DNA from: Candidatus Kapaibacterium sp.
GTDB lineage: Bacteria; Bacteroidota; Ignavibacteria; OLB7
NCBI GenBank assembly: GCA_035539855.1
Contig: DATLHO010000169.1
Coordinates: 23,883 to 87,882 of the forward strand
DNA: 64,000 bases
Direction of reading: 5' to 3'
How positions within the stretch are numbered: the stretch's first letter is position 1; every line of letters starts with the position of its first letter. The notes beneath the pieces were generated by a model that was not told the origin of the DNA, searched no databases, and saw only the letters and a list, made by a program, of their open reading frames with translations. Made by a program: the position numbers and the translations under genes. Shown piece after piece: positions 1-64,000 of the stretch.

Positions 1-143
1 GTCAGTACATCAACCCGCACCTTGCCTCGCTCGGCGCAAGCGAGATTCCGCGGGAAGACTACGAGCGACGACTGCGCGCCGCCTCCGCGTTGGCCGTCAC
101 GTTCGGAACACTCGATCAATCGCTTCTGACCGCCGCCGAGTGA
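1..143 (+). CDS. 3' end of an upstream gene, unknown product (partial, runs off window start)
   Basis: Open frame from position 3 (…QYINPHLASLGASEIPREDYERRLRAASALAVTFGTLDQSLLTAAE) ending at TGA 141-143. No recognisable motif. Confidence 0.35.
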   Translation, partial: QYINPHLASLGASEIPREDYERRLRAASALAVTFGTLDQSLLTAAE

Positions 144-260
144 TCGGCGTCCGCCCCTCGTCGTTATCGCGAGCAGGGAAATATTCGCGCTCGTGGGTTC
201 GTCCTCAAGAGAACATTGCGCTCACCATCTTCTGCCGGCTCTCCTCCGACCGACCAACGT

Positions 261-1604
261 ATGCGTGACTGGGAAGGAACGATCGTCGCCCGCAGCACAC
301 CGCTCGGACACGGAGCCGTCGGCATCGTGCGACTCAGCGGACGTGACGCGGTGACCATCGCCGACCGCTTCGTCCGCGTCGGCTCGGGTTCTTCGCTCGC
401 TGATCTTCCGGCGCGCTACCTGGGCGGCGCGGTCATCGAGCGAGACGGCGCGGCGTGGGATCGCTGCCTCGTCGTTCGCTTCGAGGGGCCGCGCTCGTTC
501 ACGGGAGAGGATGTGGTCGAGCTCCACGTTCACGGCAACCCGCTGATCGTCGACGGTGTCGTGGACCTCGCCGTCTCCTTGGGCGCGCGTCGCGCGACGT
601 CCGGTGAGTTCACGATGCGAGCGGTGCTCAACGGGAAGCTCGACCTGCTCCAGGCCGAAGCGGTCGGCGAAGCGATCACCGCCGAGTCCGAGGTCGCCAT
701 TCGCATCGCGCAGCGACAGCTCGGCGGGGAGCTCTCGCGCGCCGTCGCCGAGCTTCGCCGGAGGGTCATCGACGCGATCGCCCGACTCGAGCTCGAGCTC
801 GACTTCGCCGAGGAGGGATACTCGTTCGTCGCGGGCGACGAGCTCCGCGCGTTGGTCGGCGATCTACGACGTCAGATCGAGTCGCTCCTGCGAAGTTTTC
901 GCGGTGGAGAGCGTCTACGAACCGGTCCACGGGTGATCCTGCTCGGACGCCCAAATGCTGGCAAATCGAGCTTCTTCAATTCTGTGCTTGGATATTCCCG
1001 CGCACTGGTCTCCGATGTCGCCGGAACCACTCGCGACTACCTCGAGGAACGTGTCGTGCACGGCGGACTGGTGATACACCTCGTCGACACTGCCGGTCTA
1101 CGCTCGACGGAGGATCTGCTGGAGGCGGAGGGAGTCCGGAGGTCGTGGCGATTGATCGGCGAGTCCGATCTCGCGCTGTACCTGGTCGACGCTTCGGATG
1201 CCGAGGCGGTGGAAGCGAGCGGCCGCGAGCTCGCGGCGTTTGAAGAAGCGTACCCGGATGTTCGCATCGAGCGGGTCTGGTCGAAGGTTGACCGGGTGTC
1301 GGCGCCACCGTCTGGTCTGCGCTGTTCACTCGTGGATCCGGCGTCGGTCGATGCGATTCTGGACCGGATCGCCACACTCTGTGCACGGACTCAGACTGGG
1401 GATGCGGCGCTCGTCTCTCAACGGCAGGCTTCGATTCTCAAGGAAATGGAATCGATTCTTGCCGACGTTCAGCTCGAAGGAGGCGCTGAGTTACTCTCGG
1501 CGGACCTGCGGAGACTCCTCGAGCCGCTCGGCGCACTTTCCGGTGACGTGTCCAACGAGGACGTCCTCGACGCCGTTTTTGGGAATTTCTGCATCGGTAA
1601 GTAG
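261..1604 (+). CDS. mnmE: tRNA uridine-5-carboxymethylaminomethyl modification GTPase MnmE (TrmE)
   Basis: ORF 216-1604. Conserved N-terminus MRDWEGTIVARSTPLGHGAVGIVRLSG begins at 261. G1 P-loop GRPNAGKSSFFNSVLG, G3 DTAG, and the hallmark C-terminal CIGK tetrapeptide. Confidence 0.9.
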   Translation: MRDWEGTIVARSTPLGHGAVGIVRLSGRDAVTIADRFVRVGSGSSLADLPARYLGGAVIERDGAAWDRCLVVRFEGPRSFTGEDVVELHVHGNPLIVDGVVDLAVSLGARRATSGEFTMRAVLNGKLDLLQAEAVGEAITAESEVAIRIAQRQLGGELSRAVAELRRRVIDAIARLELELDFAEEGYSFVAGDELRALVGDLRRQIESLLRSFRGGERLRTGPRVILLGRPNAGKSSFFNSVLGYSRALVSDVAGTTRDYLEERVVHGGLVIHLVDTAGLRSTEDLLEAEGVRRSWRLIGESDLALYLVDASDAEAVEASGRELAAFEEAYPDVRIERVWSKVDRVSAPPSGLRCSLVDPASVDAILDRIATLCARTQTGDAALVSQRQASILKEMESILADVQLEGGAELLSADLRRLLEPLGALSGDVSNEDVLDAVFGNFCIGK

Positions 1605-1619
1605 TTCCACGTGAAACGT
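1602..1619. promoter_or_regulatory. Conserved 18-nt motif TAGTTCCACGTGAAACGT (imperfect palindrome around CACGTG) immediately after the mnmE stop
   Basis: Identical 18-mer recurs at 3484-3501 after the mnmG stop. CACGTG core with GTTc/aAAC flanks. About 26 nt upstream of the mnmG start. Confidence 0.4.
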
Positions 1620-1644
1620 ATCCCCAATACCCGAACGCCTGAAC

Positions 1645-3486
1645 GTGTCTGATTACGACGTCATCGTCATTGGCGGAGGCCACGCCGGCATCGAGGCCGC
1701 ATCCGCAGCAGCGCGGATGGGCTGTCGTACCGCCTTGATCACGATGGACCGCAGTGCCATCGGCAGGCTCTCGTGCAATCCCGCCATCGGCGGTATGGCG
1801 AAGGGTCAGCTCGTGCGCGAGATCGACGCGCTCGGTGGTGTCATGGGGAAACTGGCCGACGAAGCCGGAATCCAGTTCAAGATGCTTGGCCGATCGAAGG
1901 GTCCCGCCATGTGGTCACCCCGCGCCCAGATGGATAAGGACCTCTACCCACTTGCCGCCCAGGCACACCTCGCCTCGATCGAGAATCTCGACATCATAGA
2001 ATCCACGATCTCCGACATCAGGATCGCCTCGGGACGCGTCAGCGGCGTCCACCTGACGGACGGCCGTTCACTTTCGACGCGGGCCGCCGTTCTCTGTGCT
2101 GGTACGTTTCTCTGCGGCACGATGTACGCGGGCGAGCAGTCGACGCCGGGCGGCCGCCTTGGCGAAGACTCCGCCGGCCAGCTCAGTGGGTTGCTCCGAC
2201 AGGTCGGCTTCGAAACAGGCCGACTCAAGACCGGAACGCCTCCCAGAATCGCGGCGGATTCGATTCGATATGAGAGCACGGAATGCGATGGTGGCGACGA
2301 CGATCCGCGCCCCTTCTCGTGGTCCACGCCCTCTGTCGCGAACCGCATCGAATGCTTCATCACCCGCACCAATGAAGCGGCGCACGCGATCCTGAGGACC
2401 GGATTCGACCGCTCTCCGATGTTTACCGGCCGCATCGCCGGTACGGGACCGCGGTACTGCCCCTCTATCGAGGACAAGATTCACCGGTTTGCGGACAAGG
2501 AATCCCACCAACTCTTCCTCGAGCCCGAGGGACTGACGACGGATTCTGTCTACGTGAACGGCTTCTCGACATCACTGCCCAGAGAGATTCAGGAAGCCGG
2601 ACTCCGGAGCGTTCCGGGACTCGAACATGCACGGATTCTCAAGTACGGCTACGCCGTCGAGTACGACTATTTTCCTCCGTATCAGCTAAAACGGACGCTC
2701 GAGAGCAAGCGGGTCGAGGGACTCTATTTCGCTGGCCAGGTCAACGGAACGTCCGGATACGAGGAGGCGGCCGCCCAGGGCTTCATCGCCGGCGTCAATG
2801 CCGCCCTCGGTCTGCGTGGCGAGAGCCCGTTCATCCTCGGTCGTTCCGAGGCCTACATCGGCGTCCTGATCGATGACCTCGTGACGCTGAGCACCGACGA
2901 GCCGTACAGAATGTTCACCTCCCGAGCCGAGTATCGGCTCCTCCTCAGAACGGACAATGCGGACCTCCGGCTCACCGAGCATGGCGCCCGGATCGGACTT
3001 ATCGGAGCGGACCAGCTTGGGCGAGTCCGAGTCAAGGAGACACAAAGTCGGCTGGCCGAGGAGTCGCTTCGCCAAACCCGGATCCGTCCCAGTGAGATCG
3101 GCATCAATGGTGATACCCCGGTCGACCTGTGGTCCGTTTTCCGACGGCCGGATGTGTCTCCCGCCGCGATCGTGGAGTCGCTGCGAGACAGGCAGGAGCA
3201 TACCGCACTCGTCACACAATTGACTCCTCCCGAGATTCTCGAGCAGGTCGAGATCTCCGCGCGATACGAAGGGTACATCGACCGGCAGCGGGAGGAGGTC
3301 GCGCGGCTCGAAAGCTCGGGCGATCACGCGATTCCTGCCGGCATCGACTACTCGGTGATTCGTTCCCTTTCCTCAGAAGCCCGGGAAAAACTGGAGCGAT
3401 TCAGGCCGGAGACCATCGGTCAGGCCGCTCGCATCAGTGGTGTTTCCAGAAGCGATATTGCGGTCCTGCTGCTCTATATTCGCTAG
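1645..3486 (+). CDS. mnmG: tRNA uridine 5-carboxymethylaminomethyl modification enzyme MnmG (GidA), FAD-dependent
   Basis: N-terminal FAD-binding [19 protein letters not shown]. 613 aa, GidA family throughout. Directly downstream of mnmE. Confidence 0.95.
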
Positions 3487-3501
3487 TTCCACGTGAAACG
3501 T
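3484..3501. promoter_or_regulatory. Second copy of TAGTTCCACGTGAAACGT motif, after the mnmG stop
   Basis: Exact repeat of 1602-1619. 18 nt upstream of the next gene start at 3519. Confidence 0.4.
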
Positions 3502-3518
3502 CGGCGGAATCCAGGCAC

Positions 3519-4418
3519 ATGAACGTGATGATTGTCGGTGGCGCGGGACTGCTTGGTCAGAAGTTGATCGAGGTTTTTCGACGAGAAACCTCGTTTCGTG
3601 TGACCTCCGTCATCCGAAGCGGCATCGCTGACGCCACCGGCGCCCATTACTTCGACACGAACTCCCGAAGCGCCTGGAAGGAAATAACCCTGCAGGAGCG
3701 CTGGCGGCCGGAGTTCATCATCAATGTCGCGGACGCCTCCGATCGCAACGCGCCGCTCCCCAGTCGCGAGCAGATCTGGCGATCGGGCGTCACCCTCGTC
3801 GAGCTCCTTGCCGACGTCTGTCGCCGGATCGACGCGCACCTGATCCAGACGTCCTGCGACTCGATCTTCGACGGTCAGAGCGGACCGTACCATGAGGAGC
3901 ACAAGCCGCAGCCGGGCAGCTATCTCGGCAAGGCCAAGCTTGCCGCCGAGAACATCTGCCGCCAGACGGGCATCCGGCATCTGATTCTCCGCACCATGTG
4001 GCTCTACGGCAGCGCTGAAGGACGCACCCCAACGTTGGTGGATACCGTCGAGCGCGCCCTCGAGACCGGCGCCCCCGTCATCGCCTCCGACGCGGTCACC
4101 GGCACGCCGACGCGAACCGACGATGTCGCGTACGCGATGGTGCGGGCGGTCGAGACCGCGGCTGACGGCGTCATCCACGTCGCCGGTCCTGATCTCGTCA
4201 CGGAGGCGGAGTACGTCACAGCGATCGCCCAGGCAGCAACACGCAACCGCGGCATGCCACTGCGCATCATTACGCCCGATCCCGACCTCAATGCCTCCCG
4301 GTCCGGACTGATCTCGATTCGAACCCGGGGCCTTCTGGCAGTCCGTCCGCTCGCGCTCACAACTGGCCTCGAATCGTATTACATTCAGCGCGACCGCCGC
4401 ACCTGGCGCGTCCACTGA
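3519..4418 (+). CDS. NAD(P)-dependent sugar epimerase/reductase (RmlD/dTDP-4-dehydrorhamnose reductase-like)
   Basis: Start chosen at MNVMIVGGAGLLGQKL (Rossmann GxxGxxG). The long ORF 3129-4418 overlaps mnmG, so the internal ATG at 3519 is preferred. 300 aa, SDR-extended fold. Confidence 0.6.
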   Translation: MNVMIVGGAGLLGQKLIEVFRRETSFRVTSVIRSGIADATGAHYFDTNSRSAWKEITLQERWRPEFIINVADASDRNAPLPSREQIWRSGVTLVELLADVCRRIDAHLIQTSCDSIFDGQSGPYHEEHKPQPGSYLGKAKLAAENICRQTGIRHLILRTMWLYGSAEGRTPTLVDTVERALETGAPVIASDAVTGTPTRTDDVAYAMVRAVETAADGVIHVAGPDLVTEAEYVTAIAQAATRNRGMPLRIITPDPDLNASRSGLISIRTRGLLAVRPLALTTGLESYYIQRDRRTWRVH

Positions 4419-4443
4419 AGCACGATCCCCGCGTCTCTTCCCT

Positions 4444-5241
4444 ATGAAGATCACCGTCCTCGGAAGCGGCACTTCCTCCGGCGTCCCCACTGTCGGCTGC
4501 ACCTGTCCGACCTGTACCTCCGAAGATCCGCGCGACAACCGCCTCCGCACGTCCATCTGGATCCAGAGCCGGGGCACGAGCGTGGTCATCGACACGTCGA
4601 ACGACTTCCGGGCGCAATGCCTGCGAGCCGGCATCCGGTCGCTCGACGCGGTCGTCTACACCCATCATCACTTCGACCACATCGCGGGCTTCGACGACAT
4701 CCGCGCGTTCAACTTCATTCAGCGACAGCCGATGCAGATCTACGGCATGCCCGAGACTCTGGGCACGATCCGGAGGATCTTCGACTACGCGTTCCGCCAG
4801 TGGGGACCCCGCGAGAGCAGCGCACCGGTCGTGCAGGATCACGAGATCCTCGACGAGCCGTTCGAGATCGGGCACGTCGCGCTGCAGCCGTTGGAGCTGC
4901 GGCACGGCGGGATGCGCGTCAACGGCTATCGGGTCGGTTCCTTCGCTTACTGCACCGACTGCAACGCGATCTCCGAGCGCGGGCGAGAACTCCTGCAGGG
5001 CATCGATGTTCTCATCCTGGACGGCCTCCGCCCGACGCCGCATCCGACGCACTTCACGATCGACGAGGCCGTCGAGACAGCCCGGGAGATCGGCGCCCGG
5101 ATGACGTATCTGACGCACATCGCCCATGACCTGAAACACGAGGAGGCGAGTCGTAGTCTTCCTCCCGGAGTGGAGCTCGCCTACGACGGGCTCGAGATCG
5201 ACCTTCCGGATCCGTCGCCGTCGGAGGCGACCCCGAGATAA
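4444..5241 (+). CDS. MBL-fold metallo-hydrolase (PhnP/RNase-BN-like)
   Basis: MKITVLGSGTSSGVPTVGCTCPTC…VVYTHHHFDHIAG: HxHxDH metal-binding motif and N-terminal Cys cluster typical of PhnP-like MBL proteins. Confidence 0.8.
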   Translation: MKITVLGSGTSSGVPTVGCTCPTCTSEDPRDNRLRTSIWIQSRGTSVVIDTSNDFRAQCLRAGIRSLDAVVYTHHHFDHIAGFDDIRAFNFIQRQPMQIYGMPETLGTIRRIFDYAFRQWGPRESSAPVVQDHEILDEPFEIGHVALQPLELRHGGMRVNGYRVGSFAYCTDCNAISERGRELLQGIDVLILDGLRPTPHPTHFTIDEAVETAREIGARMTYLTHIAHDLKHEEASRSLPPGVELAYDGLEIDLPDPSPSEATPR

Positions 5242-5316
5242 CGCTTGATTCATTCGGTCCGCACGCGTAAAATTGTAGACTGACGCAGACTCCATATGGG
5301 CAGACCAGGGACCTCA

Positions 5317-5730
5317 ATGATGAAACGCCGCGCAGTACACCTCACGCTCGCCATGCTGGCCATCGTCGCCACCGCGACGGCGAGTCAAATCGTCTTCTCA
5401 TATCTCCGCGCCGTCCCGCAGAACGATGACATCGTCGTCCAGTGGCGGTCGATGAATGAAACCGGCATCCAGTACTTCGAGATCGATCGCAGCAGCGATG
5501 AGCTCCCGGAGTTCCGTCGCCTCGAGCGCGTCGTCGCGAAGGGTGGAGGCAGCACCTACAGCTTCACCGACAACGGCGCGTTCTACAAGCCGTCGACCGG
5601 CAAGCGCTTCACCTACCGTGTCCGCGCCATCGGCAACACCGCCGAGCCGTATTCCGCGACGACCACGGTCGTCCACGAAGTCTCGAGCGTCAAGCGCTCG
5701 TGGGGCATGATCAAGGAGCTCTTCCGCTAG
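5317..5730 (+). CDS. Hypothetical secreted protein
   Basis: MMKRRAVHLTLAMLAIVATATA signal-peptide-like N-terminus. No recognised domain. Alternative start at 5296. Confidence 0.5.
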   Translation: MMKRRAVHLTLAMLAIVATATASQIVFSYLRAVPQNDDIVVQWRSMNETGIQYFEIDRSSDELPEFRRLERVVAKGGGSTYSFTDNGAFYKPSTGKRFTYRVRAIGNTAEPYSATTTVVHEVSSVKRSWGMIKELFR

Positions 5731-5755
5731 CCCGAACCGCGTCCGACTTTTTCGC

Positions 5756-5790
5756 AATGCCGCTTCCAGCGAAGCGGCATTGTTGTTTCC
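5756..5790 (+). terminator. Rho-independent terminator hairpin
   Basis: aatgccgcttc-cagc-gaagcggcatt (11-bp stem) followed by tgttgtttcc, just after the 5317-5730 gene. Confidence 0.6.
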
Positions 5791-5900
5791 CGCCCCCTGC
5801 CGCCCTTCAAGTAAAAGTTTCTTCCGCCGCATCTAAGCCAACGCCGTCATTGCACATACCGCCACGGCACTTTAACTTCGTTTGAACCCTCGTCCAGAGC

Positions 5901-8735
5901 ATGCCCCTCCGCTCCCGGTCCATACCGCTCGTCCTCTTCGCGATTCTGTCAGCTTCAACCGGACTGGCTCAACCGCAGATCTCCACGTCCGACAGCGACG
6001 TCGAGCGTCTGCGCACGGCCTATGACGAGTATGCCGGCGGGAGCTTCACGCGCGCGCTTCAGATGTTCGAGGGGATCACCGACCCGCAGCGGCTTCGATC
6101 GTGGGATCCGCAGGCGCAACTGACGCGCGTCGAGCTGCTGTCGCACCTGCGGCCGCGGCACAATCCCGACCGCGATCTCGCCGCACTCGTCGACGCCTAC
6201 GCCGCCTCGCCGCACGCACCGTACGCGCACGTTCGGCGCGGCCTCGCGGCCCTGCAGCGCAATCAGCACGGACAGGCACGGCTGCACTTCGACGAAGCCG
6301 TCCGCACGTCCGCCGAGCGCGACGCCGAGCAGGTCGACGACAACGCCGCCGGCACCGCCTATTACTGGCTCGGCGTCGCGCACCTGACCGACCCTGACGG
6401 CGCGATTCACGACCAGGGAGCCGCCGCGCTGCGAACCTCCGCCGATGACTTTCCGCGAAGCCCGTTCGCCGACGACGCCCTGTTCGCCCTCGGCCAGATC
6501 GCCGAGGAGCGGGGAGAGCTCGACAGCGCGATCGGGAACTACGACCGCATCGTCAACCGCTATCCCGGCAGCGAGCTGCGGCTCGAGGCGGCGCTGCGTG
6601 CGACGCAGAGCCACCTGCGACTCGGCCGCACCGAGCCGGCGCGCGCGCTGCTTCGCACCGTCCGCGACGAGCTCGATCGGCCGTGGGCCGATGTCGAGCG
6701 ACAGAAGCTGCAGGCCGCCGAGTACCACCTGCTACATGCCGCCGCAGAAGCCCAGGCGGGCGACTTCGCCTCCGCCGAGCGCTCGTACCTGACGGTCGTC
6801 TACTCGCTCGAATCGCCATACCGCCGGCTCGCGATGCTCGGCCTCGCCGACACCTATCGCGCCGCCGGGCATCCCGACTCCGCAACCGCGATCTACACGC
6901 GGCTCGTGGGCGAAGGGCGTCGAGACCACGAGGGGATGATCGCCGAATACCAGCTCTCGACCGTCGCGCTGAAGTCGCCCTGGCCGACCGAGTCGCTCGC
7001 GTCGCTCTCGCGGATCGCGTCCGACTCGACCCATCTCCTGATGATCGACGCCCGCGTCACTCTCGCCGGCATCCAGTATCTCCGCCAGGACTTCGCCGCC
7101 GCCGAAGAGCTGCTCGCTCCCGAGCTCGCTTCGAACGCCGCGCCGGCGCTGCAGATCCGTGCCGCAATGCTGCGCGGCGCCGTACGGCTTGCCGCAGGTC
7201 GCTACCGTGAGGCCGATCGCGATCTCGCCTTCGCACTGTCGCAGGCCCGCGCGATCCCGCACGTGCTGATGCCGGAGCGCGACAGTCTGCTTCCGACCCT
7301 CGTGCTTGCCAGCTCGGTCGCGATGATCCACGCGGGACATCCCTCGGACGCCGTGCCCCAGCTCAACCGCCTTCTGCAGACGCAGCCCTCGAACGGCGCC
7401 GAGGCGATGTACTGGCTCGGCGAAGCGTACTACGCCTCCGGCGCGCTACCCGCGGCCGCGCTGACGATGGAGGATCTCATCGAGCGCTACCCGCTGTCGA
7501 GCCGCACCGAGGACGCGCTCTATGCGATCGGCTGGGCGCAGCTTCGTCAGCGAAAGCTCGATCGGGCCGAGGCGGCGTTTGCCCGGCTGGTCAAGGCGTA
7601 CCCGCTGACCGACTATGCGACCGCCGCCCACCTGCGGCGTGGTGACTGCCTCTACCTGATGCGCAAGTACGCGGCCGCGAGCGAGGCCTATCAGCTCGTC
7701 GACACCGCGCACGCGCATCCAGACTTCGTCGAGTACGCGCGCTATCAGTCGGCACTCGCTCTGTTCCACGCCGAGAAGCGCGACGAGGCCGCGGCCGCGT
7801 TCCGTGCATTCGCGCTGAGCCATCCGGACTCCGAGCTCGCCGACGACGCCATGTTCATGCACGGGCTCGTCGACTACTCCGACCGTCGCTATGCCGAGGC
7901 GGTGGCCGTATTCGAAAGTCTGGCGGCGCGCCATCCGCAGAGTCCGCTCATGCCCCGGGCGCTCGCGACCGTGGCCGGCGCGTACTACGCGCTCGGCCAG
8001 TTCGACACCTCGCTCGAACGTGCGTCGCGCGTTGCGCGAGAGCATCCGTCGAGCGCCTATCGCGCCGACGCCGAAGCGGCGGCCGTTCGCGCCGCCGACG
8101 CGATTCGAGAGCGTGATCGCCAGCTCGCACGAAGCGAGGAGAAGGCCGACCAGTCGATGCTGCGCGCCCGGGCGCTCCGCGACCGGGGCGACCTCGAGGC
8201 TGCGATCGAGGAGTACCGACAGGCCCGCGACCGCTCGGCGGACGCCGAGACGATCGCGCGCGCCGGTCTCGAGATCGGCCGCTGCCGGCTGCTCGCCGCG
8301 GACACCTCGCGTGCCCTCGACGATCTGGCCGCCGCCGCGGCGAATCGTGGAACCAACGCCGCGCGCCTTGCCACGTGGGAGATCGCCGACACCTACCGGG
8401 CTCGGCGCAACGTCGACAGCGCCGCGGCCTGGTATCGCCGGGCCGCGGATCTCGCCGACAGCACGGCGCCGCTCGCGGACCTGCGGACCGGAGAGACCTA
8501 CCTCGATGTCGCGCGCTTCGCCGACGCGCTCGAGGCCTTCAAGCGCGTCATCGATCGCCGGGGTGTGAACCAGGATATCCTCGGCGAGGCCAACCTCGGA
8601 ATCGCCAGCATCCACGCGGCGCAGGGCGATCGCCAGCGCGCTCGCGAGATGTTCCAGCGGCTGATCCGCGATCACGCGGGCGACGAGATCTCGCGCCGCG
8701 CCGAAGAGCAACTGCGCGCACTCGGCAACCTCTGA
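5901..8735 (+). CDS. Tetratricopeptide-repeat (TPR) protein with signal peptide, 944 aa
   Basis: MPLRSRSIPLVLFAILSASTGLAQ signal. Repeated A/L/Y-rich helical pairs (YYWLGVAHL, LFALGQIAEERGELDSAIGNYDRIVNRYP, MYWLGEAYYASG, etc.) typical of TPR/YbgF-like repeats. Confidence 0.8.
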   Translation: MPLRSRSIPLVLFAILSASTGLAQPQISTSDSDVERLRTAYDEYAGGSFTRALQMFEGITDPQRLRSWDPQAQLTRVELLSHLRPRHNPDRDLAALVDAYAASPHAPYAHVRRGLAALQRNQHGQARLHFDEAVRTSAERDAEQVDDNAAGTAYYWLGVAHLTDPDGAIHDQGAAALRTSADDFPRSPFADDALFALGQIAEERGELDSAIGNYDRIVNRYPGSELRLEAALRATQSHLRLGRTEPARALLRTVRDELDRPWADVERQKLQAAEYHLLHAAAEAQAGDFASAERSYLTVVYSLESPYRRLAMLGLADTYRAAGHPDSATAIYTRLVGEGRRDHEGMIAEYQLSTVALKSPWPTESLASLSRIASDSTHLLMIDARVTLAGIQYLRQDFAAAEELLAPELASNAAPALQIRAAMLRGAVRLAAGRYREADRDLAFALSQARAIPHVLMPERDSLLPTLVLASSVAMIHAGHPSDAVPQLNRLLQTQPSNGAEAMYWLGEAYYASGALPAAALTMEDLIERYPLSSRTEDALYAIGWAQLRQRKLDRAEAAFARLVKAYPLTDYATAAHLRRGDCLYLMRKYAAASEAYQLVDTAHAHPDFVEYARYQSALALFHAEKRDEAAAAFRAFALSHPDSELADDAMFMHGLVDYSDRRYAEAVAVFESLAARHPQSPLMPRALATVAGAYYALGQFDTSLERASRVAREHPSSAYRADAEAAAVRAADAIRERDRQLARSEEKADQSMLRARALRDRGDLEAAIEEYRQARDRSADAETIARAGLEIGRCRLLAADTSRALDDLAAAAANRGTNAARLATWEIADTYRARRNVDSAAAWYRRAADLADSTAPLADLRTGETYLDVARFADALEAFKRVIDRRGVNQDILGEANLGIASIHAAQGDRQRAREMFQRLIRDHAGDEISRRAEEQLRALGNL

Positions 8736-8755
8736 ACGAGCTCCCCCCTCAACCC

Positions 8756-10468
8756 ATGGCTATCCAGGGCTCCGATACTCCCATCGTCGACCGCGATCAG
8801 CGCCGCTCCCGCGCGCGCCGCTCGAGGCTCGTCGTCGCCCTCGCCGTCGTCGTCGCGCTGACGTCACCCGCACTCGCCCAGAAGCGAGGGGGGAGGAAGG
8901 GCACGGCCGTTCCGGAGAAGACCACGGCGAGCGCCATCGACAGCGCCGCGTCGATCTCGACGACCGAGGAGCCGACCGACCTGGCCTTTCGCACGCTGCG
9001 CGGCACGAGCACGTCGCCCGCGGGACGCGAGCGATCGCTGTCCGCGCCGCCGCACCTTTCCCGTCAGGAGCTCGGCATCCTCGACAGCCGGAGGCGCGCC
9101 ACCGAGCCGCTCGTCCCGCTGCGAGGCTATCCGACGACCGAACGCGCGAGCGTTCCGAACCGTCCGGGCTATGCCGACGCCAGCATCGGACTGTACACGA
9201 CAGCGCGACTCGCTGCCGGGTACTCCGGCACGAGCTGGCCGTTCGATTATCACGGCTCGCTCGGCTTCGACATGTCCAGCGGCTACGGTCGCGACAACGC
9301 TCATCGCGCGCTCAGGGCCAACGCCGGCGCCGGCTACATCATCGACGAGGGATACGGCATCTTCAGCGGTGGCCACATGGGCGCCGAGGTGAAGTACGAG
9401 GACGCCAGCTACCATCTCTTCGCGCTGCCGTCGAGCCCCGAGCGGACGACGAGCAACTGGAGCATCGGCACCAACGGCGCGAACACGTGGGGCGGCTTCA
9501 CCTACGACGCGGCAGCCCGCTATCGATCGCTCGGCATCGACGATTCGTCGGCATCGTCGCGCGAGACGTCGCTCGACGGATCGCTGCATCTCGGGACATC
9601 CTGGCAGGGCCTTGCCGTCGGAGCACAGACCGACCTGCGGCTGACCAACCTCGACGGACGCTCGATCAGCTACGGTCGCATCGAAGGGTTCGGCAGTTAC
9701 TCGAACCGCTTTCTGACCGCGCGGGCCGGCGTGCAGTTCTCCGCCGGCGCGAACAGCGACGGCTCGACGAGCGGAACGATCGCCCCGACCGGCGAGCTGC
9801 GACTGTTCCCGCTGCACGGACTGACGCTGATCGGCTCGATCACCGGCGGCCTCGCACCGACGAGCCTCGCGGCGCTCAGCCGGATCAATCCCTACATCGC
9901 CCTCGAGCCGACGATCCGCCAGCAGCGCGAGAACATCGGCTACCAGATTCACGCGCGCATCGAGCCGTCGCGCGCGTTCGCGTTGCGCGGCACCGCCGCG
10001 CGCTCGCACTACAACGACTACGCCTACTTCGACGGTCTCCTCGACGGACGCTTCGCTCCGCAGTACGGCAGCGCCATCGTCGACCGTATCATCGGCGACC
10101 TCACCTGGAGGATGGATGAGCTCAACAGCGTGCTTGCCTCCGCCGAGTTCACCGAGGGCAGGATCGACGACCGACGGCCGGTTCCGTTCACACCGAAGTG
10201 GATCGCCGACCTGCTCTATACCCGGCGCTTCGGAACGCTCCCGCTCGCGATCGATGCCGGCGCACGCTATATCGGCACGCGCCCGGCTTCGACCGGTGCC
10301 AGCCTCGACCAGGTGGTTCTCCTGAATCTCACCGGCCGCTATACGGTCGCGACGCGCTTCGACGTGATCCTCGAGCTGCGCAACCTGCTCGACCAGCGCT
10401 ATCAGCTCTGGGAGGGATACGAGGAGCGGGGATTCTTCGCCTCGGTAGGTGCCAGTGCACGTTTCTAG
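8756..10468 (+). CDS. Putative outer-membrane beta-barrel protein (TonB-dependent-receptor-like C-terminal barrel)
   Basis: Start at MAIQGSDTP… with hydrophobic LVVALAVVVALTSPALAQ signal. The longer ORF 8375-10468 overlaps the TPR gene and is rejected. Alternating amphipathic strands. C-terminus …FFASVGASARF ends in an aromatic residue as in OMP barrels. Confidence 0.55.
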   Translation: MAIQGSDTPIVDRDQRRSRARRSRLVVALAVVVALTSPALAQKRGGRKGTAVPEKTTASAIDSAASISTTEEPTDLAFRTLRGTSTSPAGRERSLSAPPHLSRQELGILDSRRRATEPLVPLRGYPTTERASVPNRPGYADASIGLYTTARLAAGYSGTSWPFDYHGSLGFDMSSGYGRDNAHRALRANAGAGYIIDEGYGIFSGGHMGAEVKYEDASYHLFALPSSPERTTSNWSIGTNGANTWGGFTYDAAARYRSLGIDDSSASSRETSLDGSLHLGTSWQGLAVGAQTDLRLTNLDGRSISYGRIEGFGSYSNRFLTARAGVQFSAGANSDGSTSGTIAPTGELRLFPLHGLTLIGSITGGLAPTSLAALSRINPYIALEPTIRQQRENIGYQIHARIEPSRAFALRGTAARSHYNDYAYFDGLLDGRFAPQYGSAIVDRIIGDLTWRMDELNSVLASAEFTEGRIDDRRPVPFTPKWIADLLYTRRFGTLPLAIDAGARYIGTRPASTGASLDQVVLLNLTGRYTVATRFDVILELRNLLDQRYQLWEGYEERGFFASVGASARF

Positions 10469-10483
10469 ATCATCCGGACACGC

Positions 10484-11794
10484 ATGAACATCTCCGACAC
10501 CGACGATCCGAACGGCGCGCTCGACGACGCCGGCGCCGAGCAAGACCCGCCGCGGCGCAGCACGAGCCGCGACCTCGATGCGATCGCCATGCGTCTGGCC
10601 GGCGCGCGCTCCAAGGCCGACGCGCAGCCCACCGATGACCGCGCGAGCGCCTCGTCCGACGGACAGTCAACCGGTGACGGCGCGCGCGCGCGTGACGCGG
10701 CGCGCATCCGCTCGCTCATGGATCGCTCGCCCGACGACGCGTTCGTGCCGGCTGCACGAGGCTACGCCTCGGCGCTGCCGGACGTCTCGGCCGCAACGTC
10801 GGCGACGTCGACCGCGACGCCTGCGGGCTCGACCACCGTCGATCGCATGGGGATGGCGACGGGCGCCGGCGTCCCGGCTGATACCGAGTCCGCATCAGGC
10901 GCGCCGGAGCCGCTTCGCTTCCCGCGTCAGGACGAGCTCGACGACCGCGCACGTCCGATGCCCGCGGTTCCGCCGCGCCGGCTCGCGCGCGCGATCGCCG
11001 TCGGCGTGACGGCGACGGCCGGACTGGTCATCGCCCTCGGCGCGTATGCCGGCGGCGGAGAGCTCGTCTCGTCGATCATCGATGGCGACGATCGCCCCGT
11101 GGCCGCTACGCCGGCCTCCGGGGCCGGACTCGCCCCGGTCATCATCGACTCGGCTCTCTCGTCGGCCGACTCGATCGCCGATGCCGAGCAGCGCGCGACG
11201 TTCGGTGAGCTCCCGAACGACACCATCCGGCGCGCCCCGTTCGGCTCCGGCCGCATCGTCAGCCTGCCGGGCGCCCGGCGTCCGAGAGTCGGCGACAGCC
11301 TGCAGCCGCAGGGGAACGCCGACGGCGCGACCGCGACCGGCACCGAGACGCCGAACACGGCGGCGTCGGTGACCAACACGACTGCGACACCGCCGAAACC
11401 GACTCCTCCGGCACCGAAAGCGACATCGGCCACGACCACGTCGGCGATGAAAACGACGCCAACGCCGAGTGCGACGGCTTCGAAGGCGTCGCCATCGTCG
11501 ACGAAGCCGGCCGCGTCGTCGCGCGAGACGGCCCCGGCGACTCGTGATGGGCAGGCCGCGTCGCGCACGGCGGCGTATCTTGTCCAGATACGCGCGACGC
11601 CCGACCGCGGTGAAGCCGACCGGCTCGCCTCGCGGCTGCGCTCGCGCGGAGCGAGCAACGTCACCGTGACTCCGGCCACGAAGGACGGGGCGACCGTCTA
11701 CCGCGTCCGGTACGGATCATTTCCGAGCGCCGACGCCGCGCGCACCGCCGCGCGCCGCGACGGACATGCAGGCGCCTGGATCGTCAAACGGTAG
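10484..11794 (+). CDS. SPOR-domain (peptidoglycan-binding) membrane protein with Pro/Thr/Ser-rich linker
   Basis: Single TM (AIAVGVTATAGLVIALGAYAGGG). Low-complexity TATGTETPNTAASVTNTTATPPKPTPPAPKATSA linker. C-terminal SPOR-like YLVQIRATPDRGEADRLASRLRSRG…VYRVRYGSFPSADAARTAA. Confidence 0.7.
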   Translation: MNISDTDDPNGALDDAGAEQDPPRRSTSRDLDAIAMRLAGARSKADAQPTDDRASASSDGQSTGDGARARDAARIRSLMDRSPDDAFVPAARGYASALPDVSAATSATSTATPAGSTTVDRMGMATGAGVPADTESASGAPEPLRFPRQDELDDRARPMPAVPPRRLARAIAVGVTATAGLVIALGAYAGGGELVSSIIDGDDRPVAATPASGAGLAPVIIDSALSSADSIADAEQRATFGELPNDTIRRAPFGSGRIVSLPGARRPRVGDSLQPQGNADGATATGTETPNTAASVTNTTATPPKPTPPAPKATSATTTSAMKTTPTPSATASKASPSSTKPAASSRETAPATRDGQAASRTAAYLVQIRATPDRGEADRLASRLRSRGASNVTVTPATKDGATVYRVRYGSFPSADAARTAARRDGHAGAWIVKR

Positions 11795-11882
11795 TCCCGT
11801 GACATGACGCCAGTCAGGTTGCACCACCGCATCAGCCACTAACTTGCTTGCCGGCGCAAACGCGCCGGTCACTGTCGCATCC

Positions 11883-14201
<2,319 letters not shown>

Positions 14202-14221
14202 AAGCGTCCGGTATGATGTCG

Positions 14222-14265
14222 AAAGGCCCGCGAAATGCATAGTTTCGCGGGCCTTTTATTCTTTT
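14222..14265 (+). terminator. Rho-independent terminator
   Basis: Perfect 14-bp stem aaaggcccgcgaaa / tttcgcgggccttt with 7-nt loop, followed by tattcttttcg T-rich tract, right after the maeB stop. Confidence 0.8.
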
Positions 14266-14403
14266 CGCGCAATACACTTCGACATCTAACTTTTCTTTAA
14301 TCCTCGTCGTTGACCGACTGCGGCCAGAGATCCAGAGGTCTGGCACGTACCACAGGCACCGATTCGAATCACGGCTTCCCGGTGGGGGAGAAGCGAGTCT
14401 ACA

Positions 14404-14964
14404 GTGACGACATCGAAAAGCAGGGTAGACCGGCACGCGTCCGCCTCCGACGACGAGCTGCTGCGTCTGATCGCCGAGGGCCATAAACAGGCATTCATAC
14501 GCCTGTACGACCGGTACCGAGGCGCGCTGTTCACGTACTGCTGCCGAATGCTCGGCGACCGTGAGCGCGCGAAGGACGCCCTTCAGGAGGCATTCACAAA
14601 AGCCTACCAGAACGCGGGGATGTACCGGCCCGGGACGAATGTCTCGGCGTGGCTCTACCGACTCACACGCAACGTCTGCATCGACCTTCTGCGCGCCCGC
14701 CGCGAGCACGAGGTGATCGACGACATGCAGCTGCCGGCGCGCGAGGTCGAACAGGACGTTCTCCTGCAGGACGTGCTGACCGAGGAGATCGAAAAGCTCC
14801 CGGAGATCTATCGTGAGGCAGTCATCCTCCGCGATGTACAAGGGCACAGCTACGACGAGATCGCAACGATCACGGGCACCGCGATCTCGACGGTCAAGTT
14901 CCGAATCTTCAAGGGACGCGACACGCTCCGGCAACGGCTTGCCGCATATCTCGAGAACCAATGA
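14404..14964 (+). CDS. ECF (sigma-70 family group 4) RNA polymerase sigma factor
   Basis: GTG start. Region 2 (LIAEGHKQAFIRLYDRYRGALFTYCCRML, …NVSAWLYRLTRNVCIDLLR) and region 4 (YREAVILRDVQGHSYDEIATITGTAISTVKFRIFKGRDTLRQ). Confidence 0.85.
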   Translation: MTTSKSRVDRHASASDDELLRLIAEGHKQAFIRLYDRYRGALFTYCCRMLGDRERAKDALQEAFTKAYQNAGMYRPGTNVSAWLYRLTRNVCIDLLRARREHEVIDDMQLPAREVEQDVLLQDVLTEEIEKLPEIYREAVILRDVQGHSYDEIATITGTAISTVKFRIFKGRDTLRQRLAAYLENQ

Positions 14965-15518
14965 AAGACGATCTTCACGAACTGATCGACGGGGGCCTCC
15001 CGGATGAACAGGCAGCAGAGCTTCTGCACCTGCTCTCAGTCGATCCCGAAAAGCGCACGATGTTCCGCCATCAGATGCAGTTGCAGCATGGGCTCTGCCG
15101 CAACGAGCGCCATGGCGCGATGACCTCCTTCGAGGAGGGCGAGATGCTCGACCGAATCTCCCGCTCGGTCGGAGAACCGGCCCCGAGCGCCGGACGCTTC
15201 GCCCGGCGCGGTATTCTGATGCTCGCCGTCGGGTTTCTCGTCGGCAGCGGAGCGGGCTATCTGGGCCATTCGCTCGTGGCGAGTCCCTCGATGGCGGCGC
15301 AGTCCGCGCCCGACACCGTGCGGATCGTCCAGCAGTCTCCCGTTCCATCACCGGTCGTGGTGAACATCAACCGCGACTCGCTCGTCACCGCGATCGCCGA
15401 CTCGCTCAAGGCCGAGCAGGTCAAGCCCGCGACGACCACCAAGCGCTCGACCAAGTCGTCGGCGCGCCCGACGAAAAAGCGGCGCCAGGGCGCCAATCCG
15501 TGGACCGGCGCGAACTGA
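14961..15518 (+). CDS. Putative anti-sigma factor (single-pass membrane protein)
   Basis: ATGA overlap with the sigma gene stop (translational coupling). One TM (RRGILMLAVGFLVGSGAGYLG). Basic C-terminal tail. Confidence 0.6.
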   Translation: MKDDLHELIDGGLPDEQAAELLHLLSVDPEKRTMFRHQMQLQHGLCRNERHGAMTSFEEGEMLDRISRSVGEPAPSAGRFARRGILMLAVGFLVGSGAGYLGHSLVASPSMAAQSAPDTVRIVQQSPVPSPVVVNINRDSLVTAIADSLKAEQVKPATTTKRSTKSSARPTKKRRQGANPWTGAN

Positions 15519-15685
15519 CGACGCCCGGCTGACAATCGCGAGCTACGCATGGCTCCAAACGCGACAGGGCCCCGGTCGATTGACCAGGGCCCTGTCGCGT
15601 TTTGTCGTTCCGGTGCCACGCCCGAGACGCGACCCGGCTCGCATGACGATTCGACGCCTCGCGAATCACAGGCGCTCCCGGATCG

Positions 15686-16330
15686 CTAGCTCGCCGAGCC
15701 GAAGAGCTTCGCCTTGATCGCGATCGTCTCGCCAACCTTCGAGCCGACGAGTCCGCGCGTGCCGACGACCTTGAAGTCCTTCAGCGACACGGTGAACGCG
15801 GCGTCGAACATCACAAGGGCGCCCGGCGCCCGCTTGCGGGTCGTCGCCGACTCGTCGAGCCAGGTCATCGAGAACGGCACCGACATCTGCTTCGACACGC
15901 CGTGCATCGTGAAGGTGCCCGTCGCCGTTCCCTTCGCCTTGTTGCCGCTCACCTTGATCCCGCTGACCGACGCGATCGTGAACGTGATCTCGGGATACTT
16001 CGCGGCGTCGAGCCACTGCGCGCCCTTGAGATGCCCGTCACGCGTGGCGTTGCCGGTCTTCATGGTCGAGACCTGCGCGCTGATCGAGCCACGCAGCGTC
16101 GCGAGGTTCTGGGGATCCACCGTCAGCGTGCCACCGACTCCCTCGGCCGTTCCCTTGATCTTCTCGAGCGGAGCATCGCTGCTCCACGTGAACTGGTTCT
16201 TCCCGACACGATCGCTCAACGTGATCGTCTTCGCGCCGCGGGCGGACACCTTGAGCGGCTGCGCCACGGAGGCGGCGGTCCCGGCCAGCGCCATGATCAC
16301 CGAAGCCACAAGCAGTCGTCGTACTCGCAT
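15686..16330 (-). CDS. YceI-family periplasmic protein
   Basis: Signal peptide MRVRRLLVASVIMALAGTAASVAQ. YceI-like core (FTWSSDAPLEKIKGTAEGVGGTLTVDP…RDGHLKGAQWLDAAKYPEITF). Confidence 0.8.
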   Translation of the reverse strand: MRVRRLLVASVIMALAGTAASVAQPLKVSARGAKTITLSDRVGKNQFTWSSDAPLEKIKGTAEGVGGTLTVDPQNLATLRGSISAQVSTMKTGNATRDGHLKGAQWLDAAKYPEITFTIASVSGIKVSGNKAKGTATGTFTMHGVSKQMSVPFSMTWLDESATTRKRAPGALVMFDAAFTVSLKDFKVVGTRGLVGSKVGETIAIKAKLFGSAS

Positions 16331-16582
16331 CGAGTCCCTCTATCGATAGGAATGACCGGGAGGCGACTCCGCCCACCTGGGGGCTGGGACACCCCTGGTG
16401 CGACGGGGATTAATGATGGTGCGACAGGGATTGACTCCCGGAGTCCGCGCGTGTGCTACATTGCTCCCGTCGCCCGCTTCACGCGGCGTCTCCTGCCCTG
16501 ACAATTCGATGACATCCGCGCGACCGGCCGGTGAAAACGGCTCCCGCACCCGACGCTAGCTTCGATCCGGATTCCCTCGGAG

Positions 16583-19144
16583 ATGGGATCACGCCCGACG
16601 AACGAACGCATGCGTAGCTCCCCGACCATCCCGCCCGCCTCGCGAGTCGCGCTCGCGGTGCTCAACCTCGTCGTCGTCGCCCTCTGTGTCGCCGGCTTCG
16701 CACAACTGCGCCAGAAACCCTCGATTCATGTTGATGTCGCCGAGCGCGGTGGCCGCGTCGTCGTCACGAGGCTCGACGCACTCGCGAGCAGCGGTCCGGA
16801 TGCGCCTCGATCGGGCGACACCATCCTCGCGCTCGATACGCTTCCGATCGCGAGCGCAACCGGGTTGGAGACCCTGCTCGACGCCCGGCGCATCGGGGAT
16901 GTCGCTCGCCTGACGCTCGAGCAGGCGCGCACCGTCCGCAGCGTCGAGGCCACCCTCACGCGTCACTACTCGACCGTCTATCAGGTCATCGTCCTGCTCG
17001 TGGCCGCGCTCTTCTACGGCCTCGGCGTGCTCGTGCTCGCGAAGCGCCCGGGCGACCCAGCGGCCATGACGTTCCACGTCGCGATGGATGCCGTCGCGGT
17101 GATGCTCCTGGCGACCGCCGGGCGTCACGCGATCGAGCCCCATGGACTCGGTCACGTCGTGCGTGTCGCGGACCTGCTCGCCTACGCGCTGATGACCGTG
17201 CTGTTCTTCCACTTCACGCTGCAGTTCCCGACACCGAAGTGGGAGAGGCTCCGCAGGCGCATCGGGTGGGTCTATGCGGCGGGCGTGCTCGTGGCTCTCG
17301 TCGCGGGGGCCGCGTTCCTGCTGGCGACGCTCGTCAACGAACGGCGATGGCTCGAGACCTTTGCCTCGACGTTCGGGTTCGTTCAGAAGTTCTTCGGTGT
17401 TCTCGGCCTGGCCAGCGTTGCGAGCTTCATCGACTCGTATCGCCGGTCGGTCGAGCGCGCCGAGCGCATCAAGCTGCGCTGGGTGCTGACGGGCGTGACC
17501 GTCGGGTTCCTTTCGTTCATCGCATTCCAGCTGATCCCGCAGTGGATTCACGAGCCTCCGCTCGTCGCGGAGGAGTGGATCGTGCTGCTCGCGGGCGTCG
17601 CCCCGGTGACGTTCTCGATCGCGATCATCCGGCACCGGGTGATGGATCTCGATCTGCTGCTGAGTCGATCGACGGTCTACACGATCGTGCTGGCGACGCT
17701 CGCGATCACCTACACCGGACTGGTATTCGCGCTCGGCGCGGTTGCGCGCGCGATCACCGGCACGAGTGGCGACATCGTCCCGGTCATCGCGACGCTGGCG
17801 ATCGCCCTGATGTTCGAGCCGGCGCGCGCGCGCGCGCAGTCGTTCGTCGATCGCCGGTTCTTCCGTACGCGCTACAACCTCCGGCAGGCCCAGCGCGAGC
17901 TCGTCGACGAGCTCAACGCGTGCGTCGAGACGGGCCGGCTCGCCGCCACCGCGATCGGCATCCTCGACGACATCCTCGCTCCCGAGCGCATCGCTCTGGC
18001 GACCGTTCAGTCCGACGGCGCCGCCGCGACGCTGCACGCCGAGCGCGGGCTCTCCGACGACGCGCGGGAGTGCATCACCGACGCAGACATCGCGACACAG
18101 CTCCTGCAATTGAGTCCGGGAGAGATCCACGCCGACGAGCGATGGATAGAGCCCGGCGTCGAGATCGCCACGAACGGCGGCGACGTCCTCCGGCGCCTCG
18201 GCGTCTGTTGCGCGATCGCTTCGACCTACGGTGACGGGCAGCGCGCCGTGCTGCTGCTCGACCGCAGGAAATCCGGCACGCGCTATTCGCTCGAGGATCT
18301 CGACGTATTGCGCACCGCCATCACAACGACGGGTCTCGGCCTCGAGAGGATCATGCTGCAGACAAACATTCTTCGCCGCGAAGCCGAGGCCGAGCAATTG
18401 CGGGAGCTCGATCGCATCAAGTCGTACTTCGTCTCGAGCGTCACGCACGAGCTCAAGACACCGCTGACGTCGATCCGCATGTTCGCCGAGATACTGCAGG
18501 GCGAGCACGAGCTCGAGCGCGCCCGCGTGCAGCGCTACGCGCGGATCATCGAGTCCGAGAGCATTCGTCTCGCACGGCAGATCGACAACGTCCTCGACTT
18601 CTCGAAGATCGAGCGCGGCACGAAGGACTATCGCTTCGAGACCGTCGACCTCGCCGCGCTGGTTGACGGCGTGCTCGAGACCGTCGAGCACCAGCTCACG
18701 AGCGCCGGGTTCTCGCTCGAGCGCACCGATGACGGGCACGAGCTCACGCTCGTCGCCGACCGCGACGCGATCGCCGGCGCGATCGTCAACCTCGTCTCGA
18801 ACGCGATCAAGTACTCCGGCGCCGACCGCTCGATCGCGGTGCGGACGTATCGTCTCGACGGCCACGCCGCCGTCGCCGTCACGGACCGGGGCATCGGGTT
18901 GTCGGAGTCCGACCGCGCGCGCGTCTTCGAGCCGTTCTTCCGCGCCGAGTCCGCGAAGAACAGCGGCGCGGCCGGAACGGGACTCGGTCTGGCGCTCATC
19001 CGCCACGTCGTCGAGGCCCACGGCGGCAGCGTCGAGATCGAGAGCCGTCTGGGCGTCGGCAGCACGTTCACACTTCTGCTTCCTCTGAGCGACCACCATT
19101 TGACGAGCAGCCGCCATGAAGAGCATTCTGTTGATCGAGGATGA
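16583..19144 (+). CDS. Sensor histidine kinase (PDZ-like N-terminal segment, polytopic membrane domain, HisKA + HATPase_c)
   Basis: Multiple TM helices between about aa 130-400. H-box VSSVTHELKTPLTSIRMFAEIL. N/G boxes (NLVSNAIKYSG, DRGIGL, GTGLGLALI). Alternative start at 16610. Confidence 0.85.
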   Translation: MGSRPTNERMRSSPTIPPASRVALAVLNLVVVALCVAGFAQLRQKPSIHVDVAERGGRVVVTRLDALASSGPDAPRSGDTILALDTLPIASATGLETLLDARRIGDVARLTLEQARTVRSVEATLTRHYSTVYQVIVLLVAALFYGLGVLVLAKRPGDPAAMTFHVAMDAVAVMLLATAGRHAIEPHGLGHVVRVADLLAYALMTVLFFHFTLQFPTPKWERLRRRIGWVYAAGVLVALVAGAAFLLATLVNERRWLETFASTFGFVQKFFGVLGLASVASFIDSYRRSVERAERIKLRWVLTGVTVGFLSFIAFQLIPQWIHEPPLVAEEWIVLLAGVAPVTFSIAIIRHRVMDLDLLLSRSTVYTIVLATLAITYTGLVFALGAVARAITGTSGDIVPVIATLAIALMFEPARARAQSFVDRRFFRTRYNLRQAQRELVDELNACVETGRLAATAIGILDDILAPERIALATVQSDGAAATLHAERGLSDDARECITDADIATQLLQLSPGEIHADERWIEPGVEIATNGGDVLRRLGVCCAIASTYGDGQRAVLLLDRRKSGTRYSLEDLDVLRTAITTTGLGLERIMLQTNILRREAEAEQLRELDRIKSYFVSSVTHELKTPLTSIRMFAEILQGEHELERARVQRYARIIESESIRLARQIDNVLDFSKIERGTKDYRFETVDLAALVDGVLETVEHQLTSAGFSLERTDDGHELTLVADRDAIAGAIVNLVSNAIKYSGADRSIAVRTYRLDGHAAVAVTDRGIGLSESDRARVFEPFFRAESAKNSGAAGTGLGLALIRHVVEAHGGSVEIESRLGVGSTFTLLLPLSDHHLTSSRHEEHSVDRG

Positions 19145-19802
19145 CCCGGCGATCCGCACCGGCATCCAGGAGAGCCTCGAGCTCGAGCACTTTCACGTGA
19201 TCGTCGCCACCGACGGCGAGCTTGGCAATCAGATGGCGCGGCGCGAGAAGGTCGATCTCATCCTGCTCGACCTCATGCTCCCCGGGCGCAACGGGGAGGA
19301 GATCTGCCGCGAGCTGCGTCGTGACGGCATCACGACGCCGATCATCATGCTCACGGCCAAGGGTGAGGAGATCGATCGCATTCTCGGGCTCGAGATCGGA
19401 GCCGACGACTACGTGACGAAGCCGTTCAGCATCCGCGAGCTCATCGCGCGCATCCGCGCGGTGTTGCGCCGCGGGGCCGGCAAGGGCGCCGCGACGCTCG
19501 ACGAGTATTCGTTCGGCGACGTCCACCTCGACTTTATGCGGCAGGAGGCGACCAAGGCGTCCGAGCCCCTGAAGCTGACCGCGATGGAATTCAAGATCAT
19601 GCGATACTTTGCCGAGCGCGAGGGGGCGGTGATCACGCGCGACATGCTGCTCGACGACGTGTGGGGCTACGACGCCTATCCGACGACCCGCACCGTCGAC
19701 AACTACATGCTCGGCCTGCGCAAGAAGATCGAGACATCGCCGTCAGAGCCGGAGCATCTGCTGACGGTCCACAAGGCCGGCTACAAGCTGGTCAAGGGCT
19801 GA
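19116..19802 (+). CDS. OmpR-family response regulator (REC + winged-helix)
   Basis: MKSILLIEDDPAIRTG…LLDLMLPG…TAKG (REC) and C-terminal wHTH (LTAMEFKIMRYFAEREG…RTVDNYMLGLRKKIE). Overlaps the HK 3' end by 29 nt. Confidence 0.9.
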   Translation: MKSILLIEDDPAIRTGIQESLELEHFHVIVATDGELGNQMARREKVDLILLDLMLPGRNGEEICRELRRDGITTPIIMLTAKGEEIDRILGLEIGADDYVTKPFSIRELIARIRAVLRRGAGKGAATLDEYSFGDVHLDFMRQEATKASEPLKLTAMEFKIMRYFAEREGAVITRDMLLDDVWGYDAYPTTRTVDNYMLGLRKKIETSPSEPEHLLTVHKAGYKLVKG

Positions 19803-19833
19803 ACCGAACACCCATCGACATCCGGATTTCACC

Positions 19834-20268
19834 GTGTCCGCGCTTCCCGAGCACATCACGCTTCGCACCGGCGAGAGCATCCCCGTTTCCAGCCTCGAGT
19901 TCGCGACAAGCCGCAGCGGCGGTCCCGGCGGGCAGAACGTCAACAAGGTCGAGACGAAGGTCGAGGTCCGCATGGCGATCGCCGAGTCGGAGCACCTGCG
20001 CGAGAGCACGCGTTATCGACTGCTCGAGAAGCTCGCGACGCGCCTCGACTCCGGCGGGGTGCTCCGGCTGACCAGCGCGACCGAGCGCACGCAGCTCGGC
20101 AACCGCCGTGCGGTGCTCGCGCGCCTCGCGATGCTGCTCGACGTCGCGCTCGAGCCGGAGAAGAAGCGGGTGGCGACGCGGCCGAGCCGGGGATCGAAGG
20201 TGCGGCGCAGGGAGTCCAAGGCGAAGCACGCCGAGAAGAAGGAGCAGCGGAGATGGAAGGGCGAATGA
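19834..20268 (+). CDS. arfB: Alternative ribosome-rescue factor ArfB (peptidyl-tRNA hydrolase, GGQ release-factor domain)
   Basis: 144 aa, GTG start. SRSGGPGGQNVNKVETKVEV GGQ motif. Basic C-terminal tail (RRESKAKHAEKKEQRRWKGE) typical of ArfB/YaeJ. Confidence 0.8.
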   Translation: MSALPEHITLRTGESIPVSSLEFATSRSGGPGGQNVNKVETKVEVRMAIAESEHLRESTRYRLLEKLATRLDSGGVLRLTSATERTQLGNRRAVLARLAMLLDVALEPEKKRVATRPSRGSKVRRRESKAKHAEKKEQRRWKGE

Positions 20269-20439
20269 CGCCCGCGAGGACCCCGGCGACGCCCGACGAA
20301 TGCCCTGACCATTGCCTGGATCGGACGTTATCTTAGTCTTCCATGCGTACACTTCCGACGTGTACCCTTCGTCAGCAGGACATCCCCCGGCCATCCCGGC
20401 CACGACTGATACGCCCCTTTCAACGCAGCCTTCACTTCC

Positions 20440-23400
20440 ATGACCTCTGTACGACCTGCCATGCTCGCGGCCATCGCGTCGACAGCGATTGCGACGCTCG
20501 CGCTGGCATTCCCCCTGCAGGCACGCGATGCGCGTGCGGCCGCCCATCCGAGCGAGACGCGGCCCCGGGCCGAGGCGACGTACGCCACCGGGACCGTCAT
20601 CCTGAAGCTCCGCCGTGGCGTCGCGAACGAACGCCGTGGCGTCGAGTTCGACGTTCCCGCGATCGACGCGGTCATGCAGCAGATCGGCGCATCGTCGCGC
20701 ACGCCGCTGTTCCCGCGCGCGCCGATGTCCTCGACGCCGGCCGGCGTCAGCGGCGCGGCTCCGTCCGACGCCGGGTTCGACCGGGTGTACATCGTCGGCT
20801 ACGACGGCCCGTTCGATCCGAAGTGGGTCAGTGAGCGGCTGGCCGCCACGAGCGCGGTCGACTACGCCGAGCCCTACTACTTCTTCACGACCGACGGTTC
20901 GCCGGTCAACGATCCGCAGCTCGCGCAGCAGTACTGGCTCAGCGTGATCAAGGCCCAGGAAGCGTGGGATGTCACCCTTGGCAGCCCCGACGTCCTCATC
21001 GCGATCATCGACTCAGGCGTCGACTGGACGCACGAGGATCTCAGCGAGTCCATCTGGGAGAACGTCGCCGAGACCGGCACCGATGGCCAGGGCAACGACC
21101 GCCGAACCAACGGCGTCGATGACGACGGCAACGGGTTCACCGACGACTGGCACGGCTGGGATCTGGTCGGCAACGTCTCGATCGAGGATCTGATGTCGCG
21201 GCGATTCGCGCCCGACAACAACGCCGCGCCACTTCTCAACGGCACGCACGGCACGACCGTCGCCGGCTGTGCCGCCGCGCGTACGAACAACGGCAAGGGC
21301 ATCGCCTCGCCCGGCTACAGCGCGAGCATCCTGCCGGTCAAGGTCGCGGCGGATTCCGTCACGACGGCGATCAGCGCCGGCTACGAAGGCATCATCTACG
21401 CCGCGGACATGCGCGCGGCGATCATCAACTGCAGCTTCGGCGGCGCGATCACCGGCGGCTCGCAGGCGCTGCAGCAGGTCATCGATTACGCGTCGGCCCA
21501 GGGTGCGCTCGTCGTCGCGGCCAGCGGCAACTCGGGTCAGAACGTCGAGGCGGTCACGCACGTGCCTGCCGGACTCAACGGCGTTCTGTCGGTGGGCGCA
21601 ACGGGCATGTCGGATTACGCGGACACGTCGTACACCAACAGCGGTCTCGGCGTGCACGTGTACGCACCGGGCACCAACGTGCTGACGACCTATCCTGGCA
21701 ACCGCTACGCCGGCAACGGCATCACCGGCACGAGCTTCAGCTCGCCGATCACCGCCGGCGTCGCCTCGCTCGTCCTGGCGGTGCACCCGACATGGTCGGC
21801 CGCCCAGGTCGCGACACAGCTTCGAATCACCGGCGATCGCACGAACATCAACAACGCGAGCCGCTTCGCGCCGCACTTCTTCCGCCGCGTCAACGCGAAG
21901 CGCGCGGTCACGATCAATCGCTCGTTCGATTCGGGTGAGCGCATGCCGGGCCTGGCGATCGAGTCGTTCCGACTCAACGGCCGAACGCGCGACACCATCC
22001 GCAGTCTCGATGACGTCATGACCGTGACGCTGTCGCTCAAGAACCTGCTCGCGCCGACGACCGATCTGAAGATCGACACGTGGCCCGGCCAGATGCTCCG
22101 CGCCCGCTCCGTCGTCTCCGTCCCGACGATCGCCACCGCCGCGAGCGCGATGGTCGACATCGAGCTGGAGATCGATCCGGAGTCGGCCGAGCGCTTCAGC
22201 GAGGGATCGTTCGACCTCGTGCTCCGTCTGCGTGACGGCAGCTTCGAGGACGTGCTGCCGGTGCGCATCCCGGTGAAGCTCGCCGGCTGGCGCCAGATGG
22301 CGAAGTTCGGCGGACCGAGCACCGCGTACGCGACGCAGTCGATCGCCGCGCCGACGCCGACCGCCGGCTGGGCCGTGGCGAACGTCAACGGCGAGCGTCC
22401 CGCGTTCACGCGCACCAGCGACGGTCGCTCCTGGGCGACGTTCCGCAACATCGCGACGACGACGGAGCCGGTGTACTGCGTCGCGGCGGTGAGCGCGCAG
22501 CTGGCATGGGCCGGCGCGAGCCCGAGCAGCGGCTCGGCCGCGGTCTACCGCACCATCAACGGCGGCACGTCGTGGCAGAAGACGGCGGTGACGACCATCA
22601 CGCCGTTCATCAACGCGATCCACTTCTTCGACGAGAACGAAGGCATCCTCATCGGTGACCCGCGCTCGAGCCGCTGGGGAATCGGCATGACCACCGACGG
22701 TGGCGCCACGTGGCGCGCGCTGCCGAGTCCGGTCCCGGCCGGCGCCGGCGAGGCGGGCTGGAACAACTCGTTCACCGCGTTCGGCGACAACCTCTGGTTC
22801 GGTACGAACAACAATCGCATCTATCGCTCGACCGACCGCGGCTACACGTGGACGTCGGCGCAGACGCCGGGCGTCGCCTCGTTCTCGCTCGCGTTCACGT
22901 CGGCCACCGAAGGACTTGCCGTGTTCAAGCGCACGGTCTCGGGCCAGACGTGGGTCGGCGCCAACGCGCTGGCCGTCACGCGCAACGGCGGCATCTCGTG
23001 GCAGACGATCCAGCTTCCGTACGGCATGACCGCAGACGCCGCCACCGCGATCCCCGGCACCAACCGGATACTCGTGGCGACCGAGAGCGGCATCGTCGAG
23101 ACCGCCGACCTCGGCGCGACCTGGACGGTCGTGGCGGCTCCGGCCTCGGTCTTCAACTGGAAGGCCAGCGAGAGCGGCGCCCGCTACGGCACCGGCGTGC
23201 AGCTCGCGGCAGCGACCGCAGACGGAGCCGTCGCCGCCTTCGGCGTCAACGGCACCGGCACGATCATCGGCTACCGCGAGGAGGCCCCGTCGGCCGCTCC
23301 GCTCGAGGCCGAGGCCACGCGCGGCATGCTGCTCGAGCCGTTCCCGAATCCGACCGGTGACCTGACGACGATCGGCTTCGAGCTCGCCGCACCTGCCAGC

Positions 23401-23580
23401 GTCGCGCTGCGCCTGTTCGACGCTCGCGGCGTCGAAGTCCGCACGCTCCTGGCCGAGCGCCGCGAGTCCGGCCGTCACGCTGTCGTCGTCGACGCCGCAT
23501 CGCTTGCGGCCGGCACGTATCACGTCGTGCTCACCGTCGATGGCGAGCGCTCGACGAAGCCCGTCGTCATCGTCCGATAA
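20440..23580 (+). CDS. Secreted S8 (subtilisin-like) serine peptidase fused to BNR/Asp-box repeat region and T9SS-type C-terminal sorting domain
   Basis: Signal peptide. Catalytic triad motifs IIDSGVDWTHEDL (Asp), HGTTVAGCAAA (His), GTSFSSPITAGVASL (Ser). Five Asp-box-like repeats (GGTSWQK, DGGATWRA, DRGYTWT, NGGISWQT, DLGATWT). C-terminus LEPFPNPTGDLTTIGFEL…VALRLFDARGVEVRTLL…AGTYHVVLTVDGERSTKPVVIVR matches the por-secretion CTD consensus. Confidence 0.85.
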   Translation: MTSVRPAMLAAIASTAIATLALAFPLQARDARAAAHPSETRPRAEATYATGTVILKLRRGVANERRGVEFDVPAIDAVMQQIGASSRTPLFPRAPMSSTPAGVSGAAPSDAGFDRVYIVGYDGPFDPKWVSERLAATSAVDYAEPYYFFTTDGSPVNDPQLAQQYWLSVIKAQEAWDVTLGSPDVLIAIIDSGVDWTHEDLSESIWENVAETGTDGQGNDRRTNGVDDDGNGFTDDWHGWDLVGNVSIEDLMSRRFAPDNNAAPLLNGTHGTTVAGCAAARTNNGKGIASPGYSASILPVKVAADSVTTAISAGYEGIIYAADMRAAIINCSFGGAITGGSQALQQVIDYASAQGALVVAASGNSGQNVEAVTHVPAGLNGVLSVGATGMSDYADTSYTNSGLGVHVYAPGTNVLTTYPGNRYAGNGITGTSFSSPITAGVASLVLAVHPTWSAAQVATQLRITGDRTNINNASRFAPHFFRRVNAKRAVTINRSFDSGERMPGLAIESFRLNGRTRDTIRSLDDVMTVTLSLKNLLAPTTDLKIDTWPGQMLRARSVVSVPTIATAASAMVDIELEIDPESAERFSEGSFDLVLRLRDGSFEDVLPVRIPVKLAGWRQMAKFGGPSTAYATQSIAAPTPTAGWAVANVNGERPAFTRTSDGRSWATFRNIATTTEPVYCVAAVSAQLAWAGASPSSGSAAVYRTINGGTSWQKTAVTTITPFINAIHFFDENEGILIGDPRSSRWGIGMTTDGGATWRALPSPVPAGAGEAGWNNSFTAFGDNLWFGTNNNRIYRSTDRGYTWTSAQTPGVASFSLAFTSATEGLAVFKRTVSGQTWVGANALAVTRNGGISWQTIQLPYGMTADAATAIPGTNRILVATESGIVETADLGATWTVVAAPASVFNWKASESGARYGTGVQLAAATADGAVAAFGVNGTGTIIGYREEAPSAAPLEAEATRGMLLEPFPNPTGDLTTIGFELAAPASVALRLFDARGVEVRTLLAERRESGRHAVVVDAASLAAGTYHVVLTVDGERSTKPVVIVR

Positions 23581-23592
23581 CGTCGTAACCGA

Positions 23593-23650
23593 AACGGCCG
23601 CGGTCCGGACGCGCCCCGATTCGTCGGGTGCCCGCCGGTCCGCGGCCGTT
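23593..23650. terminator. Long imperfect inverted repeat (16-bp arms, about 26-nt spacer) downstream of the S8 peptidase
   Basis: aacggccgcggtccgg … ccggtccgcggccgtt with one mismatch. No T-tract, so possibly a terminator or a regulatory structure preceding the MFS gene. Confidence 0.35.
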
Positions 23651-23669
23651 GTCTTCATCGTTACGCGCC

Positions 23670-24848
23670 ATGCGTACTCGACTCCCCCGTGCCGTCTTCG
23701 TGCTCGGCCTCGTCTCGCTGCTGATGGACGTCTCGAGCGAGATGCTCTATCCGATCGGCCCCATCTACCTCGTCAGCATCGGCGCGTCGGTCGCGTGGAT
23801 CGGGATCATCGAAGGTCTCGCCGAGGCGATCGCCGGTCTCTCCAAGGGATACTTCGGATCACTGTCCGACAGCGTCGGCCGCCGCCGCCCGTTCGTCACG
23901 CTCGGCTATGTGCTCTCGGCGCTGAGCAAGCCGATCCCCGCCTTCGCAGCCTCCGTCGGAGGCGTCCTCGGCTCGCGCGTGATCGACCGCATCGGCAAGG
24001 GCGTGCGCACCGCGCCACGCGATGCGCTGATCGCGGGCTACGTCACCGAGGAGAATCGCGGCGCGGCGTTCGGACTGCATCGCGCGATGGACACCGTCGG
24101 CGCCGCCATCGGACCGATCATCGCGCTCGCCTACCTCGCCGTACGCCCCGGCGATTACACCACGCTCTTTCTCCTGGCATTCATCCCGTCCGCACTCGCC
24201 GCGCTGGCGACGCTCCTGGTGCGCGAGTCGCGCTTCGCGCCGGCGCCGGGGCGTCCGGGGATCGCGGCGTCGCTCGCCTTCTGGAGCGCCGCACCGTCGC
24301 AGTTCCGACGCGTCGTCGCGCTGCTGACGCTCTTCGCGCTCGTCAACGCGAGCGATGTGTTCCTGATTCTCCGCGCACGCGAGCTCGGCTTCGACGACAC
24401 CGCGGCGATCGGTGGATACATCGGGTACAACCTCGTCTTCGCCGCCGCTGCCTATCCCGCCGGACTCCTCTCCGACCGCTACGGCCGCCGCAGAATCGCC
24501 CTCGCCGGCTTCGCCCTCTACGTCGTGGTCTACCTCGGCTTCGCCTTCGCCGACTCGATCGAAGTCGTCTGGGCGCTCTTCGCGCTCTACGGCATCTACG
24601 CCGCGTCGACCGAGGGAATCGCCAAGGCGTGGCTCAGCGACCTCGTCCCGAACGAGCGTCGCGGCCTTGCGCTCGGACTGCAGGCGACGCTCGCGAGTCT
24701 CGCCGCCCTCGTCGCGAGCGGCTGGACCGGCGCGATCTGGTCGGTCGCCGGAGCGTCGACGCCGCTTGCGATCACCGCCGGCGTCGCGGCGATCGTCGGG
24801 CTCGGGCTCGCCGTTCTGGTGCCCGCTACCGGCGCTGATCGCTCCTGA
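23670..24848 (+). CDS. MFS transporter
   Basis: 12 predicted TM segments. LLMDVSSEMLYPIGPIYL start region. MFS signature-like GxxSDSVGRRRPF loop (motif A: …LSDSVGRRRPF) and second-half …LSDRYGRRRIAL. The ORF opens at 23628; the ATG at 23670 is preferred. Confidence 0.8.
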   Translation: MRTRLPRAVFVLGLVSLLMDVSSEMLYPIGPIYLVSIGASVAWIGIIEGLAEAIAGLSKGYFGSLSDSVGRRRPFVTLGYVLSALSKPIPAFAASVGGVLGSRVIDRIGKGVRTAPRDALIAGYVTEENRGAAFGLHRAMDTVGAAIGPIIALAYLAVRPGDYTTLFLLAFIPSALAALATLLVRESRFAPAPGRPGIAASLAFWSAAPSQFRRVVALLTLFALVNASDVFLILRARELGFDDTAAIGGYIGYNLVFAAAAYPAGLLSDRYGRRRIALAGFALYVVVYLGFAFADSIEVVWALFALYGIYAASTEGIAKAWLSDLVPNERRGLALGLQATLASLAALVASGWTGAIWSVAGASTPLAITAGVAAIVGLGLAVLVPATGADRS

Positions 24849-24920
24849 GCTCGCGATGAGCCACCGACTAACCGCCTGCGCGGTCATTCTCGTATGACCG
24901 CCGATCGCTCGACCGCGCGA

Positions 24921-25424
24921 TCACTCGCACTCGACGATCGTTTCGCTCCAGTCGAAGAGCACGACGGCCGGGAGCTTTCGCGTGCGCACGATGTGCAACG
25001 GCGTGGTCAGCGCCTGGGTGGTCATGCAGGTCGAGCCGGGAGACATCGCGACGATCCTCAGGCGCATTCCTTCGGGAATCTCCTCGAGCGTCTCGATCGT
25101 CACGCCGTGGCCGCCCGATCCCTTCATTCCGCTCGACGCGACGACGACGCTCGCGCCGGTGAAGTCGACCTGCGGAACCGGCGGCATCGGAGACTGCCCG
25201 GAGAAGAGCTTCGCCCAGAGGGCGTCGAGATCGTCCTGCGTGTTGACGACGATCGCGAGCTGCGCTTCGATCTGGTCGCTGTAGTGGCCATCGTCCTTGT
25301 AGAGCGTCTCGACCCGATTGTCCGACGGACGATCCGGACCCGACGATCCGCCGGTGTCCCGTGACGAAGAGCAGGCCATGAGCAGGAAGGAAACGGCGAT
25401 GATGGCGATGGGCGACAGAGACAT
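24921..25424 (-). CDS. Hypothetical lipoprotein
   Basis: Internal start MSLSPIAIIAVSFLLMACSSS (lipobox LMAC) preferred over the extended ORF to 25541. No confident family assignment. Confidence 0.5.
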   Translation of the reverse strand: MSLSPIAIIAVSFLLMACSSSRDTGGSSGPDRPSDNRVETLYKDDGHYSDQIEAQLAIVVNTQDDLDALWAKLFSGQSPMPPVPQVDFTGASVVVASSGMKGSGGHGVTIETLEEIPEGMRLRIVAMSPGSTCMTTQALTTPLHIVRTRKLPAVVLFDWSETIVECE

Positions 25425-25651
25425 CGAGCAACCTCGTTGGATTCTTTCAGAGAAGACGCGGCTCCGCCCGCGCGTGACCGGCGCCTGTGCGCCGTGAGGA
25501 CTCGCGCGCGACAGAGACTGCGGACGCCCGCTTCGGCGCAACCGCGGTCACGGCGAACGCTCGCGATTGGCTAACTTGCACGCAATTCAGCAGCCGGAAT
25601 CTATCCATCGGCGCGGTGTTCCCGCCGTCGCGCCAGCTTTTCATACGAACC

Positions 25652-27043
<1,392 letters not shown>

Positions 27044-27069
27044 GCTCTGCGGTGAGCGATTGATTGACA

Positions 27070-27104
27070 CTCCTCCCCGGATCGCTCTGGGGAGGAGTTT
27101 TTTG
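27070..27104 (+). terminator. Rho-independent terminator after icd
   Basis: ctcctcccc…ggggaggag stem followed by ttttttg. Confidence 0.8.
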
Positions 27105-27145
27105 TTCTGCAGATTGCGGTTCGTGCATCCAACATCGTCCCCGCT

Positions 27146-27736
27146 ATGACGACGCTTCACGGCTTCAACGCCACGCCGCATCCGAGCTCGAAGCTGCGCG
27201 AGTACCTCGAGGAGGTCCGCGGAGCCTACGTCGAGCGACTCGCGCGCGCGATCGCGAAGCGGGGCGAGCAGCAGACCGGCGTCGAGATCCTCGTCGAGCG
27301 CACCGACGACGATGAGCCCGAGCGACTCTTCAGGATGTTCCGCGCCGACATGCTTCTGGTCGATGGCGAAGCCGCACAGGTCGAGGTGATCGAGGGACCG
27401 TTCGCCATCGACGACGTCGTCTTCGACTTCGCCGGCGTGCCGATCACGATCCACGATCTCGCGTGGGAGAACTGCCTGGTCAGTGCCCGCGGCCCCGATC
27501 CGAATCTCGAGGCGATCGGACTGTGGGCGGTGCGTTGGCTCGACGTCGCGGAGCAGCGCGCGCCGGACGCGCGTGGGCTCCGACACGCGATCCATCAGGT
27601 CTCCCGTCCGCGCCGCCATGATGGCGACTGGTCGATCCACGTCGACTTCGGCTCGGCCGACGTCGACGCGTTCATCGAGCTGCTGCAGATCGCCACGTTC
27701 GAAGCGGCCGCTGTCGACATCTGGATCCCACAGTAA
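27146..27736 (+). CDS. Hypothetical protein (196 aa)
   Basis: Complete ORF with good codon bias. No recognised motif. Immediately upstream of the ADP-ribosylglycohydrolase gene. Confidence 0.5.
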   Translation: MTTLHGFNATPHPSSKLREYLEEVRGAYVERLARAIAKRGEQQTGVEILVERTDDDEPERLFRMFRADMLLVDGEAAQVEVIEGPFAIDDVVFDFAGVPITIHDLAWENCLVSARGPDPNLEAIGLWAVRWLDVAEQRAPDARGLRHAIHQVSRPRRHDGDWSIHVDFGSADVDAFIELLQIATFEAAAVDIWIPQ

Positions 27737-27806
27737 TCGCGCTCGACACCGTGCGAGCAGGTCGAGCACACGGCCATCACGGAGATCTCCGACATTCGAG
27801 GTCAGC

Positions 27807-28901
27807 ATGCCATCGCACCACATACTGCGCAGCCGGATCGAGGGAGGCATCCTCGGGCTGCTCGTCGGCGACGCGCTCGGCGTTCCGTACGAATTCAATT
27901 CGCCATCGAATCTTCCGCCGCTCGAGGCGATCGAGATGACGCCGCCCGCCGACTTTCGGCGGTCGCACGCGGGTGTGCTTCCGGGCACGTGGTCCGACGA
28001 CGGCGCGCAGGCGCTCGCGCTGCTTGCCTCGCTGCTCGAATGCGATCGGCTCGACCTCGACGACCTCGCGCGACGGCTGCTCGCATGGCGCGATCACGGC
28101 GCCATGACTCCCGACGATCGGATGTTCGACATCGGCGTCCAGACATCCGCAGCGCTCTCGGCGCTGGACCGGGGTACTCCGGCCGAGCAGGCGGGTCCGA
28201 GCGACGCGCGCAGCAACGGCAACGGCTCGCTGATGCGCGTGCTGCCGCTTGCACTGTGGCACCGCGGCAGCGACGAAGAGCTGGCAGCCGACGCGATGCG
28301 CCAGTCGCTCGTGACGCACGGGCACATTCGCTCGCAGCTCTGCTGCGCGTTGTACGTGCTCTGGGCGCGCGCGCTGATGCAGATGCCCGGTGACACATCC
28401 GTGGGCAAGGCGACCGGGCTCGACGAAGGATCGAAGAGCGACGACGCGACCGAGCGCGAAGTATGGTCTCACAGTGCTGATCCGATCGAGCGCGACGATC
28501 TGTCTCCGCGTGACGTCACCGGTGTCGACGATGCCTGGGCGCGCGCCGTCGCGACGCTGCGTGCGCTCCATGCGCCCGGCACGGTCGCCCGCACCGAGCT
28601 CGATACGGTGATCGACCCCGATGGCGAGCATCGTCCCGGCGGCTCCGGCTACGTCGTCGATGCGCTGCACTCGGCGCGCTGGGCCGTCGCGCAGGGAGCG
28701 TACGAATCCGTCGTCAAGCGCGCCGTCGGCCTTGGCCACGACACCGACACGACGGCCTGCATCGCCGGTGGCATCGCCGGCGTTCGCGACGGCGTCGAGG
28801 CAATCCCCTCGCGCTGGCTCGATGCCCTGCGAGGCATGTCGCTCGTGCGGCCGCTCATCGACGCACTTGTCGCACGTCACCAACCGATGGAGACATCATG
28901 A
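27807..28901 (+). CDS. ADP-ribosylglycohydrolase family protein (ARH/DraG-like)
   Basis: N-terminal GILGLLVGDALGVPYEF…GTWSDDGAQALAL and C-terminal GHDTDTTACIAGGIAGV di-metal-site motifs of the ARH fold. Start ATG 27807 within the longer ORF 27483-28901. Confidence 0.75.
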   Translation: MPSHHILRSRIEGGILGLLVGDALGVPYEFNSPSNLPPLEAIEMTPPADFRRSHAGVLPGTWSDDGAQALALLASLLECDRLDLDDLARRLLAWRDHGAMTPDDRMFDIGVQTSAALSALDRGTPAEQAGPSDARSNGNGSLMRVLPLALWHRGSDEELAADAMRQSLVTHGHIRSQLCCALYVLWARALMQMPGDTSVGKATGLDEGSKSDDATEREVWSHSADPIERDDLSPRDVTGVDDAWARAVATLRALHAPGTVARTELDTVIDPDGEHRPGGSGYVVDALHSARWAVAQGAYESVVKRAVGLGHDTDTTACIAGGIAGVRDGVEAIPSRWLDALRGMSLVRPLIDALVARHQPMETS

Positions 28902-29269
28902 TCAACGCGCTCGTTCCTTTCGTCCACGTCGCCGACGTCCAACGATCCATCGACTTCTACGCGAAGCTCGGCATGAGCGTGAGCAACACGTTCGTGCCGA
29001 CCGGCGATAACGACCCTGCGTGGGCATGGCTCGAGACGGGCAATGCGAAGTTGATGGTGGCTCGCGCCGATGGGCCGATCGATCATCGCCAGCAGGGCGT
29101 GCTGTTCTACACGTACTGCTCCGACATCGACGCCGTGCACGGCGCGCTGACGGAGGCCGGCGTGACCGTGGGACCGATCAAGCGGCAGTTCTACGCACCG
29201 AACGGAGAGTTTCGGATCGAGGATCCCGACGGGTACGTCGTCATGATGATGCAGGAGGTCAACGAGTGA
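28898..29269 (+). CDS. VOC (glyoxalase/bleomycin-resistance) family protein
   Basis: 123 aa, MINALVPFVHVADVQRSIDFYAKLGMSV… ATGA overlap with the upstream ARH gene. Confidence 0.7.
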   Translation: MINALVPFVHVADVQRSIDFYAKLGMSVSNTFVPTGDNDPAWAWLETGNAKLMVARADGPIDHRQQGVLFYTYCSDIDAVHGALTEAGVTVGPIKRQFYAPNGEFRIEDPDGYVVMMMQEVNE

Positions 29270-30012
29270 ACCAGCGGATGATGATGCTGATGCTGACGCT
29301 CGTCGTGGTCGGCTGCGCGGCAATCGGATCGCAAGCGCAAGGGCCGATCATCGATGGCGCTGCACTGCTGACGCCAACCGAGATTACGGCGATGCGTGAG
29401 CAGGTCTCGGAGATCGAGGAACGCTCGACGGTGCAGATCGCGGTGGTCACGGTGCGGGCGCTCGGCGAGGAATCGATCGAGAGCTACGCGCTGCGCACGT
29501 TCGCGGCGATGAAGCTCGGTCAGGCCGGCGTCAACAACGGAGTGCTGATCGTCGTCGCGCCCTTCGATCGTCGTATGCGCATCGAGGTCGGGACCGGACT
29601 CGAGTGGCAGATCCCCGACTCGACGGCCGCGGCGGTCATCGACGCGATGATCGAGCAGTTCAGGGCAGAGCACTTCGCGGAAGGCATCGTTTCCGCGATC
29701 GACCAGCTCGCGCGTCTCGCGACGGCTGTCGAATGGGGTGTGCGATACGACGACGTCGCGTCGCTCGTCGGCGACGGCACTGCGGCCGTCGGGCGCATCG
29801 CGGAGCTCGGCGGCACCGTCAGCGCGCTCGACGATACGGGCGCGGTTCTCGATGTCGACGGAGTCAGTGTCGACGCACGACTGCCACCGCACTGGAGCGG
29901 CACCGGCAGCCAGCTCGCGGTCGGCAGCCGCGTGTCGCTCGTTACCCGTGTCCGCTCCGTCTCGCCTCTGGTCGTCGAAGTGCTTGAGATATCAACAGCG
30001 ACCGGGCTATGA
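29266..30012 (+). CDS. TPM-domain (TLP18.3/Psb32/MOLO-1-like phosphatase) protein with extra C-terminal domain
   Basis: Signal/TM MMMLMLTLVVVGCAAIGSQAQ. TPM-like core GPIIDGAALLTPTEITAMREQVSEIEERSTVQIAVVTVRALGEESIESYALRTFAAMKLGQAGVNNGVLIVVAPFDRRMRIEVGTGLE. GTG start overlapping the VOC stop (GTGA); alternative ATG at 29278. Confidence 0.65.
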   Translation: MNQRMMMLMLTLVVVGCAAIGSQAQGPIIDGAALLTPTEITAMREQVSEIEERSTVQIAVVTVRALGEESIESYALRTFAAMKLGQAGVNNGVLIVVAPFDRRMRIEVGTGLEWQIPDSTAAAVIDAMIEQFRAEHFAEGIVSAIDQLARLATAVEWGVRYDDVASLVGDGTAAVGRIAELGGTVSALDDTGAVLDVDGVSVDARLPPHWSGTGSQLAVGSRVSLVTRVRSVSPLVVEVLEISTATGL

Positions 30013-31109
30013 GAGTTCCAACAATCTCCGACGTCGACGCGATCGCCGCGATGGGCGATCCGGCGGCGCGCAACCGCGCGATCACCGCGTGCTACCACGA
30101 GCTCTCGGCCGCGCTCGCTCCGATCGTCGGCGGCGGCGCGAACTGGTGCACATTCGCGACGTGGGCATCGCGGCAGGCCGGACAGACGATTCGCGGCGAG
30201 GATCTGCGGCAGTCGTTCGAGGACCACCTGCGGGGCTCGACCGAGCTGATCACGACGCTGGGACTGATCGCGCGCGCGGTCGCCGGAAGCGCGGTGCGTG
30301 ACGTCGAGACATTCATTCGACGCATGAGCGGGGCGCTCGATCTCGACGCCGCGTTCGCGCGCGCATCCGACGCGGTCGCTCGCGGCAACCGCAAGGTGTT
30401 CGAGGAGATCGCGCGCGAGTTCGCCCGCTTCCTCGAGACCGTTGCCCGCGACGAATCCTACGACGAGGCGCGCGTCGTCGCGTTCTGCGGCGCGCTGCGC
30501 GACGGCGATCCTCCCGACGGCCAGCGCCACCTGCGCGACGCGTTCGCGACGTACGCGCGGGCGCGCTTCGAGACCGACGCGGTGCGCCGCGCGCAGATGC
30601 TCTTCCGCGCGAACCTGCTCGTCGGGCTGCACGAGCAGACGCGGCTGCAGCCGGAGATCGCCGAAGCGATCACGACGACGCTGGGCGAGCCCGCGGAGCT
30701 GCGCCGGCGCCTGCGCGCGATCGTGCTGCCGGGCGTCTGGTCGACGATCGTCAACGGGCTCGCGGGACTGTTCCGGCGGCGACCGCCGCTCGACCCGCTG
30801 CTCGACCGACTCGTCGCCGAAGTGACGCTCGCGCTGCGCCGCGTCGTGACCGCCGCGCTGATGACGCTGCACATGCCGCGCGGCGTGGTGCTGCGCCTGG
30901 GCCAGGACCTGACCGGGACATATCCGCCATCCCTGGCGACGATCGCCGATGCCGAGCTGCAGGCGCTGCTGGCGCGCATCGATCCGACACCGAACAGCCT
31001 GCGCGAGAGCGGCGCGATCGACTGGGCGGACTTCAACGATCGCATCCACTACATCGCGGAGCTTTTCCGCACGCGGCACGAGGACGCGTCGCTCTTCGAC
31101 GCGCCGTGA
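30009..31109 (+). CDS. Hypothetical protein (366 aa), translationally coupled to the TPM gene
   Basis: ATGA overlap with the upstream gene. Helical, Arg/Ala-rich. No recognised domain. Confidence 0.55.
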   Translation: MRVPTISDVDAIAAMGDPAARNRAITACYHELSAALAPIVGGGANWCTFATWASRQAGQTIRGEDLRQSFEDHLRGSTELITTLGLIARAVAGSAVRDVETFIRRMSGALDLDAAFARASDAVARGNRKVFEEIAREFARFLETVARDESYDEARVVAFCGALRDGDPPDGQRHLRDAFATYARARFETDAVRRAQMLFRANLLVGLHEQTRLQPEIAEAITTTLGEPAELRRRLRAIVLPGVWSTIVNGLAGLFRRRPPLDPLLDRLVAEVTLALRRVVTAALMTLHMPRGVVLRLGQDLTGTYPPSLATIADAELQALLARIDPTPNSLRESGAIDWADFNDRIHYIAELFRTRHEDASLFDAP

Positions 31110-31325
31110 CCGTCGGCCGGCGCTACACATTTGCTCACAAAGCGCATCAGCCCTATCTTTGACGCGTCTCTGCGTCGCACACCCCGCGCGTTATTCGACC
31201 CGGACCTGCCACGCGCCTCTCGCATTCCAACGATCCTGCAATCCACGCCCACGGCCTGATTTCGCCCATTGCGGCGGATCGCCCGCGGCATACCCGTTTG
31301 TGTCGTCCATTCTCCCGGACCTCCG

Positions 31326-31940
31326 ATGAAAGCACTTCTCCTCGGTGCAGCCCTGCTGCTCACTCTCGCGCTTCCCGCGACCGCCCAAAAGGCCTCGATG
31401 TGGAAGCACCTGCAGCGCCCCGACGCCGGCGCCTCGCTTCGGTTCATGACGCTCTCCTCCGGTGACACCAGCCGTTTCGAGATGACCGGCATCGGCGCGA
31501 TCGGAGGGTTCAACCTGCCGTTCCTGGAGCTCGGCGAGGACATGAGTCTCGGTTTCAACCCAAATATCGTTTGGGGGTACTACCTGTCGACGGACATGCT
31601 CGGAATGTCGTTCGAGATCCCCGCCTACATCACGTTCAAATGGGGCACCGACGCTACCTGGGGAGGTTCGAAAAGCTGGGTCGGCACGACACTCGGTCTC
31701 GGCTACGACTACAACGTTCTGGTCCTGTCGGAGCTCGGCATTGTCAGCTATGGCATCCCGAGCCTCATGGCCGAGGTGAACTTCGGCAAGCGCCGCGGCG
31801 GCGTCGGCCTGATCAAACTGCGCTATTCGATGGGACTCGGCGGCTACACACACGAGGTCCTCGACGACTCCAGTTCCGACATCTACAACCTCGACTTCAC
31901 GCAGTACGGCTTCGACCTGATCATCACGAGCGGATACTGA
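31326..31940 (+). CDS. Hypothetical secreted protein, beta-strand-rich (possible small OM barrel)
   Basis: Signal MKALLLGAALLLTLALPATAQ. Alternating hydrophobic pattern with many G/Y/W/T. Lower GC than surroundings by eye. Confidence 0.5.
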   Translation: MKALLLGAALLLTLALPATAQKASMWKHLQRPDAGASLRFMTLSSGDTSRFEMTGIGAIGGFNLPFLELGEDMSLGFNPNIVWGYYLSTDMLGMSFEIPAYITFKWGTDATWGGSKSWVGTTLGLGYDYNVLVLSELGIVSYGIPSLMAEVNFGKRRGGVGLIKLRYSMGLGGYTHEVLDDSSSDIYNLDFTQYGFDLIITSGY

Positions 31941-31972
31941 TCAACCCTGCCCCAACCCAATTCCCCGATACC

Positions 31973-34234
31973 ATGAAAATCCTCCAATTGATGTTCCTGA
32001 TGCTTGCCTGCGTCGTCACGACGTCGGCGCAGACGCAGTGGGAATTCAAGCTCGACCAGGAAGTCTACAACCCGATCCTCTCGCCTGATGGATCGCGCCT
32101 CGTGTACTTCACCGAAGACGATTCATCGGTCGCGCACTGCGTCGATGTGGCTACCGGCAAACACGCGTGGTCGCGCACGCTCAACGACTTCGACAACTTC
32201 CAGGTCGGCCGCTTCGTCGGCAACGACACCGTGCTGCTCGGACAGCAGACCCGCTTCGAGTTCGTCAACGCGAAGAACGGCTCGGTCTTCGACACCGTCG
32301 CGATCGCCGGCGACTCGTGGGACGAGCTCGTCTGGAACAACACCGCCGACGCCGAGCACGACACGATCCGTCCCTACTTCATGGGATCGGTCGGCATCTT
32401 CTACTTCGACGACGGCATGCAGATCCTCGATCTCTCCGGCGCGAAGCTGATCTATCAGACCGAGGAGTCGCCGAGCGCGCTCAAGTACAAGCAGTGGGAG
32501 ACGGTGCTGATGATCAACCCGACGAGCGGAGCCGACACGCTGTACTTCGTCGACGTCGAGAAGAAGAAGGTGGTCTACAAGGCCGACAAGGACGGTGACG
32601 ATCTGAACTCGAGCGTCTACCAGCCGTTCGCGATCTCCAACGGAGAGCTCATGCTCTTCAATGAGGATAACATCCAGAGCGTCGACCTGGCGACGAGCAA
32701 GCTGAACGCGACGATCGACATCGATCCGGATGATCCCGAGTTCTATTCGCCGGTGATCTTCAAGGAGGCGCTCTACCTGATGGTCAGCGACGAGGGTGTG
32801 CAGTCGCTCTACAAGACGAAGACCGGAGAGCTGCTCTGGAAGACGAAGGAGGGAGACATCGCCGGCGTCGCCGAACAGCTCGTCGAGCTGCCGAACGACG
32901 AGGGATTGCTCTACGCCTACGACGATGACGGGCGGATGATGATCTACAAGGTCGGCATGAAGACCGGCAACATCATCTGGAACCGCCACATGTTCACGCA
33001 GGACGGCGAGTTCGAGACCGGGCACAAGCAGGGCAACCAGCTTCTGGCGACGCTCGGCAAGATCGCGCTGAGCATGCTCACAGCCTACGGCAGCGGCGGC
33101 AGCGGCGGCCGCTGGGGGCACAACCCCTACACCGGCATGATGGAGTATCGGCCCGGTTTCGGTTCGAGCATGCACGACCGCCGCGTGCGCCAGGAGAACA
33201 TCCGCCGCGCCAACGAGATGTACAACTCGTGGATCAACACCGAGAAGAAGAGCGACGGCTACACCGCGCTGCTCGAGATGAAGGATGACCAGGCGATCTT
33301 CGTCGCCGGCGGTCTCGTCTACTCGCCGGCATCGAAGGGCGACGCCGACAGCTACAACGGCGAGGGACTGATCACGCTGAACCTGAAGGACGGCTCGGTC
33401 GTCTCGAACCAGGCGGTGCCGCTGATCGCGCTGTCGGACAAGGACAAGTTCAACGCGGTGCAGGACATCAACATCCGCAAGCTCGACTCGACCGACGCGC
33501 GCGCGCTCATCGGCGTCAACGACGTGTACATCGCACGGCTCGACAAGATCGAGCGCTTCAGCTTCGGCGAAGAGGCGATCACCTTCATCAACTCGAGCGT
33601 GCGCGAGGTGACCTTCCGCGCCAACCACGACGACGAGTACTACGACTACTGGCGCATCGACGCGTCGGTCACGCCGGCGAAGAAGATCCTGCTGGCACGC
33701 ACGTGGGTGCCGAACCTGCTGTTCATCGACAGCACGGTCGAGGTGAAGACGACGCTGAAGCTGGAGGAGGAGCAGTGGCAGGGATATCCTCTGATCACCG
33801 GCGACGTCAGCGATGCGTCATTCGTCAATCCGAAGTGGACCCTCAACGAGGATCAGATCGACGAGTTCCAGGTCGGTGATCTCGGCGAGGATGTCAAGTT
33901 CGACAACCGGATCCAGGGCGTCATGCAGCACGGTGCCGACGTCTACATGCTCGGCAGCGACGCGATCGGCTTCATCTCCGGCGACGGCAAATGCAAGTGG
34001 GCGCACGAGTGGGCGCCGGATTCGACGGAGCTGAAGTCCGGCTTCACGATGCTCGACCGTGCGTTCATCTACGCCACCGGCGGCAGCTCCGCGGTGGTGA
34101 TGGCGGGGTGCCCGAGCAAGGAGCTCAACAAGAGCCACATCGACTTCAGCGACACCGAGATCCTTCACAACAAGAAGGACCGCGCCGTGATCGTCGACAC
34201 CGACGAGGGAATCATTCGCGGCTTCGCACTCTGA
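31973..34234 (+). CDS. Secreted PQQ-like beta-propeller repeat protein (753 aa)
   Basis: Signal MKILQLMFLMLACVVTTSAQ. Recurrent A-x-D-x-x-TG-x-x-x-W repeats (VDVATGKHAWSRTL, KTKTGELLWKTKEG, GMKTGNIIWNRHMF) as in BamB/PQQ propellers. Start ATG 31973 inside the longer ORF. Confidence 0.6.
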   Translation: MKILQLMFLMLACVVTTSAQTQWEFKLDQEVYNPILSPDGSRLVYFTEDDSSVAHCVDVATGKHAWSRTLNDFDNFQVGRFVGNDTVLLGQQTRFEFVNAKNGSVFDTVAIAGDSWDELVWNNTADAEHDTIRPYFMGSVGIFYFDDGMQILDLSGAKLIYQTEESPSALKYKQWETVLMINPTSGADTLYFVDVEKKKVVYKADKDGDDLNSSVYQPFAISNGELMLFNEDNIQSVDLATSKLNATIDIDPDDPEFYSPVIFKEALYLMVSDEGVQSLYKTKTGELLWKTKEGDIAGVAEQLVELPNDEGLLYAYDDDGRMMIYKVGMKTGNIIWNRHMFTQDGEFETGHKQGNQLLATLGKIALSMLTAYGSGGSGGRWGHNPYTGMMEYRPGFGSSMHDRRVRQENIRRANEMYNSWINTEKKSDGYTALLEMKDDQAIFVAGGLVYSPASKGDADSYNGEGLITLNLKDGSVVSNQAVPLIALSDKDKFNAVQDINIRKLDSTDARALIGVNDVYIARLDKIERFSFGEEAITFINSSVREVTFRANHDDEYYDYWRIDASVTPAKKILLARTWVPNLLFIDSTVEVKTTLKLEEEQWQGYPLITGDVSDASFVNPKWTLNEDQIDEFQVGDLGEDVKFDNRIQGVMQHGADVYMLGSDAIGFISGDGKCKWAHEWAPDSTELKSGFTMLDRAFIYATGGSSAVVMAGCPSKELNKSHIDFSDTEILHNKKDRAVIVDTDEGIIRGFAL

Positions 34235-34256
34235 TCGCGAAGAAGGTCTGACTGTC

Positions 34257-34287
34257 GAGGCCCCGGATGCACTGCGTCCGGGGCCTC
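34257..34287 (+). terminator. Terminator-like hairpin
   Basis: gaggccccgga-tgcactgcg-tccggggcctc, 11-bp stem directly after the 31973-34234 stop. Weak T-tract. Confidence 0.55.
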
Positions 34288-34357
34288 TCGCTTTCCGGCA
34301 CTCCAGATGCAGGGAGATTCATCGCAGATCATCATCAAGCGCACGAGGCGCACGACC

Positions 34358-34810
34358 ATGGCATCGGTTCGCGATCAGGCGCGCGCGCTCGCGCGCATCC
34401 TCGACAGTGCGTTCGAGGTTCCGGGTACACGCTTCCGCATCGGACTCGATCCGATCATCGGGCTCATCCCGGGCATTGGTGATCTGCTCGGCAGTGGCTT
34501 CTCGGCGTACATTCTCTGGCTCGGCGCCCGCGCCGGCGCGCCCGTGCCCGTGCTCGCGCGCATGTTCGTCAACGTCGCGGTCGAAATGATCGTCGGCACG
34601 ATCCCGCTCATCGGCGACCTCTTCGACGCCGGCTGGAAGGCGAACCAGCGCAACGTCGATCTGCTGGAGGACTACCTCGACAATCCGCGTCGCGCGACCG
34701 CGACGAGCACGGTGTTCACCGTGCTGGCGATCGTCGCGCTCATCGCGCTCGTGGCCGGAACGATCTGGCTCGCGGCGCGCATCATCACGTGGATCTTCGG
34801 CGCGCTTTAA
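34358..34810 (+). CDS. DUF4112-family membrane protein
   Basis: GLDPIIGLIPGIGDLLGSGFSAYIL…IGTIPLIGDLFDAGWKANQRN motif pattern recalled for DUF4112, with a C-terminal TM helix. Confidence 0.6.
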   Translation: MASVRDQARALARILDSAFEVPGTRFRIGLDPIIGLIPGIGDLLGSGFSAYILWLGARAGAPVPVLARMFVNVAVEMIVGTIPLIGDLFDAGWKANQRNVDLLEDYLDNPRRATATSTVFTVLAIVALIALVAGTIWLAARIITWIFGAL

Positions 34811-34895
34811 TGCACCGACGGACGATCGCGACCGTGACGAGTGGCACGCTGACGCGTGAACGACGGCCGGCCCCACATACTTCGCACCCCGAGAG

Positions 34896-35372
34896 ATGGA
34901 AGACTTCGGATCGATCATTCAGGCGACGCTCACTCCGGTCACGCTGATTTCCGGCGTAGGGCTGCTGCTGTTGAGCATGGTCAACCGCTACAACCACGCG
35001 CTCGACCGCGTTCGCCAGCAGCTCCGTGAGCTGCACACGCGATCCGAGGCCGAGCGCCAGAAGATCACCTACTCGATCGACATCATCTACGCGCGCTGCC
35101 GGCTGATCCGGCGCGCGATTCTCTGCGTCGCGATCAGCGTCGTCGCAAGCGGCGCGATCGTGTTGCAGACCGCCGTCGAGGCGCTCTTCGGATTTCAGGC
35201 CTTCGCGGTGAAGGCACTGCTCCTCGTCGTCTCCATCGGCCTCGTCGTCGTCGCCGCGATCCTCTTCGTCATCGAGATCACGTATTCGCTCCGTGCGCTC
35301 GAGATCGAGATGGAGGACGAGATGGTGCCGCGCAGCATGCTCTCGATCAGCCGGCGCCGCCGGGCTCAGTAG
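34896..35372 (+). CDS. DUF2721-like membrane protein
   Basis: N-terminal …LTPVTLISGVGLLLLSMVNRYNHALDRVRQ and two further TM helices. Assignment from memory of the family consensus. Confidence 0.5.
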   Translation: MEDFGSIIQATLTPVTLISGVGLLLLSMVNRYNHALDRVRQQLRELHTRSEAERQKITYSIDIIYARCRLIRRAILCVAISVVASGAIVLQTAVEALFGFQAFAVKALLLVVSIGLVVVAAILFVIEITYSLRALEIEMEDEMVPRSMLSISRRRRAQ

Positions 35373-36499
35373 CGCAGCAGCGCGGCGGCGGGCGCATCGT
35401 TCGGCAGTCGCTCGTGCACCGTGCAGAGGGTGCCCGAATTGCGCACGACGTTGTTGACGGCGCGGCCGAGCGGCTCGACGCCGAGGCCGCCGTAGTGCGC
35501 GCCGATCGCGCGATGATGATCGTCGGTCGCGATGAACAGCGTGCCGATCTGACCGGTCGACGAGCGATCGGCGATCTCGAGCGTGTCGAAGAGCGTTGTG
35601 GGCGTGCCTGCGTTGCGGCGCAGGCGATCGACCGCGTCGGCGTTGCCGCGCAGCAGGGTGGGCGCGACGAGATCCCACGCGCGCCGATGCAGCAGCGCCG
35701 TGGTCGTCGTCACACCGACGCCGCCGGCGACGACCGACGGGTACGTGCTGACCGAACGGTACATCGCGCGCGCCTCGGCTACGCCTGCGAGCACCAGCGG
35801 CGCGCCGCTGGACCCGATGATCCCCATCAGGCGGCGATCGATGGCGTGGAGGAATCCCTCGAACTCCCGCTTCGCGCGCTCGCGCCGGCCGGGACTTCCA
35901 TGGAACACGCCACCCGCCTTTCGATGACTTCCTCCCGCGCCCGCGGAGAGCGCGGTGCTCGCGGCGGTGTGCATCTGCGACGCGCGCTCGAACTTGAGCG
36001 TCGCGAGATACTCGTCGAAGGCCGCCGGAATAGTGCCGAGCGACTGTTCGATCATCGACTGCCGCGTCGCGCGGAACAGCCGGACCTCGCGACGATCGAT
36101 CGCGAGAATGAAGAACGTGCCGTCGTCGACAGCGAGCTCGACAAGCGGAAGCAGGTCGAAGCACGTGTCGACCCGCACCATCTCGGGGATGTCGACGGGC
36201 AGCCGGTACATTCTCAGAAGCTCGGGTGCGCGGAAGATCACGACGCCGTGCTCGGGGTCGCGCCACAGCTCGCGCTGGCCGGCAAGTGACTCGAGCGGCC
36301 GCATCACGTCGTCGACAAGCTTCTCGTCGCCGATCCTCTCGTGCAGTACCCCTCTCGCGATGCGAACCAGGTTGCGCGCGCGGGTCATGTCGATCCGGAG
36401 CCCGGATCCGGCATGCCTCGGCGGCAGGTAGATCGAAATGCAGGCCGGCGAGGTCACCGCCGCCAGGCTCGTCAGATCGTCGCGGGTAAAGCTCACCAT
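35366..36499 (-). CDS. Conserved hypothetical protein (377 aa), possible eRF1/Dom34-like (bacterial aeRF1-family) fold
   Basis: Pattern DDL…PxxSIYLPxxRxG…LWRDPEHGVVIFRAPELLRMYRLP…TFFILAIDRREVRLFRAT… resembles widespread bacterial release-factor-like unknowns. No GGQ motif. Low-confidence family call. Confidence 0.5.
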   Translation of the reverse strand: MVSFTRDDLTSLAAVTSPACISIYLPPRHAGSGLRIDMTRARNLVRIARGVLHERIGDEKLVDDVMRPLESLAGQRELWRDPEHGVVIFRAPELLRMYRLPVDIPEMVRVDTCFDLLPLVELAVDDGTFFILAIDRREVRLFRATRQSMIEQSLGTIPAAFDEYLATLKFERASQMHTAASTALSAGAGGSHRKAGGVFHGSPGRRERAKREFEGFLHAIDRRLMGIIGSSGAPLVLAGVAEARAMYRSVSTYPSVVAGGVGVTTTTALLHRRAWDLVAPTLLRGNADAVDRLRRNAGTPTTLFDTLEIADRSSTGQIGTLFIATDDHHRAIGAHYGGLGVEPLGRAVNNVVRNSGTLCTVHERLPNDAPAAALLRY

Positions 36500-36730
36500 C
36501 GCTACTCCTCCGTCTCGGTTCGTCTACGACTCATTGTGACGGTTCGTGAGTGAACTTAGGCGCGTCCGGGCGGCAGTATCCTGACAGGAATCAGAATCCG
36601 GAGCATCATCGCAGCGCTCGGCCGCCACCACGCGTCGTGAGCGCGCCGTATCGTACTTTCCGGCAGGCATGTCACGCAGCTCTTCCTCCGGGGCGTTGAC
36701 GCGCGAGTCTCACCGACGTGCACGCTGCCG

Positions 36731-37300
36731 ATGTCGAACGCCGATCCCACGCTCCTCTCCGCCCGCCTCTGCTCGGTGTGCTCCGTCGAAAGCCACCGGG
36801 GCAATCGTCGCTACGAGCTGACGCCGGTCGTCGTGCTCGAGCCGAGCGACGAGCTCATGCGCATGATCGTCGGCGTCTGCAACGAGCCTGTCAACTACGC
36901 CGCCCTGTTCCAACGTGTTCTCGACGGCCGTCCGTACGCCGTTGCCGACGCCGAGCGATTCATCGCGTGGGGATCGCAGGGGTGGGAGGAGGGAACGCAC
37001 TTCGTCTACCTGCTGCTCGACGAGGAGCGGAAGGTCGCGGGGGCGATCGACATCAAGTCGCCGTCGATCGAATCGGCGGAGATCGGCTACTGGCTGGCCG
37101 AGGCGCACAGCGGCGTGATGACCAACACCGTCGAGCTCGTCGCGACGCTGGCGCGCGACGCCGGGTTCCGCGCTCTGCACGCGCTCGTGCGCCCTGAGAA
37201 CGTGCGCTCCGAGCGCGTCCTGCTGCGGGCCGCGTTCACGCATGCCGGACAGACCGAGCGTGGCGGCACGCTCTTCAATCGCTTCGAGCGTCCGCTCTGA
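36731..37300 (+). CDS. GNAT-family N-acetyltransferase
   Basis: 189 aa. Acetyl-CoA-binding-like β-strand/helix segment (VAGAIDIKS…AEIGYWLAEAHSGVMTNTVELVATLARDAGFRALHALVRPENVRSERVL). Confidence 0.6.
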   Translation: MSNADPTLLSARLCSVCSVESHRGNRRYELTPVVVLEPSDELMRMIVGVCNEPVNYAALFQRVLDGRPYAVADAERFIAWGSQGWEEGTHFVYLLLDEERKVAGAIDIKSPSIESAEIGYWLAEAHSGVMTNTVELVATLARDAGFRALHALVRPENVRSERVLLRAAFTHAGQTERGGTLFNRFERPL

Positions 37301-37321
37301 TCACACACCCATTGACCGCTC

Positions 37322-37876
37322 ATGCAGGGACGACGACTGATCGAGCTCTTCGAGGAGGACCAGCGCGCGCGCGCCCATCACCCGACCTACGGAACCGAGG
37401 AGTATCGCGAGCTGCGCCGCGACGACGCCGCGCGCCGCGATGAGGCGCGCGACCTCATCGAGCACGTCGACCGGCTCAGCGGCGAGGAGCTGTACTGCGC
37501 GGCGATGCTCTTTCAGCATTCCGACGACGTCGACGACGTGCACACGGCGCACACGCTCGCGCGCCGCTCGGCCGAGTGCGGGTACCGTCCGGCGCGCTGG
37601 CTCGCCGCCGCGTCGCTCGACCGCTGGCTGATGTACCAGGGCCGGCCGCAGAAGTACGGCACCAACATCGTCCCCGACGGCCGCCGCCAGCGCGTCTGGG
37701 ACGTCGACCCGCGCACCGGCGACGACGAGCGCGCGATCTGGGACGTGCCGCCGCTCGAGGAGATGCTCCGGCGCGCCGAGCGATTGACGCAGAGCGAGCC
37801 GATGCCGCCGATGAGCGAGGCGCCGCCGTGGCTTCAGCAGGCGATCGAGCGCTGGCGAGAGACGGAGGGGTGGTAG
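37322..37876 (+). CDS. Hypothetical protein (184 aa)
   Basis: Complete ORF, acidic/Arg-rich. No recognised domain. Confidence 0.45.
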   Translation: MQGRRLIELFEEDQRARAHHPTYGTEEYRELRRDDAARRDEARDLIEHVDRLSGEELYCAAMLFQHSDDVDDVHTAHTLARRSAECGYRPARWLAAASLDRWLMYQGRPQKYGTNIVPDGRRQRVWDVDPRTGDDERAIWDVPPLEEMLRRAERLTQSEPMPPMSEAPPWLQQAIERWRETEGW

Positions 37877-37985
37877 AGCCGGCGAACGCTTGCATGTGAC
37901 CGATCAGCCCTGTACGTTGGCCTGCGCGGCGATATGACGCGCGCATGTTCCCATCGACGGTTGGACCGCAGCCTCAGCAGGTCTC

Positions 37986-39860
37986 ATGATGTCCGTCGCA
38001 AGTGTCCTCTCCCGGCCCTTACGCATCGCGCGGATCGGTTTTTCGGTCGCGCTGGGTGCCGCTGTGCTGCCGGTTATTACCGCCGCCCAACAGTCATCGA
38101 TCGACCCGCTTGCGCCGGGTGCCTGTCAGATCTCTCCGAGTGGTACGCTCGAGGGGTGGCTTCCGGCGGCCGGTGCGGTGACCGAAGAATACGGCCGAGG
38201 GGTCTTTGCTGTCGGTGATGCGAACGGCGACGGTCTTGGCGACTGGGTCATCGAGCATTATTTGTCTGACACGCTATACGCCAACCCTAGAAGCGGAGTC
38301 AAGAACTACGGTAACGAACTGCTTCTCTACTACGGTGTAGAAGGAGGCCACCCTGCCGCGCGCTCAGGTCGCCGTCTCGGGCCAACAGAACGATCGACGT
38401 TGAGTACTTTTCTTGGCGCCGGTGACTGGGACGGAGACGGTCATCGCGACGTCGTGTTGTTTGAGCACAGTTTATTCGATACCAGCTCGGGCAACGTCCG
38501 CGAATCGGTGATTGGCAACGTCGTCACTTACTGGGGCAACGCTTCCGGTGCGTTGTCGAACGACGACACGACGCGTCTCTCCTGCGGCGTCGAGTGGTGG
38601 ATAGAGCCACAGTGGATCGATGGCCGCCTCGGCCAGGACGCCGACGGAGACGACATCGACGATCTCGCGATCATCTCGCCCAACGATGGCTTCGCCGACG
38701 GCAGCCGGCGTCCGATCCCACGACTTCATGTGTTCACCGGCGGCCGCACACGCTGGCGGGGCAAACCCGGCGCCAATCGAGCCTCGACGGTCATATGGAA
38801 TCTGCCCGATATCGGTCTCGATCGCTGGATCGCGGGACAGTGGATCGACCACGACCGTGACGGCGCCCTCGACCTCGCTCTGCGCTACGACGTCTATGCA
38901 TCACCGGCTTCGGTTGCCGTCGTGTACGGGCGCCGCGGAGGAGAGCTCGATTCCACCGCGATGGAGTCGCTCACGCTGAGCGGCGATAGCATCGGGTACT
39001 CGCCAAGGTTCATCGACGTGACCGGCGATCGGGTGCCGGAGCTCGTCATGGCCACCGGCGAGCTCTCGACGATCCGCATCTACCTCGGACTTCGTGGCCA
39101 GCGGCTCAAGAAACAGTTCGGCTCCGGTCTGGAGCCTCCGAATCCCGGCGCTGCGGAGTACTGGGGGCGACCTTGGGCACAGATCATGTTGCCGCGAGCC
39201 CTGTCGCCCGATTGGCCGTTCGGTGGGTACGGTCCGATCTTCGATCTCGGAAATCTTGGTCGCGACGATGTCGACGATATCGCTTCGTTCGCGCGACCCT
39301 ACATCACTGTCTACAACGGAGGCAACCGCCTCGACAGCCTAGTCGACGGTTTGGTCGACGTGCCGGAGACCGACATGCTTCCCGGATTTTTCCGCAACGT
39401 CGTCTGCCGTCTCGGCGACATCGACGGAAGCGGTGTCGAGACGATCGCGGTCGGCTTCGGCGGCGCGAAGTACGAAGGCTCCTACCGGCATGGAGCGGTG
39501 CTGTTCTTCAAGCCGAGCTGGTGCGTGCCGCGCGAAGGACGCTACCGCGAACTGCCGCCCGGCACCGATCGACCCGCCCTGGTCGACGAAAAGGCGCTCG
39601 CGGCCGCGGCAGGCGACGAACTCGAATTCTCGATCTCACCGGTTCCCTCCGATGGACCGATCACTGCGCGCTGGGCTCCGCGTGCCGGCGCGGCAGTCAT
39701 CACCGTGAGTGACGCACTCGGCCGCGTCGTGTATCGAAGCGCATCGTCATTGATGCTCGCGAGCACGAGCGTCGACCTCGCCGGGTTGCGTCCTGGAACG
39801 TACCTCGTCACCCTGACCACCGGTCAGCTCCGCAGCTCCCGCCCCCTCGTCGTTCGATAA
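37986..39860 (+). CDS. Secreted FG-GAP/VCBS-repeat protein with T9SS-type C-terminal sorting domain
   Basis: Signal peptide. Repeated Ca-binding-like DxDxDG motifs (GDANGDGLGDWVI, GDWDGDGHRDVVL, DADGDDIDDLAII, DHDRDGALDLAL, GDIDGSGVETIAVG). CTD …ELEFSISPVPSDGPITARW…VITVSDALGRVVYRS…GLRPGTYLVTLTTGQLRSSRPLVVR. Confidence 0.75.
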   Translation: MMSVASVLSRPLRIARIGFSVALGAAVLPVITAAQQSSIDPLAPGACQISPSGTLEGWLPAAGAVTEEYGRGVFAVGDANGDGLGDWVIEHYLSDTLYANPRSGVKNYGNELLLYYGVEGGHPAARSGRRLGPTERSTLSTFLGAGDWDGDGHRDVVLFEHSLFDTSSGNVRESVIGNVVTYWGNASGALSNDDTTRLSCGVEWWIEPQWIDGRLGQDADGDDIDDLAIISPNDGFADGSRRPIPRLHVFTGGRTRWRGKPGANRASTVIWNLPDIGLDRWIAGQWIDHDRDGALDLALRYDVYASPASVAVVYGRRGGELDSTAMESLTLSGDSIGYSPRFIDVTGDRVPELVMATGELSTIRIYLGLRGQRLKKQFGSGLEPPNPGAAEYWGRPWAQIMLPRALSPDWPFGGYGPIFDLGNLGRDDVDDIASFARPYITVYNGGNRLDSLVDGLVDVPETDMLPGFFRNVVCRLGDIDGSGVETIAVGFGGAKYEGSYRHGAVLFFKPSWCVPREGRYRELPPGTDRPALVDEKALAAAAGDELEFSISPVPSDGPITARWAPRAGAAVITVSDALGRVVYRSASSLMLASTSVDLAGLRPGTYLVTLTTGQLRSSRPLVVR

Positions 39861-39888
39861 CTCCTTCCGCAACGAGTTCGAGTTAGCC

Positions 39889-42800
39889 ATGACACCCCAC
39901 CCGCGATTCACCTCGGGCCCATTGGCCCTATTCCTCTTTGTTGTGTTTCTCGCGCCATCGTCCGGCAAGGCGCAATCGAGCGGACGCTACCGCAATTTCC
40001 ATTACGACTCCACGTTCCACATCGGCAGCCATAACCTCAGCCTCGTCAGGCTCGCGAAGGACACGATCGGCTTCGATTTCAATTACAACTACGCCGCCGA
40101 CCTGGCCGGCATCCGCGCACTGCTGAACACGCCCGACAGTCTGCTCACCTGGGGCCAGATCTACGAGAAGCGATACTATCTAGCAGCCGACACATGCTCG
40201 TTCGGGCTCATTTTCACACCGAGCCGCTTCAAAGCGCTGGAGGGGGAGAGCAGCGATGGCGCGCAGGGGGGTAGCTTTCGATGCCAGGACAATTACGTTC
40301 GTGGGGACGCCAACCTGCAGCTCCTCGACTATGCCGACGCGCCGCCCGCAAGTGGTATCTGGGCTAGCGCCATCGACGGTCAGGTAAGCGCTCTGGAGAT
40401 TCCGAAACTCGCTTCGCCTGTGAATCAGACAATCATAACGATGCCCCGGTATGTGTCGACTCTAGGACTTCACCTGCCAAGCACGAAATTCTACGACAGC
40501 GCTACGATGGGTGACCATCACCTGGGACCGGACAGCCTCCGGTATCGATTCAAGATCGGTTTCCATATCGTAGCTCCGGACATCATTGAAGTCGATCCGA
40601 CAGACACGATTGCGTACGCCACGTTCTATCAGCGTGTCGATACGTTGCAGGGTCAGGAAAGCACGGACTGCCGCTGCCGGATCTATGAGCCGTTCGAAAC
40701 GCTCGTCGTCACGCGAGCCACATACTTAGACAATGACCTTTCACCGCTGGTTGGTGGGGTTGAAGGCAATTACCGGGACGTTAGTAGGTGGATCGATATC
40801 CGCGGCGGGTGGTACCATCCCGCGCCGGGCCAGTCGTTTCGGTCACGCCTCGGAGACTGGCTTGGAAGCCTCAATGCAGGTCCATGCACATCCATCGGCC
40901 CGCAGCGCACCTGTGCCTCGCTTCTGCTGTGGCTCCGCGACACACTACAGATCCTGGACCCCGGCTCGCTGTCACTTTCAGACGATGCCCTTGAATCCGA
41001 TCTGATCTTTAGCTTCACCACGACACGCCGCACGAAAATCAGGTACCTCAGAAGCCGTGTATCGTCGCACGCGTTCGAGGCGCTCCAGGCCGGTACACTT
41101 GACGACTGGCTGAAGGAGGAGATCGCTCTCTTTTACACGGACAGCGTTCTCGCCCCCATGCGGCGGCAACTCCTACGCTTCGGCGTTTACGACGAACCGC
41201 ACTGGCCGATGTATCCGGCGAACCGACTGCTCGCGCTCAAGCTCCAGGACTTCATCGAGGACGACAGCGCGGGCGACCGCCGCGGTCTCTTCCAGAACCC
41301 TACTACTAGCTTCGACAGTTATCGCACGTTTCTCGGTGATCTGAATCCCAACCAGCGCAAGGCCATTCACCAGATGTCGCGTCAGCTCTTCAACGTCATC
41401 GGGGGGCCCGTGCCGGTGCGATATGCCAACCCCGATTTCATGGATGATGCGGCCCTCGAGTCATTCTACGCGCCGAATGGCACCGCGGGCTTTCCCAAGA
41501 TGATAGCGCTGACCTCGCCGACTGATTACCAGGCGTATCTCTATCGCACGCAGAAGTACGCCTTCGGTAAGTATTTCGACCACAACAATAACGACCTGCC
41601 TGACTCCGCCCAGACGACAGTCAAAGGCGCCCTCGTTCCAATGCTCGGTCGCTTGGTCGACGTCGGCAGATTCAAGTATCAGAATCGCGTTCGCGACAGC
41701 GTTCCGATCTGGAACGTCGTGCAGACGTCGGGCTGGCTTCCCGAAGCCGGCAACGTGGAGGATACGCTCGGGTACCGCGGCCTATGGTCGCAGCGGCTCG
41801 TCACGCCTGAAGAGGTGGCGGCTCAATGCTGGCTCTCGCTCAACGCGGGCGTCCAGGGTCTCGAATTCCAGGAGCCGGCGTTCGACGGGCCGAACGTCGG
41901 CTACGTCGATCAGTTCCTTGGGACCGGCCGCGTCAAATGGGCGCTACCGTTCGATTCGCTCGGCAACGGCGAGTATGACACCGCCACAGCGAGCCATAGC
42001 AAGTTTTGGGAGGGGACGCCGAAAACTCAGTGGCGATTCCCGAAGATGTGGCTCGGCTTTCGTACGCGGTATCTCGCAGTCAAGCGTATCATCGCCGAAC
42101 TCCGCAGAATCGATACCGTCTACTCGAGATTGTACTATCGCAAAGAGCAGATCTCAATTTTCGATACGCGGCAATCCCTCGACACGTTCCCGTTGGTTCA
42201 GTCACTGCAGACGCGGCTTGCGCGACGATTCCCGAACAGCAGCGGCGGCTTTGGCGATTCAACAGTGGTCGATGCGCGCGATTCGACCTATCTCGAGCTG
42301 ACACATCTCTATCCGGGTCCGCGTGATACCGTCGCCTTCCGTCGCGGTGCACGATATCTGGTTCTGACGAATCGCCGCACGTGGCCGATCGATACGCTCA
42401 CGTACTCCAGCCGCACGACCCAGTACGGATCTGCGACGCGCGGTTATGGAAACATCGACGTCCGCCGGCCCCTCGTCGTCCTCAAGAACACGACAGGAGT
42501 CATTGCCGACAGTTTCTTCGTCGAGAAGGTCGGCTACGAGTCGACAACAAGGGACACGGCACGCTTCGGGGACACCGTCGTCCTCGGCTGGCTCGAGCCT
42601 GGCTGGGGAGCACTGTATCGAATCACGCCGTTGCCGAGCGGAGTCTCACAGGGCGGCACCTCGTACAACAACGTCATTCACAGCATCAATCCGTCGACTC
42701 GTGACAGCGTTTGCGATCGCCTCGTCGTCTACGAGAAGGACTCGATCGTCTACCTGCGTGCGGTCGATTCGACCGGCAAATGGAGTCGCCCGTGGCGTAT

Positions 42801-45000
42801 CAGTGATACAACCGACATTCGTGACAGCTCGTCGCCGTGGCTGCCGCGCGCCAGGAATTTCCATCCGGCCGTCGCCGTCACGCCCGGCGGGACGTCGGCA
42901 CTCGTGGTCTGGGAGCGCTGGCACGTCGATTCCTCCGCCGCCTCCGTCGAGGCCTTATGGATCGAGAGCCGGCCGAAGGCATCGGCCGCCAACATCGGCG
43001 ACAGCATTCGATTCCATGTCACGCGCGACCGCCTCAGGACGAATCCCCTCGATACGTTGGGTTTCGCTCCGGCGGCCATCGGAATTGACGGAGGCTATGT
43101 CATTGCCTATGCGACCGGCAACGAGCATGGGATGAGCCTGACGGTATTGCAGGACCAGCCGTATGGCCTCGTCTCCGGCACAACGAACGATACGGCGAGC
43201 GCGCATGCCATCTGCTGGAACTGCCAGGGCACGGCGTTGCCACCCCTGATCGACAGCACGTCGTACTTCCCCACGCTCGCCTACGTTCGCAACGAGGGCA
43301 TCGTCCCGTTTGTCAATCATTGGCGGTGGTGTGGGACCGGTCCTGGCGACTCGATCGTTCCCTCGAACATGTCGGCGCATGTCGTACACCTCGCCTACCA
43401 GCAGGGTAGGCTGCACCTTGCCAACGCGCAGTACATCATGTACAACCAGGCGGCGATCACGTTTCGGCAGAACCAGTTCCCCTCCTATCCACCCGCGATC
43501 TGGATCTCGCCGACGGAGCACGTTAGTGCGGGACTTCCCGGGTGCGGCTTCCTTCATCCTTCGATCGCCGCCGACTCGGTGCTGACCGGCGTAGCGTTCC
43601 AGGCGCACTCGAGCGCTCGCCGGCGCGTCGTGCTACGCTTCCGAGACACGCTGACGTTCCCGGTCTTCAAGGCAACGTGGAAAACGCCAACATATGCCTG
43701 GGCAGAGCGGAGCACCGATTGGTACGAATGGCCCTCCGCAACGCAATTCCCGGCCCTGCCAATGACGGCACTCAGAGGTGCGACCGGCGGGCCCAAGGGA
43801 GGTATCGTCTGGTATCATTCCAACGACACAACGGGCGTTACGCCACAGTATCTCTATCGCTACGGCTATGCGGCGGTCGAGAGAATTCCGAACGGCCAGT
43901 ATCCAACGCTGACGCTCGTTCCGTTTCTCGATACGCTTCCATTTGAATCGTCCAGCATCTTCTATCGAGGGGATACCTCGTCACAATATCTGGGACCGCG
44001 ACCCGGCCTTACGACCGGCACATACTATCCGGCCGCTCTGTTGAACACAGGCACTACCCGATCATCCCTGTTCCGCACAGCAGTTGAGGACAACATCGTA
44101 CACGGTGTCGATATCCGGACGATTTCGGAGCGCAACTGCTCACCTTTTGCCATCCGTGATCGTGATATCAAGGCGGGCCTCTTGACGATGACAACCATCA
44201 CAGAGACCGGGGAGGTCGCGACGTCGGCGACGACGCCGGGGCTTCCTCCGTCGTTCTTTGCCGAACCGATCAACGACAACACGGTGGTCGAATCGCTCGA
44301 GCAATCGGAGCGAGTTGCACGGACGAGTGTCTTTGCGACCACGGCGATCAATCAAGCGATTCGCCGGCAGGTCTCACGCGCGAGCAACGTGATGTCGTGG
44401 CTTGATGGCGAGCCCTACGACAGTGTGCTTCAGCGCGACGCGGACGTTTGGGTACTCACGGAACTCGTACGTGCGGCCGACAGCGTCGTGCTATGGCACG
44501 ACGATACGATCTCCGTTCGCGCGATGACGGTCGACTCACTCGACGAGAGCGTCGAGGTACCGACGAGTACCTACGCGGCACCCAACACGCCTGTCTTCGT
44601 GCGCCTGCGCGTCGAGGCGACCGAGGGTCTCGCGTACGTTCTATCGGCTGGCTTCGAGTGGTCCCGCACGGGACCGCCTTTCACACCTAAGCCAGGCAGG
44701 CGCTTCAAGCAGCGGCAGAATGTACTGGACGCTGGTAGCGAACTGTCGGTTATGGTTCATCCAATTCCGGCTTCGGAGGAACTGCAGATATCGGTTCTCT
44801 CGAAATCATCGGGCCGACTGACGTACATGCTGCGAGACAACCGGGGGTTAGCCGTCGGCGCGCCCGGCACAACCACGGTCTCGGCGGATCGCCCGGCAAT
44901 CGTTCCGTACGATCTGCGGGATGTTCCGAGCGGAAGCTACTATCTCGAGGTCACCGTTAACGGCAATCGCGTCGTCACGAAGGTCTCCGTGCTCCGTTGA
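39889..45000 (+). CDS. Giant secreted protein of unknown function (1703 aa) with T9SS-type C-terminal sorting domain
   Basis: Signal MTPHPRFTSGPLALFLFVVFLAPSSGKAQ. W/Y-rich, no recognised catalytic motif. C-terminus …ELSVMVHPIPASEELQISVLSKSSGRLTYMLRDNRG…SGSYYLEVTVNGNRVVTKVSVLR fits the CTD consensus. Begins 29 nt after the FG-GAP gene, so likely co-transcribed. Confidence 0.75.
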   Translation: MTPHPRFTSGPLALFLFVVFLAPSSGKAQSSGRYRNFHYDSTFHIGSHNLSLVRLAKDTIGFDFNYNYAADLAGIRALLNTPDSLLTWGQIYEKRYYLAADTCSFGLIFTPSRFKALEGESSDGAQGGSFRCQDNYVRGDANLQLLDYADAPPASGIWASAIDGQVSALEIPKLASPVNQTIITMPRYVSTLGLHLPSTKFYDSATMGDHHLGPDSLRYRFKIGFHIVAPDIIEVDPTDTIAYATFYQRVDTLQGQESTDCRCRIYEPFETLVVTRATYLDNDLSPLVGGVEGNYRDVSRWIDIRGGWYHPAPGQSFRSRLGDWLGSLNAGPCTSIGPQRTCASLLLWLRDTLQILDPGSLSLSDDALESDLIFSFTTTRRTKIRYLRSRVSSHAFEALQAGTLDDWLKEEIALFYTDSVLAPMRRQLLRFGVYDEPHWPMYPANRLLALKLQDFIEDDSAGDRRGLFQNPTTSFDSYRTFLGDLNPNQRKAIHQMSRQLFNVIGGPVPVRYANPDFMDDAALESFYAPNGTAGFPKMIALTSPTDYQAYLYRTQKYAFGKYFDHNNNDLPDSAQTTVKGALVPMLGRLVDVGRFKYQNRVRDSVPIWNVVQTSGWLPEAGNVEDTLGYRGLWSQRLVTPEEVAAQCWLSLNAGVQGLEFQEPAFDGPNVGYVDQFLGTGRVKWALPFDSLGNGEYDTATASHSKFWEGTPKTQWRFPKMWLGFRTRYLAVKRIIAELRRIDTVYSRLYYRKEQISIFDTRQSLDTFPLVQSLQTRLARRFPNSSGGFGDSTVVDARDSTYLELTHLYPGPRDTVAFRRGARYLVLTNRRTWPIDTLTYSSRTTQYGSATRGYGNIDVRRPLVVLKNTTGVIADSFFVEKVGYESTTRDTARFGDTVVLGWLEPGWGALYRITPLPSGVSQGGTSYNNVIHSINPSTRDSVCDRLVVYEKDSIVYLRAVDSTGKWSRPWRISDTTDIRDSSSPWLPRARNFHPAVAVTPGGTSALVVWERWHVDSSAASVEALWIESRPKASAANIGDSIRFHVTRDRLRTNPLDTLGFAPAAIGIDGGYVIAYATGNEHGMSLTVLQDQPYGLVSGTTNDTASAHAICWNCQGTALPPLIDSTSYFPTLAYVRNEGIVPFVNHWRWCGTGPGDSIVPSNMSAHVVHLAYQQGRLHLANAQYIMYNQAAITFRQNQFPSYPPAIWISPTEHVSAGLPGCGFLHPSIAADSVLTGVAFQAHSSARRRVVLRFRDTLTFPVFKATWKTPTYAWAERSTDWYEWPSATQFPALPMTALRGATGGPKGGIVWYHSNDTTGVTPQYLYRYGYAAVERIPNGQYPTLTLVPFLDTLPFESSSIFYRGDTSSQYLGPRPGLTTGTYYPAALLNTGTTRSSLFRTAVEDNIVHGVDIRTISERNCSPFAIRDRDIKAGLLTMTTITETGEVATSATTPGLPPSFFAEPINDNTVVESLEQSERVARTSVFATTAINQAIRRQVSRASNVMSWLDGEPYDSVLQRDADVWVLTELVRAADSVVLWHDDTISVRAMTVDSLDESVEVPTSTYAAPNTPVFVRLRVEATEGLAYVLSAGFEWSRTGPPFTPKPGRRFKQRQNVLDAGSELSVMVHPIPASEELQISVLSKSSGRLTYMLRDNRGLAVGAPGTTTVSADRPAIVPYDLRDVPSGSYYLEVTVNGNRVVTKVSVLR

Positions 45001-45180
45001 CGCTCGAGTACGCCTGGCTGTCCACTGGATCACTCCAGCGTCGTCGCGGGGAACGCTCGACCTAGGATTCGCCTGGGCCGGCGTGGGACCATTTGATCGA
45101 GCCGCTCCCGAGCCCCCAACCTTCAAGTAGCCACTGAAGCGACGCCGGATACGCGATCCGTATCTCCGGTGAAATGGTAA

Positions 45181-45208
45181 GGGGTAGCCGCTCATGAGCA
45201 GCTACCCC
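45181..45208. terminator. Bidirectional terminator-like hairpin between convergent genes
   Basis: ggggtagc-cgctcatgagca-gctacccc. 8-bp stem whose loop is itself palindromic (gctcatgagc). Confidence 0.5.
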
Positions 45209-45239
45209 CTATCCTGATTCGCGCCGATATCGGCTCCAT

Positions 45240-45878
45240 CTATCGTGCCGCGACGGGCTCTCCCTTGACCGCGGTGATGTCCAGCAGCAGCCTGACGTCG
45301 TCGCGGATGAGGTCGTCGGGGGCGCCGGCATAGACGATCCCCCAGTCCTTGCGATTGATGATGAAGTCGCCCTTGGCCTTCACCTCGTTTCCGGCGACGG
45401 TGATCGTCGCGGGGAACGTCACCGCCTTCGTCGCGCCGAGCAACTGCAGGTTGCCGGTGACCATGTGGGTCAGGCCCGCCGAATCGATCGGCTCGAAGCG
45501 ATCGGCTTCGAACGTCGCCGTCGGATGCTCCTCGACCTTGAAGAAGTCGGGGCTCTTCAGATGCCCGGTCAGCTTCTCGTTGTCGGACCAGATCGATGAT
45601 GTCTGGATGTTCAGCCGCACCCCGGTCACATCGTCACCGTCGACCGAGACGGTTCCGTCGAACTGACGGAAGCCGCCATCGTGCGCGCGCGTGACCTTCG
45701 CCGCCTTCCACTCGATCGTGCTCCGCGTCGTATCGATCCGATACTCGCCGCCCGCTCCCTCCTGAATCGTCACCGCCTCTCCCGTCTTCGCCTCCGGAGC
45801 ATCGCCGACCTTGCCGCAGGCAACGACGAGCGAGGCGAGAAGCACGAAGACGACCGGCTGAATCCTGGTGATGCGCAT
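45240..45878 (-). CDS. YceI-like lipoprotein
   Basis: MRITRIQPVVFVLLASLVVACG lipobox start, preferred over the extended ORF to 45953. YceI-like core (…STIEWKAAKVTRAHDGGFRQFDGTVSV…LKSPDFFKVEEHPTATFEADRF…). Confidence 0.7.
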   Translation of the reverse strand: MRITRIQPVVFVLLASLVVACGKVGDAPEAKTGEAVTIQEGAGGEYRIDTTRSTIEWKAAKVTRAHDGGFRQFDGTVSVDGDDVTGVRLNIQTSSIWSDNEKLTGHLKSPDFFKVEEHPTATFEADRFEPIDSAGLTHMVTGNLQLLGATKAVTFPATITVAGNEVKAKGDFIINRKDWGIVYAGAPDDLIRDDVRLLLDITAVKGEPVAAR

Positions 45879-46183
45879 TGATGATCCTCGAGTCAATGGG
45901 TGAATGATCATTGTCGCAACAGATATCGGGCCACCCGGCTCGACGCCGATCACCCCGCAGCGCTCGCACGGCGGGCTGCGCGCGGCTCACGGACGGCGCC
46001 GGACACTCACCCAGGGGGCCGGGGACCCTCGATCAGAATCACCCGGTGAGATTCACCCCAGCGGGTGAGGGAGCTCACCCGGGACCCCCGGTAGCTTTGT
46101 ACCCGTAAGACGACGCCACGCTCCCCATGGACGCGCGGCATGGCCCAGGAATTCACGAATAGAAATAATACTGGAGCATCATC

Positions 46184-46642
46184 ATGAAGACCACGATACT
46201 TTCCCTTGTCGCGTTCATTCTCCTCGGCACCACCAGCGCGTTCGCGCAGTTCAGCAGCACTCCGATGGAGCCGGGATTACGAGACCACCTACGAAGCAAC
46301 CGGCAGGCGTCGGTGCAGCTTCTGAGCGACCGGAAGATGGTCATCAACGGCGTGTCGGCCGAGTGGGTCTCGCAGGATCAGATCACTCTGAGCGCCGTGG
46401 TGATCGAGCTCAAGGGCCTCAGCACGGCCTCGAGCGAGCGGATCGCCCGCGAGATCCTCGAGTACAACGTCAGCGGCCCGGTCGGCACGCTGTCGATGGA
46501 GCAGGGGACGATCCGCATGGTGCATCACCTGAACCCCCGCTTCGTCACGCCGGCGGAGATCACCTCGGCGGTTGCGGCCTTCAAGAGCGCGGTCGACGCC
46601 GAGCGCGCGAACCTCGACAAGTCGATGGCGACCCTGCGATAA
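46184..46642 (+). CDS. Hypothetical secreted protein (152 aa), possibly YbjN-like
   Basis: Signal MKTTILSLVAFILLGTTSAFAQ. Weak resemblance to the YbjN putative-sensory-transduction-regulator fold. Low confidence in family. Confidence 0.5.
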   Translation: MKTTILSLVAFILLGTTSAFAQFSSTPMEPGLRDHLRSNRQASVQLLSDRKMVINGVSAEWVSQDQITLSAVVIELKGLSTASSERIAREILEYNVSGPVGTLSMEQGTIRMVHHLNPRFVTPAEITSAVAAFKSAVDAERANLDKSMATLR

Positions 46643-46717
46643 CCTCCTCGACCCAGCGATGTGATGAAGACGATGCGAACGACGATGTGAACGATGGATC
46701 CCGATGGTGAGTGAACA

Positions 46718-46751
46718 GCGGCCGGGCGGCTCTTAAAGAGCGCCCGGCCGC
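46718..46751 (+). terminator. Terminator-like GC-rich hairpin
   Basis: cggccgggcg-gctcttaaagagc-gcccggccg, 10-bp stem downstream of the 46184-46642 gene. No clear T-tract. Confidence 0.45.
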
Positions 46752-46976
46752 AGCCGTTTGCAGGGGTCGCGGGGCGCCGGCGTAATCGAAAGAAAATATT
46801 CGCTCACCGAAAGAACTGACAATCGTCATCATGCGGGTGGATTCGGAGGCCTACATTGCCATCCCCCCGCTGCATCGTCACCCGAAGCGATGAACGATGC
46901 GCCGACACCGTTTGCCCCGACCGGCGCTTCGCACGATCGCTTCCATCGGGGATCGACAATAACCGCAGGTACTCCA

Positions 46977-48290
46977 ATGGCAAATGCAAAGCTCACCCTC
47001 GACGGCCAGGAGTTCGAGCTCCCGGTCATACGAGGATCCGAAGACGAGGTCGGCATCGACATCCGACCCCTGCGCGCGATGACCGGAGCGATCACGTTCG
47101 ATTCCGGCTACGGCAACACCGGTTCGTGCGAGAGCGCGATCACGTTCATCGACGGTGAGAAGGGAATTCTGCGCTATCGCGGCTACCCGATCGACGAGCT
47201 GGCCGAGAAGTCCTCGTTCCTCGAGGTCGCATGGCTGCTCATCTACGGCGAGCTTCCGACGGCCGAGCAGTTCGCGACGTTCAAGGATGCGGTCACGCAC
47301 CGGACGATGCTGCACGAGGACATGAAGAAGTTCTTCGAGGGCTTCCCGCCGACCGCGCATCCGATGAGCGTGCTCTCGGCGATGGTCTCGTCGCTGGCCG
47401 CGTACTACACGACCGCCGACGATCCGGTGACGCTCGACCTGAACTTCATCCGCCTGATCGCGAAGCTTCCGACGATCGCGGCGTTCTCGTACAAGAAGTC
47501 GATCGGCCAACCCTTCATCTACCCGAAGAACAACCTCGCGTACACCGAGAACTTCCTGCAGATGATGTTCGCGACGCCGGCCGAGGACTATCCGATCAAC
47601 CGGCAGCTTGCCGACACGCTCGACCTGCTGTTGATCCTGCACGCCGATCACGAGCAGAACTGCTCGACGTCGACCGTGCGCATGGTCGGCAGCTCCGGCG
47701 CCGATCTGTTCACCTCGATGTCCGCCGGCATCGGCGCGCTCAGCGGACCGCTGCACGGCCGCGCCAACCAGGAGGTGCTCGAGATGCTCGAGCTCATCCA
47801 CGCCGACGGCGACGACTACCGCAAGTACATCGACAAGGCGAAGGACAAGAACGACGGCTTCAAGCTCATGGGCTTCGGCCATCGCGTCTACAAGAACTTC
47901 GACCCGCGCGCGCGCATCATCAAGCAGAAGGCCGACCAGGTGCTCAACGCGCTCGGCAAGAGCGACCCGCTGCTGGACATCGCGCGCAACCTCGAGGAGA
48001 TCGCGCTGAGCGATCCGTACTTCATCGAGAAGAAGCTCTATCCGAACGTCGACTTCTACAGCGGCATCCTCTATCGCGCGATGGGGATTCCGACCGAGAT
48101 GTTCACCGTGATGTTCGCCCTCGGCCGCCTGCCGGGCTGGCTCGCACAGTGGAAGGAGCTCCGCGAGGATTCGACGACGCGCATCTATCGCCCGCGTCAG
48201 ATCTACACCGGCGCGACACTGCGCTCGTACGAGCCGGAGAGCGCACGCACCGGCGTGCACAGCACCAACGGCGCCGAGATGGCTCGCTGA
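46977..48290 (+). CDS. gltA: Citrate synthase (type II)
   Basis: MANAKLTLDGQEFELPVIRGSEDEVGIDIRPL…ITFIDGEKGILRYRGYPIDELAEKSSFLEVAWLLIYGELPT and GFGHRVYKNFDPRA catalytic-His region. 437 aa from ATG 46977 within the longer ORF. Confidence 0.9.
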   Translation: MANAKLTLDGQEFELPVIRGSEDEVGIDIRPLRAMTGAITFDSGYGNTGSCESAITFIDGEKGILRYRGYPIDELAEKSSFLEVAWLLIYGELPTAEQFATFKDAVTHRTMLHEDMKKFFEGFPPTAHPMSVLSAMVSSLAAYYTTADDPVTLDLNFIRLIAKLPTIAAFSYKKSIGQPFIYPKNNLAYTENFLQMMFATPAEDYPINRQLADTLDLLLILHADHEQNCSTSTVRMVGSSGADLFTSMSAGIGALSGPLHGRANQEVLEMLELIHADGDDYRKYIDKAKDKNDGFKLMGFGHRVYKNFDPRARIIKQKADQVLNALGKSDPLLDIARNLEEIALSDPYFIEKKLYPNVDFYSGILYRAMGIPTEMFTVMFALGRLPGWLAQWKELREDSTTRIYRPRQIYTGATLRSYEPESARTGVHSTNGAEMAR

Positions 48291-48310
48291 TCGTAGTCGT
48301 CAATACGAGA

Positions 48311-48348
48311 CAAGGGGAAGCGGGACGACGGTCCTGCTTCCCCTTGTT
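48311..48348. terminator. Bidirectional terminator hairpin between gltA and a convergent gene
   Basis: caaggggaagc-…-gcttccccttg, 11-bp stem then tt. Confidence 0.6.
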
Positions 48349-48366
48349 CGCATGTGCTCGGACGTT

Positions 48367-48972
48367 CTAGCGAAGATCGCGTCCGTCGCCCGAAGCGTCG
48401 CTGCTGGCGTCGACGGAAGGAGCTAACGGAGCGATCGCCTCGGTCGAATCGGGAACCGCATCCTGCGCCGCCACTTCACCCATTTCGGGAGCCGGCATGA
48501 GTCCGCCCATGATGACCGAGTATCCGTTGTCGTCCTCGTCGGGGGGCGGCTCGCGATCTGCCTGGGTCGTGTCGCTCGTCTCCTCGGTGACCGGCGCCAT
48601 CTTCCCCATGATCGGATCGAGCGAGCTCGACGACGCCTCGACGCCGAACGCGCCCGCGACGAGCGCCGTGGCCGCCGCGATCATCGAGCGGACGCGTCGC
48701 ATCCGGCTGTCGCGCACCGCACGGACGCCGACGGGACAATCCCGTGTCAGCACGGTTCCGTCGGCCCGACGATGCAGGCGCACGCAGACGCGGCCCTCGC
48801 GCGCGGCGATGAGCTCCTCGGCCTCGCGGCGCGTCATCGCCGAGAGGTCGTAGACGTTGAGCTGGCATGATCCGCAGAAGCGCGCGCGGTCGTCGCCGCT
48901 CATGGCGCTCCAGTCGGCGGAGCAGGGCGTGGCGATGGCGATCGTGTCCAGAGGTGATGTGGCTCGTTCCAT
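48367..48972 (-). CDS. Hypothetical Cys-rich protein (putative zinc-ribbon N-terminus, one TM, acidic C-terminal tail)
   Basis: PCSADWSAMSGDDRARFCGSCQLNVYDLS (C-x10-C-x2-C…), then TM MIAAATALVAGAFGV and D/E/S-rich tail. Start MERATSPLD preferred over the extended ORF to 49083. Confidence 0.45.
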   Translation of the reverse strand: MERATSPLDTIAIATPCSADWSAMSGDDRARFCGSCQLNVYDLSAMTRREAEELIAAREGRVCVRLHRRADGTVLTRDCPVGVRAVRDSRMRRVRSMIAAATALVAGAFGVEASSSSLDPIMGKMAPVTEETSDTTQADREPPPDEDDNGYSVIMGGLMPAPEMGEVAAQDAVPDSTEAIAPLAPSVDASSDASGDGRDLR

Positions 48973-49130
48973 GGTGCTGGTCCGCGTTGGTTGTCGTTCC
49001 TCGCCCGGAACAGACCCGGGTAGAGAGAAAACGTGCGCGCGCGATTCTGTGACATCGGCCGCCGATACCGAAGCGTCTCGCATCCTTACGGGCGTATTGC
49101 GATGTTTGCGGTTTTCAATCCCGACGTCCC

Positions 49131-49586
49131 ATGCTCGCTGATACCTTTCGCATCCACAACCGGATCAATCTCTACCTGCTCGCGGCGATCGCGCCGGAGT
49201 CGCTCGATGACGGAGCGACGATGAAGGGGCGGACCGTGGGCGAGACGTTCGCGCATCTTCACAACGTCCGCCTGATGTGGATCAAGGCCGCGGCGCCCGA
49301 GCTCCTCGACGGGCTCGAGAAGATCGAGCGCGAGCGCGCCCACGATCCGGCGCTCCTTGCGGAGGCGCTCGAGCGCTCGGGCGAGGCGATCGCGACGCTG
49401 CTCGACAACGCGGCGGCGGCGGGAGGCAGAGTCAAGGGATTCAAGCCGCACGCGACGGCGTTCCTCGGCTACCTCATCGCCCACGAGGCGCACCATCGCG
49501 GACAGATCGCGCTACGCCTGAAGGCCGCGGGCACGCCGCTCGACAGGAAAACGTCGTACGGGATGTGGGAGTGGGGGAGCCGCTAG
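49131..49586 (+). CDS. DinB-family (DinB_2-like, metal-dependent four-helix bundle) protein
   Basis: …ETFAHLHNVRLMW… and C-terminal YLIAHEAHHRGQIALRLK His-triad pattern of the DinB/YfiT superfamily. Confidence 0.7.
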   Translation: MLADTFRIHNRINLYLLAAIAPESLDDGATMKGRTVGETFAHLHNVRLMWIKAAAPELLDGLEKIERERAHDPALLAEALERSGEAIATLLDNAAAAGGRVKGFKPHATAFLGYLIAHEAHHRGQIALRLKAAGTPLDRKTSYGMWEWGSR

Positions 49587-49661
49587 CGGGCTGCGTCCTT
49601 TCGCGCGGGCCGTCGTCCATACGGACGACGAGCGTCTCACAGAACCCAACAGCGGTACCCG

Positions 49662-50219
49662 ATGCACACGACGACCCAGATCTGGAACGAATACAACGCG
49701 AAGCTCCACGCCTTCATCGTCCGGCGTGTGAGCGATCGCTCGACGGCCGACGACATCCTTCAGGACGTCTTCCTGAAGACGCATCGGCGGTTGCACGAGC
49801 TCAAGGACGGAGCGAAGCTGCAGAGCTGGCTCTACCAGATCGCGCGCAACGCGATCATCGATCACTACCGCGAGCGGCGTCTGTCGACCGAGTCGCTCGA
49901 AGAGCTGCCTGCCGACGGACCGGACGCGAGCGATGCCGCGGTGCGCGAGCTGGCCGAGTGCCTGCGTCCGATGATCGAGCAACTGCCGGATCACTACCGC
50001 GACGCCCTGATTCTCGCCGACCTCGACGGCATGACCCAGCGAGAGATCGCCGAGCGTCACGGCATCTCGCTCTCCGGCTCGAAGTCGCGCGTGCAGCGAG
50101 CGCGCACGATGCTCCGCGATCAGCTCGACGCCTGCTGCCGCTTCGAGTTCGACCGGCGCGGCAGCGTCGTCGGCTACACACCGCACGCGTGCGCAGACGA
50201 CTGCGAGAGCGACTGCTGA
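49662..50219 (+). CDS. ECF sigma factor with Cys-rich C-terminal extension (CorE-like / ECF44-type)
   Basis: Sigma region 2 (DILQDVFLKTHRRLHELKDGAKLQSWLYQIARNAIIDHYR) and region 4 (YRDALILADLDGMTQREIAERHGISLSGSKSRVQRARTMLRDQL) followed by CCRFEFDRRGSVVGYTPHACADDCESDC. Confidence 0.8.
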   Translation: MHTTTQIWNEYNAKLHAFIVRRVSDRSTADDILQDVFLKTHRRLHELKDGAKLQSWLYQIARNAIIDHYRERRLSTESLEELPADGPDASDAAVRELAECLRPMIEQLPDHYRDALILADLDGMTQREIAERHGISLSGSKSRVQRARTMLRDQLDACCRFEFDRRGSVVGYTPHACADDCESDC

Positions 50220-50315
50220 AATCTCTGCGTCCTTTTCGCGACCGCTCCGTCTCCGTTGGTGAGCATGGCACGACGCCATGCGCCATACACGACATCAACT
50301 CTCGAGAAACGAACG

Positions 50316-51104
50316 ATGGAACAGTTGACGAGCGACGAGATCCGCACCGCGGTGCGTGAGAATTACGGGAAGGTGGCGGACAGCGGATGCGGCTGCGGGC
50401 CCTCGTGCTGCGAGCCGAGCGCGCCGCTGGACCTTGCGGCGCAGTCGAGGGCGCTGGGATATTCCGACGAGGAGATCGCGGCGGTTCCCGAGGGCGCGAA
50501 CCTCGGGCTCGGCTGCGGCAACCCGCAGGCGATCGCCGCGATGAAGCCGGGCGAGACCGTGCTCGATCTCGGCAGCGGCGCCGGCTTCGACGCGTTCCTC
50601 GCGGCGACCGCGGTCGGCCCAACCGGTCGCGTGATCGGAGTGGACATGACCCCGTCGATGCTCGCGAAGGCGCGCGAGAACGCCGCGAAGTCCGGCCGCA
50701 CGAACGTCGAGTTCCGACTCGGCGAGATCGAGCAGCTCCCGGTCGCCGACGCGACCGTCGATGTCATCATCTCCAACTGCGTCATCAACCTGTCGCCGGA
50801 GAAGGGGCGCGTCTTCAACGAGGCCTACCGCGTGCTTCGCGCGGGCGGGCGCCTGGCGATCTCCGACGTCGTCGCGACGGCCGAGCTGCCGGCGTCGATC
50901 AGGGGCGACCTGGCGCTGTACTCCGGCTGCGTCGCCGGCGCCTCGACGATCGACGAGCTCGAGGCGATGATGCACGCCGCCGGCTTCACCGACATCGTCA
51001 TCGCGCCGAAGGACACCAGCCGCGAGTTCATCCGCGAATGGGCTCCCGGAACGAAGATCGAAGACTACGTGGTCTCGGCGACAATCGAGGCGAGGAAGAA
51101 GTAG
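50316..51104 (+). CDS. arsM: Arsenite S-adenosylmethionine methyltransferase
   Basis: SAM motif VLDLGSGAGFD. Conserved Cys residues (GCGCGPSCCE, …ISNCVINLS…, …LYSGCVAG…). N-terminus MEQLTSDEIRTAVRENYGKVA matches ArsM starts. Alternative starts at 50256/50265. Confidence 0.85.
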   Translation: MEQLTSDEIRTAVRENYGKVADSGCGCGPSCCEPSAPLDLAAQSRALGYSDEEIAAVPEGANLGLGCGNPQAIAAMKPGETVLDLGSGAGFDAFLAATAVGPTGRVIGVDMTPSMLAKARENAAKSGRTNVEFRLGEIEQLPVADATVDVIISNCVINLSPEKGRVFNEAYRVLRAGGRLAISDVVATAELPASIRGDLALYSGCVAGASTIDELEAMMHAAGFTDIVIAPKDTSREFIREWAPGTKIEDYVVSATIEARKK

Positions 51105-51305
51105 CGATCGGATCCGGTGATCAGCAACGAAACGATGAGCGCGGGGGAAGGCCGATGGGCCTTCCCCCGCGCTCGGTTTGGGTCGACCCTGTCGACCGTC
51201 ATAGCTGCTGGAGACAATTCGCAATACCTTGTCGCGTGCATCGGGCAGTGTGTCCCGATGCACCCAGGTGTCAAAGCATACCGCAGATCCCATTGAGGGG
51301 CGATC

Positions 51306-52979
51306 ATGAGATTCGATAGGGCATGGATTCGCACGTCGGCCATGTGGCGCCTGAAGCGGCCTCTCGGCCGCCGGCTCTCCGTCGCGGTCCTACTCGGACT
51401 GGCTGCGTCTCTCCTGGTCGCTCCGGCCAACGCGCAGGTCGGTGAAATCCTCGCCAGCCCCGGTCCGGTCAAGCTGCGCCTGCTCTGGGCGCGCACGAGC
51501 ACCGAGGCCGGGACCGGGATCGGAACCGGTCTGGCGGCGATTCCCGATATCGACGGTGATGGCCGCGACGAGGTGCTGATTGGCACACTCGTTCCACAGG
51601 AGCTGCGATTGTACCATGGAGAGAGTACCGGACTGCGGCTCGATGAGGAATGGCGACTCGTGGGCGAATTCGCATGGCGAGGCACTACCGCGAATCCGGA
51701 CCTTTTCGGCGACGGGCGCCGGTTTGTCATGCTTGTTGGCGGCGCCAGTGAGCTTCATTTCTACCCGATCGACTCGGGCCGCATCGCAATGACGCCGACG
51801 ATGATCTGGCCGGCGACGCGCGCTGATTCACCGGGAATACGAGGCGCTCTGAGCGACTTCGCGGTCGCCGATCTAAATGGCGACGGCGCTGACGAACTGA
51901 TCGCCTTCATTGGGTTCATACGGGGCGCACCGGAGCCGCACCACTCGCAGGTCTGGATCTACCAGGGAGGCCCGAACTTCCAGCTCGATATGCCGACGAC
52001 CGTTCTGCGGGAAACAATCGCGGAGTTCGGCTACTCGCCGAAAGGCGGCGTCGGGGACTTCGACGGTGACGGTCACGTCGATATCGGGATGCTACAGATA
52101 CCGACGAAGAGCGGAGGGAACCATCTGATGTTCTGGTTCGGCGATGGACAACTTCCGGCGGACGGAGCGCACCCTGATCGCTCGGTCAATGTCGAGTACG
52201 GGTCGTGGCGCGCGGTCAATGTCGACGGCGACGGCGTAAGCGATATTCTCACGGATCAGTTTGTGTTCCACACTGCCAGCGGCAAGGACGCACGCATGCG
52301 GACGTTCGACGTGACGGACGCCGACCTGATGCTGTCTCAGAACCGCTATTTCCTGCAACACTTCGGTCCGATGAACAACCGCGCGGGTCGCTACGACATG
52401 GTCGGCACGACGGCATACGACGTCGTCAATGGCGGCCAGCTTCGCGCGTTTTCCGGTGGACCGAACGGACCCGACGCGACATACGATGCAGTGTTCTACG
52501 AGTCCGACCATGGATTCTTCGAAAGCCCAAGCGGCTATAATATGCCTGCGGGCGACGTCAACGGGGATGGCTGGTCAGATTTCCTCGCCGGCAATCCCAG
52601 ATACTACGACGACACTGACCGCGGAGCCGTCATAGTTCTCGCCGGCGGTCCATACATCCCGGTCGACGACCCGTCGATGGGCGTGCGCGAGGTCGTCACC
52701 GGCGAGCGTCCGCGATCGGTGTACATCTGGCCGATGCCGGTCGGCGATGAATTGAACATCGCCTGGCGCGGCGACCTCGAACGCATGCCCGCGCGCTTCA
52801 AGGTCTTCGATGTCGGAGGTGGGCTGGTCGCCCGAGGTGCGGTCGATCCGTATGTCGGCTCGGCGCACTGGCGCTGCGGCGATGCTCCGCCGGGCGCGTA
52901 TGTGCTCCGCGTGCTCGACGAAGACGGCGGGCTGCTTGGAACGGCGTCGTTCGTCAAGCGATCGATCCCCCCACTCTGA
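51306..52979 (+). CDS. Secreted FG-GAP/VCBS-repeat protein with T9SS-type C-terminal sorting domain
   Basis: Signal. DxDGDG repeats (IPDIDGDGRDEVLIG, ADLNGDGADELIAF, VGDFDGDGHVDIG, NVDGDGVSDIL, GDVNGDGWSDFLAG). CTD …SVYIWPMPVGDELNIAW…FKVFDVGGGLVARG…PGAYVLRVLDEDGGLLGTASFVKR. Confidence 0.75.
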   Translation: MRFDRAWIRTSAMWRLKRPLGRRLSVAVLLGLAASLLVAPANAQVGEILASPGPVKLRLLWARTSTEAGTGIGTGLAAIPDIDGDGRDEVLIGTLVPQELRLYHGESTGLRLDEEWRLVGEFAWRGTTANPDLFGDGRRFVMLVGGASELHFYPIDSGRIAMTPTMIWPATRADSPGIRGALSDFAVADLNGDGADELIAFIGFIRGAPEPHHSQVWIYQGGPNFQLDMPTTVLRETIAEFGYSPKGGVGDFDGDGHVDIGMLQIPTKSGGNHLMFWFGDGQLPADGAHPDRSVNVEYGSWRAVNVDGDGVSDILTDQFVFHTASGKDARMRTFDVTDADLMLSQNRYFLQHFGPMNNRAGRYDMVGTTAYDVVNGGQLRAFSGGPNGPDATYDAVFYESDHGFFESPSGYNMPAGDVNGDGWSDFLAGNPRYYDDTDRGAVIVLAGGPYIPVDDPSMGVREVVTGERPRSVYIWPMPVGDELNIAWRGDLERMPARFKVFDVGGGLVARGAVDPYVGSAHWRCGDAPPGAYVLRVLDEDGGLLGTASFVKRSIPPL

Positions 52980-53024
52980 ATCCTGCCGGCACCGCAGAGC
53001 GAGACGCGAGTCGCCGTCGGCGGC

Positions 53025-54134
53025 CTACCCCGACTCGTACAACGTGATCGCCGACGTCTTGACGATGATGAACAGCTCGGTGCCCGGCGCGCTGTGAAGC
53101 TCGGCGACCGCCTCGGCGGTGACCTCGGCGACGATCGGCGGCGCGTCGCCGGCGAGGCGCGCGGTGATCAGACGCAGAGCCCCGACCGCCTCGACGCTCT
53201 CGACGCGCGCGGCGATGATGTTGCGCGCCGACAGCAGCCGCGGGCGCTCGAGCGCGAGCGTGATCTCGGCCGCGGGAATGCTGAGCATGACGTGCGATCC
53301 CGGCGCGACGCTCGCGCGCGGCACCGTCATCGTCGGCCCGTCGTCGGCGCTTCCAACGCGCACAATGCTCGTCTCGTCGCGGTTGTCGACGATGACCGCG
53401 GGCACGACATTCTCGAAGCCCTCCGCCTCCGCCAGCGGGAAGACCTCCGGCCGCGTCAGCACGGCGCGTGGCTCCCCGCGCGCGATCACCCGACCTTCGC
53501 GCAGCACGACGAGGTCCTCGCAGAGCGCCATCACCTCGACGGGATTATGCGACACGACGAGCATCGGCAGGGCGAACTCGCGCTGCATGCGGTAGAGGAA
53601 CGGCAGCACCTTGCGGCGCAGCGCGACGTCGAGCGCGGCGAGCGGCTCGTCCAGGAGCATGAGGTCGGGTCCGGAGCAGAGCGCGCGCGCGAGCGCGACG
53701 CGCTGGCGCTCACCGCCGGAGAGGGTCGTCGCGCGCTGATCGAGCAGGCGCTCGATGTCGAGCACGCGCACGGCGGCGGCGAAGATCCCGTCGAAGTCGT
53801 GGCCGGTCGCGATCGCGCGGGCGCGGCCGGCGCGCAGGTTCTCGCGCACGTCGAGGTGCGGAAACAGCAGCGAGTCCTGCGGTACGTAGCCGATGCCGCG
53901 CCGCTCGGGCGCGAGCCAGACGCGCCGTTCGGTGTCGAGCCAGTCGACGTCGCCGAAGCGCACGACGCCTCGCGCGCCGCGGCGCAGCCCCGCGACGGTC
54001 TCGAGCAGCGACGTCTTGCCGGAGCCGCTGACGCCGAAGATGCCGGTGACGCGATGGGTCGTGGCGATGTCGATCTCGAGCGCGAAGCGATCGAGTGGCA
54101 GCGCGATGTCGATGGAGAGGATGGGCTGGGACAT
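53025..54134 (-). CDS. modC: Molybdate ABC transporter ATP-binding protein ModC (with C-terminal TOBE/Mop domain)
   Basis: Walker A GVSGSGKTS. Signature LSGGERQRVALARAL. Walker B LLLDEP. C-terminal Mop-like region. Start MSQPILS (54132-54134) overlaps the modB stop (TGATG). Confidence 0.85.
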   Translation of the reverse strand: MSQPILSIDIALPLDRFALEIDIATTHRVTGIFGVSGSGKTSLLETVAGLRRGARGVVRFGDVDWLDTERRVWLAPERRGIGYVPQDSLLFPHLDVRENLRAGRARAIATGHDFDGIFAAAVRVLDIERLLDQRATTLSGGERQRVALARALCSGPDLMLLDEPLAALDVALRRKVLPFLYRMQREFALPMLVVSHNPVEVMALCEDLVVLREGRVIARGEPRAVLTRPEVFPLAEAEGFENVVPAVIVDNRDETSIVRVGSADDGPTMTVPRASVAPGSHVMLSIPAAEITLALERPRLLSARNIIAARVESVEAVGALRLITARLAGDAPPIVAEVTAEAVAELHSAPGTELFIIVKTSAITLYESG

Positions 54135-54796
54135 CAGACCGGCATCCTCCGTCGACCGAGCACGGTCGTGATCCACATGACGACGAACGCGACGCCGAGC
54201 AGCACGAGCGCCGAGCGATTGGCCGCGGCGTAGTTCATCGATTGCACGTTGTCGTAGATCGCGATCGACAGCGTGCGCGTCGTGCCGGGAATGTTGCCGC
54301 CGACCATGAGCACCACGCCGAACTCACCGAGCGTGTGCGCGAACGTCAGCACCAGCGACGCGAGCAGTCCCTGCCAGCTCAGCGGCAGCGTCACGGTGAA
54401 GAACGTCTTGAGCCGTCCGTTGCCGAGCGTCCGCGACATGTCGATGAGCCGGCGATCGACGCTCTCGAAGCCGGCGACGAGCGGGCGCACCGCGAACGGG
54501 ACGTTGAAGATGATCGAGGCGATGAGGATGCCGCCGAAGCTGAACGGAAGCATCCCGCCGGTGAGCTCGTGATAGACGGCGCCGAACGGACCGTTCGGTC
54601 CCATCGCCATCAGCAGGTAGAACCCGACGACCGTTGGCGGCAGCACCAGCGGCAGCGCGATGATCGCCTCGAGCACGGTCTTGCCGCGCCACTTCGTCAT
54701 GGCGATCCAGTGCGCCAGCGGAACGGCGAACAGGAAGAGGATGCCCGCGGTCGAGAGCGCGAGCCGGGTCGTCAGCGCTATTGCGTCCCAGTCCAC
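54134..54796 (-). CDS. modB: Molybdate ABC transporter permease ModB
   Basis: Five TM helices. EAA-like loop …SRTLGNGRLKTFFTVTLPLSWQG. ModB-type sequence throughout. Confidence 0.9.
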   Translation of the reverse strand: MDWDAIALTTRLALSTAGILFLFAVPLAHWIAMTKWRGKTVLEAIIALPLVLPPTVVGFYLLMAMGPNGPFGAVYHELTGGMLPFSFGGILIASIIFNVPFAVRPLVAGFESVDRRLIDMSRTLGNGRLKTFFTVTLPLSWQGLLASLVLTFAHTLGEFGVVLMVGGNIPGTTRTLSIAIYDNVQSMNYAAANRSALVLLGVAFVVMWITTVLGRRRMPV

Positions 54797-54799
54797 TGG

Positions 54800-55663
54800 C
54801 TACTCGCCGGGAATGATGAATCCGTACGAGCGCAGCACCCGACGGCCGTCGGCTCCGCTCATGTACGCGACGAGCTTCGCGGCCGCCTCGGGTTCGTGCG
54901 CGCGCGAGAGAATGATCCCGCCCTGCTCGAGCCGCGGATACGCGTCGAGCGGTACCGGCCAGTACGTCCCCTTGTCGCGCATCGACGGCGCCATCGCCAG
55001 CGACAGCGCGATGATGCCGACGTCCGCCGCGCCCGACTCGATGAACTGCGCGGTCTGCGCGATGTTCTCCCCGAGGACGAGCCGATCCTTCACCGCATCG
55101 TAGACCCCGAGCGACTTCATCGCGGCCTCGGCGGCGCGTCCGTACGGCGCGTGCTCGGGATTGGCGATGGCGATCTTCCCGATCTCCGGCGAGCGCAGCG
55201 CCTCGATCCCCTTCCCCTTGACGTCGACGCCCGAACCGGACGGCGCCCAGAGCACGATCTGTCCATCGGCGTAGTGAAAGAGCGAGCTGCTGTCGGCATG
55301 TCCGGCCGCCGCGAGCTTGCGCGGGTACACGATATCGGCCGAGAGAAAGACATCGAACGGAGCGCCGTTCGACAACTGCGAGAAGAAGTTCCCCGATGAG
55401 CCGTACGAGACCTTCACCTCGATCGAGGGATCGACCGTCCTGAACGCCGCGACGATCTCGTCGAGCGCGAACTTCAGGTCCGACGCCGCGGCGACCGTGA
55501 CGTGGCGCGTCGCGGCGGTATCCGGAGACGTCGTCGCTGCGCCATCGGCGGCGTCGCGTGCGTCACCGCCGCAGCCGACGATGATGGTCGACAGGAGAAC
55601 GAGAGCCGCGCAGCCGAGAAACAGCCGGGCGAGACGAGCGAGAATGCTATGGATCATCGGCAT
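54800..55663 (-). CDS. modA: Molybdate ABC transporter substrate-binding protein ModA
   Basis: Lipoprotein-type signal (…LSTIIVGCGG). VSYGSSGNFFSQLSNGAPFDVFLSAD anion-binding-site region typical of ModA. Confidence 0.85.
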   Translation of the reverse strand: MPMIHSILARLARLFLGCAALVLLSTIIVGCGGDARDAADGAATTSPDTAATRHVTVAAASDLKFALDEIVAAFRTVDPSIEVKVSYGSSGNFFSQLSNGAPFDVFLSADIVYPRKLAAAGHADSSSLFHYADGQIVLWAPSGSGVDVKGKGIEALRSPEIGKIAIANPEHAPYGRAAEAAMKSLGVYDAVKDRLVLGENIAQTAQFIESGAADVGIIALSLAMAPSMRDKGTYWPVPLDAYPRLEQGGIILSRAHEPEAAAKLVAYMSGADGRRVLRSYGFIIPGE

Positions 55664-55672
55664 GTCGTCGGT

Positions 55673-56962
55673 TCAGAAATCGAGCTGCGCCATCAGGTAC
55701 GCCCAGTAGACGGGATCAATCCCGAAGCGGGATTCGAGCAGCGGTCCCGGAAGGAAAACGCCTCCGCCGCCGGCGACCTCGAGCGCCGGATTCGCGCGCC
55801 ACGAGCCGATCAGGTCGAGCTCGGCGCCGAACGTGCCCGCGCCGCGCTGCGGAGCGAGCCGGTGCGCTTCGAGCAACAGCCGCATGCCCTTGACGGGCGC
55901 GACCGATGCACCAACGGCGACATCGACGAGGCCGGCCGTCCCGCCGATGGATTCCGGCACGATGTCCATCTGCCCGTAGACGCGATGGTTCGTTCCGAAC
56001 AGCGTGTTGAAATTCTCCGTGCGGTCGTCGTCGGAAGAGCCATCGCCGGAGAGCGCCGTGACGAGTCCGAAGACACGGGTCCTCGTCGCGCTGTCGACGA
56101 TCGCTGCGAGGGTCGCGCTCGCCATGAACGCGCCGATCGCCCTTCGTGCGCTCGAGTCCGTCGTTGCGGCGCGGCCGGCCTGCAGTGCGCCCTCGAGCTC
56201 GACCTCGACGGTGCCCGCGCTCGCGCGCAGCCACGTGCCGGCGGTGTAGCGCTCGAGGACCGCGTGCCCGGTATCCTCGCCGCGCCGCACGTGCGTCGTG
56301 TTGTCGTCGCGCAGGCCGAAGAGATCGACCGCGAGACCGGACGAGGGCTTCCACGTGCTCCAGACGCCGTAGAGATTCTTCGATGCAATCGGTCCCGGAT
56401 TCGGCGCGGTCAGTCGCGCGGCGAACAGGTCGACGCTGGCGCGATCGACGTGCAGCGTCGCGCGCGCGGCATCGAACGCGCGGCCGGTGTTGCTCCAGTT
56501 CGAGACGCCGATGAGCCGCTCGTTGGCGAATGACATCTCCTGTCGTCCGACGCGCAGGCTCACGGGCACGCCGCCGACGCTGTCGATCGCGGCCCACGCC
56601 TGGTGCATGTCGAGCTGCTCGGCGTCGGCGTCGCTGGTGCCCCGGCCGGACGTCGGATCGCTCTGGCCCCAGTAGCGCGCATCCTGGATCTCGACGACCG
56701 CGGTGATGCCCGCGAGCGGACGCGCCGTCGCGCGCAGCCGTGATCGAAGCAGGTGCACGAGCACGCCGTCATCGGCCAGCACGCCGCGATGGTCGATCTC
56801 GCTGCGCACGCGCACCTGTCCGTTGATCGTCACGACCCGAGCCGAATCGGCGGACCCGGACCGCGACGAATTCTGCGCGGCAAGCGGAGCCGCGACGACC
56901 ATCGCAGCGAGCGCGAGCAGGCGAGCGGTACTGCGCAGGTATCTGGTGTGCGGTTCGATCAT
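55673..56962 (-). CDS. Outer-membrane beta-barrel protein (porin/alginate-export-like) upstream of modABC
   Basis: Signal MIEPHTRYLRSTARLLALAAMVVAAPLAAQ. Amphipathic β-strand pattern. C-terminal …YLMAQLDF aromatic terminus. Confidence 0.6.
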   Translation of the reverse strand: MIEPHTRYLRSTARLLALAAMVVAAPLAAQNSSRSGSADSARVVTINGQVRVRSEIDHRGVLADDGVLVHLLRSRLRATARPLAGITAVVEIQDARYWGQSDPTSGRGTSDADAEQLDMHQAWAAIDSVGGVPVSLRVGRQEMSFANERLIGVSNWSNTGRAFDAARATLHVDRASVDLFAARLTAPNPGPIASKNLYGVWSTWKPSSGLAVDLFGLRDDNTTHVRRGEDTGHAVLERYTAGTWLRASAGTVEVELEGALQAGRAATTDSSARRAIGAFMASATLAAIVDSATRTRVFGLVTALSGDGSSDDDRTENFNTLFGTNHRVYGQMDIVPESIGGTAGLVDVAVGASVAPVKGMRLLLEAHRLAPQRGAGTFGAELDLIGSWRANPALEVAGGGGVFLPGPLLESRFGIDPVYWAYLMAQLDF

Positions 56963-57040
56963 GAGCGTGTTGTGATCGATGCCAGGGACGGCGCGACGAC
57001 GCCTGCCGCGACGCGATCCTCGCGACGGGCCGAATCCTAT

Positions 57041-57817
57041 CTACTCCATCGCGGCGCGCGACATCGCCCGCCGCGCGATGGCGAACAGCACCGTGCCGAG
57101 CAGCGCGAGCGGCACGAGCAGCGCTGCCGCGTCGGGGATGCGCGCCAGCAGCAGCGCCTCGCGCAGTGCGCTGGCGACCAGCGACAGGGGATTCCAGCGC
57201 GCCACGGTCTCGAGCCAGTCGGGCATCTGCCGCGGCGGCACCAGGGCGGTGCTCGTGAACAGCAGCGGCATGTTCGAGACGTGAACGAAGACGGCCATCG
57301 CCTCCTGCGACTTCGCACTCAATGCGATCGAGCACGAGAGCGCCGACCACGCGAACGCGAAGACGGCGAGTCCCGCCAGCGCGAGAACGGTCCCTGGGAC
57401 GCTCGGGCTCAGCCGCGCTCCGAGCGCGAGACCGAGCAGCGCCACGACGGCCGCCTGCGCCAGCAGGCGCACGACGTCGGCGCCGATCATGCCGGCGAGC
57501 ATCCAGCCGGGATGAGCCGATGCGCGCACCAGACGCTGGACGAATCCCGTCTGCAGATCGCGCACGAGGTTGATTCCCGCCTGCGACGCGCCGAAGAGCA
57601 CGGTCATGCAGCAGACACCGGGTAACAGCACGTCGAAGTATCGCAGCCCGACATACTCCGGACCGAGCTGCGCGATCCTGTCGAAGAGAAATCCGAACGT
57701 CAGCAGCCACAGCAGCGGCTGCACGAACGAGAAGCTCAGCGGCACCGGCCGGCGCAGCGTCTTGCGCCAGTTGCGCAGCGCCGTCTCGCGCACGATATGC
57801 AGGGCCGTCGCGGTCAT
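57041..57817 (-). CDS. ABC-2-type transporter permease
   Basis: Six TM helices. N-terminal …LRNWRKTLRRPVPLSFSFVQPLLWLLTFGFLF typical of ABC-2 exporters. Confidence 0.8.
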   Translation of the reverse strand: MTATALHIVRETALRNWRKTLRRPVPLSFSFVQPLLWLLTFGFLFDRIAQLGPEYVGLRYFDVLLPGVCCMTVLFGASQAGINLVRDLQTGFVQRLVRASAHPGWMLAGMIGADVVRLLAQAAVVALLGLALGARLSPSVPGTVLALAGLAVFAFAWSALSCSIALSAKSQEAMAVFVHVSNMPLLFTSTALVPPRQMPDWLETVARWNPLSLVASALREALLLARIPDAAALLVPLALLGTVLFAIARRAMSRAAME

Positions 57818-58911
57818 GACGCACCTCGCGGGCCGCCGCGATTGGAGCCACGACCTCCGCCAGTGCCGGAGCCACGACCTGATCGGCCCGCGACCCGCGA
57901 ATCATCCGACGCATCCCGGTCAGCCGCGACGACGGCGCCCGTGAGCTCGAAGAACGCACTCGAGAGGTCGGGAGGATGCTGCTCGAAGCGAGACACCGCG
58001 ATCTCGAGCGCGCGCAACGCATCGAGTGCGGGCTCGGGTCCGTGGAGGGGAACGCTGCGCGTGATCGTGATGACCGCGCCGTGAATCTCGACGCGAACTC
58101 CGCCACCGGCGCCGCTCGCACCACCGGCGCGCTCGAGTGCGTCGCGCAGCGAGGCGGGATCGTGCGGAATGCGCGCGAGCTCGATGGTCGTGCGCGCGCG
58201 GCCGTGTGACGCGACGAGGGCGGAGGGCGCGTCGTCGGCAACGATGCGCCCGGCGCTCAGCAGCACGATGCGGTCGCAGTGCGCCTGGACGTCGGCCAGG
58301 TCGTGCGTGACGACGAGCAGCGTGTGTCCTCCGTCGCGCCACGCGACCAGCCGGCGCCAGAGCGCGGCGCGGCCGGAGGGATCGAGACTCGACGTCGGCT
58401 CGTCGAGCAGCAGCAGCGCGGGCGCGTGCATCGTCTCGATGGCCAGGTGCAGCCGCTGGCGCTGTCCGCCCGAGTAGCCTGCGACGCGCCGCTCGACGAA
58501 CGATCCGAGCTCGAGCTCCTCGACGATCGCCGCGATGCGTCGCGTTCGCTCGCCATGGGGAAGTCCCCGCAGCGCGTAGAACAACCGCAGCGTCTCGGCG
58601 CCGGTGATCTCGCCGTCGAGCGCGAGATCCTGTCCGACGTATCCCGTCATCGTCCGAAAGGCCGCGTCGCTCGTGCGTGGCGTCGCGCCGAAGACATCAA
58701 CCGTTCCCGCGTCGGGAGCGATCACGCCCGCGACGATGCGCAGCATCGTGCTCTTGCCGGAGCCGTTGGCTCCGGCAAGAGCGACGAGCCGTGCGGGCTC
58801 GATGGCGCAGTCGATGCCGTCGAGCGCGTGCACGCCGGCGAAGCTGCGCCGGACGCCGGCCAGCCGAACCGCCGGCGCGACGTCAATCGGCGTAGACGAT
58901 CGTTCCGACAT
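57814..58911 (-). CDS. ABC transporter ATP-binding protein (partner of the ABC-2 permease)
   Basis: Walker A GANGSGKST. Signature YSGGQRQRLHLA. Walker B LLLLDEPTSSLD. Start MSERSS at 58909-58911 preferred over the extended ORF to 58989. Overlaps the permease start by 4 nt. Confidence 0.8.
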   Translation of the reverse strand: MSERSSTPIDVAPAVRLAGVRRSFAGVHALDGIDCAIEPARLVALAGANGSGKSTMLRIVAGVIAPDAGTVDVFGATPRTSDAAFRTMTGYVGQDLALDGEITGAETLRLFYALRGLPHGERTRRIAAIVEELELGSFVERRVAGYSGGQRQRLHLAIETMHAPALLLLDEPTSSLDPSGRAALWRRLVAWRDGGHTLLVVTHDLADVQAHCDRIVLLSAGRIVADDAPSALVASHGRARTTIELARIPHDPASLRDALERAGGASGAGGGVRVEIHGAVITITRSVPLHGPEPALDALRALEIAVSRFEQHPPDLSSAFFELTGAVVAADRDASDDSRVAGRSGRGSGTGGGRGSNRGGPRGAS

Positions 58912-59707
58912 GCTCGCCGGCGACCGCCGCGGCGATGCGCTCGGGGTCGCGTCCGTTGACGAGCTGGAACTGCTTGACGAGTCGTGCATTGGTCAGGAGA
59001 TCCGGAAGAACCTCGTCGAAGGGGAGGGTCTTGAGGTTGCGGCGCTTGAGCTCCTTCGCGCCGATCGAATCGATGAACGACGCGTTGCCGTTGAGCTTGG
59101 GATCCTCGGTGTACAGGCCGTCGACGTCCTTGACGAACGTGACGGTCTTGGTGCCGAAGCACTCGCCGAGGATGAAGCAGCCGGCGTCGGTGCGATGCGG
59201 CGGGATGCGTCCGACTCCGGGAGGATGCTCCCAGAGCGAGTACGGCGGCACGCCGTTGAAGATGACGCCCGGCGCCGAGTGGATGAACAGCGGAAGCAGG
59301 TGGCCGAAGATCTCCGGCGGGATCGCGACGACACCGTACTGCGACAGCAGCGTGCCGAGGATGTGCGCGTTGCCGAGCGCGTCGGCGACGGACACCTGCG
59401 CGAGCACGCCGACGGGCAGCCCGAGGTCGATGCCGATCGACCAGACGTGTCGGCTGCGGACGCCGCCGCCGACGCCGAGGATGAGCTTCTCGCTCTCGAG
59501 CAGCCGCGCGAGCACGTCGACGACCGGATAGGTGAGCGCCTTGCCCTGATCGATGATCGAGCGGCCGCCGATCTTGATGATGTGCGCATTCGGAAGCATG
59601 CGCACGACCGGCGACTCAGTACGCGCCATCACCTGCTTATCAAGCAGGCTCTCGCGCATCAACATCGAATTGACATGATGCCGCGAATCAACAGGTATAT
59701 CAGCCAT
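58883..59707 (-). CDS. Amino-acid-kinase-fold protein, molybdenum-storage-protein subunit-like (MosA/MosB family)
   Basis: IIKIGGRSIIDQGKAL…LGVGGGVRSRH…PPYSLWEHPPGVGRIPPHRTD…VKDVDGLYTEDPK… mirrors the UMP-kinase-like MoSto pattern. Tandem paralog of the next gene, at the head of the mod cluster. Confidence 0.65.
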   Translation of the reverse strand: MADIPVDSRHHVNSMLMRESLLDKQVMARTESPVVRMLPNAHIIKIGGRSIIDQGKALTYPVVDVLARLLESEKLILGVGGGVRSRHVWSIGIDLGLPVGVLAQVSVADALGNAHILGTLLSQYGVVAIPPEIFGHLLPLFIHSAPGVIFNGVPPYSLWEHPPGVGRIPPHRTDAGCFILGECFGTKTVTFVKDVDGLYTEDPKLNGNASFIDSIGAKELKRRNLKTLPFDEVLPDLLTNARLVKQFQLVNGRDPERIAAAVAGEHVGTIVYAD

Positions 59708-59759
59708 GAAAGTAAAGCCAGTTGCGAATGAGAATTCCCAGTCCCTTAGTCCCTATCCG

Positions 59760-60581
59760 TCAATCCGCCGAAATAATCGTCCCCACTTCTTCGCCTTCTA
59801 GCGCCCGCGTGAGGTTTCCGGGAACGAGCCCGTTGATGATCTGGATCGACCGGCGGCTCTCGGCGTTCTCCATGAGATCGAGCACGGCGCGCTCGACGAC
59901 GACATCGTCGAGGTCCATCTCACGAAGCTCGCCGAGCGTGATCTTCGGGATGAACTTCGCGTGCTTCTCCTTCTTCGGATCGGCCGTGTACAGTCCGTCC
60001 TCGTCCTTGACGTAGATCATCGAGCGCGTGCCGAAGACCTCGCTGATGAGGTAGCAGCCGGTGTCGGTGCGATGCGGTGGGATGCGTCCGATCTCGGGGT
60101 TCTTCTGCCAGAAGGTGTACGGCGGCATGCCGAAGAAGACGACCGCGCCGCGCTCGGCGAGGTACAGCGGAAGCTGTGGGAACTGCACCGGCTCGATGAA
60201 CGGGATGCCGTGCTTCGCCAGCAGGTAGTGCAGCATGCGCGCGTTCTGCATGCTCACGAACGTGCCGAGCACGCTGAGCACGCCGGTCGGCATGCCGAGG
60301 TCGATCCCGACGCTGTATGCGTGGCGCGCGCGCGTGCCGGCGCCGGTGCCGATGATCATCTTGTGCCGGCCGAGATTCGCGACGATCTCATCGATGATCG
60401 GGAACACCGCGCTGCGGCCGCGATCGATGAAGCTCTGTCCGCCGATCTTCACGACGTTGGCGTTGGGGAGAATCTGCAGGACCGGATGCTCGTTGGTGCG
60501 CGCGAGCAGCTCGAGATCGGTGATGTTACCGTCGACGAGCGCGCGACCGAGGTCGGTCAGGACTTCGTTCTGCATGGACAT
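59760..60581 (-). CDS. Amino-acid-kinase-fold protein, molybdenum-storage-protein subunit-like (MosA/MosB family)
   Basis: VVKIGGQSFIDRGRSAV…IIGTGAGTRARHAYS…GMPPYTFWQKNPEIGRIPPHRTDTGCYL…VKDEDGLYTADPKK…VNGLVPGNLTRALEGEEVGTIISAD closely parallels Azotobacter MosB as recalled. Start MSMQNEV (60579-60581) preferred over the Arg-rich N-terminal extension of the longer ORF. Confidence 0.7.
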   Translation of the reverse strand: MSMQNEVLTDLGRALVDGNITDLELLARTNEHPVLQILPNANVVKIGGQSFIDRGRSAVFPIIDEIVANLGRHKMIIGTGAGTRARHAYSVGIDLGMPTGVLSVLGTFVSMQNARMLHYLLAKHGIPFIEPVQFPQLPLYLAERGAVVFFGMPPYTFWQKNPEIGRIPPHRTDTGCYLISEVFGTRSMIYVKDEDGLYTADPKKEKHAKFIPKITLGELREMDLDDVVVERAVLDLMENAESRRSIQIINGLVPGNLTRALEGEEVGTIISAD

Positions 60582-60658
60582 ATTGGTTGAATGTGCTGGG
60601 ACCGAAACAGGGGCGAGGTTCTGCGCGCAGGGGGAGGGCGGCAAGACTCGCAATTTAG

Positions 60659-61450
60659 TCACTGATGTCGCGTTCGGATCGCATGGAGCTCGAATAATTC
60701 CTCCTGTACGATCTCCAGGTCGATGTCGCCGTAGCGCCCGCGCGCCCATCGCTCGACCTCGTCGAGGACCGCGCTCTTGACGTCGTCGGGCAGCACGAGA
60801 GCGCCGAGCCCTTCCTTGCCGCGCCACGACGCGATCGATTCCGCCGGAGAGTGCACGGTCAGCCACCGCGAGGCGACGCTCGGCTCGGCTGCGAACGCGC
60901 CGCGCGCGACGAGCGCTTCGAACACGCGCGCGGTGTGGTCGTCGTGACTGCGCGCGTCGAAGCCGTGCTCGCGCAGGGTTCGTCGCATCTGCCGTCGCAT
61001 CTCGGACTTCACGGAGTCTTTGGGACGCCGCACCTTCCCGACGATGAGCGATCCTCCGGGGCGAAGCACGCGCTCGAGCTCCGCGACGACGTGCTCCGCG
61101 GCCATGTGGTGCAGCGCGCGGGCGCAGAAGACCAGGTCGATCGAGCGATCGTCGGCCGGCCAGCGCTCGTTGCCGTCGGCGACGACGAGCCGCGCGCGCA
61201 GTCCAGCCTGCTCGACCTTCGCGCGGACGACCGCCAGCATCTCCGGCGAGCGATCGAAGCCGGTGTACTCGACCGCGTCCTCGAGCAGGTGGATCGTGAT
61301 CAGACCGGTGCCGACGCCGGGCTCGAGCACGGTGGTGCCGGGCGTCAGAGGGACGATCGTTTCGATCATCATGGCGACGTCGAGGGCGGCTTCCTCGGGG
61401 ATGCCGGCGCGGTCGTCGTAGTTGGGGGCCTGGTCGTTGTAGAGCATCAA
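60659..61450 (-). CDS. Class I SAM-dependent methyltransferase
   Basis: Motif I VLEPGVGTGLITIHL. Post-I …YTGFDRSPEML. Motif …LRPGGSLIVG. 263 aa. Confidence 0.75.
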   Translation of the reverse strand: MMLYNDQAPNYDDRAGIPEEAALDVAMMIETIVPLTPGTTVLEPGVGTGLITIHLLEDAVEYTGFDRSPEMLAVVRAKVEQAGLRARLVVADGNERWPADDRSIDLVFCARALHHMAAEHVVAELERVLRPGGSLIVGKVRRPKDSVKSEMRRQMRRTLREHGFDARSHDDHTARVFEALVARGAFAAEPSVASRWLTVHSPAESIASWRGKEGLGALVLPDDVKSAVLDEVERWARGRYGDIDLEIVQEELFELHAIRTRHQ

Positions 61451-61468
61451 GGAGACCTCACCCCCCGG

Positions 61469-61494
61469 CCCCCTCTCCGAATTCGGAGAGGGGG
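61469..61494. promoter_or_regulatory. Perfect 26-nt palindrome ccccctctccgaattcggagaggggg in a divergent promoter region
   Basis: 13-bp arms around a central GAATTC. Located 19 nt upstream of the minus-strand methyltransferase start and about 235 nt upstream of the plus-strand M16 peptidase start. Confidence 0.45.
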
Positions 61495-61729
61495 AGCGGA
61501 GGTGTCGCGGTTGTTGTCGGGAGCGCTTTTGCTGCGCCGCAGCTGCGCTGCGGCGGGCGCTGCATGCGGCGGCGCTGCGCGAGGCGGGGAAGATAGAGGT
61601 TCGCGTTTGATGGTGGGGTGGTTGTGCGGCGTTGTGAATGCGGCATGCGGCGCTTGCGGGGTCGTTGCGTCGTGCGCCCGGGACGTCTAGTTTGTCTGCG
61701 ATCCTTCCTTCCAGTTATCGATCCGTTCG

Positions 61730-64000
61730 ATGAGTGTTCGACTCGCCTTAGCCGGCGCGTGCCTGATGGCGTGCGTCGCGATGTCTCTGTCCGCCCAGAC
61801 GGTTTCGAAGCCGCGGAGCGCATCGTCTCCTGGCGCATCGTCGCGGGGCGCGTCGTCGCGGAGTGCGGCGGCGCCGGCGGTGCGGTTCGATCGCGCGGCG
61901 CTTGCGATTCCGTATACGACGTTCGTGCTCGACAACGGGCTGACGCTCATCGTGCACGAGGACCACAGCTCGCCGATCGTGTCGGTGAACACGTGGTATC
62001 ACGTCGGCTCGCGCAACGAGCGGCGCGGGCGCACGGGCTTCGCGCATCTGTTCGAGCACTTCTTCTTCAACGGCTCGGAGCATTATCCGCACGGCTTCCG
62101 CGAGGCGATGGATGACCTCGGCGCGAGCAATCGCAACGGCACCACCAACAAGGACCGCACGAACTTCTACGAGGATGTTCCCGTCGGCGCCCTCGAGCGC
62201 ACGCTGTACCTCGAGGCCGATCGCATGGGATTCCTCGCGGCGACGCTGTCGGAGGCGATGCTCGAGCGCGAGCGCGGCGTCGTCAAGAACGAGATGCGCC
62301 AGGGGGAGAATCGTCCGTACGGGCGTGTCGGCCGCGAGATGGATGCGCTGATGTATCCCCACGCGCATCCGTATTCCTGGTCGACGATCGGAAGCATCGA
62401 GGATCTCGAAGCCGCGCGGATCGACGACATCAGGGAGTGGTACCGCAGCTACTACGGTCCCAACAACGCGGTGCTGACGCTTGCGGGCGACATCACGCCG
62501 GAGCGTGCGCTGGAGCTCGTCCGCAGGTACTTCGGAGACATCCCGCCGGGTCCGCCGCTGTCGCGTCTGGACCAGTGGGTGCCGCGCTTCGATCGGAACA
62601 TCCGCCAGCGCATGGCCGACCGCGTTCCGCAGGCGCGCATCGTTCGCGCCTACCACGTGCCCGGCTGGGGCGACGACGATCTGGGACGCCTGACGCTGTT
62701 CGCCAGCGTGCTGTCGGGCTCGAAAAGCGCGCCGCTCGATCGCCGGCTCGTCCACGAGATGGGGCTTGCGACCGCGGTCACCGCCAGCGTCTCCGATGGA
62801 GAGATCGCGGGACTTTTCCGCATCAGCGCGACCGTGCGCGAGGGCGTCGATCCCGATATCGTCGAGCGTGAGATCGATGCCGTCGTCTCGGCGCTCATCG
62901 ACGCGGGACCGACGCCCGTCGAGCTCGCGCGCGCGCAGAGCCGGATCATCGCCGGCGTCGTCCGCGGCAACGAGAAGCTCGCGTCGCGCTCGAACATCCT
63001 CAACGAGAGCATGACGTTCGGCGGATCTCCCGACGCGTGGCTCGACGACCTCGAGGTCATCGCGCGCAGCACGCCCGCGGACGTGCGGACCGCGGCGCGG
63101 CGATGGATCGGCGAGGCGCACCACGCGACGATGCTCGTCGTGCCGCACGGCGAGCGCCGCGCGGCCGAGCGGCTCGTCGATCGATCGCAGCTACCCACCA
63201 TCGGCGAGCCTTCCGAGGGACGCTTCCCGCCGGTGCAGCGCGCGCGCCTGGGCAACGGACTCGAGGTGATGCTGCTGGAGCGCCACTCGACGCCGATGGT
63301 CCGCATGGCGCTCGCGGTCGGCGCGGGCTCGGCGAGCGATCCGGCGTCGCGTACAGGCATCGCCTCGCTGGCGCTCGAGCTGCTCGACGAGGGCACCGCG
63401 ACGCGCAGCTCGTTCGCGATCACCGATGAGCTCGCCGCGCTCGGAGCCGAGATCACGAGCGCGAGCGGTCTCGACGTCTCGACCGTGCGCCTGGGCACGC
63501 TCAGTGCGAGCCTGCCGCGCGCGCTCGAGCTCTACGCGGAGATCATCCGCGCGCCGTCGTTCCCCGAGGCGGAGCTCGAGCTGCAGAAGCGACGGACGAT
63601 CGCGGCGATCGAGCAGCAGCGCGCCGATCCGACCTCCGCGGCCATGCGCCTGCTGCCGGGGCTCGTCTACGGTCCGAGCCATCCCTATGGACAGCCCGCC
63701 GGCGGCATCGGCTACGAGTCGACCGTCGGGGCGCTCACGCGCGAGCACCTTCGCGAGTGGCACCGCGAGCGCTTCCGTCCGAACAACGCGACGCTCGTCG
63801 TCACCGGCGACGTGACGATGGCCGCGCTCGTGCCGATGCTCGAGCGCGTCTTCGGCGACTGGCAGAGCGGCGATGCGCCCGTCGTCCCGATCGGGCCGGC
63901 AGCCGGAACGGCACGCGGCAGGATCTTCCTGATCGATCGTCCCGGAGCTCCCCAGTCGGTGATCGTCGCCGCGCACGCGACCGATCCGATCGGCGCCGAC
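61730..64000 (+). CDS. M16-family (pitrilysin/insulinase-like) zinc peptidase, two tandem M16 modules; 3' end beyond window
   Basis: Signal MSVRLALAGACLMACVAMSLSAQ. Inverted zinc motif HLFEH in GFAHLFEHFFFNGSEHYP. NAVLTLAGDI region. Second inactive-type module from about 63250 (LGNGLEVMLLERHSTPMVRMAL…). The frame stays open to the window end. It is absent from the ORF track, presumably because it is incomplete. Confidence 0.8.
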   Translation, partial: MSVRLALAGACLMACVAMSLSAQTVSKPRSASSPGASSRGASSRSAAAPAVRFDRAALAIPYTTFVLDNGLTLIVHEDHSSPIVSVNTWYHVGSRNERRGRTGFAHLFEHFFFNGSEHYPHGFREAMDDLGASNRNGTTNKDRTNFYEDVPVGALERTLYLEADRMGFLAATLSEAMLERERGVVKNEMRQGENRPYGRVGREMDALMYPHAHPYSWSTIGSIEDLEAARIDDIREWYRSYYGPNNAVLTLAGDITPERALELVRRYFGDIPPGPPLSRLDQWVPRFDRNIRQRMADRVPQARIVRAYHVPGWGDDDLGRLTLFASVLSGSKSAPLDRRLVHEMGLATAVTASVSDGEIAGLFRISATVREGVDPDIVEREIDAVVSALIDAGPTPVELARAQSRIIAGVVRGNEKLASRSNILNESMTFGGSPDAWLDDLEVIARSTPADVRTAARRWIGEAHHATMLVVPHGERRAAERLVDRSQLPTIGEPSEGRFPPVQRARLGNGLEVMLLERHSTPMVRMALAVGAGSASDPASRTGIASLALELLDEGTATRSSFAITDELAALGAEITSASGLDVSTVRLGTLSASLPRALELYAEIIRAPSFPEAELELQKRRTIAAIEQQRADPTSAAMRLLPGLVYGPSHPYGQPAGGIGYESTVGALTREHLREWHRERFRPNNATLVVTGDVTMAALVPMLERVFGDWQSGDAPVVPIGPAAGTARGRIFLIDRPGAPQSVIVAAHATDPIGAD

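Follow-up and report, generated by a model that had tools for sequence, protein, structure and literature searches.

Known chromosomal parS sites and similar elements

The parS site is the bacterial "centromere" sequence at which ParB loads for chromosome segregation, and mnmE and mnmG are classical origin-region genes. The chromosomal parS consensus, TGTTNCACGTGAAACA, is the Bacillus subtilis Spo0J/ParB site, reported in the survey of Livny et al. 2007 as cited in PMC7022226. Two mismatches is the commonly used limit for calling a parS site (PMC10197239). Species with characterised ParB systems can vary at the outermost bases; the S. pneumoniae consensus, AGTTTCACGTGAAACT, has A at position 1, and the M. 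xanthus consensus, TGTTCCACGTGGAACG, has G at position 16 (PMC7022226). A second kind of site in the same family is the NBS, bound by Noc, a ParB paralogue of Firmicutes. The NBS resembles the motif described below in being a 16-bp palindrome, and it is read by a ParB-type helix-turn-helix (HTH) and CTP clamp. Its half-sites carry A at position 1 and C at position 6, its copies are spread over the whole chromosome, and Noc occurs only in Firmicutes (PMC7383237).

Two predicted parS sites bracket mnmG

The window, by which we mean the whole 64-kb stretch of DNA that was analysed, contains two copies of an 18-nt motif on either side of mnmG. We predict that both copies are chromosomal parS sites, the ParB loading sites of a ParABS system, with a probability of roughly 0.92. 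The features involved are as follows.

261..1604, + strand: mnmE, tRNA modification GTPase (Pfam TrmE_N, MnmE_helical, MMR_HSR1), upstream of parS-1
1603..1618, no strand: parS-1, predicted, 16-bp AGTTCCACGTGAAACG, core 1604-1617; consensus match 14/16, core 14/14
1645..3486, + strand: mnmG/gidA (Pfam GIDA 1.4e-152, GIDA_C_1st, SAM_GIDA_C), between both predicted parS sites
3485..3500, no strand: parS-2, predicted, identical 16-bp AGTTCCACGTGAAACG, core 3486-3499; consensus match 14/16, core 14/14
3519..4418, + strand: RmlD-like NAD-dependent epimerase/reductase (Pfam RmlD_sub_bind, Epimerase), downstream of parS-2

The sequence-only reading from which this analysis started had already picked out two exact copies of TAGTTCCACGTGAAACGT, one at 1602-1619 and the other at 3484-3501, and described them as an imperfect palindrome (GTTcCACGTGaAAC); both descriptions are accurate, and both copies read on the + strand. 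Its naming of mnmE and mnmG is borne out by the Pfam matches. The TAG at the 5' end of the 18-mer is, as it had said, the stop codon of mnmE in copy 1 and of mnmG in copy 2, and the next starts, GTG at 1645 and ATG at 3519, lie 25 and 17 nt further on. The 26 and 18 nt given earlier are these same distances counted inclusively. The TA at the beginning of the 18-nt identity is there because the stop codon is common to both copies, and what carries meaning is the 14-bp core, at 1604-1617 in copy 1 and at 3486-3499 in copy 2. The first core base of parS-1 is the G of the mnmE stop (TAG, 1602-1604), and parS-2 likewise overlaps the mnmG stop (TAG, 3484-3486). These overlaps arise because the spacers are very short, 40 nt between mnmE and mnmG and 32 nt between mnmG and the RmlD-like gene.

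The 14-bp core, GTTCCACGTGAAAC, is identical to that of the parS consensus. Over 16 bp, the match to TGTTNCACGTGAAACA is 14/16 with both mismatches at the outermost positions, so both copies are 16-bp palindromes within the usual limit of 2 mismatches to that consensus. The outer bases at both sites are A...G in place of T...A. These are minority variants; among 174 sites in relatives, A is found at position 1 in 12% and G at position 16 in 10%. Each is shared with one of the two characterised variants from S. pneumoniae and M. xanthus, but each of those is either symmetric or different at the central variable base, whereas the motif here has A at position 1 and also G at position 16. Because of that combination, the outermost pair is not self-complementary. 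The half-sites, GTTCCAC and GTTTCAC, carry G at position 1 and A at position 6, which is the parS type. Together with the Bacteroidota-related host, those two bases rule out an NBS, and the two clustered copies also differ from the scattered distribution of NBS.

Copy number and chance occurrence

The motif does not recur elsewhere in the 64 kb, as had been claimed; a search for the 18-mer allowing up to 3 mismatches gave 0 further matches on either strand, and 0 were expected from shuffles. The estimated chance expectation for the core, GTTYCACGTGRAAC, is ~0.001 copies in 64 kb, assuming uniform base frequencies. The earlier view of the motif as a non-random palindrome of the kind recognised by proteins is correct. 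Repetition of an 18-mer is not by itself unique in this GC-rich window, where five other 18-mers recur exactly, all of them GC-rich. Half-parS sites (GTTYCAC) show no enrichment, with 10 in the window and an expectation of 11.5 ± 3.3, and no further parS site occurs in the 64 kb or in the 7.4 kb upstream. The two sites are separated by 1882 bp; the copy number is low and the copies are clustered.

Short imperfect palindromes just 3' of stop codons are also characteristic of REP/BIME elements. Those occur in hundreds of copies, whereas this motif has two and is conserved across phyla. A REP-like dispersed repeat is ruled out by the count of 2 copies in 71 kb, with 0 more at up to 3 mismatches. 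The sequence-only reading had named hundreds of copies at random genomic positions, or a lack of conservation in related genomes, as grounds for abandoning its interpretation; neither applies, and the density in relatives away from mnmG is 0.015 per kb.

Conservation beside mnmG

The relatives of the host belong to the Bacteroidota/FCB group. The comparison took in 160 loci of mnmG in other bacteria, predominantly FCB-group members, comprising 80 genome loci and 80 metagenome loci, the latter from relatives at no more than 56% identity and used as an independent replicate. The labels on these loci include Bacteroidota, Ignavibacteria, Chlorobi-type, Rhodothermales, Caldithrix, Neomarinimicrobiota, Zixibacteria and Nitrospira. 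On the upstream side of mnmG, a parS with an exact core was present within 200 nt in 46/79 genome loci and 44/78 metagenome loci; the corresponding counts on the downstream side were 30/80 and 27/73. Site density near mnmG compared with the rest of the flanks was 2.69 versus 0.016 per kb in the genome set and 2.75 versus 0.015 per kb in the metagenome set, an enrichment of ~170-180-fold in both. More than half of the 160 loci have a parS beside mnmG, including loci with no parAB in the 10 kb around that gene.

The full gene order is shared with the two closest relatives, L001 (Kapaibacterium) and L002, including the position of the RmlD-like gene. In both, parS sites are present at the mnmE-mnmG and mnmG-rmlD-like junctions, so the comparison of orthologous junctions that had been proposed earlier finds the motif conserved at the same two places. 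When these spacers are aligned with those of the window, the parS core is the sole conserved stretch. The exact 18-mer is also found in strain variants of the host from four metagenome assemblies, which differ at 1.8% of overlapping bases and keep all 18 nt.

This conservation bears on whether the sites are still in use. They might be relics whose ParB has been lost or has changed its specificity, and the departure of the outer bases from consensus and the failure to find a ParB gene within 71 kb could be read that way. Against this, both cores are perfect and identical, the strain variants retain the motif intact, and without selection a 14-mer would not have been kept free of changes at both junctions in relatives with only 63% MnmG identity. 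ParABS homologues are also present in both Bacteroidetes genomes examined in PMC10197239. We give disuse almost no credence.

Overall, the pair resembles B. subtilis-type chromosomal parS in its identical 14-bp core, its 14/16 match, its low and clustered copy number and its conservation at orthologous positions, as well as in adjoining the origin-region genes mnmE/mnmG and, to judge from a closely related strain, possibly in lying near a DnaA-box cluster. It differs in the outer bases, A and G here but T and A in the consensus. The predicted parS pair is a real but ordinary feature of DNA that probably lies near an origin, and elements of this kind are well known. Only the breadth of conservation of the parS-mnmG-parS arrangement, which extends the known distribution of parS, is mildly new. 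A bolder proposal, to which we attach only a slim chance, is that the tight bracket is a selected, ancient arrangement going beyond the joint proximity of its parts to oriC. If so, ParB occupancy could possibly tune mnmG expression with the replication cycle, or mnmG transcription could possibly aid the loading of ParB or condensin.

Regulatory and RNA-level readings

The sequence-only reading had offered three functions for the motif: a transcription-factor operator, an RNA processing site or a translational coupling element shared by the mnmE-mnmG-rmlD-like string. In the first, a dedicated transcription factor other than ParB would co-regulate the three genes. The palindrome is of the size used by dimeric HTH regulators, and it sits in intergenic spacers just 5' of two gene starts. 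Those 40- and 32-nt spacers look like operon-internal junctions rather than promoters, and no promoter-like site is present near either copy. The sequence itself is that of parS, and the literature searched gave no non-ParB bacterial regulator with this exact site. Nor is the motif specific to the gene string, as it flanks mnmG whatever the neighbours, mnmE being directly upstream of mnmG in only 25/80 and 29/80 loci of the two sets. A dedicated operator is therefore very improbable. The term "operator-like" is true only loosely, in that an HTH protein dimer binds parS. Some regulatory effect of the parS sites is nevertheless possible, because ParB represses genes beside intergenic parS in P. 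aeruginosa and V. cholerae (PMC7022226).

The other two functions would require an element acting in a polycistronic mnmE-mnmG-rmlD transcript, whether by processing, as a terminator or attenuator, or by translational coupling. Both copies do belong to the transcribed strand, each beginning with a stop codon and ending 17-25 nt before the next start. Nothing in the analysis points to processing or coupling, however. Shuffled sequence folds at least as well as the junction RNAs (z +0.57 and +0.95), and no terminator-like site occurs at either motif. No stable hairpin is possible, since the palindrome has no spacer and carries a C·A mismatch. In relatives the distance from parS to the stop or start codon ranges from -20 to +186 nt, some sites lying within the 3' end of mnmG itself, and even the syntenic L001 and L002 do not preserve the overlap with the stop codon. 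Covariation between core positions 4 and 11 was intended to separate a hairpin from independently read half-sites. An association between them is seen (odds ratio 4.2, p = 4e-6), but it is confounded by lineage, and 32% of the sites are asymmetric; the non-pairing C/A combination occurs in 44/210 sites. An RNA-level element is thus extremely improbable.

Partition genes and the candidate origin

Neither parA nor parB was found by Pfam or tblastn in the 64-kb window or the 7.4 kb upstream (71 kb in all). The tblastn probes were approximate ParA and ParB sequences, together with real ParA and ParB from the loci L035 and L069; against the window they gave nothing at E<=1 except two noise matches. 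With no parB in the 71 kb, we therefore infer a cognate ParB for the host. Among the loci of relatives, ParB was confirmed in L035 and L069 only, and parAB lies within 10 kb of mnmG in only 2/160 loci. L035 and L069 have the classical order mnmG-rsmG-parA-parB, whereas parAB is not beside mnmG here.

The upstream flank was reached through look-ups with MnmE and an MBL-fold protein; the exact-protein look-up with MnmG returned no record. A candidate oriC lies ~5.6 kb upstream, outside the window, in L081, a contig of a 98.2%-identical strain. It consists of six relaxed DnaA boxes in ~200 nt, where the background mean is 0.18 per 400 nt, alongside a stretch of 75% AT. The cluster is detected only with the relaxed core TSCACA; strict boxes (TTWTNCACA) number 0 in the window or L081, with ~0.8 expected by chance. 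The orthologous spacers of L001 and L002 do contain clusters of TTWTNCACA boxes, several of them perfect TTATCCACA. No dnaA gene is present in the window or L081, and the candidate region could instead be the regulatory region of the hsp20-dnaK genes. GC skew was rejected as a means of locating the origin; in the window its sign tracks the coding strand, with negative skew over + strand genes and positive skew over - strand genes.

Proposed mechanism

The following steps are those established for the ParB family. If the two sites function as parS, a ParB dimer would recognise each half-site (GTTCCAC or GTTTCAC) through its helix-turn-helix domain. Binding of CTP would then close ParB into a clamp, which would leave parS and slide onto the flanking DNA, building a partition complex of ~10-20 kb over the mnmE-mnmG region. 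With the sites 1.9 kb apart, a single partition complex is expected. ParA would move this complex, and the complex would load SMC-type condensin near the origin. The compact operon offers no other non-coding DNA, which would explain why the sites abut stop codons, and any effects on the expression of mnmE, mnmG or the RmlD-like gene would follow only secondarily from the presence of ParB.

Significance

Once the motif is recognised as a predicted parS pair, there is no need to propose a new regulatory or RNA element, and a false lead is removed. The pair would mark the contig as origin-proximal, with a probable oriC a few kb further upstream, which is of use in orienting and closing the genome of a high-GC relative of Kapaibacterium from a lineage that has been little studied. 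More broadly, parS directly adjoins mnmG in most of the FCB-group genomes sampled, and a parS beside mnmG could serve as an origin/centromere marker in metagenome-assembled genomes.

Two predicted parS sites beside mnmG

The 18-mer TAGTTCCACGTGAAACGT occurs in two exact copies, each beginning with the TAG stop of the preceding gene and ending 25 nt (mnmG) or 17 nt (RmlD-like gene) before the next start codon:

261-1604, mnmE (Pfam TrmE_N, MnmE_helical, MMR_HSR1)
1602-1619, + strand, first motif copy (predicted site parS-1)
1645-3486, mnmG (Pfam GIDA, 1.4e-152)
3484-3501, + strand, second motif copy (predicted site parS-2)
3519-4418, RmlD-like gene (Pfam)

These positions and gene calls agree with the sequence-only reading, which had reported the motif after both stops and nowhere else in the 64 kb; no further copy appears on either strand of the window even at ≤3 mismatches. 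That reading also held exact 18-nt identity to be improbable by chance. This stands insofar as shuffled sequence is expected to contain no copy, but the repetition is weaker evidence than was taken, because five other 18-mers, all GC-rich, recur in this GC-rich window. The 5' TA of the match is explained by the stop codon common to both copies. Apart from the 18-mer, the spacers bear no sequence relationship to each other. An 8-mer, TGAACGTG, is found at 1640-1647 and 3520-3527 across the start codons (mnmG, GTG 1645; RmlD-like gene, ATG 3519), followed by TGATT in both cases; its recurrence is probably chance plus N-terminal coding similarity.

The 14-bp core of the motif, GTTCCACGTGAAAC, is the core of the chromosomal consensus TGTTNCACGTGAAACA of parS, the ParB loading site of the ParABS chromosome segregation system. 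The 16-mers at 1603-1618 and 3485-3500 agree with TGTTNCACGTGAAACA at 14 of 16 positions, both mismatches being outermost, and a search of the window with TGTTNCACGTGAAACA at ≤3 mismatches returns these two sites only. A table of this consensus with the variants of individual species is given in PMC7022226; since parS is AGTTTCACGTGAAACT in S. pneumoniae and TGTTCCACGTGGAACG in M. xanthus (PMC7022226), both outer deviations occur within accepted parS consensus sequences. Operationally, parS has been defined by ≤2 mismatches (PMC10197239). The nearest sibling of parS is the binding site of the ParB paralogue Noc, where half-site positions 1 and 6 are A and C, respectively (PMC7383237), whereas the motif here has the parS-type G and A at those positions. 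Noc is found only in Firmicutes (PMC7383237). We predict, with a probability of about 0.92, that both copies are ParB sites, that is, the long-known element parS.

The sequence-only reading had proposed a transcription-factor operator, an RNA processing site or a translational coupling element. An operator dedicated to a regulator other than ParB is unlikely and has no positive support; the core is that of parS, and a promoter-like site is absent from both junctions. We also argue against an element acting in RNA, since the predicted folds of the junction RNAs are no more stable than those of shuffled sequence (z +0.57 and +0.95), no terminator-like site lies at the motif, and the distances from site to stop and site to start, which bear on a processing or coupling signal, vary among relatives. 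A REP-like repeat, raised earlier as something to check, is ruled out by the two copies in the window and by half-sites that are not enriched. The two variable core positions (4 and 11) covary across sites (odds ratio 4.2, p = 4e-6), but this association is confounded by lineage, and 32% of the sites are asymmetric.

Conservation beside mnmG in relatives

In a species-representative genome collection, the nearest MnmG relatives are just 63% identical. They come from a Candidatus Kapaibacterium (L001; Bacteroidota, FCB group) and a second MAG (L002). Both share with this organism the full gene order pepM17, HSP20, DnaK, orf100, DUF1573, mnmE, mnmG, rmlD-like, MBL, orf144, TPR. The sequence-only reading had suggested comparing orthologous spacers, and L001 and L002 do carry the parS core at the same two junctions, where alignment shows it to be the sole conserved part of the spacers. 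The site lies 7 nt past the mnmE stop in L002, and 33 nt (L001) and 22 nt (L002) past the mnmG stop; the stop-codon overlap is not conserved and is due to the very short spacers of this genome. All 18 nt are kept in contigs of the same organism or close strains from four metagenome assemblies. One of these contigs, L081, shares 98.2% identity with the window across a 2.4-kb overlap.

The remaining MnmG relatives are mostly labelled as FCB group (Ignavibacteria, Bacteroidota, Chlorobi-type, Rhodothermales, Caldithrix, Neomarinimicrobiota, Zixibacteria), with a few Nitrospira or Syntrophorhabdus.

Exact matches to the core GTTNCACGTGNAAC around mnmG in relatives
80 genome loci: ≤200 nt upstream 46/79, downstream 30/80, both 21; 2.69 per kb in flanks, 0.016 per kb elsewhere (1.3 Mb); 1 site inside mnmG
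80 metagenome loci: ≤200 nt upstream 44/78, downstream 27/73, both 15; 2.75 per kb in flanks, 0.015 per kb elsewhere; 1 site inside mnmG

More than half of the 160 loci, from several phyla, have parS within 200 nt on either side of mnmG, where it is ~175-fold denser than in the remaining 10-kb flanks. Taking as little as a tenth of the flanking DNA to be intergenic, a proportion that was assumed and not measured, parS would remain more than tenfold enriched relative to other spacers. Of 174 sites in relatives, 69% have T and 12% have A immediately 5' of the core, and 75% have A and 10% have G immediately 3' of it. The motif had been assigned to the mnmE-mnmG-rmlD-like string, but mnmE lies directly upstream of mnmG in just ~1/3 of the loci, so the motif travels with mnmG. 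A Rhodothermus locus (L023) and a Rhodothermales locus (L049) each have six exact-core sites ≤10 kb downstream of mnmG. Some of these sites are tightly grouped, 40-120 bp apart, and the clusters are much denser than the two sites here.

Position relative to a candidate origin

Pfam and tblastn searches found no dnaA, parA or parB in the window. L081 reaches 7.4 kb further upstream, and no cognate ParB gene was seen in the combined 71 kb; it would lie outside. The classical order mnmG-rsmG-parA-parB occurs in only 2 of the 160 relatives' loci (L035, Zixibacteria; L069, Nitrospira), both verified by Pfam as real ParA and ParB.

The 401-nt pepM17-HSP20 spacer (L081:3038-3438, about -4327 to -3927 in window coordinates) has six DnaA-box-like motifs with a TSCACA core within ~200 nt, two of which form the inverted pair TGTCCACA-acg-TGTGGACA. 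A 40-mer of 75% AT comes after them. Over the 71 kb, TSCACA averages 0.18 per 400 nt, and the maximum of 6 is attained in this spacer only. In L001 and L002 the orthologous spacers have clustered DnaA boxes of the form TTWTNCACA, and several of these boxes are perfect TTATCCACA; a DnaA-box cluster is found within the fetched mnmG flanks at 23 of 166 loci. The spacer is a candidate oriC, predicted at ~5.6 kb from parS-1, a geometry expected for parS. It could instead be the regulatory region of hsp20-dnaK. From 1 to about 48 kb, where genes lie on the + strand, GC skew is negative, and at 53-64 kb, where they lie on the - strand, it is positive; it tracks a C-rich coding strand and is therefore useless locally for placing an origin.

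Other features of the window

mnmE and mnmG have a GC3 of 0.74, below most window genes. Further features are as follows:

19834-20268, +, small RF-1-domain gene, ArfB-like
35366-36499, -, bacterial archaeo-eukaryotic release-factor-like gene, baeRF family 3/7
37986-39860, 624-aa FG-GAP-repeat gene
39889-45000, +, 1703-aa ORF, no Pfam match
58883-59707 and 59760-60866, -, neighbouring amino-acid-kinase-family genes
59151-59266 and 60028-60143, 116-nt direct repeat (79% identity) within these kinase genes

The kinase genes are tandem paralogues. The 1703-aa ORF has a GC3 of 0.73 (0.85-0.9 in most neighbours), equal to that of the preceding FG-GAP-repeat gene; regional GC falls to about 0.60 there, and this region may be acquired DNA.

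Proposed role

By analogy with the family, the two parS sites would nucleate ParB dimers, and CTP-dependent clamp closure would free ParB to slide onto adjacent DNA; the resulting complex would be segregated by ParA and would recruit SMC condensin. In V. cholerae and B. subtilis, ParB spreads over ~16-18 kb, and only a minority of the genes in that stretch are silenced, so any effect on the expression of mnmE, mnmG and the rmlD-like gene would be secondary. No description of parS bracketing mnmG across phyla came up in the literature searched. What is mildly new is how tight and how wide this bracketing is in the FCB group, even without adjacent parAB.

Follow-up and report, generated by a model that had tools for sequence, protein, structure and literature searches.

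The locus described here lies within a 64-kb stretch of DNA (the window) and comprises a DinB-family gene, an ECF sigma factor gene and arsM, followed by a GC-rich hairpin. All three open reading frames were found on the forward strand where the initial annotation had placed them, with the sigma gene immediately 3' of the DinB-family gene (Table 1). The spacer between the sigma gene and arsM, previously given as 97 nt, is in fact 96 nt long (50220-50315). Two copies of a putative bipartite promoter, which we refer to as P-sigZ and P-arsM, precede the sigma gene and arsM, respectively.

Table 1. Features of the sigZ-arsM locus, in window coordinates.
Feature	Position	Strand	Basis or remark
Divergent ORF	48367-49083	-	Only unassigned neighbour of the sigma gene
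DinB-family gene, 151 aa	49131..49586	+	Pfam PF05163; directly 5' of the sigma gene
P-sigZ, TGCGTC-16 nt-CGTC (putative promoter)	49592..49617	+	Second-best PWM site in 64 kb
SigZ-family ECF sigma factor gene, 185 aa	49662..50219	+	NCBIfam SigZ models, Pfam domains
Cys-rich C-terminal extension, residues 158-185, CCRFEFDRRGSVVGYTPHACADDCESDC	50133..50216	+	Family-wide motif
P-arsM, TGCGTCCTTTT-N11-CCGTCT (putative promoter)	50226..50252	+	Best PWM site in 64 kb
arsM, As(III) S-adenosylmethionine methyltransferase, 262 aa	50316..51104	+	NCBIfam NF008823
GC-rich hairpin, then UCGGUUUGGG	51139..51172	+	34 nt past the arsM stop codon

The sigma factor consists of regions 2 and 4 (Sigma70_r2, residues 9-73; Sigma70_r4_2, residues 99-151) followed by a C-terminal extension, as had been described, and region 3 is absent from its Pfam domain set. 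It exceeds the cut-offs of both NCBIfam SigZ equivalog models, with 234.6 bits against 212 for NF007215 and 223.8 bits against 168.65 for TIGR02959, and positions 3-175 of the 181 in the SigZ profile align with residues 4-176, thus covering the first part of the extension. Its architecture is that of the SigZ family, i.e. sigma2 and sigma4 without sigma3 and a short extension opening with CC-x-(F/L)E(F/L)D, a motif conserved in 120 homologues. The ECF24 group has been merged into ECF238, which also contains CorE2 and for which regulation via a Cys-rich C-terminus of about 20 aa has been proposed (PMC7826278); the extension studied here has 28 residues, five of them Cys. From the SigZ models and the published merger we infer that the protein belongs to the ECF24 branch of ECF238. 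The family is large, with 4764 homologues at E<=1e-10. Bacillus subtilis SigZ shares the restriction to sigma2 and sigma4, the short extension starting with CC and the lack of an anti-sigma factor, but neither a signal nor a regulon or promoter is known for it (PMC7826278 and the supplement of its bioRxiv version), whereas the sigma factor of the window is tied to arsM by a common promoter sequence.

The protein ends in exactly the 28 residues that had been quoted for it. Their five cysteines (C158, C159, C177, C181 and C185) are spaced as CC-x17-C-x3-C-x3-C, and the extension as a whole fits a motif found throughout the family, CC-x-FEFD-xxG-x(V/I)-x(D/G)(Y/C)-x5-8-C-x2-3-C. In 47 diverse homologues with 50-83% identity to the window protein, three of the cysteines (C158, C159 and C181) are invariant, a fourth (C177) is present in at least 90%, and the extension is thus conserved in orthologues. 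AF2 models the sigma factor with a pLDDT of 82 and predicts for the extension a beta-hairpin, its strands at 160-163 and 169-173, followed by a disordered tail, the prediction being confident for the hairpin only, since the last eight residues, including C181 and C185, have pLDDT values <50. A Foldseek search of the PDB returned generic ECF sigma structures only, with no solved SigZ or CorE-type extension among them. In a betaproteobacterial and Klebsiella clade the Cys pattern is altered to C...CC, and these sigma genes still lie within ars operons.

The initial annotation had regarded the protein as a CorE-like (ECF44) one-component sigma factor without an anti-sigma partner. The lack of a partner was borne out: no conserved candidate lies beside the sigma gene, and the loci compared contain no recurrent non-arsenic neighbour family that could act as an anti-sigma factor. 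The divergent ORF, which encodes a Cys motif and a hydrophobic segment and matches no family, was considered as a candidate and rejected; it was found again only in near-identical contigs and one close relative, and is missing from the related locus L004 and from all 80 species-level loci. Together with the conserved Cys-rich extension and the shared membership of ECF238 with CorE2, this agrees with a one-component ECF sigma factor, although not one of the strict CorE/ECF44 type, as the SigZ equivalog models place it in the ECF24 branch.

CorE (MXAN_3426) and CorE2 (MXAN_5263) of Myxococcus xanthus work without anti-sigma factors, are regulated by a C-terminal Cys-rich domain and lie beside the detoxification genes they control, and a CxC between sigma2 and sigma4.2 is essential in both (PMC4937300). 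This one-component principle is what we propose for the window sigma factor too, and the common group, the Cys-rich C-terminus and the missing anti-sigma factor would all suit a CorE- or CorE2-type sensor of divalent or redox-active metals (Cu, Cd, Zn) that came to lie beside arsM by chance. We nevertheless judge such a sensor very improbable. The linker contains a single Cys, C100 (AECLRPMI), and a CxC is missing there and in 83 of 83 relatives. Compared on the published Cys positions of CorE2 rather than by sequence alignment, the spacing also differs, CorE2 having six Cys within 15 residues (C169, C173, C174, C178, C181 and C183; C-x3-CC-x3-C-x2-C-x-C; PMC4937300) as opposed to the CC-x17-C-x3-C-x3-C of the window protein. 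Furthermore, CorE and CorE2 respond to Cu or Cd/Zn and target efflux pumps and oxidases (ECF44; CorE2 is ECF238s15), while the predicted target here is arsM and the genes that recur nearby serve arsenic resistance rather than Cu/Cd/Zn efflux or metal oxidation by oxidases.

The identity of arsM is well supported, with 363 bits against a cut-off of 263 for NF008823 and an alignment to the solved structures 5evj and 4fr0 that includes the cysteines of GCGNP, SNCVINL and GCxAGA; in the 5evj chain, the VLDLGSGAG, GCGNP, SNCVINL and GCVAGA segments of the window protein all line up. A TTG at 50256 was considered as start codon and discarded in favour of the ATG at 50316, as only a few nt would separate it from the -10 element of P-arsM; homologues likewise begin at MEQLTS. 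The association of the sigma gene with arsM extends well beyond this genome, synteny between the two holding across phyla, and 59 of 80 species loci have one or more arsenic genes no further than 2.5 kb from the sigma gene. In this census, ArsM occurred in 21 loci, ArsI/CadI in 15, an ArsP-type permease in 14, DUF2703 in 11, Acr3 in seven and ArsC in six. Sigma genes encoding the Cys motif also occur beside non-arsenic genes, as in 21/80 loci and in Priestia, where a plasmid-borne sigZ, unlike the window sigma gene, neighbours an aldo/keto reductase gene and no arsenic genes. SigZ-like sigma factors are annotated on 1192 plasmid records, 1016 of them from Klebsiella, and in the one Klebsiella plasmid region that was read the gene lies within an arsR-arsH-sigma-arsD arrangement. 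The literature searched contained no published link of SigZ or ECF24 to arsenic or arsM.

The putative promoter has the consensus TGCGTC(C/T)TTTT-N11-(C)CGTCT. P-arsM, with its -35 element at 50226-50231 (TGCGTC) and its -10 element at 50248-50252 (CGTCT), begins 7 nt past the sigma stop codon and ends 63 nt 5' of the arsM ATG, and P-sigZ (TGCGTC at 49592-49597, CGTC at 49614-49617) ends 44 nt 5' of the sigma start codon. In a PWM scan of the 64 kb the two reach 30.1 and 24.2 bits, compared with 8 bits for the third-best site, and the strict pattern occurs once where 0.00 matches are expected. An ECF promoter with a GGAAC-like -35 element had been anticipated in front of arsM; a promoter of ECF type is indeed found in the spacer, with TGCGTC in place of GGAAC. 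The second place suggested for such a promoter, upstream of the DinB-family gene (5' of 49131), yielded none in the PWM scan of the window. P-sigZ implies that the sigma gene may be under positive autoregulation. The site is also found in the related loci L001-L003, and the PWM scan revealed no conserved copy in the 65-68% identical relatives L004 and L006, so that autoregulation would not be a fixed feature.

The B. subtilis sigma-W promoter, TGAAAC-N16-CGTA, is of the canonical ECF type, and the sites described here share with canonical ECF promoters a 6-mer -35 element followed by a T-rich tract, a spacer of 16 nt and a CGTC or CGTA -10 element. They differ in the -35 core, which is (G)GAAC or TGAAAC in canonical promoters and TGCGTC in the SigZ-type promoter. 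For ECF238, no conserved promoter was reported in an analysis that covered the regions 5' of the sigma genes (supplement of the bioRxiv version of PMC7826278).

Across 885 kb of related loci we found 56 sites matching the motif, compared with 0.83 in shuffled sequences (maximum 3). The distance between the -35 and -10 elements was exactly 16 nt in 53 of 58 measured sites, a set that includes both window copies, and conservation extended to positions left unspecified in the search, with a T before GCGTC in 55/58 and a T after CGTC in 50/58. Of the 22 loci in which arsM adjoins the sigma gene, 19 have the motif in front of arsM, whether arsM is 3' of the sigma gene, with the motif in the intergenic region, or 5' of it; in the three loci lacking the motif (L013, L051 and L069) an ArsR-like gene adjoins arsM. 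The ORFs following the motif encode ArsM in 16-17 loci, DUF2703 in 10 (PF10865, 105 bits), ArsI/CadI in six (NF041414, above cut-off) and GshA in two, the latter in Vibrionaceae, and further include a PatB C-S lyase and a GST-like protein. The consensus motif is absent from the clade with the altered sigma C-terminus, and the Klebsiella plasmid locus has a variant promoter-like site of CGCATC/CGTT form. The comparison shows a predicted family-specific promoter that travels with SigZ-type genes across phyla and precedes arsenic-detoxification genes. Weak support for the link between sigZ and the promoter also came from a motif-first scan of metagenome contigs, with six exact matches (n=6), three beside sigZ and three on contigs without it, a sample too small to define an unbiased regulon.

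The presence of CGTC in both half-sites, 21-22 bp or about two helical turns apart, would also be compatible with TGCGTC-N16-CGTC being the operator of another DNA-binding protein, e.g. a tandem-site regulator reading the direct repeat, with the sigma gene as a passenger. We consider this scarcely credible in view of the strict directionality of the sites (53/56 on the sigma strand and 3/56 on the opposite strand), their end about 20-70 nt 5' of the first long ORF in most loci and their ECF architecture (6-mer, 16 nt, CGTC). Moreover, a SigZ-type sigma gene lies within 1 kb of most sites, in loci that were selected for the sigma gene, no other regulator family is recurrent across the motif-bearing loci, and the clade in which the sigma C-terminus is altered is also the one without the consensus motif. 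Sigma-dependent transcription of arsM is the reading that these sequence comparisons strongly support.

Operons containing arsM are otherwise familiar as targets of ArsR/SmtB repressors, and control of this arsM by a canonical arsR had been named as a finding that would speak against a role of the sigma factor. No ArsR-type protein is encoded within the window: tblastn gave no match at E<=1e-5, and hmmsearch of the six-frame ORFs with a profile built from 17 ArsR-like sequences gave a best E value of 0.87. The output genes of ArsR-controlled operons (arsM, acr3, arsC, arsI) are the same as those near SigZ-type genes, and the inducer presumably is too. The difference would lie in the control element, since ArsR represses its operon until As(III) releases it, while the window encodes a promoter-specificity subunit, so that activation would be needed. 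The findings suggest that, where bacteria lack the customary ArsR repressor, it may be the SigZ family that turns on arsenic defence.

Taken together, we think it probable that sigZ and arsM form a self-contained module in which a SigZ-family sigma factor of the ECF24 branch of ECF238 acts on arsM as its target and is gated by its own extension. RNA polymerase carrying SigZ would initiate at P-arsM and at P-sigZ, creating a positive feedback loop, and arsenite methylation would thereby become sigma-dependent instead of being derepressed through ArsR. Gating by the 28-residue extension, which we propose to be an on-board sensor or regulatory module, is the less certain step. Here, trivalent arsenic, as As(III) or methylarsenite, would be coordinated by the adjacent cysteines C158 and C159 together with C177 and C181, and possibly by C100, where sigma4 begins; binding would shift the sigma factor into a transcription-competent form, comparable to the activation of CorE2 by Cd/Zn via its Cys-rich domain. 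The As(III)/MAs(III) sites of AfArsR, CgArsR, SpArsR and ArsI are built from vicinal Cys pairs, and in several ArsR proteins the As(III) ligands are Cys clusters that include such pairs. Direct sensing of arsenite by the invariant cysteines of the sigma factor may be inferred along these lines. For SigZ-type sigma factors in general, we only tentatively suggest that they are one-component arsenic sensors that bind As(III) or methylarsenite at CC...C-x2-3-C and then transcribe from TGCGTC-N16-CGTCT.

The conservation of CC...C-x2-3-C throughout the family, including in members beside non-arsenic genes, means that the cysteines could form a structural Zn site and not a ligand sensor. The wiring of sigma factor, promoter and arsM would then be the same, with the extension a Zn-binding hairpin only and the sigma factor constitutively active once made, and induction would act through sigma synthesis or stability, i.e. 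read-through from dinB, another regulator or simple positive feedback. We hold this to be rather unlikely, although the four cysteines are retained whatever the neighbours, as would be expected of a site that stabilises the fold, AF2 predicts a short beta-hairpin for the extension, and no inducer of B. subtilis SigZ is known (supplement of the bioRxiv version of PMC7826278). An always-active, autoregulated sigma factor would run away unless gated, and the Cys-rich extensions of CorE and CorE2 do gate activity (PMC4937300). Furthermore, the betaproteobacterial and Klebsiella sigma factors combine the C...CC pattern with a variant promoter-like site (one Klebsiella plasmid read) while remaining in ars operons, a combination easier to reconcile with tuning of a ligand site than with an unchanging structural function.

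Vicinal and CxxC cysteines are also classic redox switches. The extension might thus sense general thiol-reactive or oxidative stress through a reversible disulfide, arsenic being one of several inducers, and the occurrence of gshA, a GST-like protein and the PatB C-S lyase among the genes predicted to be driven by the motif, as well as DinB-family and VOC/glyoxalase neighbours in the lineage of the window, would agree with such a role. However, the main partners of the sigma factor are arsenic-specific (ArsM, ArsI/CadI, Acr3, ArsC and ArsN2), and common oxidative-stress genes, e.g. those for thioredoxin reductase, catalase and AhpC, were not found among the recurrent neighbour families, making a general stress sensor improbable in our view.

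We believe that direct sensing of arsenic, if true, would make this the first sigma factor known to sense a metalloid directly, and would describe an ArsR-independent, activation-based arsenic circuit that operates in soil bacteria as well as in the plasmid-borne ars operons of Klebsiella. It would also assign a role to SigZ/ECF24, so far an orphan group, which, despite its size (4764 homologues and >1000 Enterobacterales plasmids), is without a known signal, promoter or regulon and for which testable predictions can now be made, namely a promoter consensus, a target set made up mainly of arsenic-detoxification genes and a candidate ligand site. A route that does not involve ArsR bears on the timing of microbial arsenic methylation in soils and rice paddies, as well as on how ars islands in clinical plasmids are switched on. 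On a practical matter, the compact sigma/promoter pair, which may be orthogonal and arsenic-responsive, could be of use in synthetic biology.

The remaining features of the locus concern its flanks. The DinB-family protein matches PF05163 with 46.9 bits (gathering cut-off 23) and none of the NCBIfam models. Although the order dinB-sigZ-arsM is maintained in the relatives L001-L006, whose sigma factors are 65-99% identical, DinB matches occur in 0/80 species-level loci, and the gene appears to be a lineage-specific neighbour of the sigma gene. It was also considered as a member of the regulon and set aside, having no promoter copy 5' of it in the window and being absent from 80/80 species loci; the PWM scan gave a weak site of 17.7 bits upstream of it in L006 only. 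A VOC/glyoxalase protein is another neighbour in the lineage of the window. A scan of 48300-51500 for sigma70-like promoters found none, and an Rfam scan of the window gave 0 matches. The hairpin past arsM was missed by a simple terminator scan because its T-run is short; with an MFE of -48.1 kcal/mol (z = -7.1 compared with 200 shuffles), it probably marks where the arsM transcript ends.

In the window, the ECF sigma gene lies between a DinB-family gene and the arsenite methyltransferase gene arsM. The initial annotation had the coordinates and quoted sigma tail of these three ORFs, all on the plus strand, right; its adjacency of sigma gene and arsM also stood, with the spacer corrected from 97 nt to 96 nt. 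In an alignment to solved ArsM structures, the window ArsM retains the cysteines of GCGNP, SNCVINL and GCxAGA. No ArsR that could control arsM was found in the 64 kb searched and, in line with the claim that no anti-sigma partner is encoded, no conserved candidate emerged among the sigma neighbours across the loci examined. The order dinB-(VOC)-sigZ-arsM is kept in contigs with 65-99% identical sigmas. A species-level scan with one genome per species yielded 80 loci from many phyla, among which DinB was found beside the sigma gene in none outside the window's own lineage. The synteny of sigma gene and arsM does extend to other genomes: arsM directly adjoins the sigma gene on the same strand, in either gene order, in approximately 22 of the 80 loci, from Gamma- and Alphaproteobacteria, Ignavibacteriales, Lentisphaerae, Chloroflexi, Acidobacteria, Verrucomicrobia, Planctomycetota, Myxococcales, Actinobacteria, Fermentibacteria and Bacteroidota.

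Features of the sigma-arsM locus in the window
Feature	Position	Strand	Description
DinB-family gene	49131-49586	+	151 aa; PF05163
P-sigZ, second copy of the promoter element	49592-49617		between dinB and sigma gene; PWM 24.2 bits
ECF sigma gene (SigZ)	49662-50219	+	185 aa; regions 2 and 4; C-terminal tail CCRFEFDRRGSVVGYTPHACADDCESDC
P-arsM, copy of the promoter element before arsM	50226-50252		strict pattern 1 match vs 0.00 expected; PWM 30.1 bits
arsM, arsenite methyltransferase	50316-51104	+	262 aa; NF008823, 363 bits vs cut-off 263
Strong hairpin 3' of arsM	51139-51172		-48 kcal/mol, z = -7.1
Molybdate-type ABC transporter genes	53025-55672	-	

When the arsM upstream regions were aligned, 19 of the 22 sigma-arsM pairs shared a bipartite element, TGCGTCCTTTT-N11-(C)CGTCT, which lies in the spacer where the sigma gene comes first and upstream of arsM where arsM does. 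The pattern occurs 56 times in the 885 kb of loci, against 0.83 in shuffles, with 53 occurrences on the sigma strand and the majority less than 1 kb from the sigma gene. Conservation extends to positions left unspecified by the search pattern, and of the 58 sites measured (two window copies included), 53 have a GCGTC-to-CGTC spacing of exactly 16 nt. An ECF-type promoter before arsM, as the initial annotation had asked for, is present, with TGCGTC rather than a GGAAC-like -35 element, together with a second copy before the sigma gene, and a PWM built from the other loci gave no further site above 8 bits in the 64-kb window. The element and classic ECF promoters, such as that of sigma-W (TGAAAC-N16-CGTA), have a common layout (6-mer, 16 nt, CGTC); no sigma70-like promoter was detectable in 48300-51500. 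From the comparison of loci, it is well supported that SigZ-RNA polymerase would transcribe arsM from P-arsM and its own sigma gene from P-sigZ.

Directly 3' of the motif we found genes for ArsM (16-17 loci), DUF2703 proteins (PF10865; 10 loci), ArsI/CadI metalloenzymes (NF041414, above cut-off; 6 loci), glutamate-cysteine ligase (two Vibrionaceae), a GST-like protein, a PatB C-S lyase and a few others. In a neighbour census, 59 of the 80 loci carried one or more arsenic genes no further than 2.5 kb from the sigma gene (ArsM 21, ArsI/CadI 15, ArsP-type permease 14, DUF2703 11, Acr3 7 and ArsC 6, including one ArsC-ArsN2 fusion). The target type tracks the sigma clades in a neighbour-joining tree, where a permease-linked betaproteobacterial clade has neither the CC pair nor the consensus motif. 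An ArsR-like gene adjoins each of the three sigma-adjacent arsM genes without motif.

Several individual loci deserve mention. A Verrucomicrobiota MAG (L016, 1559-6674) has four motif copies in ~5 kb, preceding genes for a PatB-family C-S lyase, a DUF2703 protein, a GST-like protein and ArsM, a cluster that resembles a small, compact SigZ regulon. In Aliivibrio logei (L018, 6625-8285) and Photobacterium sp. (L036, 6583-8223) the motif lies just 3' of sigZ, before gshA, which encodes the glutamate-cysteine ligase (TIGR01434, above cut-off), with no ars gene behind that motif. The motif-downstream ArsM of an Ignavibacteriales MAG (L010, 6646-8061) has 471 aa and is fused to a second methyltransferase-like domain. 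On two metagenome contigs (L087, 4744-5180; L090, 969-1294) the motif runs divergently to sigZ-arsM, ahead of a gene for a small Cys/Met-rich membrane protein (MASCMEMMKGMEV...GMCPMAAMF), which may be a further regulon member.

The window sigma scores above both NCBIfam SigZ equivalog models, the alignment reaching residue 176, inside the Cys-rich C-terminal extension (residues 158-185). Group ECF238 comprises SigZ-like (old ECF24) and CorE-like (old ECF44) proteins, with a ~20-aa Cys-rich extension and the absence of an anti-sigma as hallmarks; no conserved promoter was reported for it, and a conserved context, permease plus thioredoxin-domain protein, in one subgroup only (PMC7826278 and supplement of its bioRxiv version). 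A later review restricts the linker CxC of CorE-like proteins to the ECF44 part (PMC8999054). Because this CxC is absent from the window sigma and from all 83 relatives examined, and because its cysteines (C158, C159, C177, C181, C185) are spaced unlike the published CorE2 positions (C169, C173, C174, C178, C181, C183), the window sigma is by sequence a SigZ/ECF24-type member of ECF238; of the CorE-like sigma proposed initially, group membership and Cys-rich extension hold, the strict CorE type does not. The extension is conserved in orthologues, with the motif CC-x-FEFD-xxG-x(V/I)-x(D/G)(Y/C)-x5-8-C-x2-3-C in 120 homologues; a diverse set of 47 homologues shows no variation at C158, C159 or C181 and retains C177 in at least 90%. 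In the AlphaFold2 model (pLDDT 82) the extension forms a beta-hairpin beyond the last sigma4 helix and then a disordered tail, and Foldseek with this model against the PDB retrieved ordinary ECF sigmas only.

The activity of CorE and CorE2 is gated by their Cys-rich extension (PMC4937300), and by analogy we infer that the extension would gate SigZ as well. In the main rival explanation, the four cysteines would make up a structural Zn site, with the signal entering elsewhere. For a gating extension, trivalent arsenic would be the likely ligand, since the regulon is arsenic-dominated and, in ArsR variants and ArsI, As(III)/MAs(III) is usually bound by vicinal Cys pairs. The neighbour spectrum makes it less likely that the extension is a general thiol-stress sensor and, together with the missing CxC, also speaks against a CorE-like Cu/Cd/Zn sensor.

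Annotated plasmids provide independent confirmation of the sigma-arsenic link. SigZ-like sigmas (33-35% identity) occur on 1192 annotated plasmid records, 1016 of them from Klebsiella and more than 1000 from Enterobacterales. In the one Klebsiella plasmid region read (L093, K. pneumoniae, NZ_CP092904.1), the sigma gene (4962-5507) lies within arsR-arsH-sigma-arsD, beside a pco copper island; its product ends in C-x-V-x-V-D...VCC. The interval from the sigma gene to arsD holds a variant promoter-like element, CGCATC-N16-CGTT. Plasmid papers annotate the sigma gene only as hypothetical or as a sig70-like sigma factor. On a Priestia megaterium plasmid (L094), the annotated sigZ is flanked by a weaker site resembling the motif (TTGCATC...CGTC, 15.6 bits; ~3915-3950, minus strand), which is directed away from it, towards the gene of an aldo/keto reductase; arsenic genes are absent from this Bacillus-type SigZ locus.

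The sigma family and the idea of C-terminus-based regulation are already published. In the literature searched we found no description of a cognate promoter or an arsenic regulon of SigZ-type sigmas, nor of a sigma factor replacing ArsR in arsenic methylation control, and the window locus is therefore a clear, compact example of a putative regulatory variant, so far undescribed, of a known sigma group.

Elsewhere in the window (66% GC), tblastn detects a second, unrelated ECF-type sigma at ~14500-14946 (+; 32% identity to the SigZ-type protein). Two large genes at 37986-45000 (+) encode a 624-aa FG-GAP protein, whose match to the T9SS C-terminal sorting domain is weak and below threshold (22 bits vs cut-off 27), and a 1703-aa protein with zero Pfam matches. 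If the T9SS tail is genuine, it and the GC content would point to an FCB-group organism, for example one of the Gemmatimonadota. A divergent 238-aa ORF (48367-49083, minus strand), with a Cys motif (C-x15-CxxC...C...C), a hydrophobic segment and then an acidic tail, matches no Pfam or NCBIfam model; outside near-identical contigs it was seen only in the close relative L006, and it is missing beside other sigZ genes. A 557-aa FG-GAP repeat protein is encoded at 51306-52979 (+), between arsM and the transporter genes; as arsM adjoins the transporter directly in the relatives L004 and L006 (65-68% identical), this gene resembles an insertion.

Follow-up and report, generated by a model that had tools for sequence, protein, structure and literature searches.

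A nine-gene operon of Candidatus Kapaibacterium sp. predicted to combine molybdate uptake with a MoSto-type storage protein

Operon structure

Analysis of a 64,000-nucleotide stretch of the Candidatus Kapaibacterium sp. genome (the window) suggests, with a probability of roughly three in four, that a nine-gene operon serves to acquire and hoard molybdenum. At its centre is a known kind of protein, the two-subunit molybdenum storage protein (MoSto), embedded in a conserved module that has not been described. The ORF listing and family scans bear out the eight minus-strand genes at 53025-60581 that a sequence-only reading of this DNA had reported, and add a ninth member of the block that it had missed, a SAM methyltransferase gene on the same strand (60659-61447). 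Neighbouring genes of the block are spaced by -43 to +83 nt, with an even GC3 of 0.82-0.92; the short gaps and overlaps together with the even GC3 fit a single operon of native composition. The complete nine-gene order is also present in two Longimicrobium contigs, with differing flanks. In order of transcription, the genes are:

60659..61447, minus strand, opening the block, a predicted class I SAM-dependent methyltransferase of 262 aa (Pfam Methyltransf_25/11)
59760..60581, minus strand, Mos1, predicted MosB (beta subunit) ortholog (phmmer against PDB, tree, motifs)
58883..59707, minus strand, Mos2, predicted partner MoSto subunit of 274 aa at the MosA (alpha) position (phmmer, gene order)
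57814..58911, minus strand, 365-aa ATPase of an ABC transporter, ABC-2 (type V exporter) class (Pfam ABC_tran)
57041..57817, minus strand, ABC-2 family permease, 258 aa (Pfam ABC2_membrane, E 7.7e-29)
55673..56962, minus strand, 429-aa outer-membrane beta-barrel, AlgE/Alginate_exp family (Pfam PF13372)
54800..55663, minus strand, ModA, molybdate-binding protein (TIGR01256, 180 bits, cutoff 62.5)
54134..54796, minus strand, ModB, molybdate ABC permease (TIGR02141, 223 bits, cutoff 182.6)
53025..54176, minus strand, ModC, molybdate ABC ATPase (TIGR02142, 300.8 bits, cutoff 285)

The MoSto subunits

Mos1 and Mos2 are, judged by sequence, MoSto-family proteins and not PyrH, as had been proposed. 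Chains of the reference system, the MosA/MosB protein of Azotobacter vinelandii (PDB 2OGX, 4F6T, 6RKD; KEGG K00947), match them at 188-312 bits, against 24-32 bits for UMP kinases; the E values of UMP and isopentenyl-phosphate kinases stay at 1e-4 to 1e-8 (about 1e-6 for UMP kinases), and no kinase of known activity exceeds 36 bits (range 24-36). In the comparison with PyrH that had been suggested as a check, MoSto is likewise far ahead: the pyrH_arch model gives 52-57 bits (cutoff 158) and the pyrH_bact model 23-32 bits (cutoff 244; NCBIfam TIGR02075/TIGR02076). The two paralogs have in common with PyrH and its AA-kinase relatives the fold and the KxGG and D-G-[LIV]-[YF]-x-x-DP nucleotide motifs, whereas what we take to be the UMP-binding region of PyrH (GTGNPFFTTD) is presumably replaced by a MoSto-specific G-M/V-PPY…W…GRIPPHRTD loop. 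They are 41-42% identical to each other, are encoded 52 nt apart, and stand in the beta-then-alpha order of the tandem AA-kinase-fold paralogs of Azotobacter MoSto.

Mos1 (273 aa as listed; 271 aa in public gene calls, which start two codons later at 60575) is identified as the MosB ortholog: it matches A. vinelandii MosB at 312 bits (E 3e-92) and MosA at 191 bits in phmmer searches of PDB, is 56% identical to MosB, and forms a clade with it in 85% of neighbour-joining bootstrap replicates, against 0% for independent-duplication topologies. The motif pattern that had been quoted for both paralogs is complete only in Mos1, which carries KIGG, GTGAGTRARH, PPHRTD, VKDEDGLYTADPK and INGLVPGNLTRAL (with I instead of V); Mos2 has diverged versions (GVGGGVRSRH, VKDVDGLYTEDPK, VNGRDPERIAAAV). 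The nucleotide motifs of both Azotobacter subunits are retained here, as are the catalytic-site βLys42 and βMet149, which, with the nucleotide motifs of Mos1, do not vary in any of 80 orthologs. Titles of PDB entries ('Kb42S variant', 6RIS, and 'H156A') indicate that βLys42 and αHis156 have been probed experimentally, and a gate role for βMet149 is said to have been described by Brünle and co-workers in 2019.

Mos2 occupies the position of MosA, and its assignment as the alpha subunit rests on that position, not on phylogeny. Its phmmer scores are 236 bits against MosB and 188 bits against MosA (E 3e-69 to 3e-54), compared with about 25-29 bits for UMP kinases, its identity to MosA is only 39%, and the Mos2-type clade (99% bootstrap) is sister to A. 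vinelandii MosA in 2-20% of replicates, so that a grouping with MosA is not reliable. A conserved RHHV..LMRESLLDK at the N terminus speaks for the 274-aa start; the single-chain AF2 model is poor (pLDDT 61).

The covalent ligands of octamolybdate in Azotobacter MoSto are αGlu129 and αHis156, and a Mo3/W3 cluster is held by three His ligands (PMC4504029). Mos2 lacks the αGlu129 plus αHis156 pair of covalent ligands at the aligned columns. In place of αHis156 it has Ser, the residue found in 67 of 77 orthologs (Ala in 9, Asn in 1), and its PPY…IPPH loop exceeds that of MosA by two residues, like those of beta subunits. A Glu followed by an invariant WEH is kept in 72 of the 77 orthologs two columns off αGlu129, which fits a two-residue register shift. 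The three His ligands are presumably the αHis140 triad on the threefold axis; the window's Mos2 has a His (in FIHSA) 11 residues past the conserved Glu, equal to the E129-H140 spacing, and the likely αHis140 column is variable among orthologs, the commonest residue accounting for less than 30%.

Distribution of the mos pair

Published accounts place MoSto in few diazotrophs (PMC6448029, PMC11980592), and the sequence-only reading had repeated this. The mos pair is, however, carried by 434 or more GTDB species from over ten phyla, and the mos core is widespread among soil bacteria of many phyla; JGI/KEGG already labels the pair as molybdenum storage protein (K00947). The tandem is kept in 79 of 80 related loci, with Mos2 starting 2-149 nt after the Mos1 ortholog in 77 of the 80. 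MosB is 74-89% identical across phyla and its tree ignores taxonomy, a pattern suggestive of lateral transfer of the block. Two of the mos loci lie beside an integrase or IS element.

Linkage to molybdate uptake genes, which had been taken as support for a storage role, extends to other genomes: modB lies within 10 kb of the mos genes in 24 of 43 fully flanked loci, against an estimated chance expectation of about 1%, so it is not the case that such pairs are never linked to mod genes elsewhere. Azotobacter is a diazotroph, whereas the host lineage is not a known one, and no nif, Moco-biosynthesis or molybdoenzyme genes were found among the larger ORFs scanned across the window, in agreement with the earlier statement that it contains no nif genes. 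Judged within this window, nitrogenase is probably not the client of the store.

Molybdate import and the outer-membrane barrel

All three subunits of the importer pass the NCBIfam equivalog cutoffs for ModABC. ModA (Pfam SBP_bac_11, E 2.8e-65) has a lipoprotein-type signal (…IIVGC), the lipobox being taken from the translation, and ModC ends in a TOBE domain (residues 316-378, Pfam). A search for modE and a Moco riboswitch found neither. Unlike other ModABC sets, the mod genes here share one operon with genes for a storage protein, an ABC pair of the exporter class and a channel of the outer membrane, all of which precede them.

The barrel matches PF13372 at E 1.3e-30 (107 bits, cutoff 25.2). 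Its AF2 model (pLDDT 83.5) has 18 strands and an N-terminal signal helix, and Foldseek searches of PDB return AlgE first (TM 0.66-0.69), followed by OccK/OprD channels. AlgE of Pseudomonas aeruginosa is likewise an 18-stranded monomeric barrel of the Alginate_exp family, but the barrel here is only 14-16% identical to it and has mod and ABC-2 genes as neighbours, with no alginate biosynthesis genes nearby. It keeps its position in three Longimicrobium loci (L002, L091 and L092) and occurs with the module mainly in the closest, Longimicrobium-labelled relatives; a Flavobacteriales MAG offers one further, weak case. Distant relatives of the barrel adjoin nap-type and nrfHA genes, a setting that suits anion-specific uptake channels, and its own mod context makes uptake of a small anion likelier than export of a polymer. 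By this analysis the barrel more likely serves anion uptake than efflux, and we propose it as a molybdate/anion channel.

The exporter-class ABC pair and the methyltransferase

The ATPase starts at Met27 of the listed ORF (58911) in identical public contigs, giving 365 aa and a 29-nt overlap between its start and the Mos2 stop; the permease and ATPase genes share 4 nt. The insertion of an ABC-2 exporter beside the mos genes had been called non-canonical, but the pair proves to be a recurrent partner directly 3' of the second mos gene: permease orthologs 48-69% identical to this one take that place in 20 of 67 loci (30%) from many phyla. The DrrAB/NodIJ/NosFY-type exporters likewise combine an ABC2_membrane permease with a DrrA-like ATPase; the pair here forms a group of its own, adjoining mosB-mosA in many phyla. 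Membership in the daunorubicin (DrrAB) subfamily was considered and rejected, since the ATPase, although covering the full drrA model, scores 182 bits (TIGR01188, cutoff 312) and the drrB model gives 95 bits (cutoff 223), scores that speak for class membership only. The nearest solved nucleotide-binding domains are those of ABCA4/7/1, Rv1218c and NosF. From the transporter class only, we infer a possible efflux role; no bacterial molybdate exporter was found described in the searchable literature.

The methyltransferase, encoded 83 nt upstream of Mos1, is the most conserved partner of the mos pair: in 61 of the 70 loci with enough flank (87%) it immediately precedes the Mos1 ortholog. It is identified from its motifs and matches as a TTHA0223-like class I SAM-dependent enzyme: its best solved relative is Thermus thermophilus TTHA0223 (2YQZ; full-length match, residues 11-257, E 2.5e-16), and 62 orthologs retain its SAM-binding motifs (ExGxGTG and an acidic post-I residue). 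The Azotobacter-type locus (L081), in contrast, has neither the upstream methyltransferase nor the downstream ABC-2 pump.

A broader and rather doubtful extension is that the methyltransferase-MosB-MosA core, often with the ABC-2 pump, constitutes an undescribed, widespread molybdenum homeostasis machine whose hosts are mostly non-diazotrophic soil and aquatic bacteria. If so, the Azotobacter protein would be a stripped-down offshoot of that machine, the ABC-2 pair would be the first bacterial system to export molybdate, tungstate or cage-derived species, and the methyltransferase would govern how the cage is loaded or emptied.

Predicted role of the operon and alternatives

In the proposed pathway, molybdate would pass the outer membrane through the AlgE-like 18-stranded anion channel (substrate and direction being predicted), be captured by the lipoprotein ModA and be brought inward by ModBC, probably with feedback by cytoplasmic molybdate through the TOBE domain of ModC. 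By homology to the Azotobacter protein, Mos1 and Mos2 would form a heteromeric cage of the MoSto type; passage of molybdate through its wall would be powered by ATP on the beta subunit, and polyoxomolybdate clusters would condense inside, to be released later for molybdenum-cofactor enzymes. More speculatively, the methyltransferase and the ABC-2 pair may adjust the store or take pressure off it, for instance by pumping out excess molybdate or tungstate, or some by-product.

An unlikely alternative is that the ABC-2 pump, the barrel and the methyltransferase are functionally unrelated to the storage protein and were carried along by block transfer. The restriction of the ABC-2 pair to 30% of loci and of the barrel almost entirely to the closest relatives would suit such passengers, as would the signs of horizontal spread in MosB and the integrase or IS element beside two loci; however, the methyltransferase holds its exact position in most loci although its orthologs are only 26-51% identical, which indicates long-term retention and not recent hitch-hiking, and the overlaps of the ATPase with Mos2 and of the permease with the ATPase also speak against this reading. 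Moreover, all close permease homologs sampled (3 of 3) lie in MT-AAK-AAK-ABC-ABC2 modules, and the module comes with Alginate_exp barrels both in the Longimicrobium-labelled loci and in the Flavobacteriales-labelled MAG.

It is a little less probable still that the cargo of the cage is not molybdate but tungstate or another oxyanion, the module serving mainly sequestration and detoxification: the cage would trap the ion, the ABC-2 pump would expel it or a derivative, and the methyltransferase would handle a co-imported metalloid. Azotobacter MoSto also stores tungsten and gives protection against it (PMC6448029), and 2OGX is the polyoxotungstate form; the alpha-subunit cluster ligands here are unlike those of Azotobacter, the conserved partners include an exporter-class pump and a methyltransferase, and in 19 of the 43 fully flanked loci modB is not found within 10 kb. 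Yet mod linkage is the commonest transporter association of mos loci, and ModA, ModB and ModC pass their cutoffs whereas the WtpB, WtpC and TupB models score far below theirs. The methyltransferase, furthermore, lacks the conserved cysteine of the ArsM kind and has no sequence match above noise to tellurite or arsenite methyltransferases.

Molybdenum storage is also far better supported than the idea that the paralogs are ordinary AA-kinase-fold enzymes (of UMP/uridine or isopentenyl-phosphate type) that adjoin mod by chance, a most improbable reading to which the name 'uridine kinase' in the NCBI record of Mos1 and the finding by Pfam of a generic AA_kinase domain only in both paralogs lend some colour, but against which stand the absence of a MoSto model from NCBIfam, the scores of MoSto chains (190-310 bits) against those of kinases of known activity (24-36 bits), pyrH equivalog scores of 23-57 bits with cutoffs of 158-244, the near-universal retention of the tandem heteromeric pair, and the recurrence of mod linkage across phyla.

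Gene organization of the block

The sequence-only reading had described eight co-oriented minus-strand genes at 53025-60581; ORF listing and family scans bear this out and add a ninth gene, a methyltransferase located 83 nt upstream of Mos1 on the same strand.

Genes of the block, from ORF listing and family scans
53025-54176, minus strand, modC
54134-54796, minus strand, modB
54800-55663, minus strand, modA
55673-56962, minus strand, Alginate_exp outer-membrane barrel
57041-57817, minus strand, ABC-2 permease
57814-58911, minus strand, ABC ATPase, partner of the ABC-2 permease
58883-59707, minus strand, Mos2, amino-acid-kinase-fold paralog
59760-60581, minus strand, Mos1, amino-acid-kinase-fold paralog
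60659-61447, minus strand, class I SAM methyltransferase

Intergenic distances within the block range from -43 to +83 nt, and the GC3 of its genes (0.82-0.92) matches that of the remaining window. Public gene calls on identical sequence start the ATPase at Met27, with a 29-nt overlap with the Mos2 stop. The larger ORFs scanned elsewhere in the window are for housekeeping or otherwise unrelated products, among them mnmE, mnmG, malic enzyme, citrate synthase, isocitrate dehydrogenase, a two-component system and proteases; as had been stated from the sequence, no nif gene is among them, and likewise no gene of Moco biosynthesis and no molybdoenzyme gene. An Rfam scan of the whole window was empty, so no Moco riboswitch is present there; a consensus scan found no promoter, and terminator-like matches numbered just two, both intragenic, a count not above that in shuffles. 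The methyltransferase start is preceded, at a distance of 20 nt, by a 26-bp perfect palindrome (CCCCCTCTCCGAATTCGGAGAGGGGG, window 61469-61494) that occurs once in the window; it is not claimed as an operator because it is retained only in near-identical contigs, being missing in relatives whose methyltransferase is 47-51% identical.

Mos1 and Mos2 belong to the molybdenum storage protein family rather than to the UMP kinases

Compared with all PDB sequences, Mos1 scored 312 bits (E 3e-92) with Azotobacter vinelandii (Av) MosB and 191 bits with Av MosA, against 32 bits with the best UMP kinase and 36 bits with the best isopentenyl-phosphate kinase; the corresponding scores of Mos2 were 236-237 bits (MosB), 188 bits (MosA), 29 bits and 27 bits. 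NCBIfam UMP kinase equivalog models gave the two paralogs 23-57 bits, far from their cutoffs of 158-244. With 188-312 bits to molybdenum storage protein (MoSto) chains, against at most 32 to UMP kinases, the paralogs are clearly not PyrH, and their earlier recognition as MoSto holds; the motif string on which that recognition drew is complete in Mos1, but Mos2 carries diverged versions of it.

MoSto is a known kind of protein, already labelled by KEGG (orthology group K00947, mosAB) and by JGI, which names the Mos1 cluster 'molybdenum storage protein'. No model for MoSto exists in NCBIfam, and the NCBI record of the MosB ortholog (HVK39102.1, window 59760-60575, minus strand) consequently bears the name 'uridine kinase'; as a result, members of the family carry wrong names in many genomes.

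Subunit identity

With Av MosA and MosB sequences taken from PDB alignments, Mos1 shares 56% identity with MosB, whereas Mos2 shares 45% with MosB and 39% with MosA. Neighbour-joining (NJ) trees, the only kind constructed, took in the family's full-length 50%-identity representatives together with orthologs of ten further lineages. Mos1-type proteins and Av MosB formed a clade in 85% of 300 bootstraps, Mos2-type proteins formed a separate clade in 99%, and topologies implying independent duplication were never recovered (0 bootstraps). The Azotobacter-type locus (L081) has a 270-aa beta gene followed by a 277-aa alpha gene, an order identical to that of the window. The 85% clade and the shared gene order together argue that Mos1 is a MosB ortholog and that Mos2 is its predicted partner subunit in the MosA position. 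In the trees, Mos2-type proteins grouped with Av MosA in just 2-20% of bootstraps. A first midpoint-rooted NJ tree had placed Mos2 with MosA; alpha orthology of Mos2 was dropped because this grouping failed with more taxa and bootstrapping.

Conserved residues

Two beta-subunit residues, βLys42 (the lysine of KIGG, mutated in PDB 6RIS) and βMet149 (within GMPPY), are invariant in 80 of 80 Mos1 orthologs, as are the glycine-rich motif and VKD.DG..T..PK. βMet149 is said by Brünle and colleagues (in 2019) to be the residue pushed aside when molybdate is forced across the cage wall. In Mos2 orthologs the nucleotide motifs are retained, but valine or other residues occupy the Met149 position.

Octamolybdate in the Azotobacter protein is covalently held by αHis156 and αGlu129, and the Mo3/W3 cluster by three symmetry-related histidines (PMC4504029). 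These cluster residues, whose retention had been proposed earlier as a check, are less well kept than βLys42 and βMet149. αHis156 is replaced in all 77 Mos2 orthologs (by Ser in 67, Ala in 9 and Asn in 1), and a register shift of two residues is needed to match αGlu129 with a Glu conserved in 72 of the 77. At the probable αHis140 position the window's Mos2 has His, but other orthologs vary. Nearly invariant across phyla is the Mos2 stretch GVVAIPPEIFGHLLPLF…PPYSLWEHPP, which contains candidates for new cluster ligands. A poor AlphaFold2 model of Mos2 on a shallow alignment (pLDDT 61) had only MoSto chains as fold matches, with no separation of alpha from beta.

Distribution

To our knowledge, a single organism had been the source of what is known of the molybdenum storage protein. 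Descriptions as late as 2019-2025 still had it without known homologs or as a trait of certain nitrogen fixers (PMC6448029, PMC11980592), contained in 'some N2-fixing organisms' (PMC11980592). The sequence-only reading, too, noted that described MoSto systems sit in only a few diazotrophs; this is true of the literature but not of the genomes: a scan of one genome per species confirmed at least 434 GTDB species, in many phyla, as carriers of homologs. A word-indexed search returned at least 8000 clusters (90% identity) at E <= 0.001, the best 120 of which are each at least 83% identical; when 1.84 billion representatives at 50% identity were searched exhaustively with a profile, 155 had E <= 1e-30, many of these being fragments and about twenty full-length clusters.

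The best 80 of the at least 434 species carry labels, taken from their MAG records, that include Longimicrobium, Thermoanaerobaculia and other Acidobacteriota, Planctomycetota, Chloroflexota, Solirubrobacterales, Acidimicrobiia, Polyangia, Methylomonas, Pseudohongiella, Lysobacterales, Cyanobacteria, Flavobacteriales, Fibrobacteria and others. The block itself is shared by genomes labelled Gemmatimonadota, Acidobacteriota, Chloroflexota, Planctomycetota, Actinomycetota, Myxococcota, Cyanobacteria and Proteobacteria. The window's own record is labelled Candidatus Kapabacteria, in conflict with the label Longimicrobium that its closest relatives bear.

Across the best 80 loci, identity to the window proteins is 74-89% (median 77%) for Mos1 orthologs and 62-88% for Mos2 orthologs; the beta subunit is among the best conserved proteins of the block. 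The NJ tree of Mos1 does not track taxonomy; with the high identity, this agrees with strong constraint plus horizontal spread. In one Longimicrobium-like genome a phage-type integrase gene (L091:3634-4608) is found two genes upstream of the module, and an IS110 transposase gene lies upstream of the Azotobacter-type mosB (L081:1662-2654), both in line with mobility of the block. A protein of 732 aa from the representative search (P0155) joins a CbiQ/EcfT-like membrane domain at its N terminus to a distant MoSto-like amino-acid-kinase domain, which suggests physical coupling of some family members to a transporter.

Conserved neighbourhood

The Mos2 ortholog begins 2-149 nt after the Mos1 ortholog in 77 of 80 loci. 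When all ORFs were clustered, the gene directly upstream of Mos1 proved to be a methyltransferase in 68 of the 81 loci, or 61 of the 70 that have at least 900 bp of upstream sequence; many apparent neighbour families were antisense or alternative-frame ORFs of conserved genes and were discarded. An ABC-2 ATPase and permease directly follow Mos2 in 20 of 67 loci with enough sequence, under labels of at least seven phyla, the permease orthologs being 48-69% identical. All three close permease homologs examined belong to modules of methyltransferase, two amino-acid-kinase-fold genes, ATPase and permease; one is Bacteroidetes-labelled, and two have modABC next to them.

The proximity of mos and mod genes noted in the window recurs in other genomes: of 43 fully flanked loci, 24 have modB no more than 10 kb away; mos pairs are thus linked to mod genes elsewhere. 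In 22 of the 43, a three-domain multicopper oxidase is found no further than 10 kb from the methyltransferase-mosB-mosA core (e.g. L092:14637-16694, minus strand, and loci L063, L011 and L048), and 41 of the 43 have at least one of ABC-2, mod and multicopper oxidase genes. A connection of molybdenum with copper through the oxidase, such as copper handling for Mo-Cu CO dehydrogenase or Cu-Mo antagonism, is pure speculation. The full nine-gene order was found again in two Longimicrobium contigs, with different flanks. Unlike the window's block, the Azotobacter-type locus has neither methyltransferase nor ABC-2 pump; about 1 kb downstream of its mosA, on the opposite strand, is a MobA-like NTP_transf_3 gene (L081:5883-6344, minus strand), of a family that includes Moco guanylyltransferase.

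Methyltransferase and transport components

Methyltransferase orthologs are 26-51% identical with conserved SAM-binding motifs; the sole informative solved relative is the uncharacterised TTHA0223, and no paper mentioning TTHA0223 or 2YQZ was found in the literature searched. ModA (with a lipobox), ModB and ModC (with a TOBE domain) each score above the equivalog cutoff, and tungstate-specific models fall far under theirs.

The barrel protein carries a signal helix, is built of 18 strands and ends in Phe; no solved relative was found in the PDB by sequence, and its best fold match is AlgE (TM 0.66-0.69), followed by OccK/OprD substrate channels. Barrel homologs at least 50% identical come from contigs whose lengths recur among the Mos1 and permease matches; two of these homologs were confirmed at the same operon position, and in a Flavobacteriales MAG the module comes after a weak Alginate_exp barrel. 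Two remote Alginate_exp barrels with 29-32% identity (L088:7001-8230 and L090:379-1614) have directly downstream a Rieske/cytochrome b/multihaem/molybdopterin-oxidoreductase/NapB-like cluster and nrfH-nrfA-like genes, and look like anion-specific porins of nitrate or nitrite systems. From its position in the module, these nap-type and nrfHA neighbours and the fold matches, we interpret the window's barrel as a channel for anion-selective uptake that feeds ModA rather than as a route of efflux.

The ABC-2 pair, which has no binding protein of its own, falls into the exporter class. Its ATPase is full-length and DrrA-like, with nearest nucleotide-binding domains in ABCA transporters, Rv1218c and NosF; its permease has no meaningful solved relative by sequence in the PDB.

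Proposed function

The observed family memberships, the operon layout and the linkage, across genomes, of methyltransferase, ABC-2 pump and mod genes to the mos pair frame a mechanism. By homology, Mos1 and Mos2 would form a MoSto-type cage into which ATP on the beta subunit, by the piercing mechanism of the Azotobacter protein, would drive molybdate, to condense inside into polyoxomolybdate. Genomic context suggests that the barrel, ModA and ModBC supply the cage and that the stored molybdenum goes to molybdenum-cofactor enzymes, since nitrogen fixation is indicated neither by the window nor by the lineage on its label. More speculatively, the ABC-2 pump might relieve an excess of molybdenum or tungsten or remove a by-product, and the methyltransferase might modify the cage or a co-imported metalloid.

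As far as the literature was searched, the breadth outside diazotrophs, the near-universal methyltransferase partner and the recurrent ABC-2 pump are so far undescribed. If these cages store molybdenum, hoarding would be a general supply strategy for molybdenum-cofactor enzymes in molybdenum-poor soils and not a nitrogenase adaptation. Why a methyltransferase nearly always accompanies the cage is one testable question that the module poses. The exporter-class pump poses the other: no bacterial molybdate exporter was found described in the literature searched, and this pump might be the first efflux system for molybdate or tungstate in bacteria.

Other genes of the window

An ORF of 1703 aa (39889-45000, plus strand) has no Pfam match at E <= 1e-5, and the gene at 35366-36499 (minus strand) encodes a bacterial eRF1-like protein (baeRF family 3/7). 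An ECF sigma factor gene (49662-50219, plus strand) is followed by that of a cysteine-rich Methyltransf_31 protein (50256-51104, plus strand) that appears to resemble arsenite methyltransferase.
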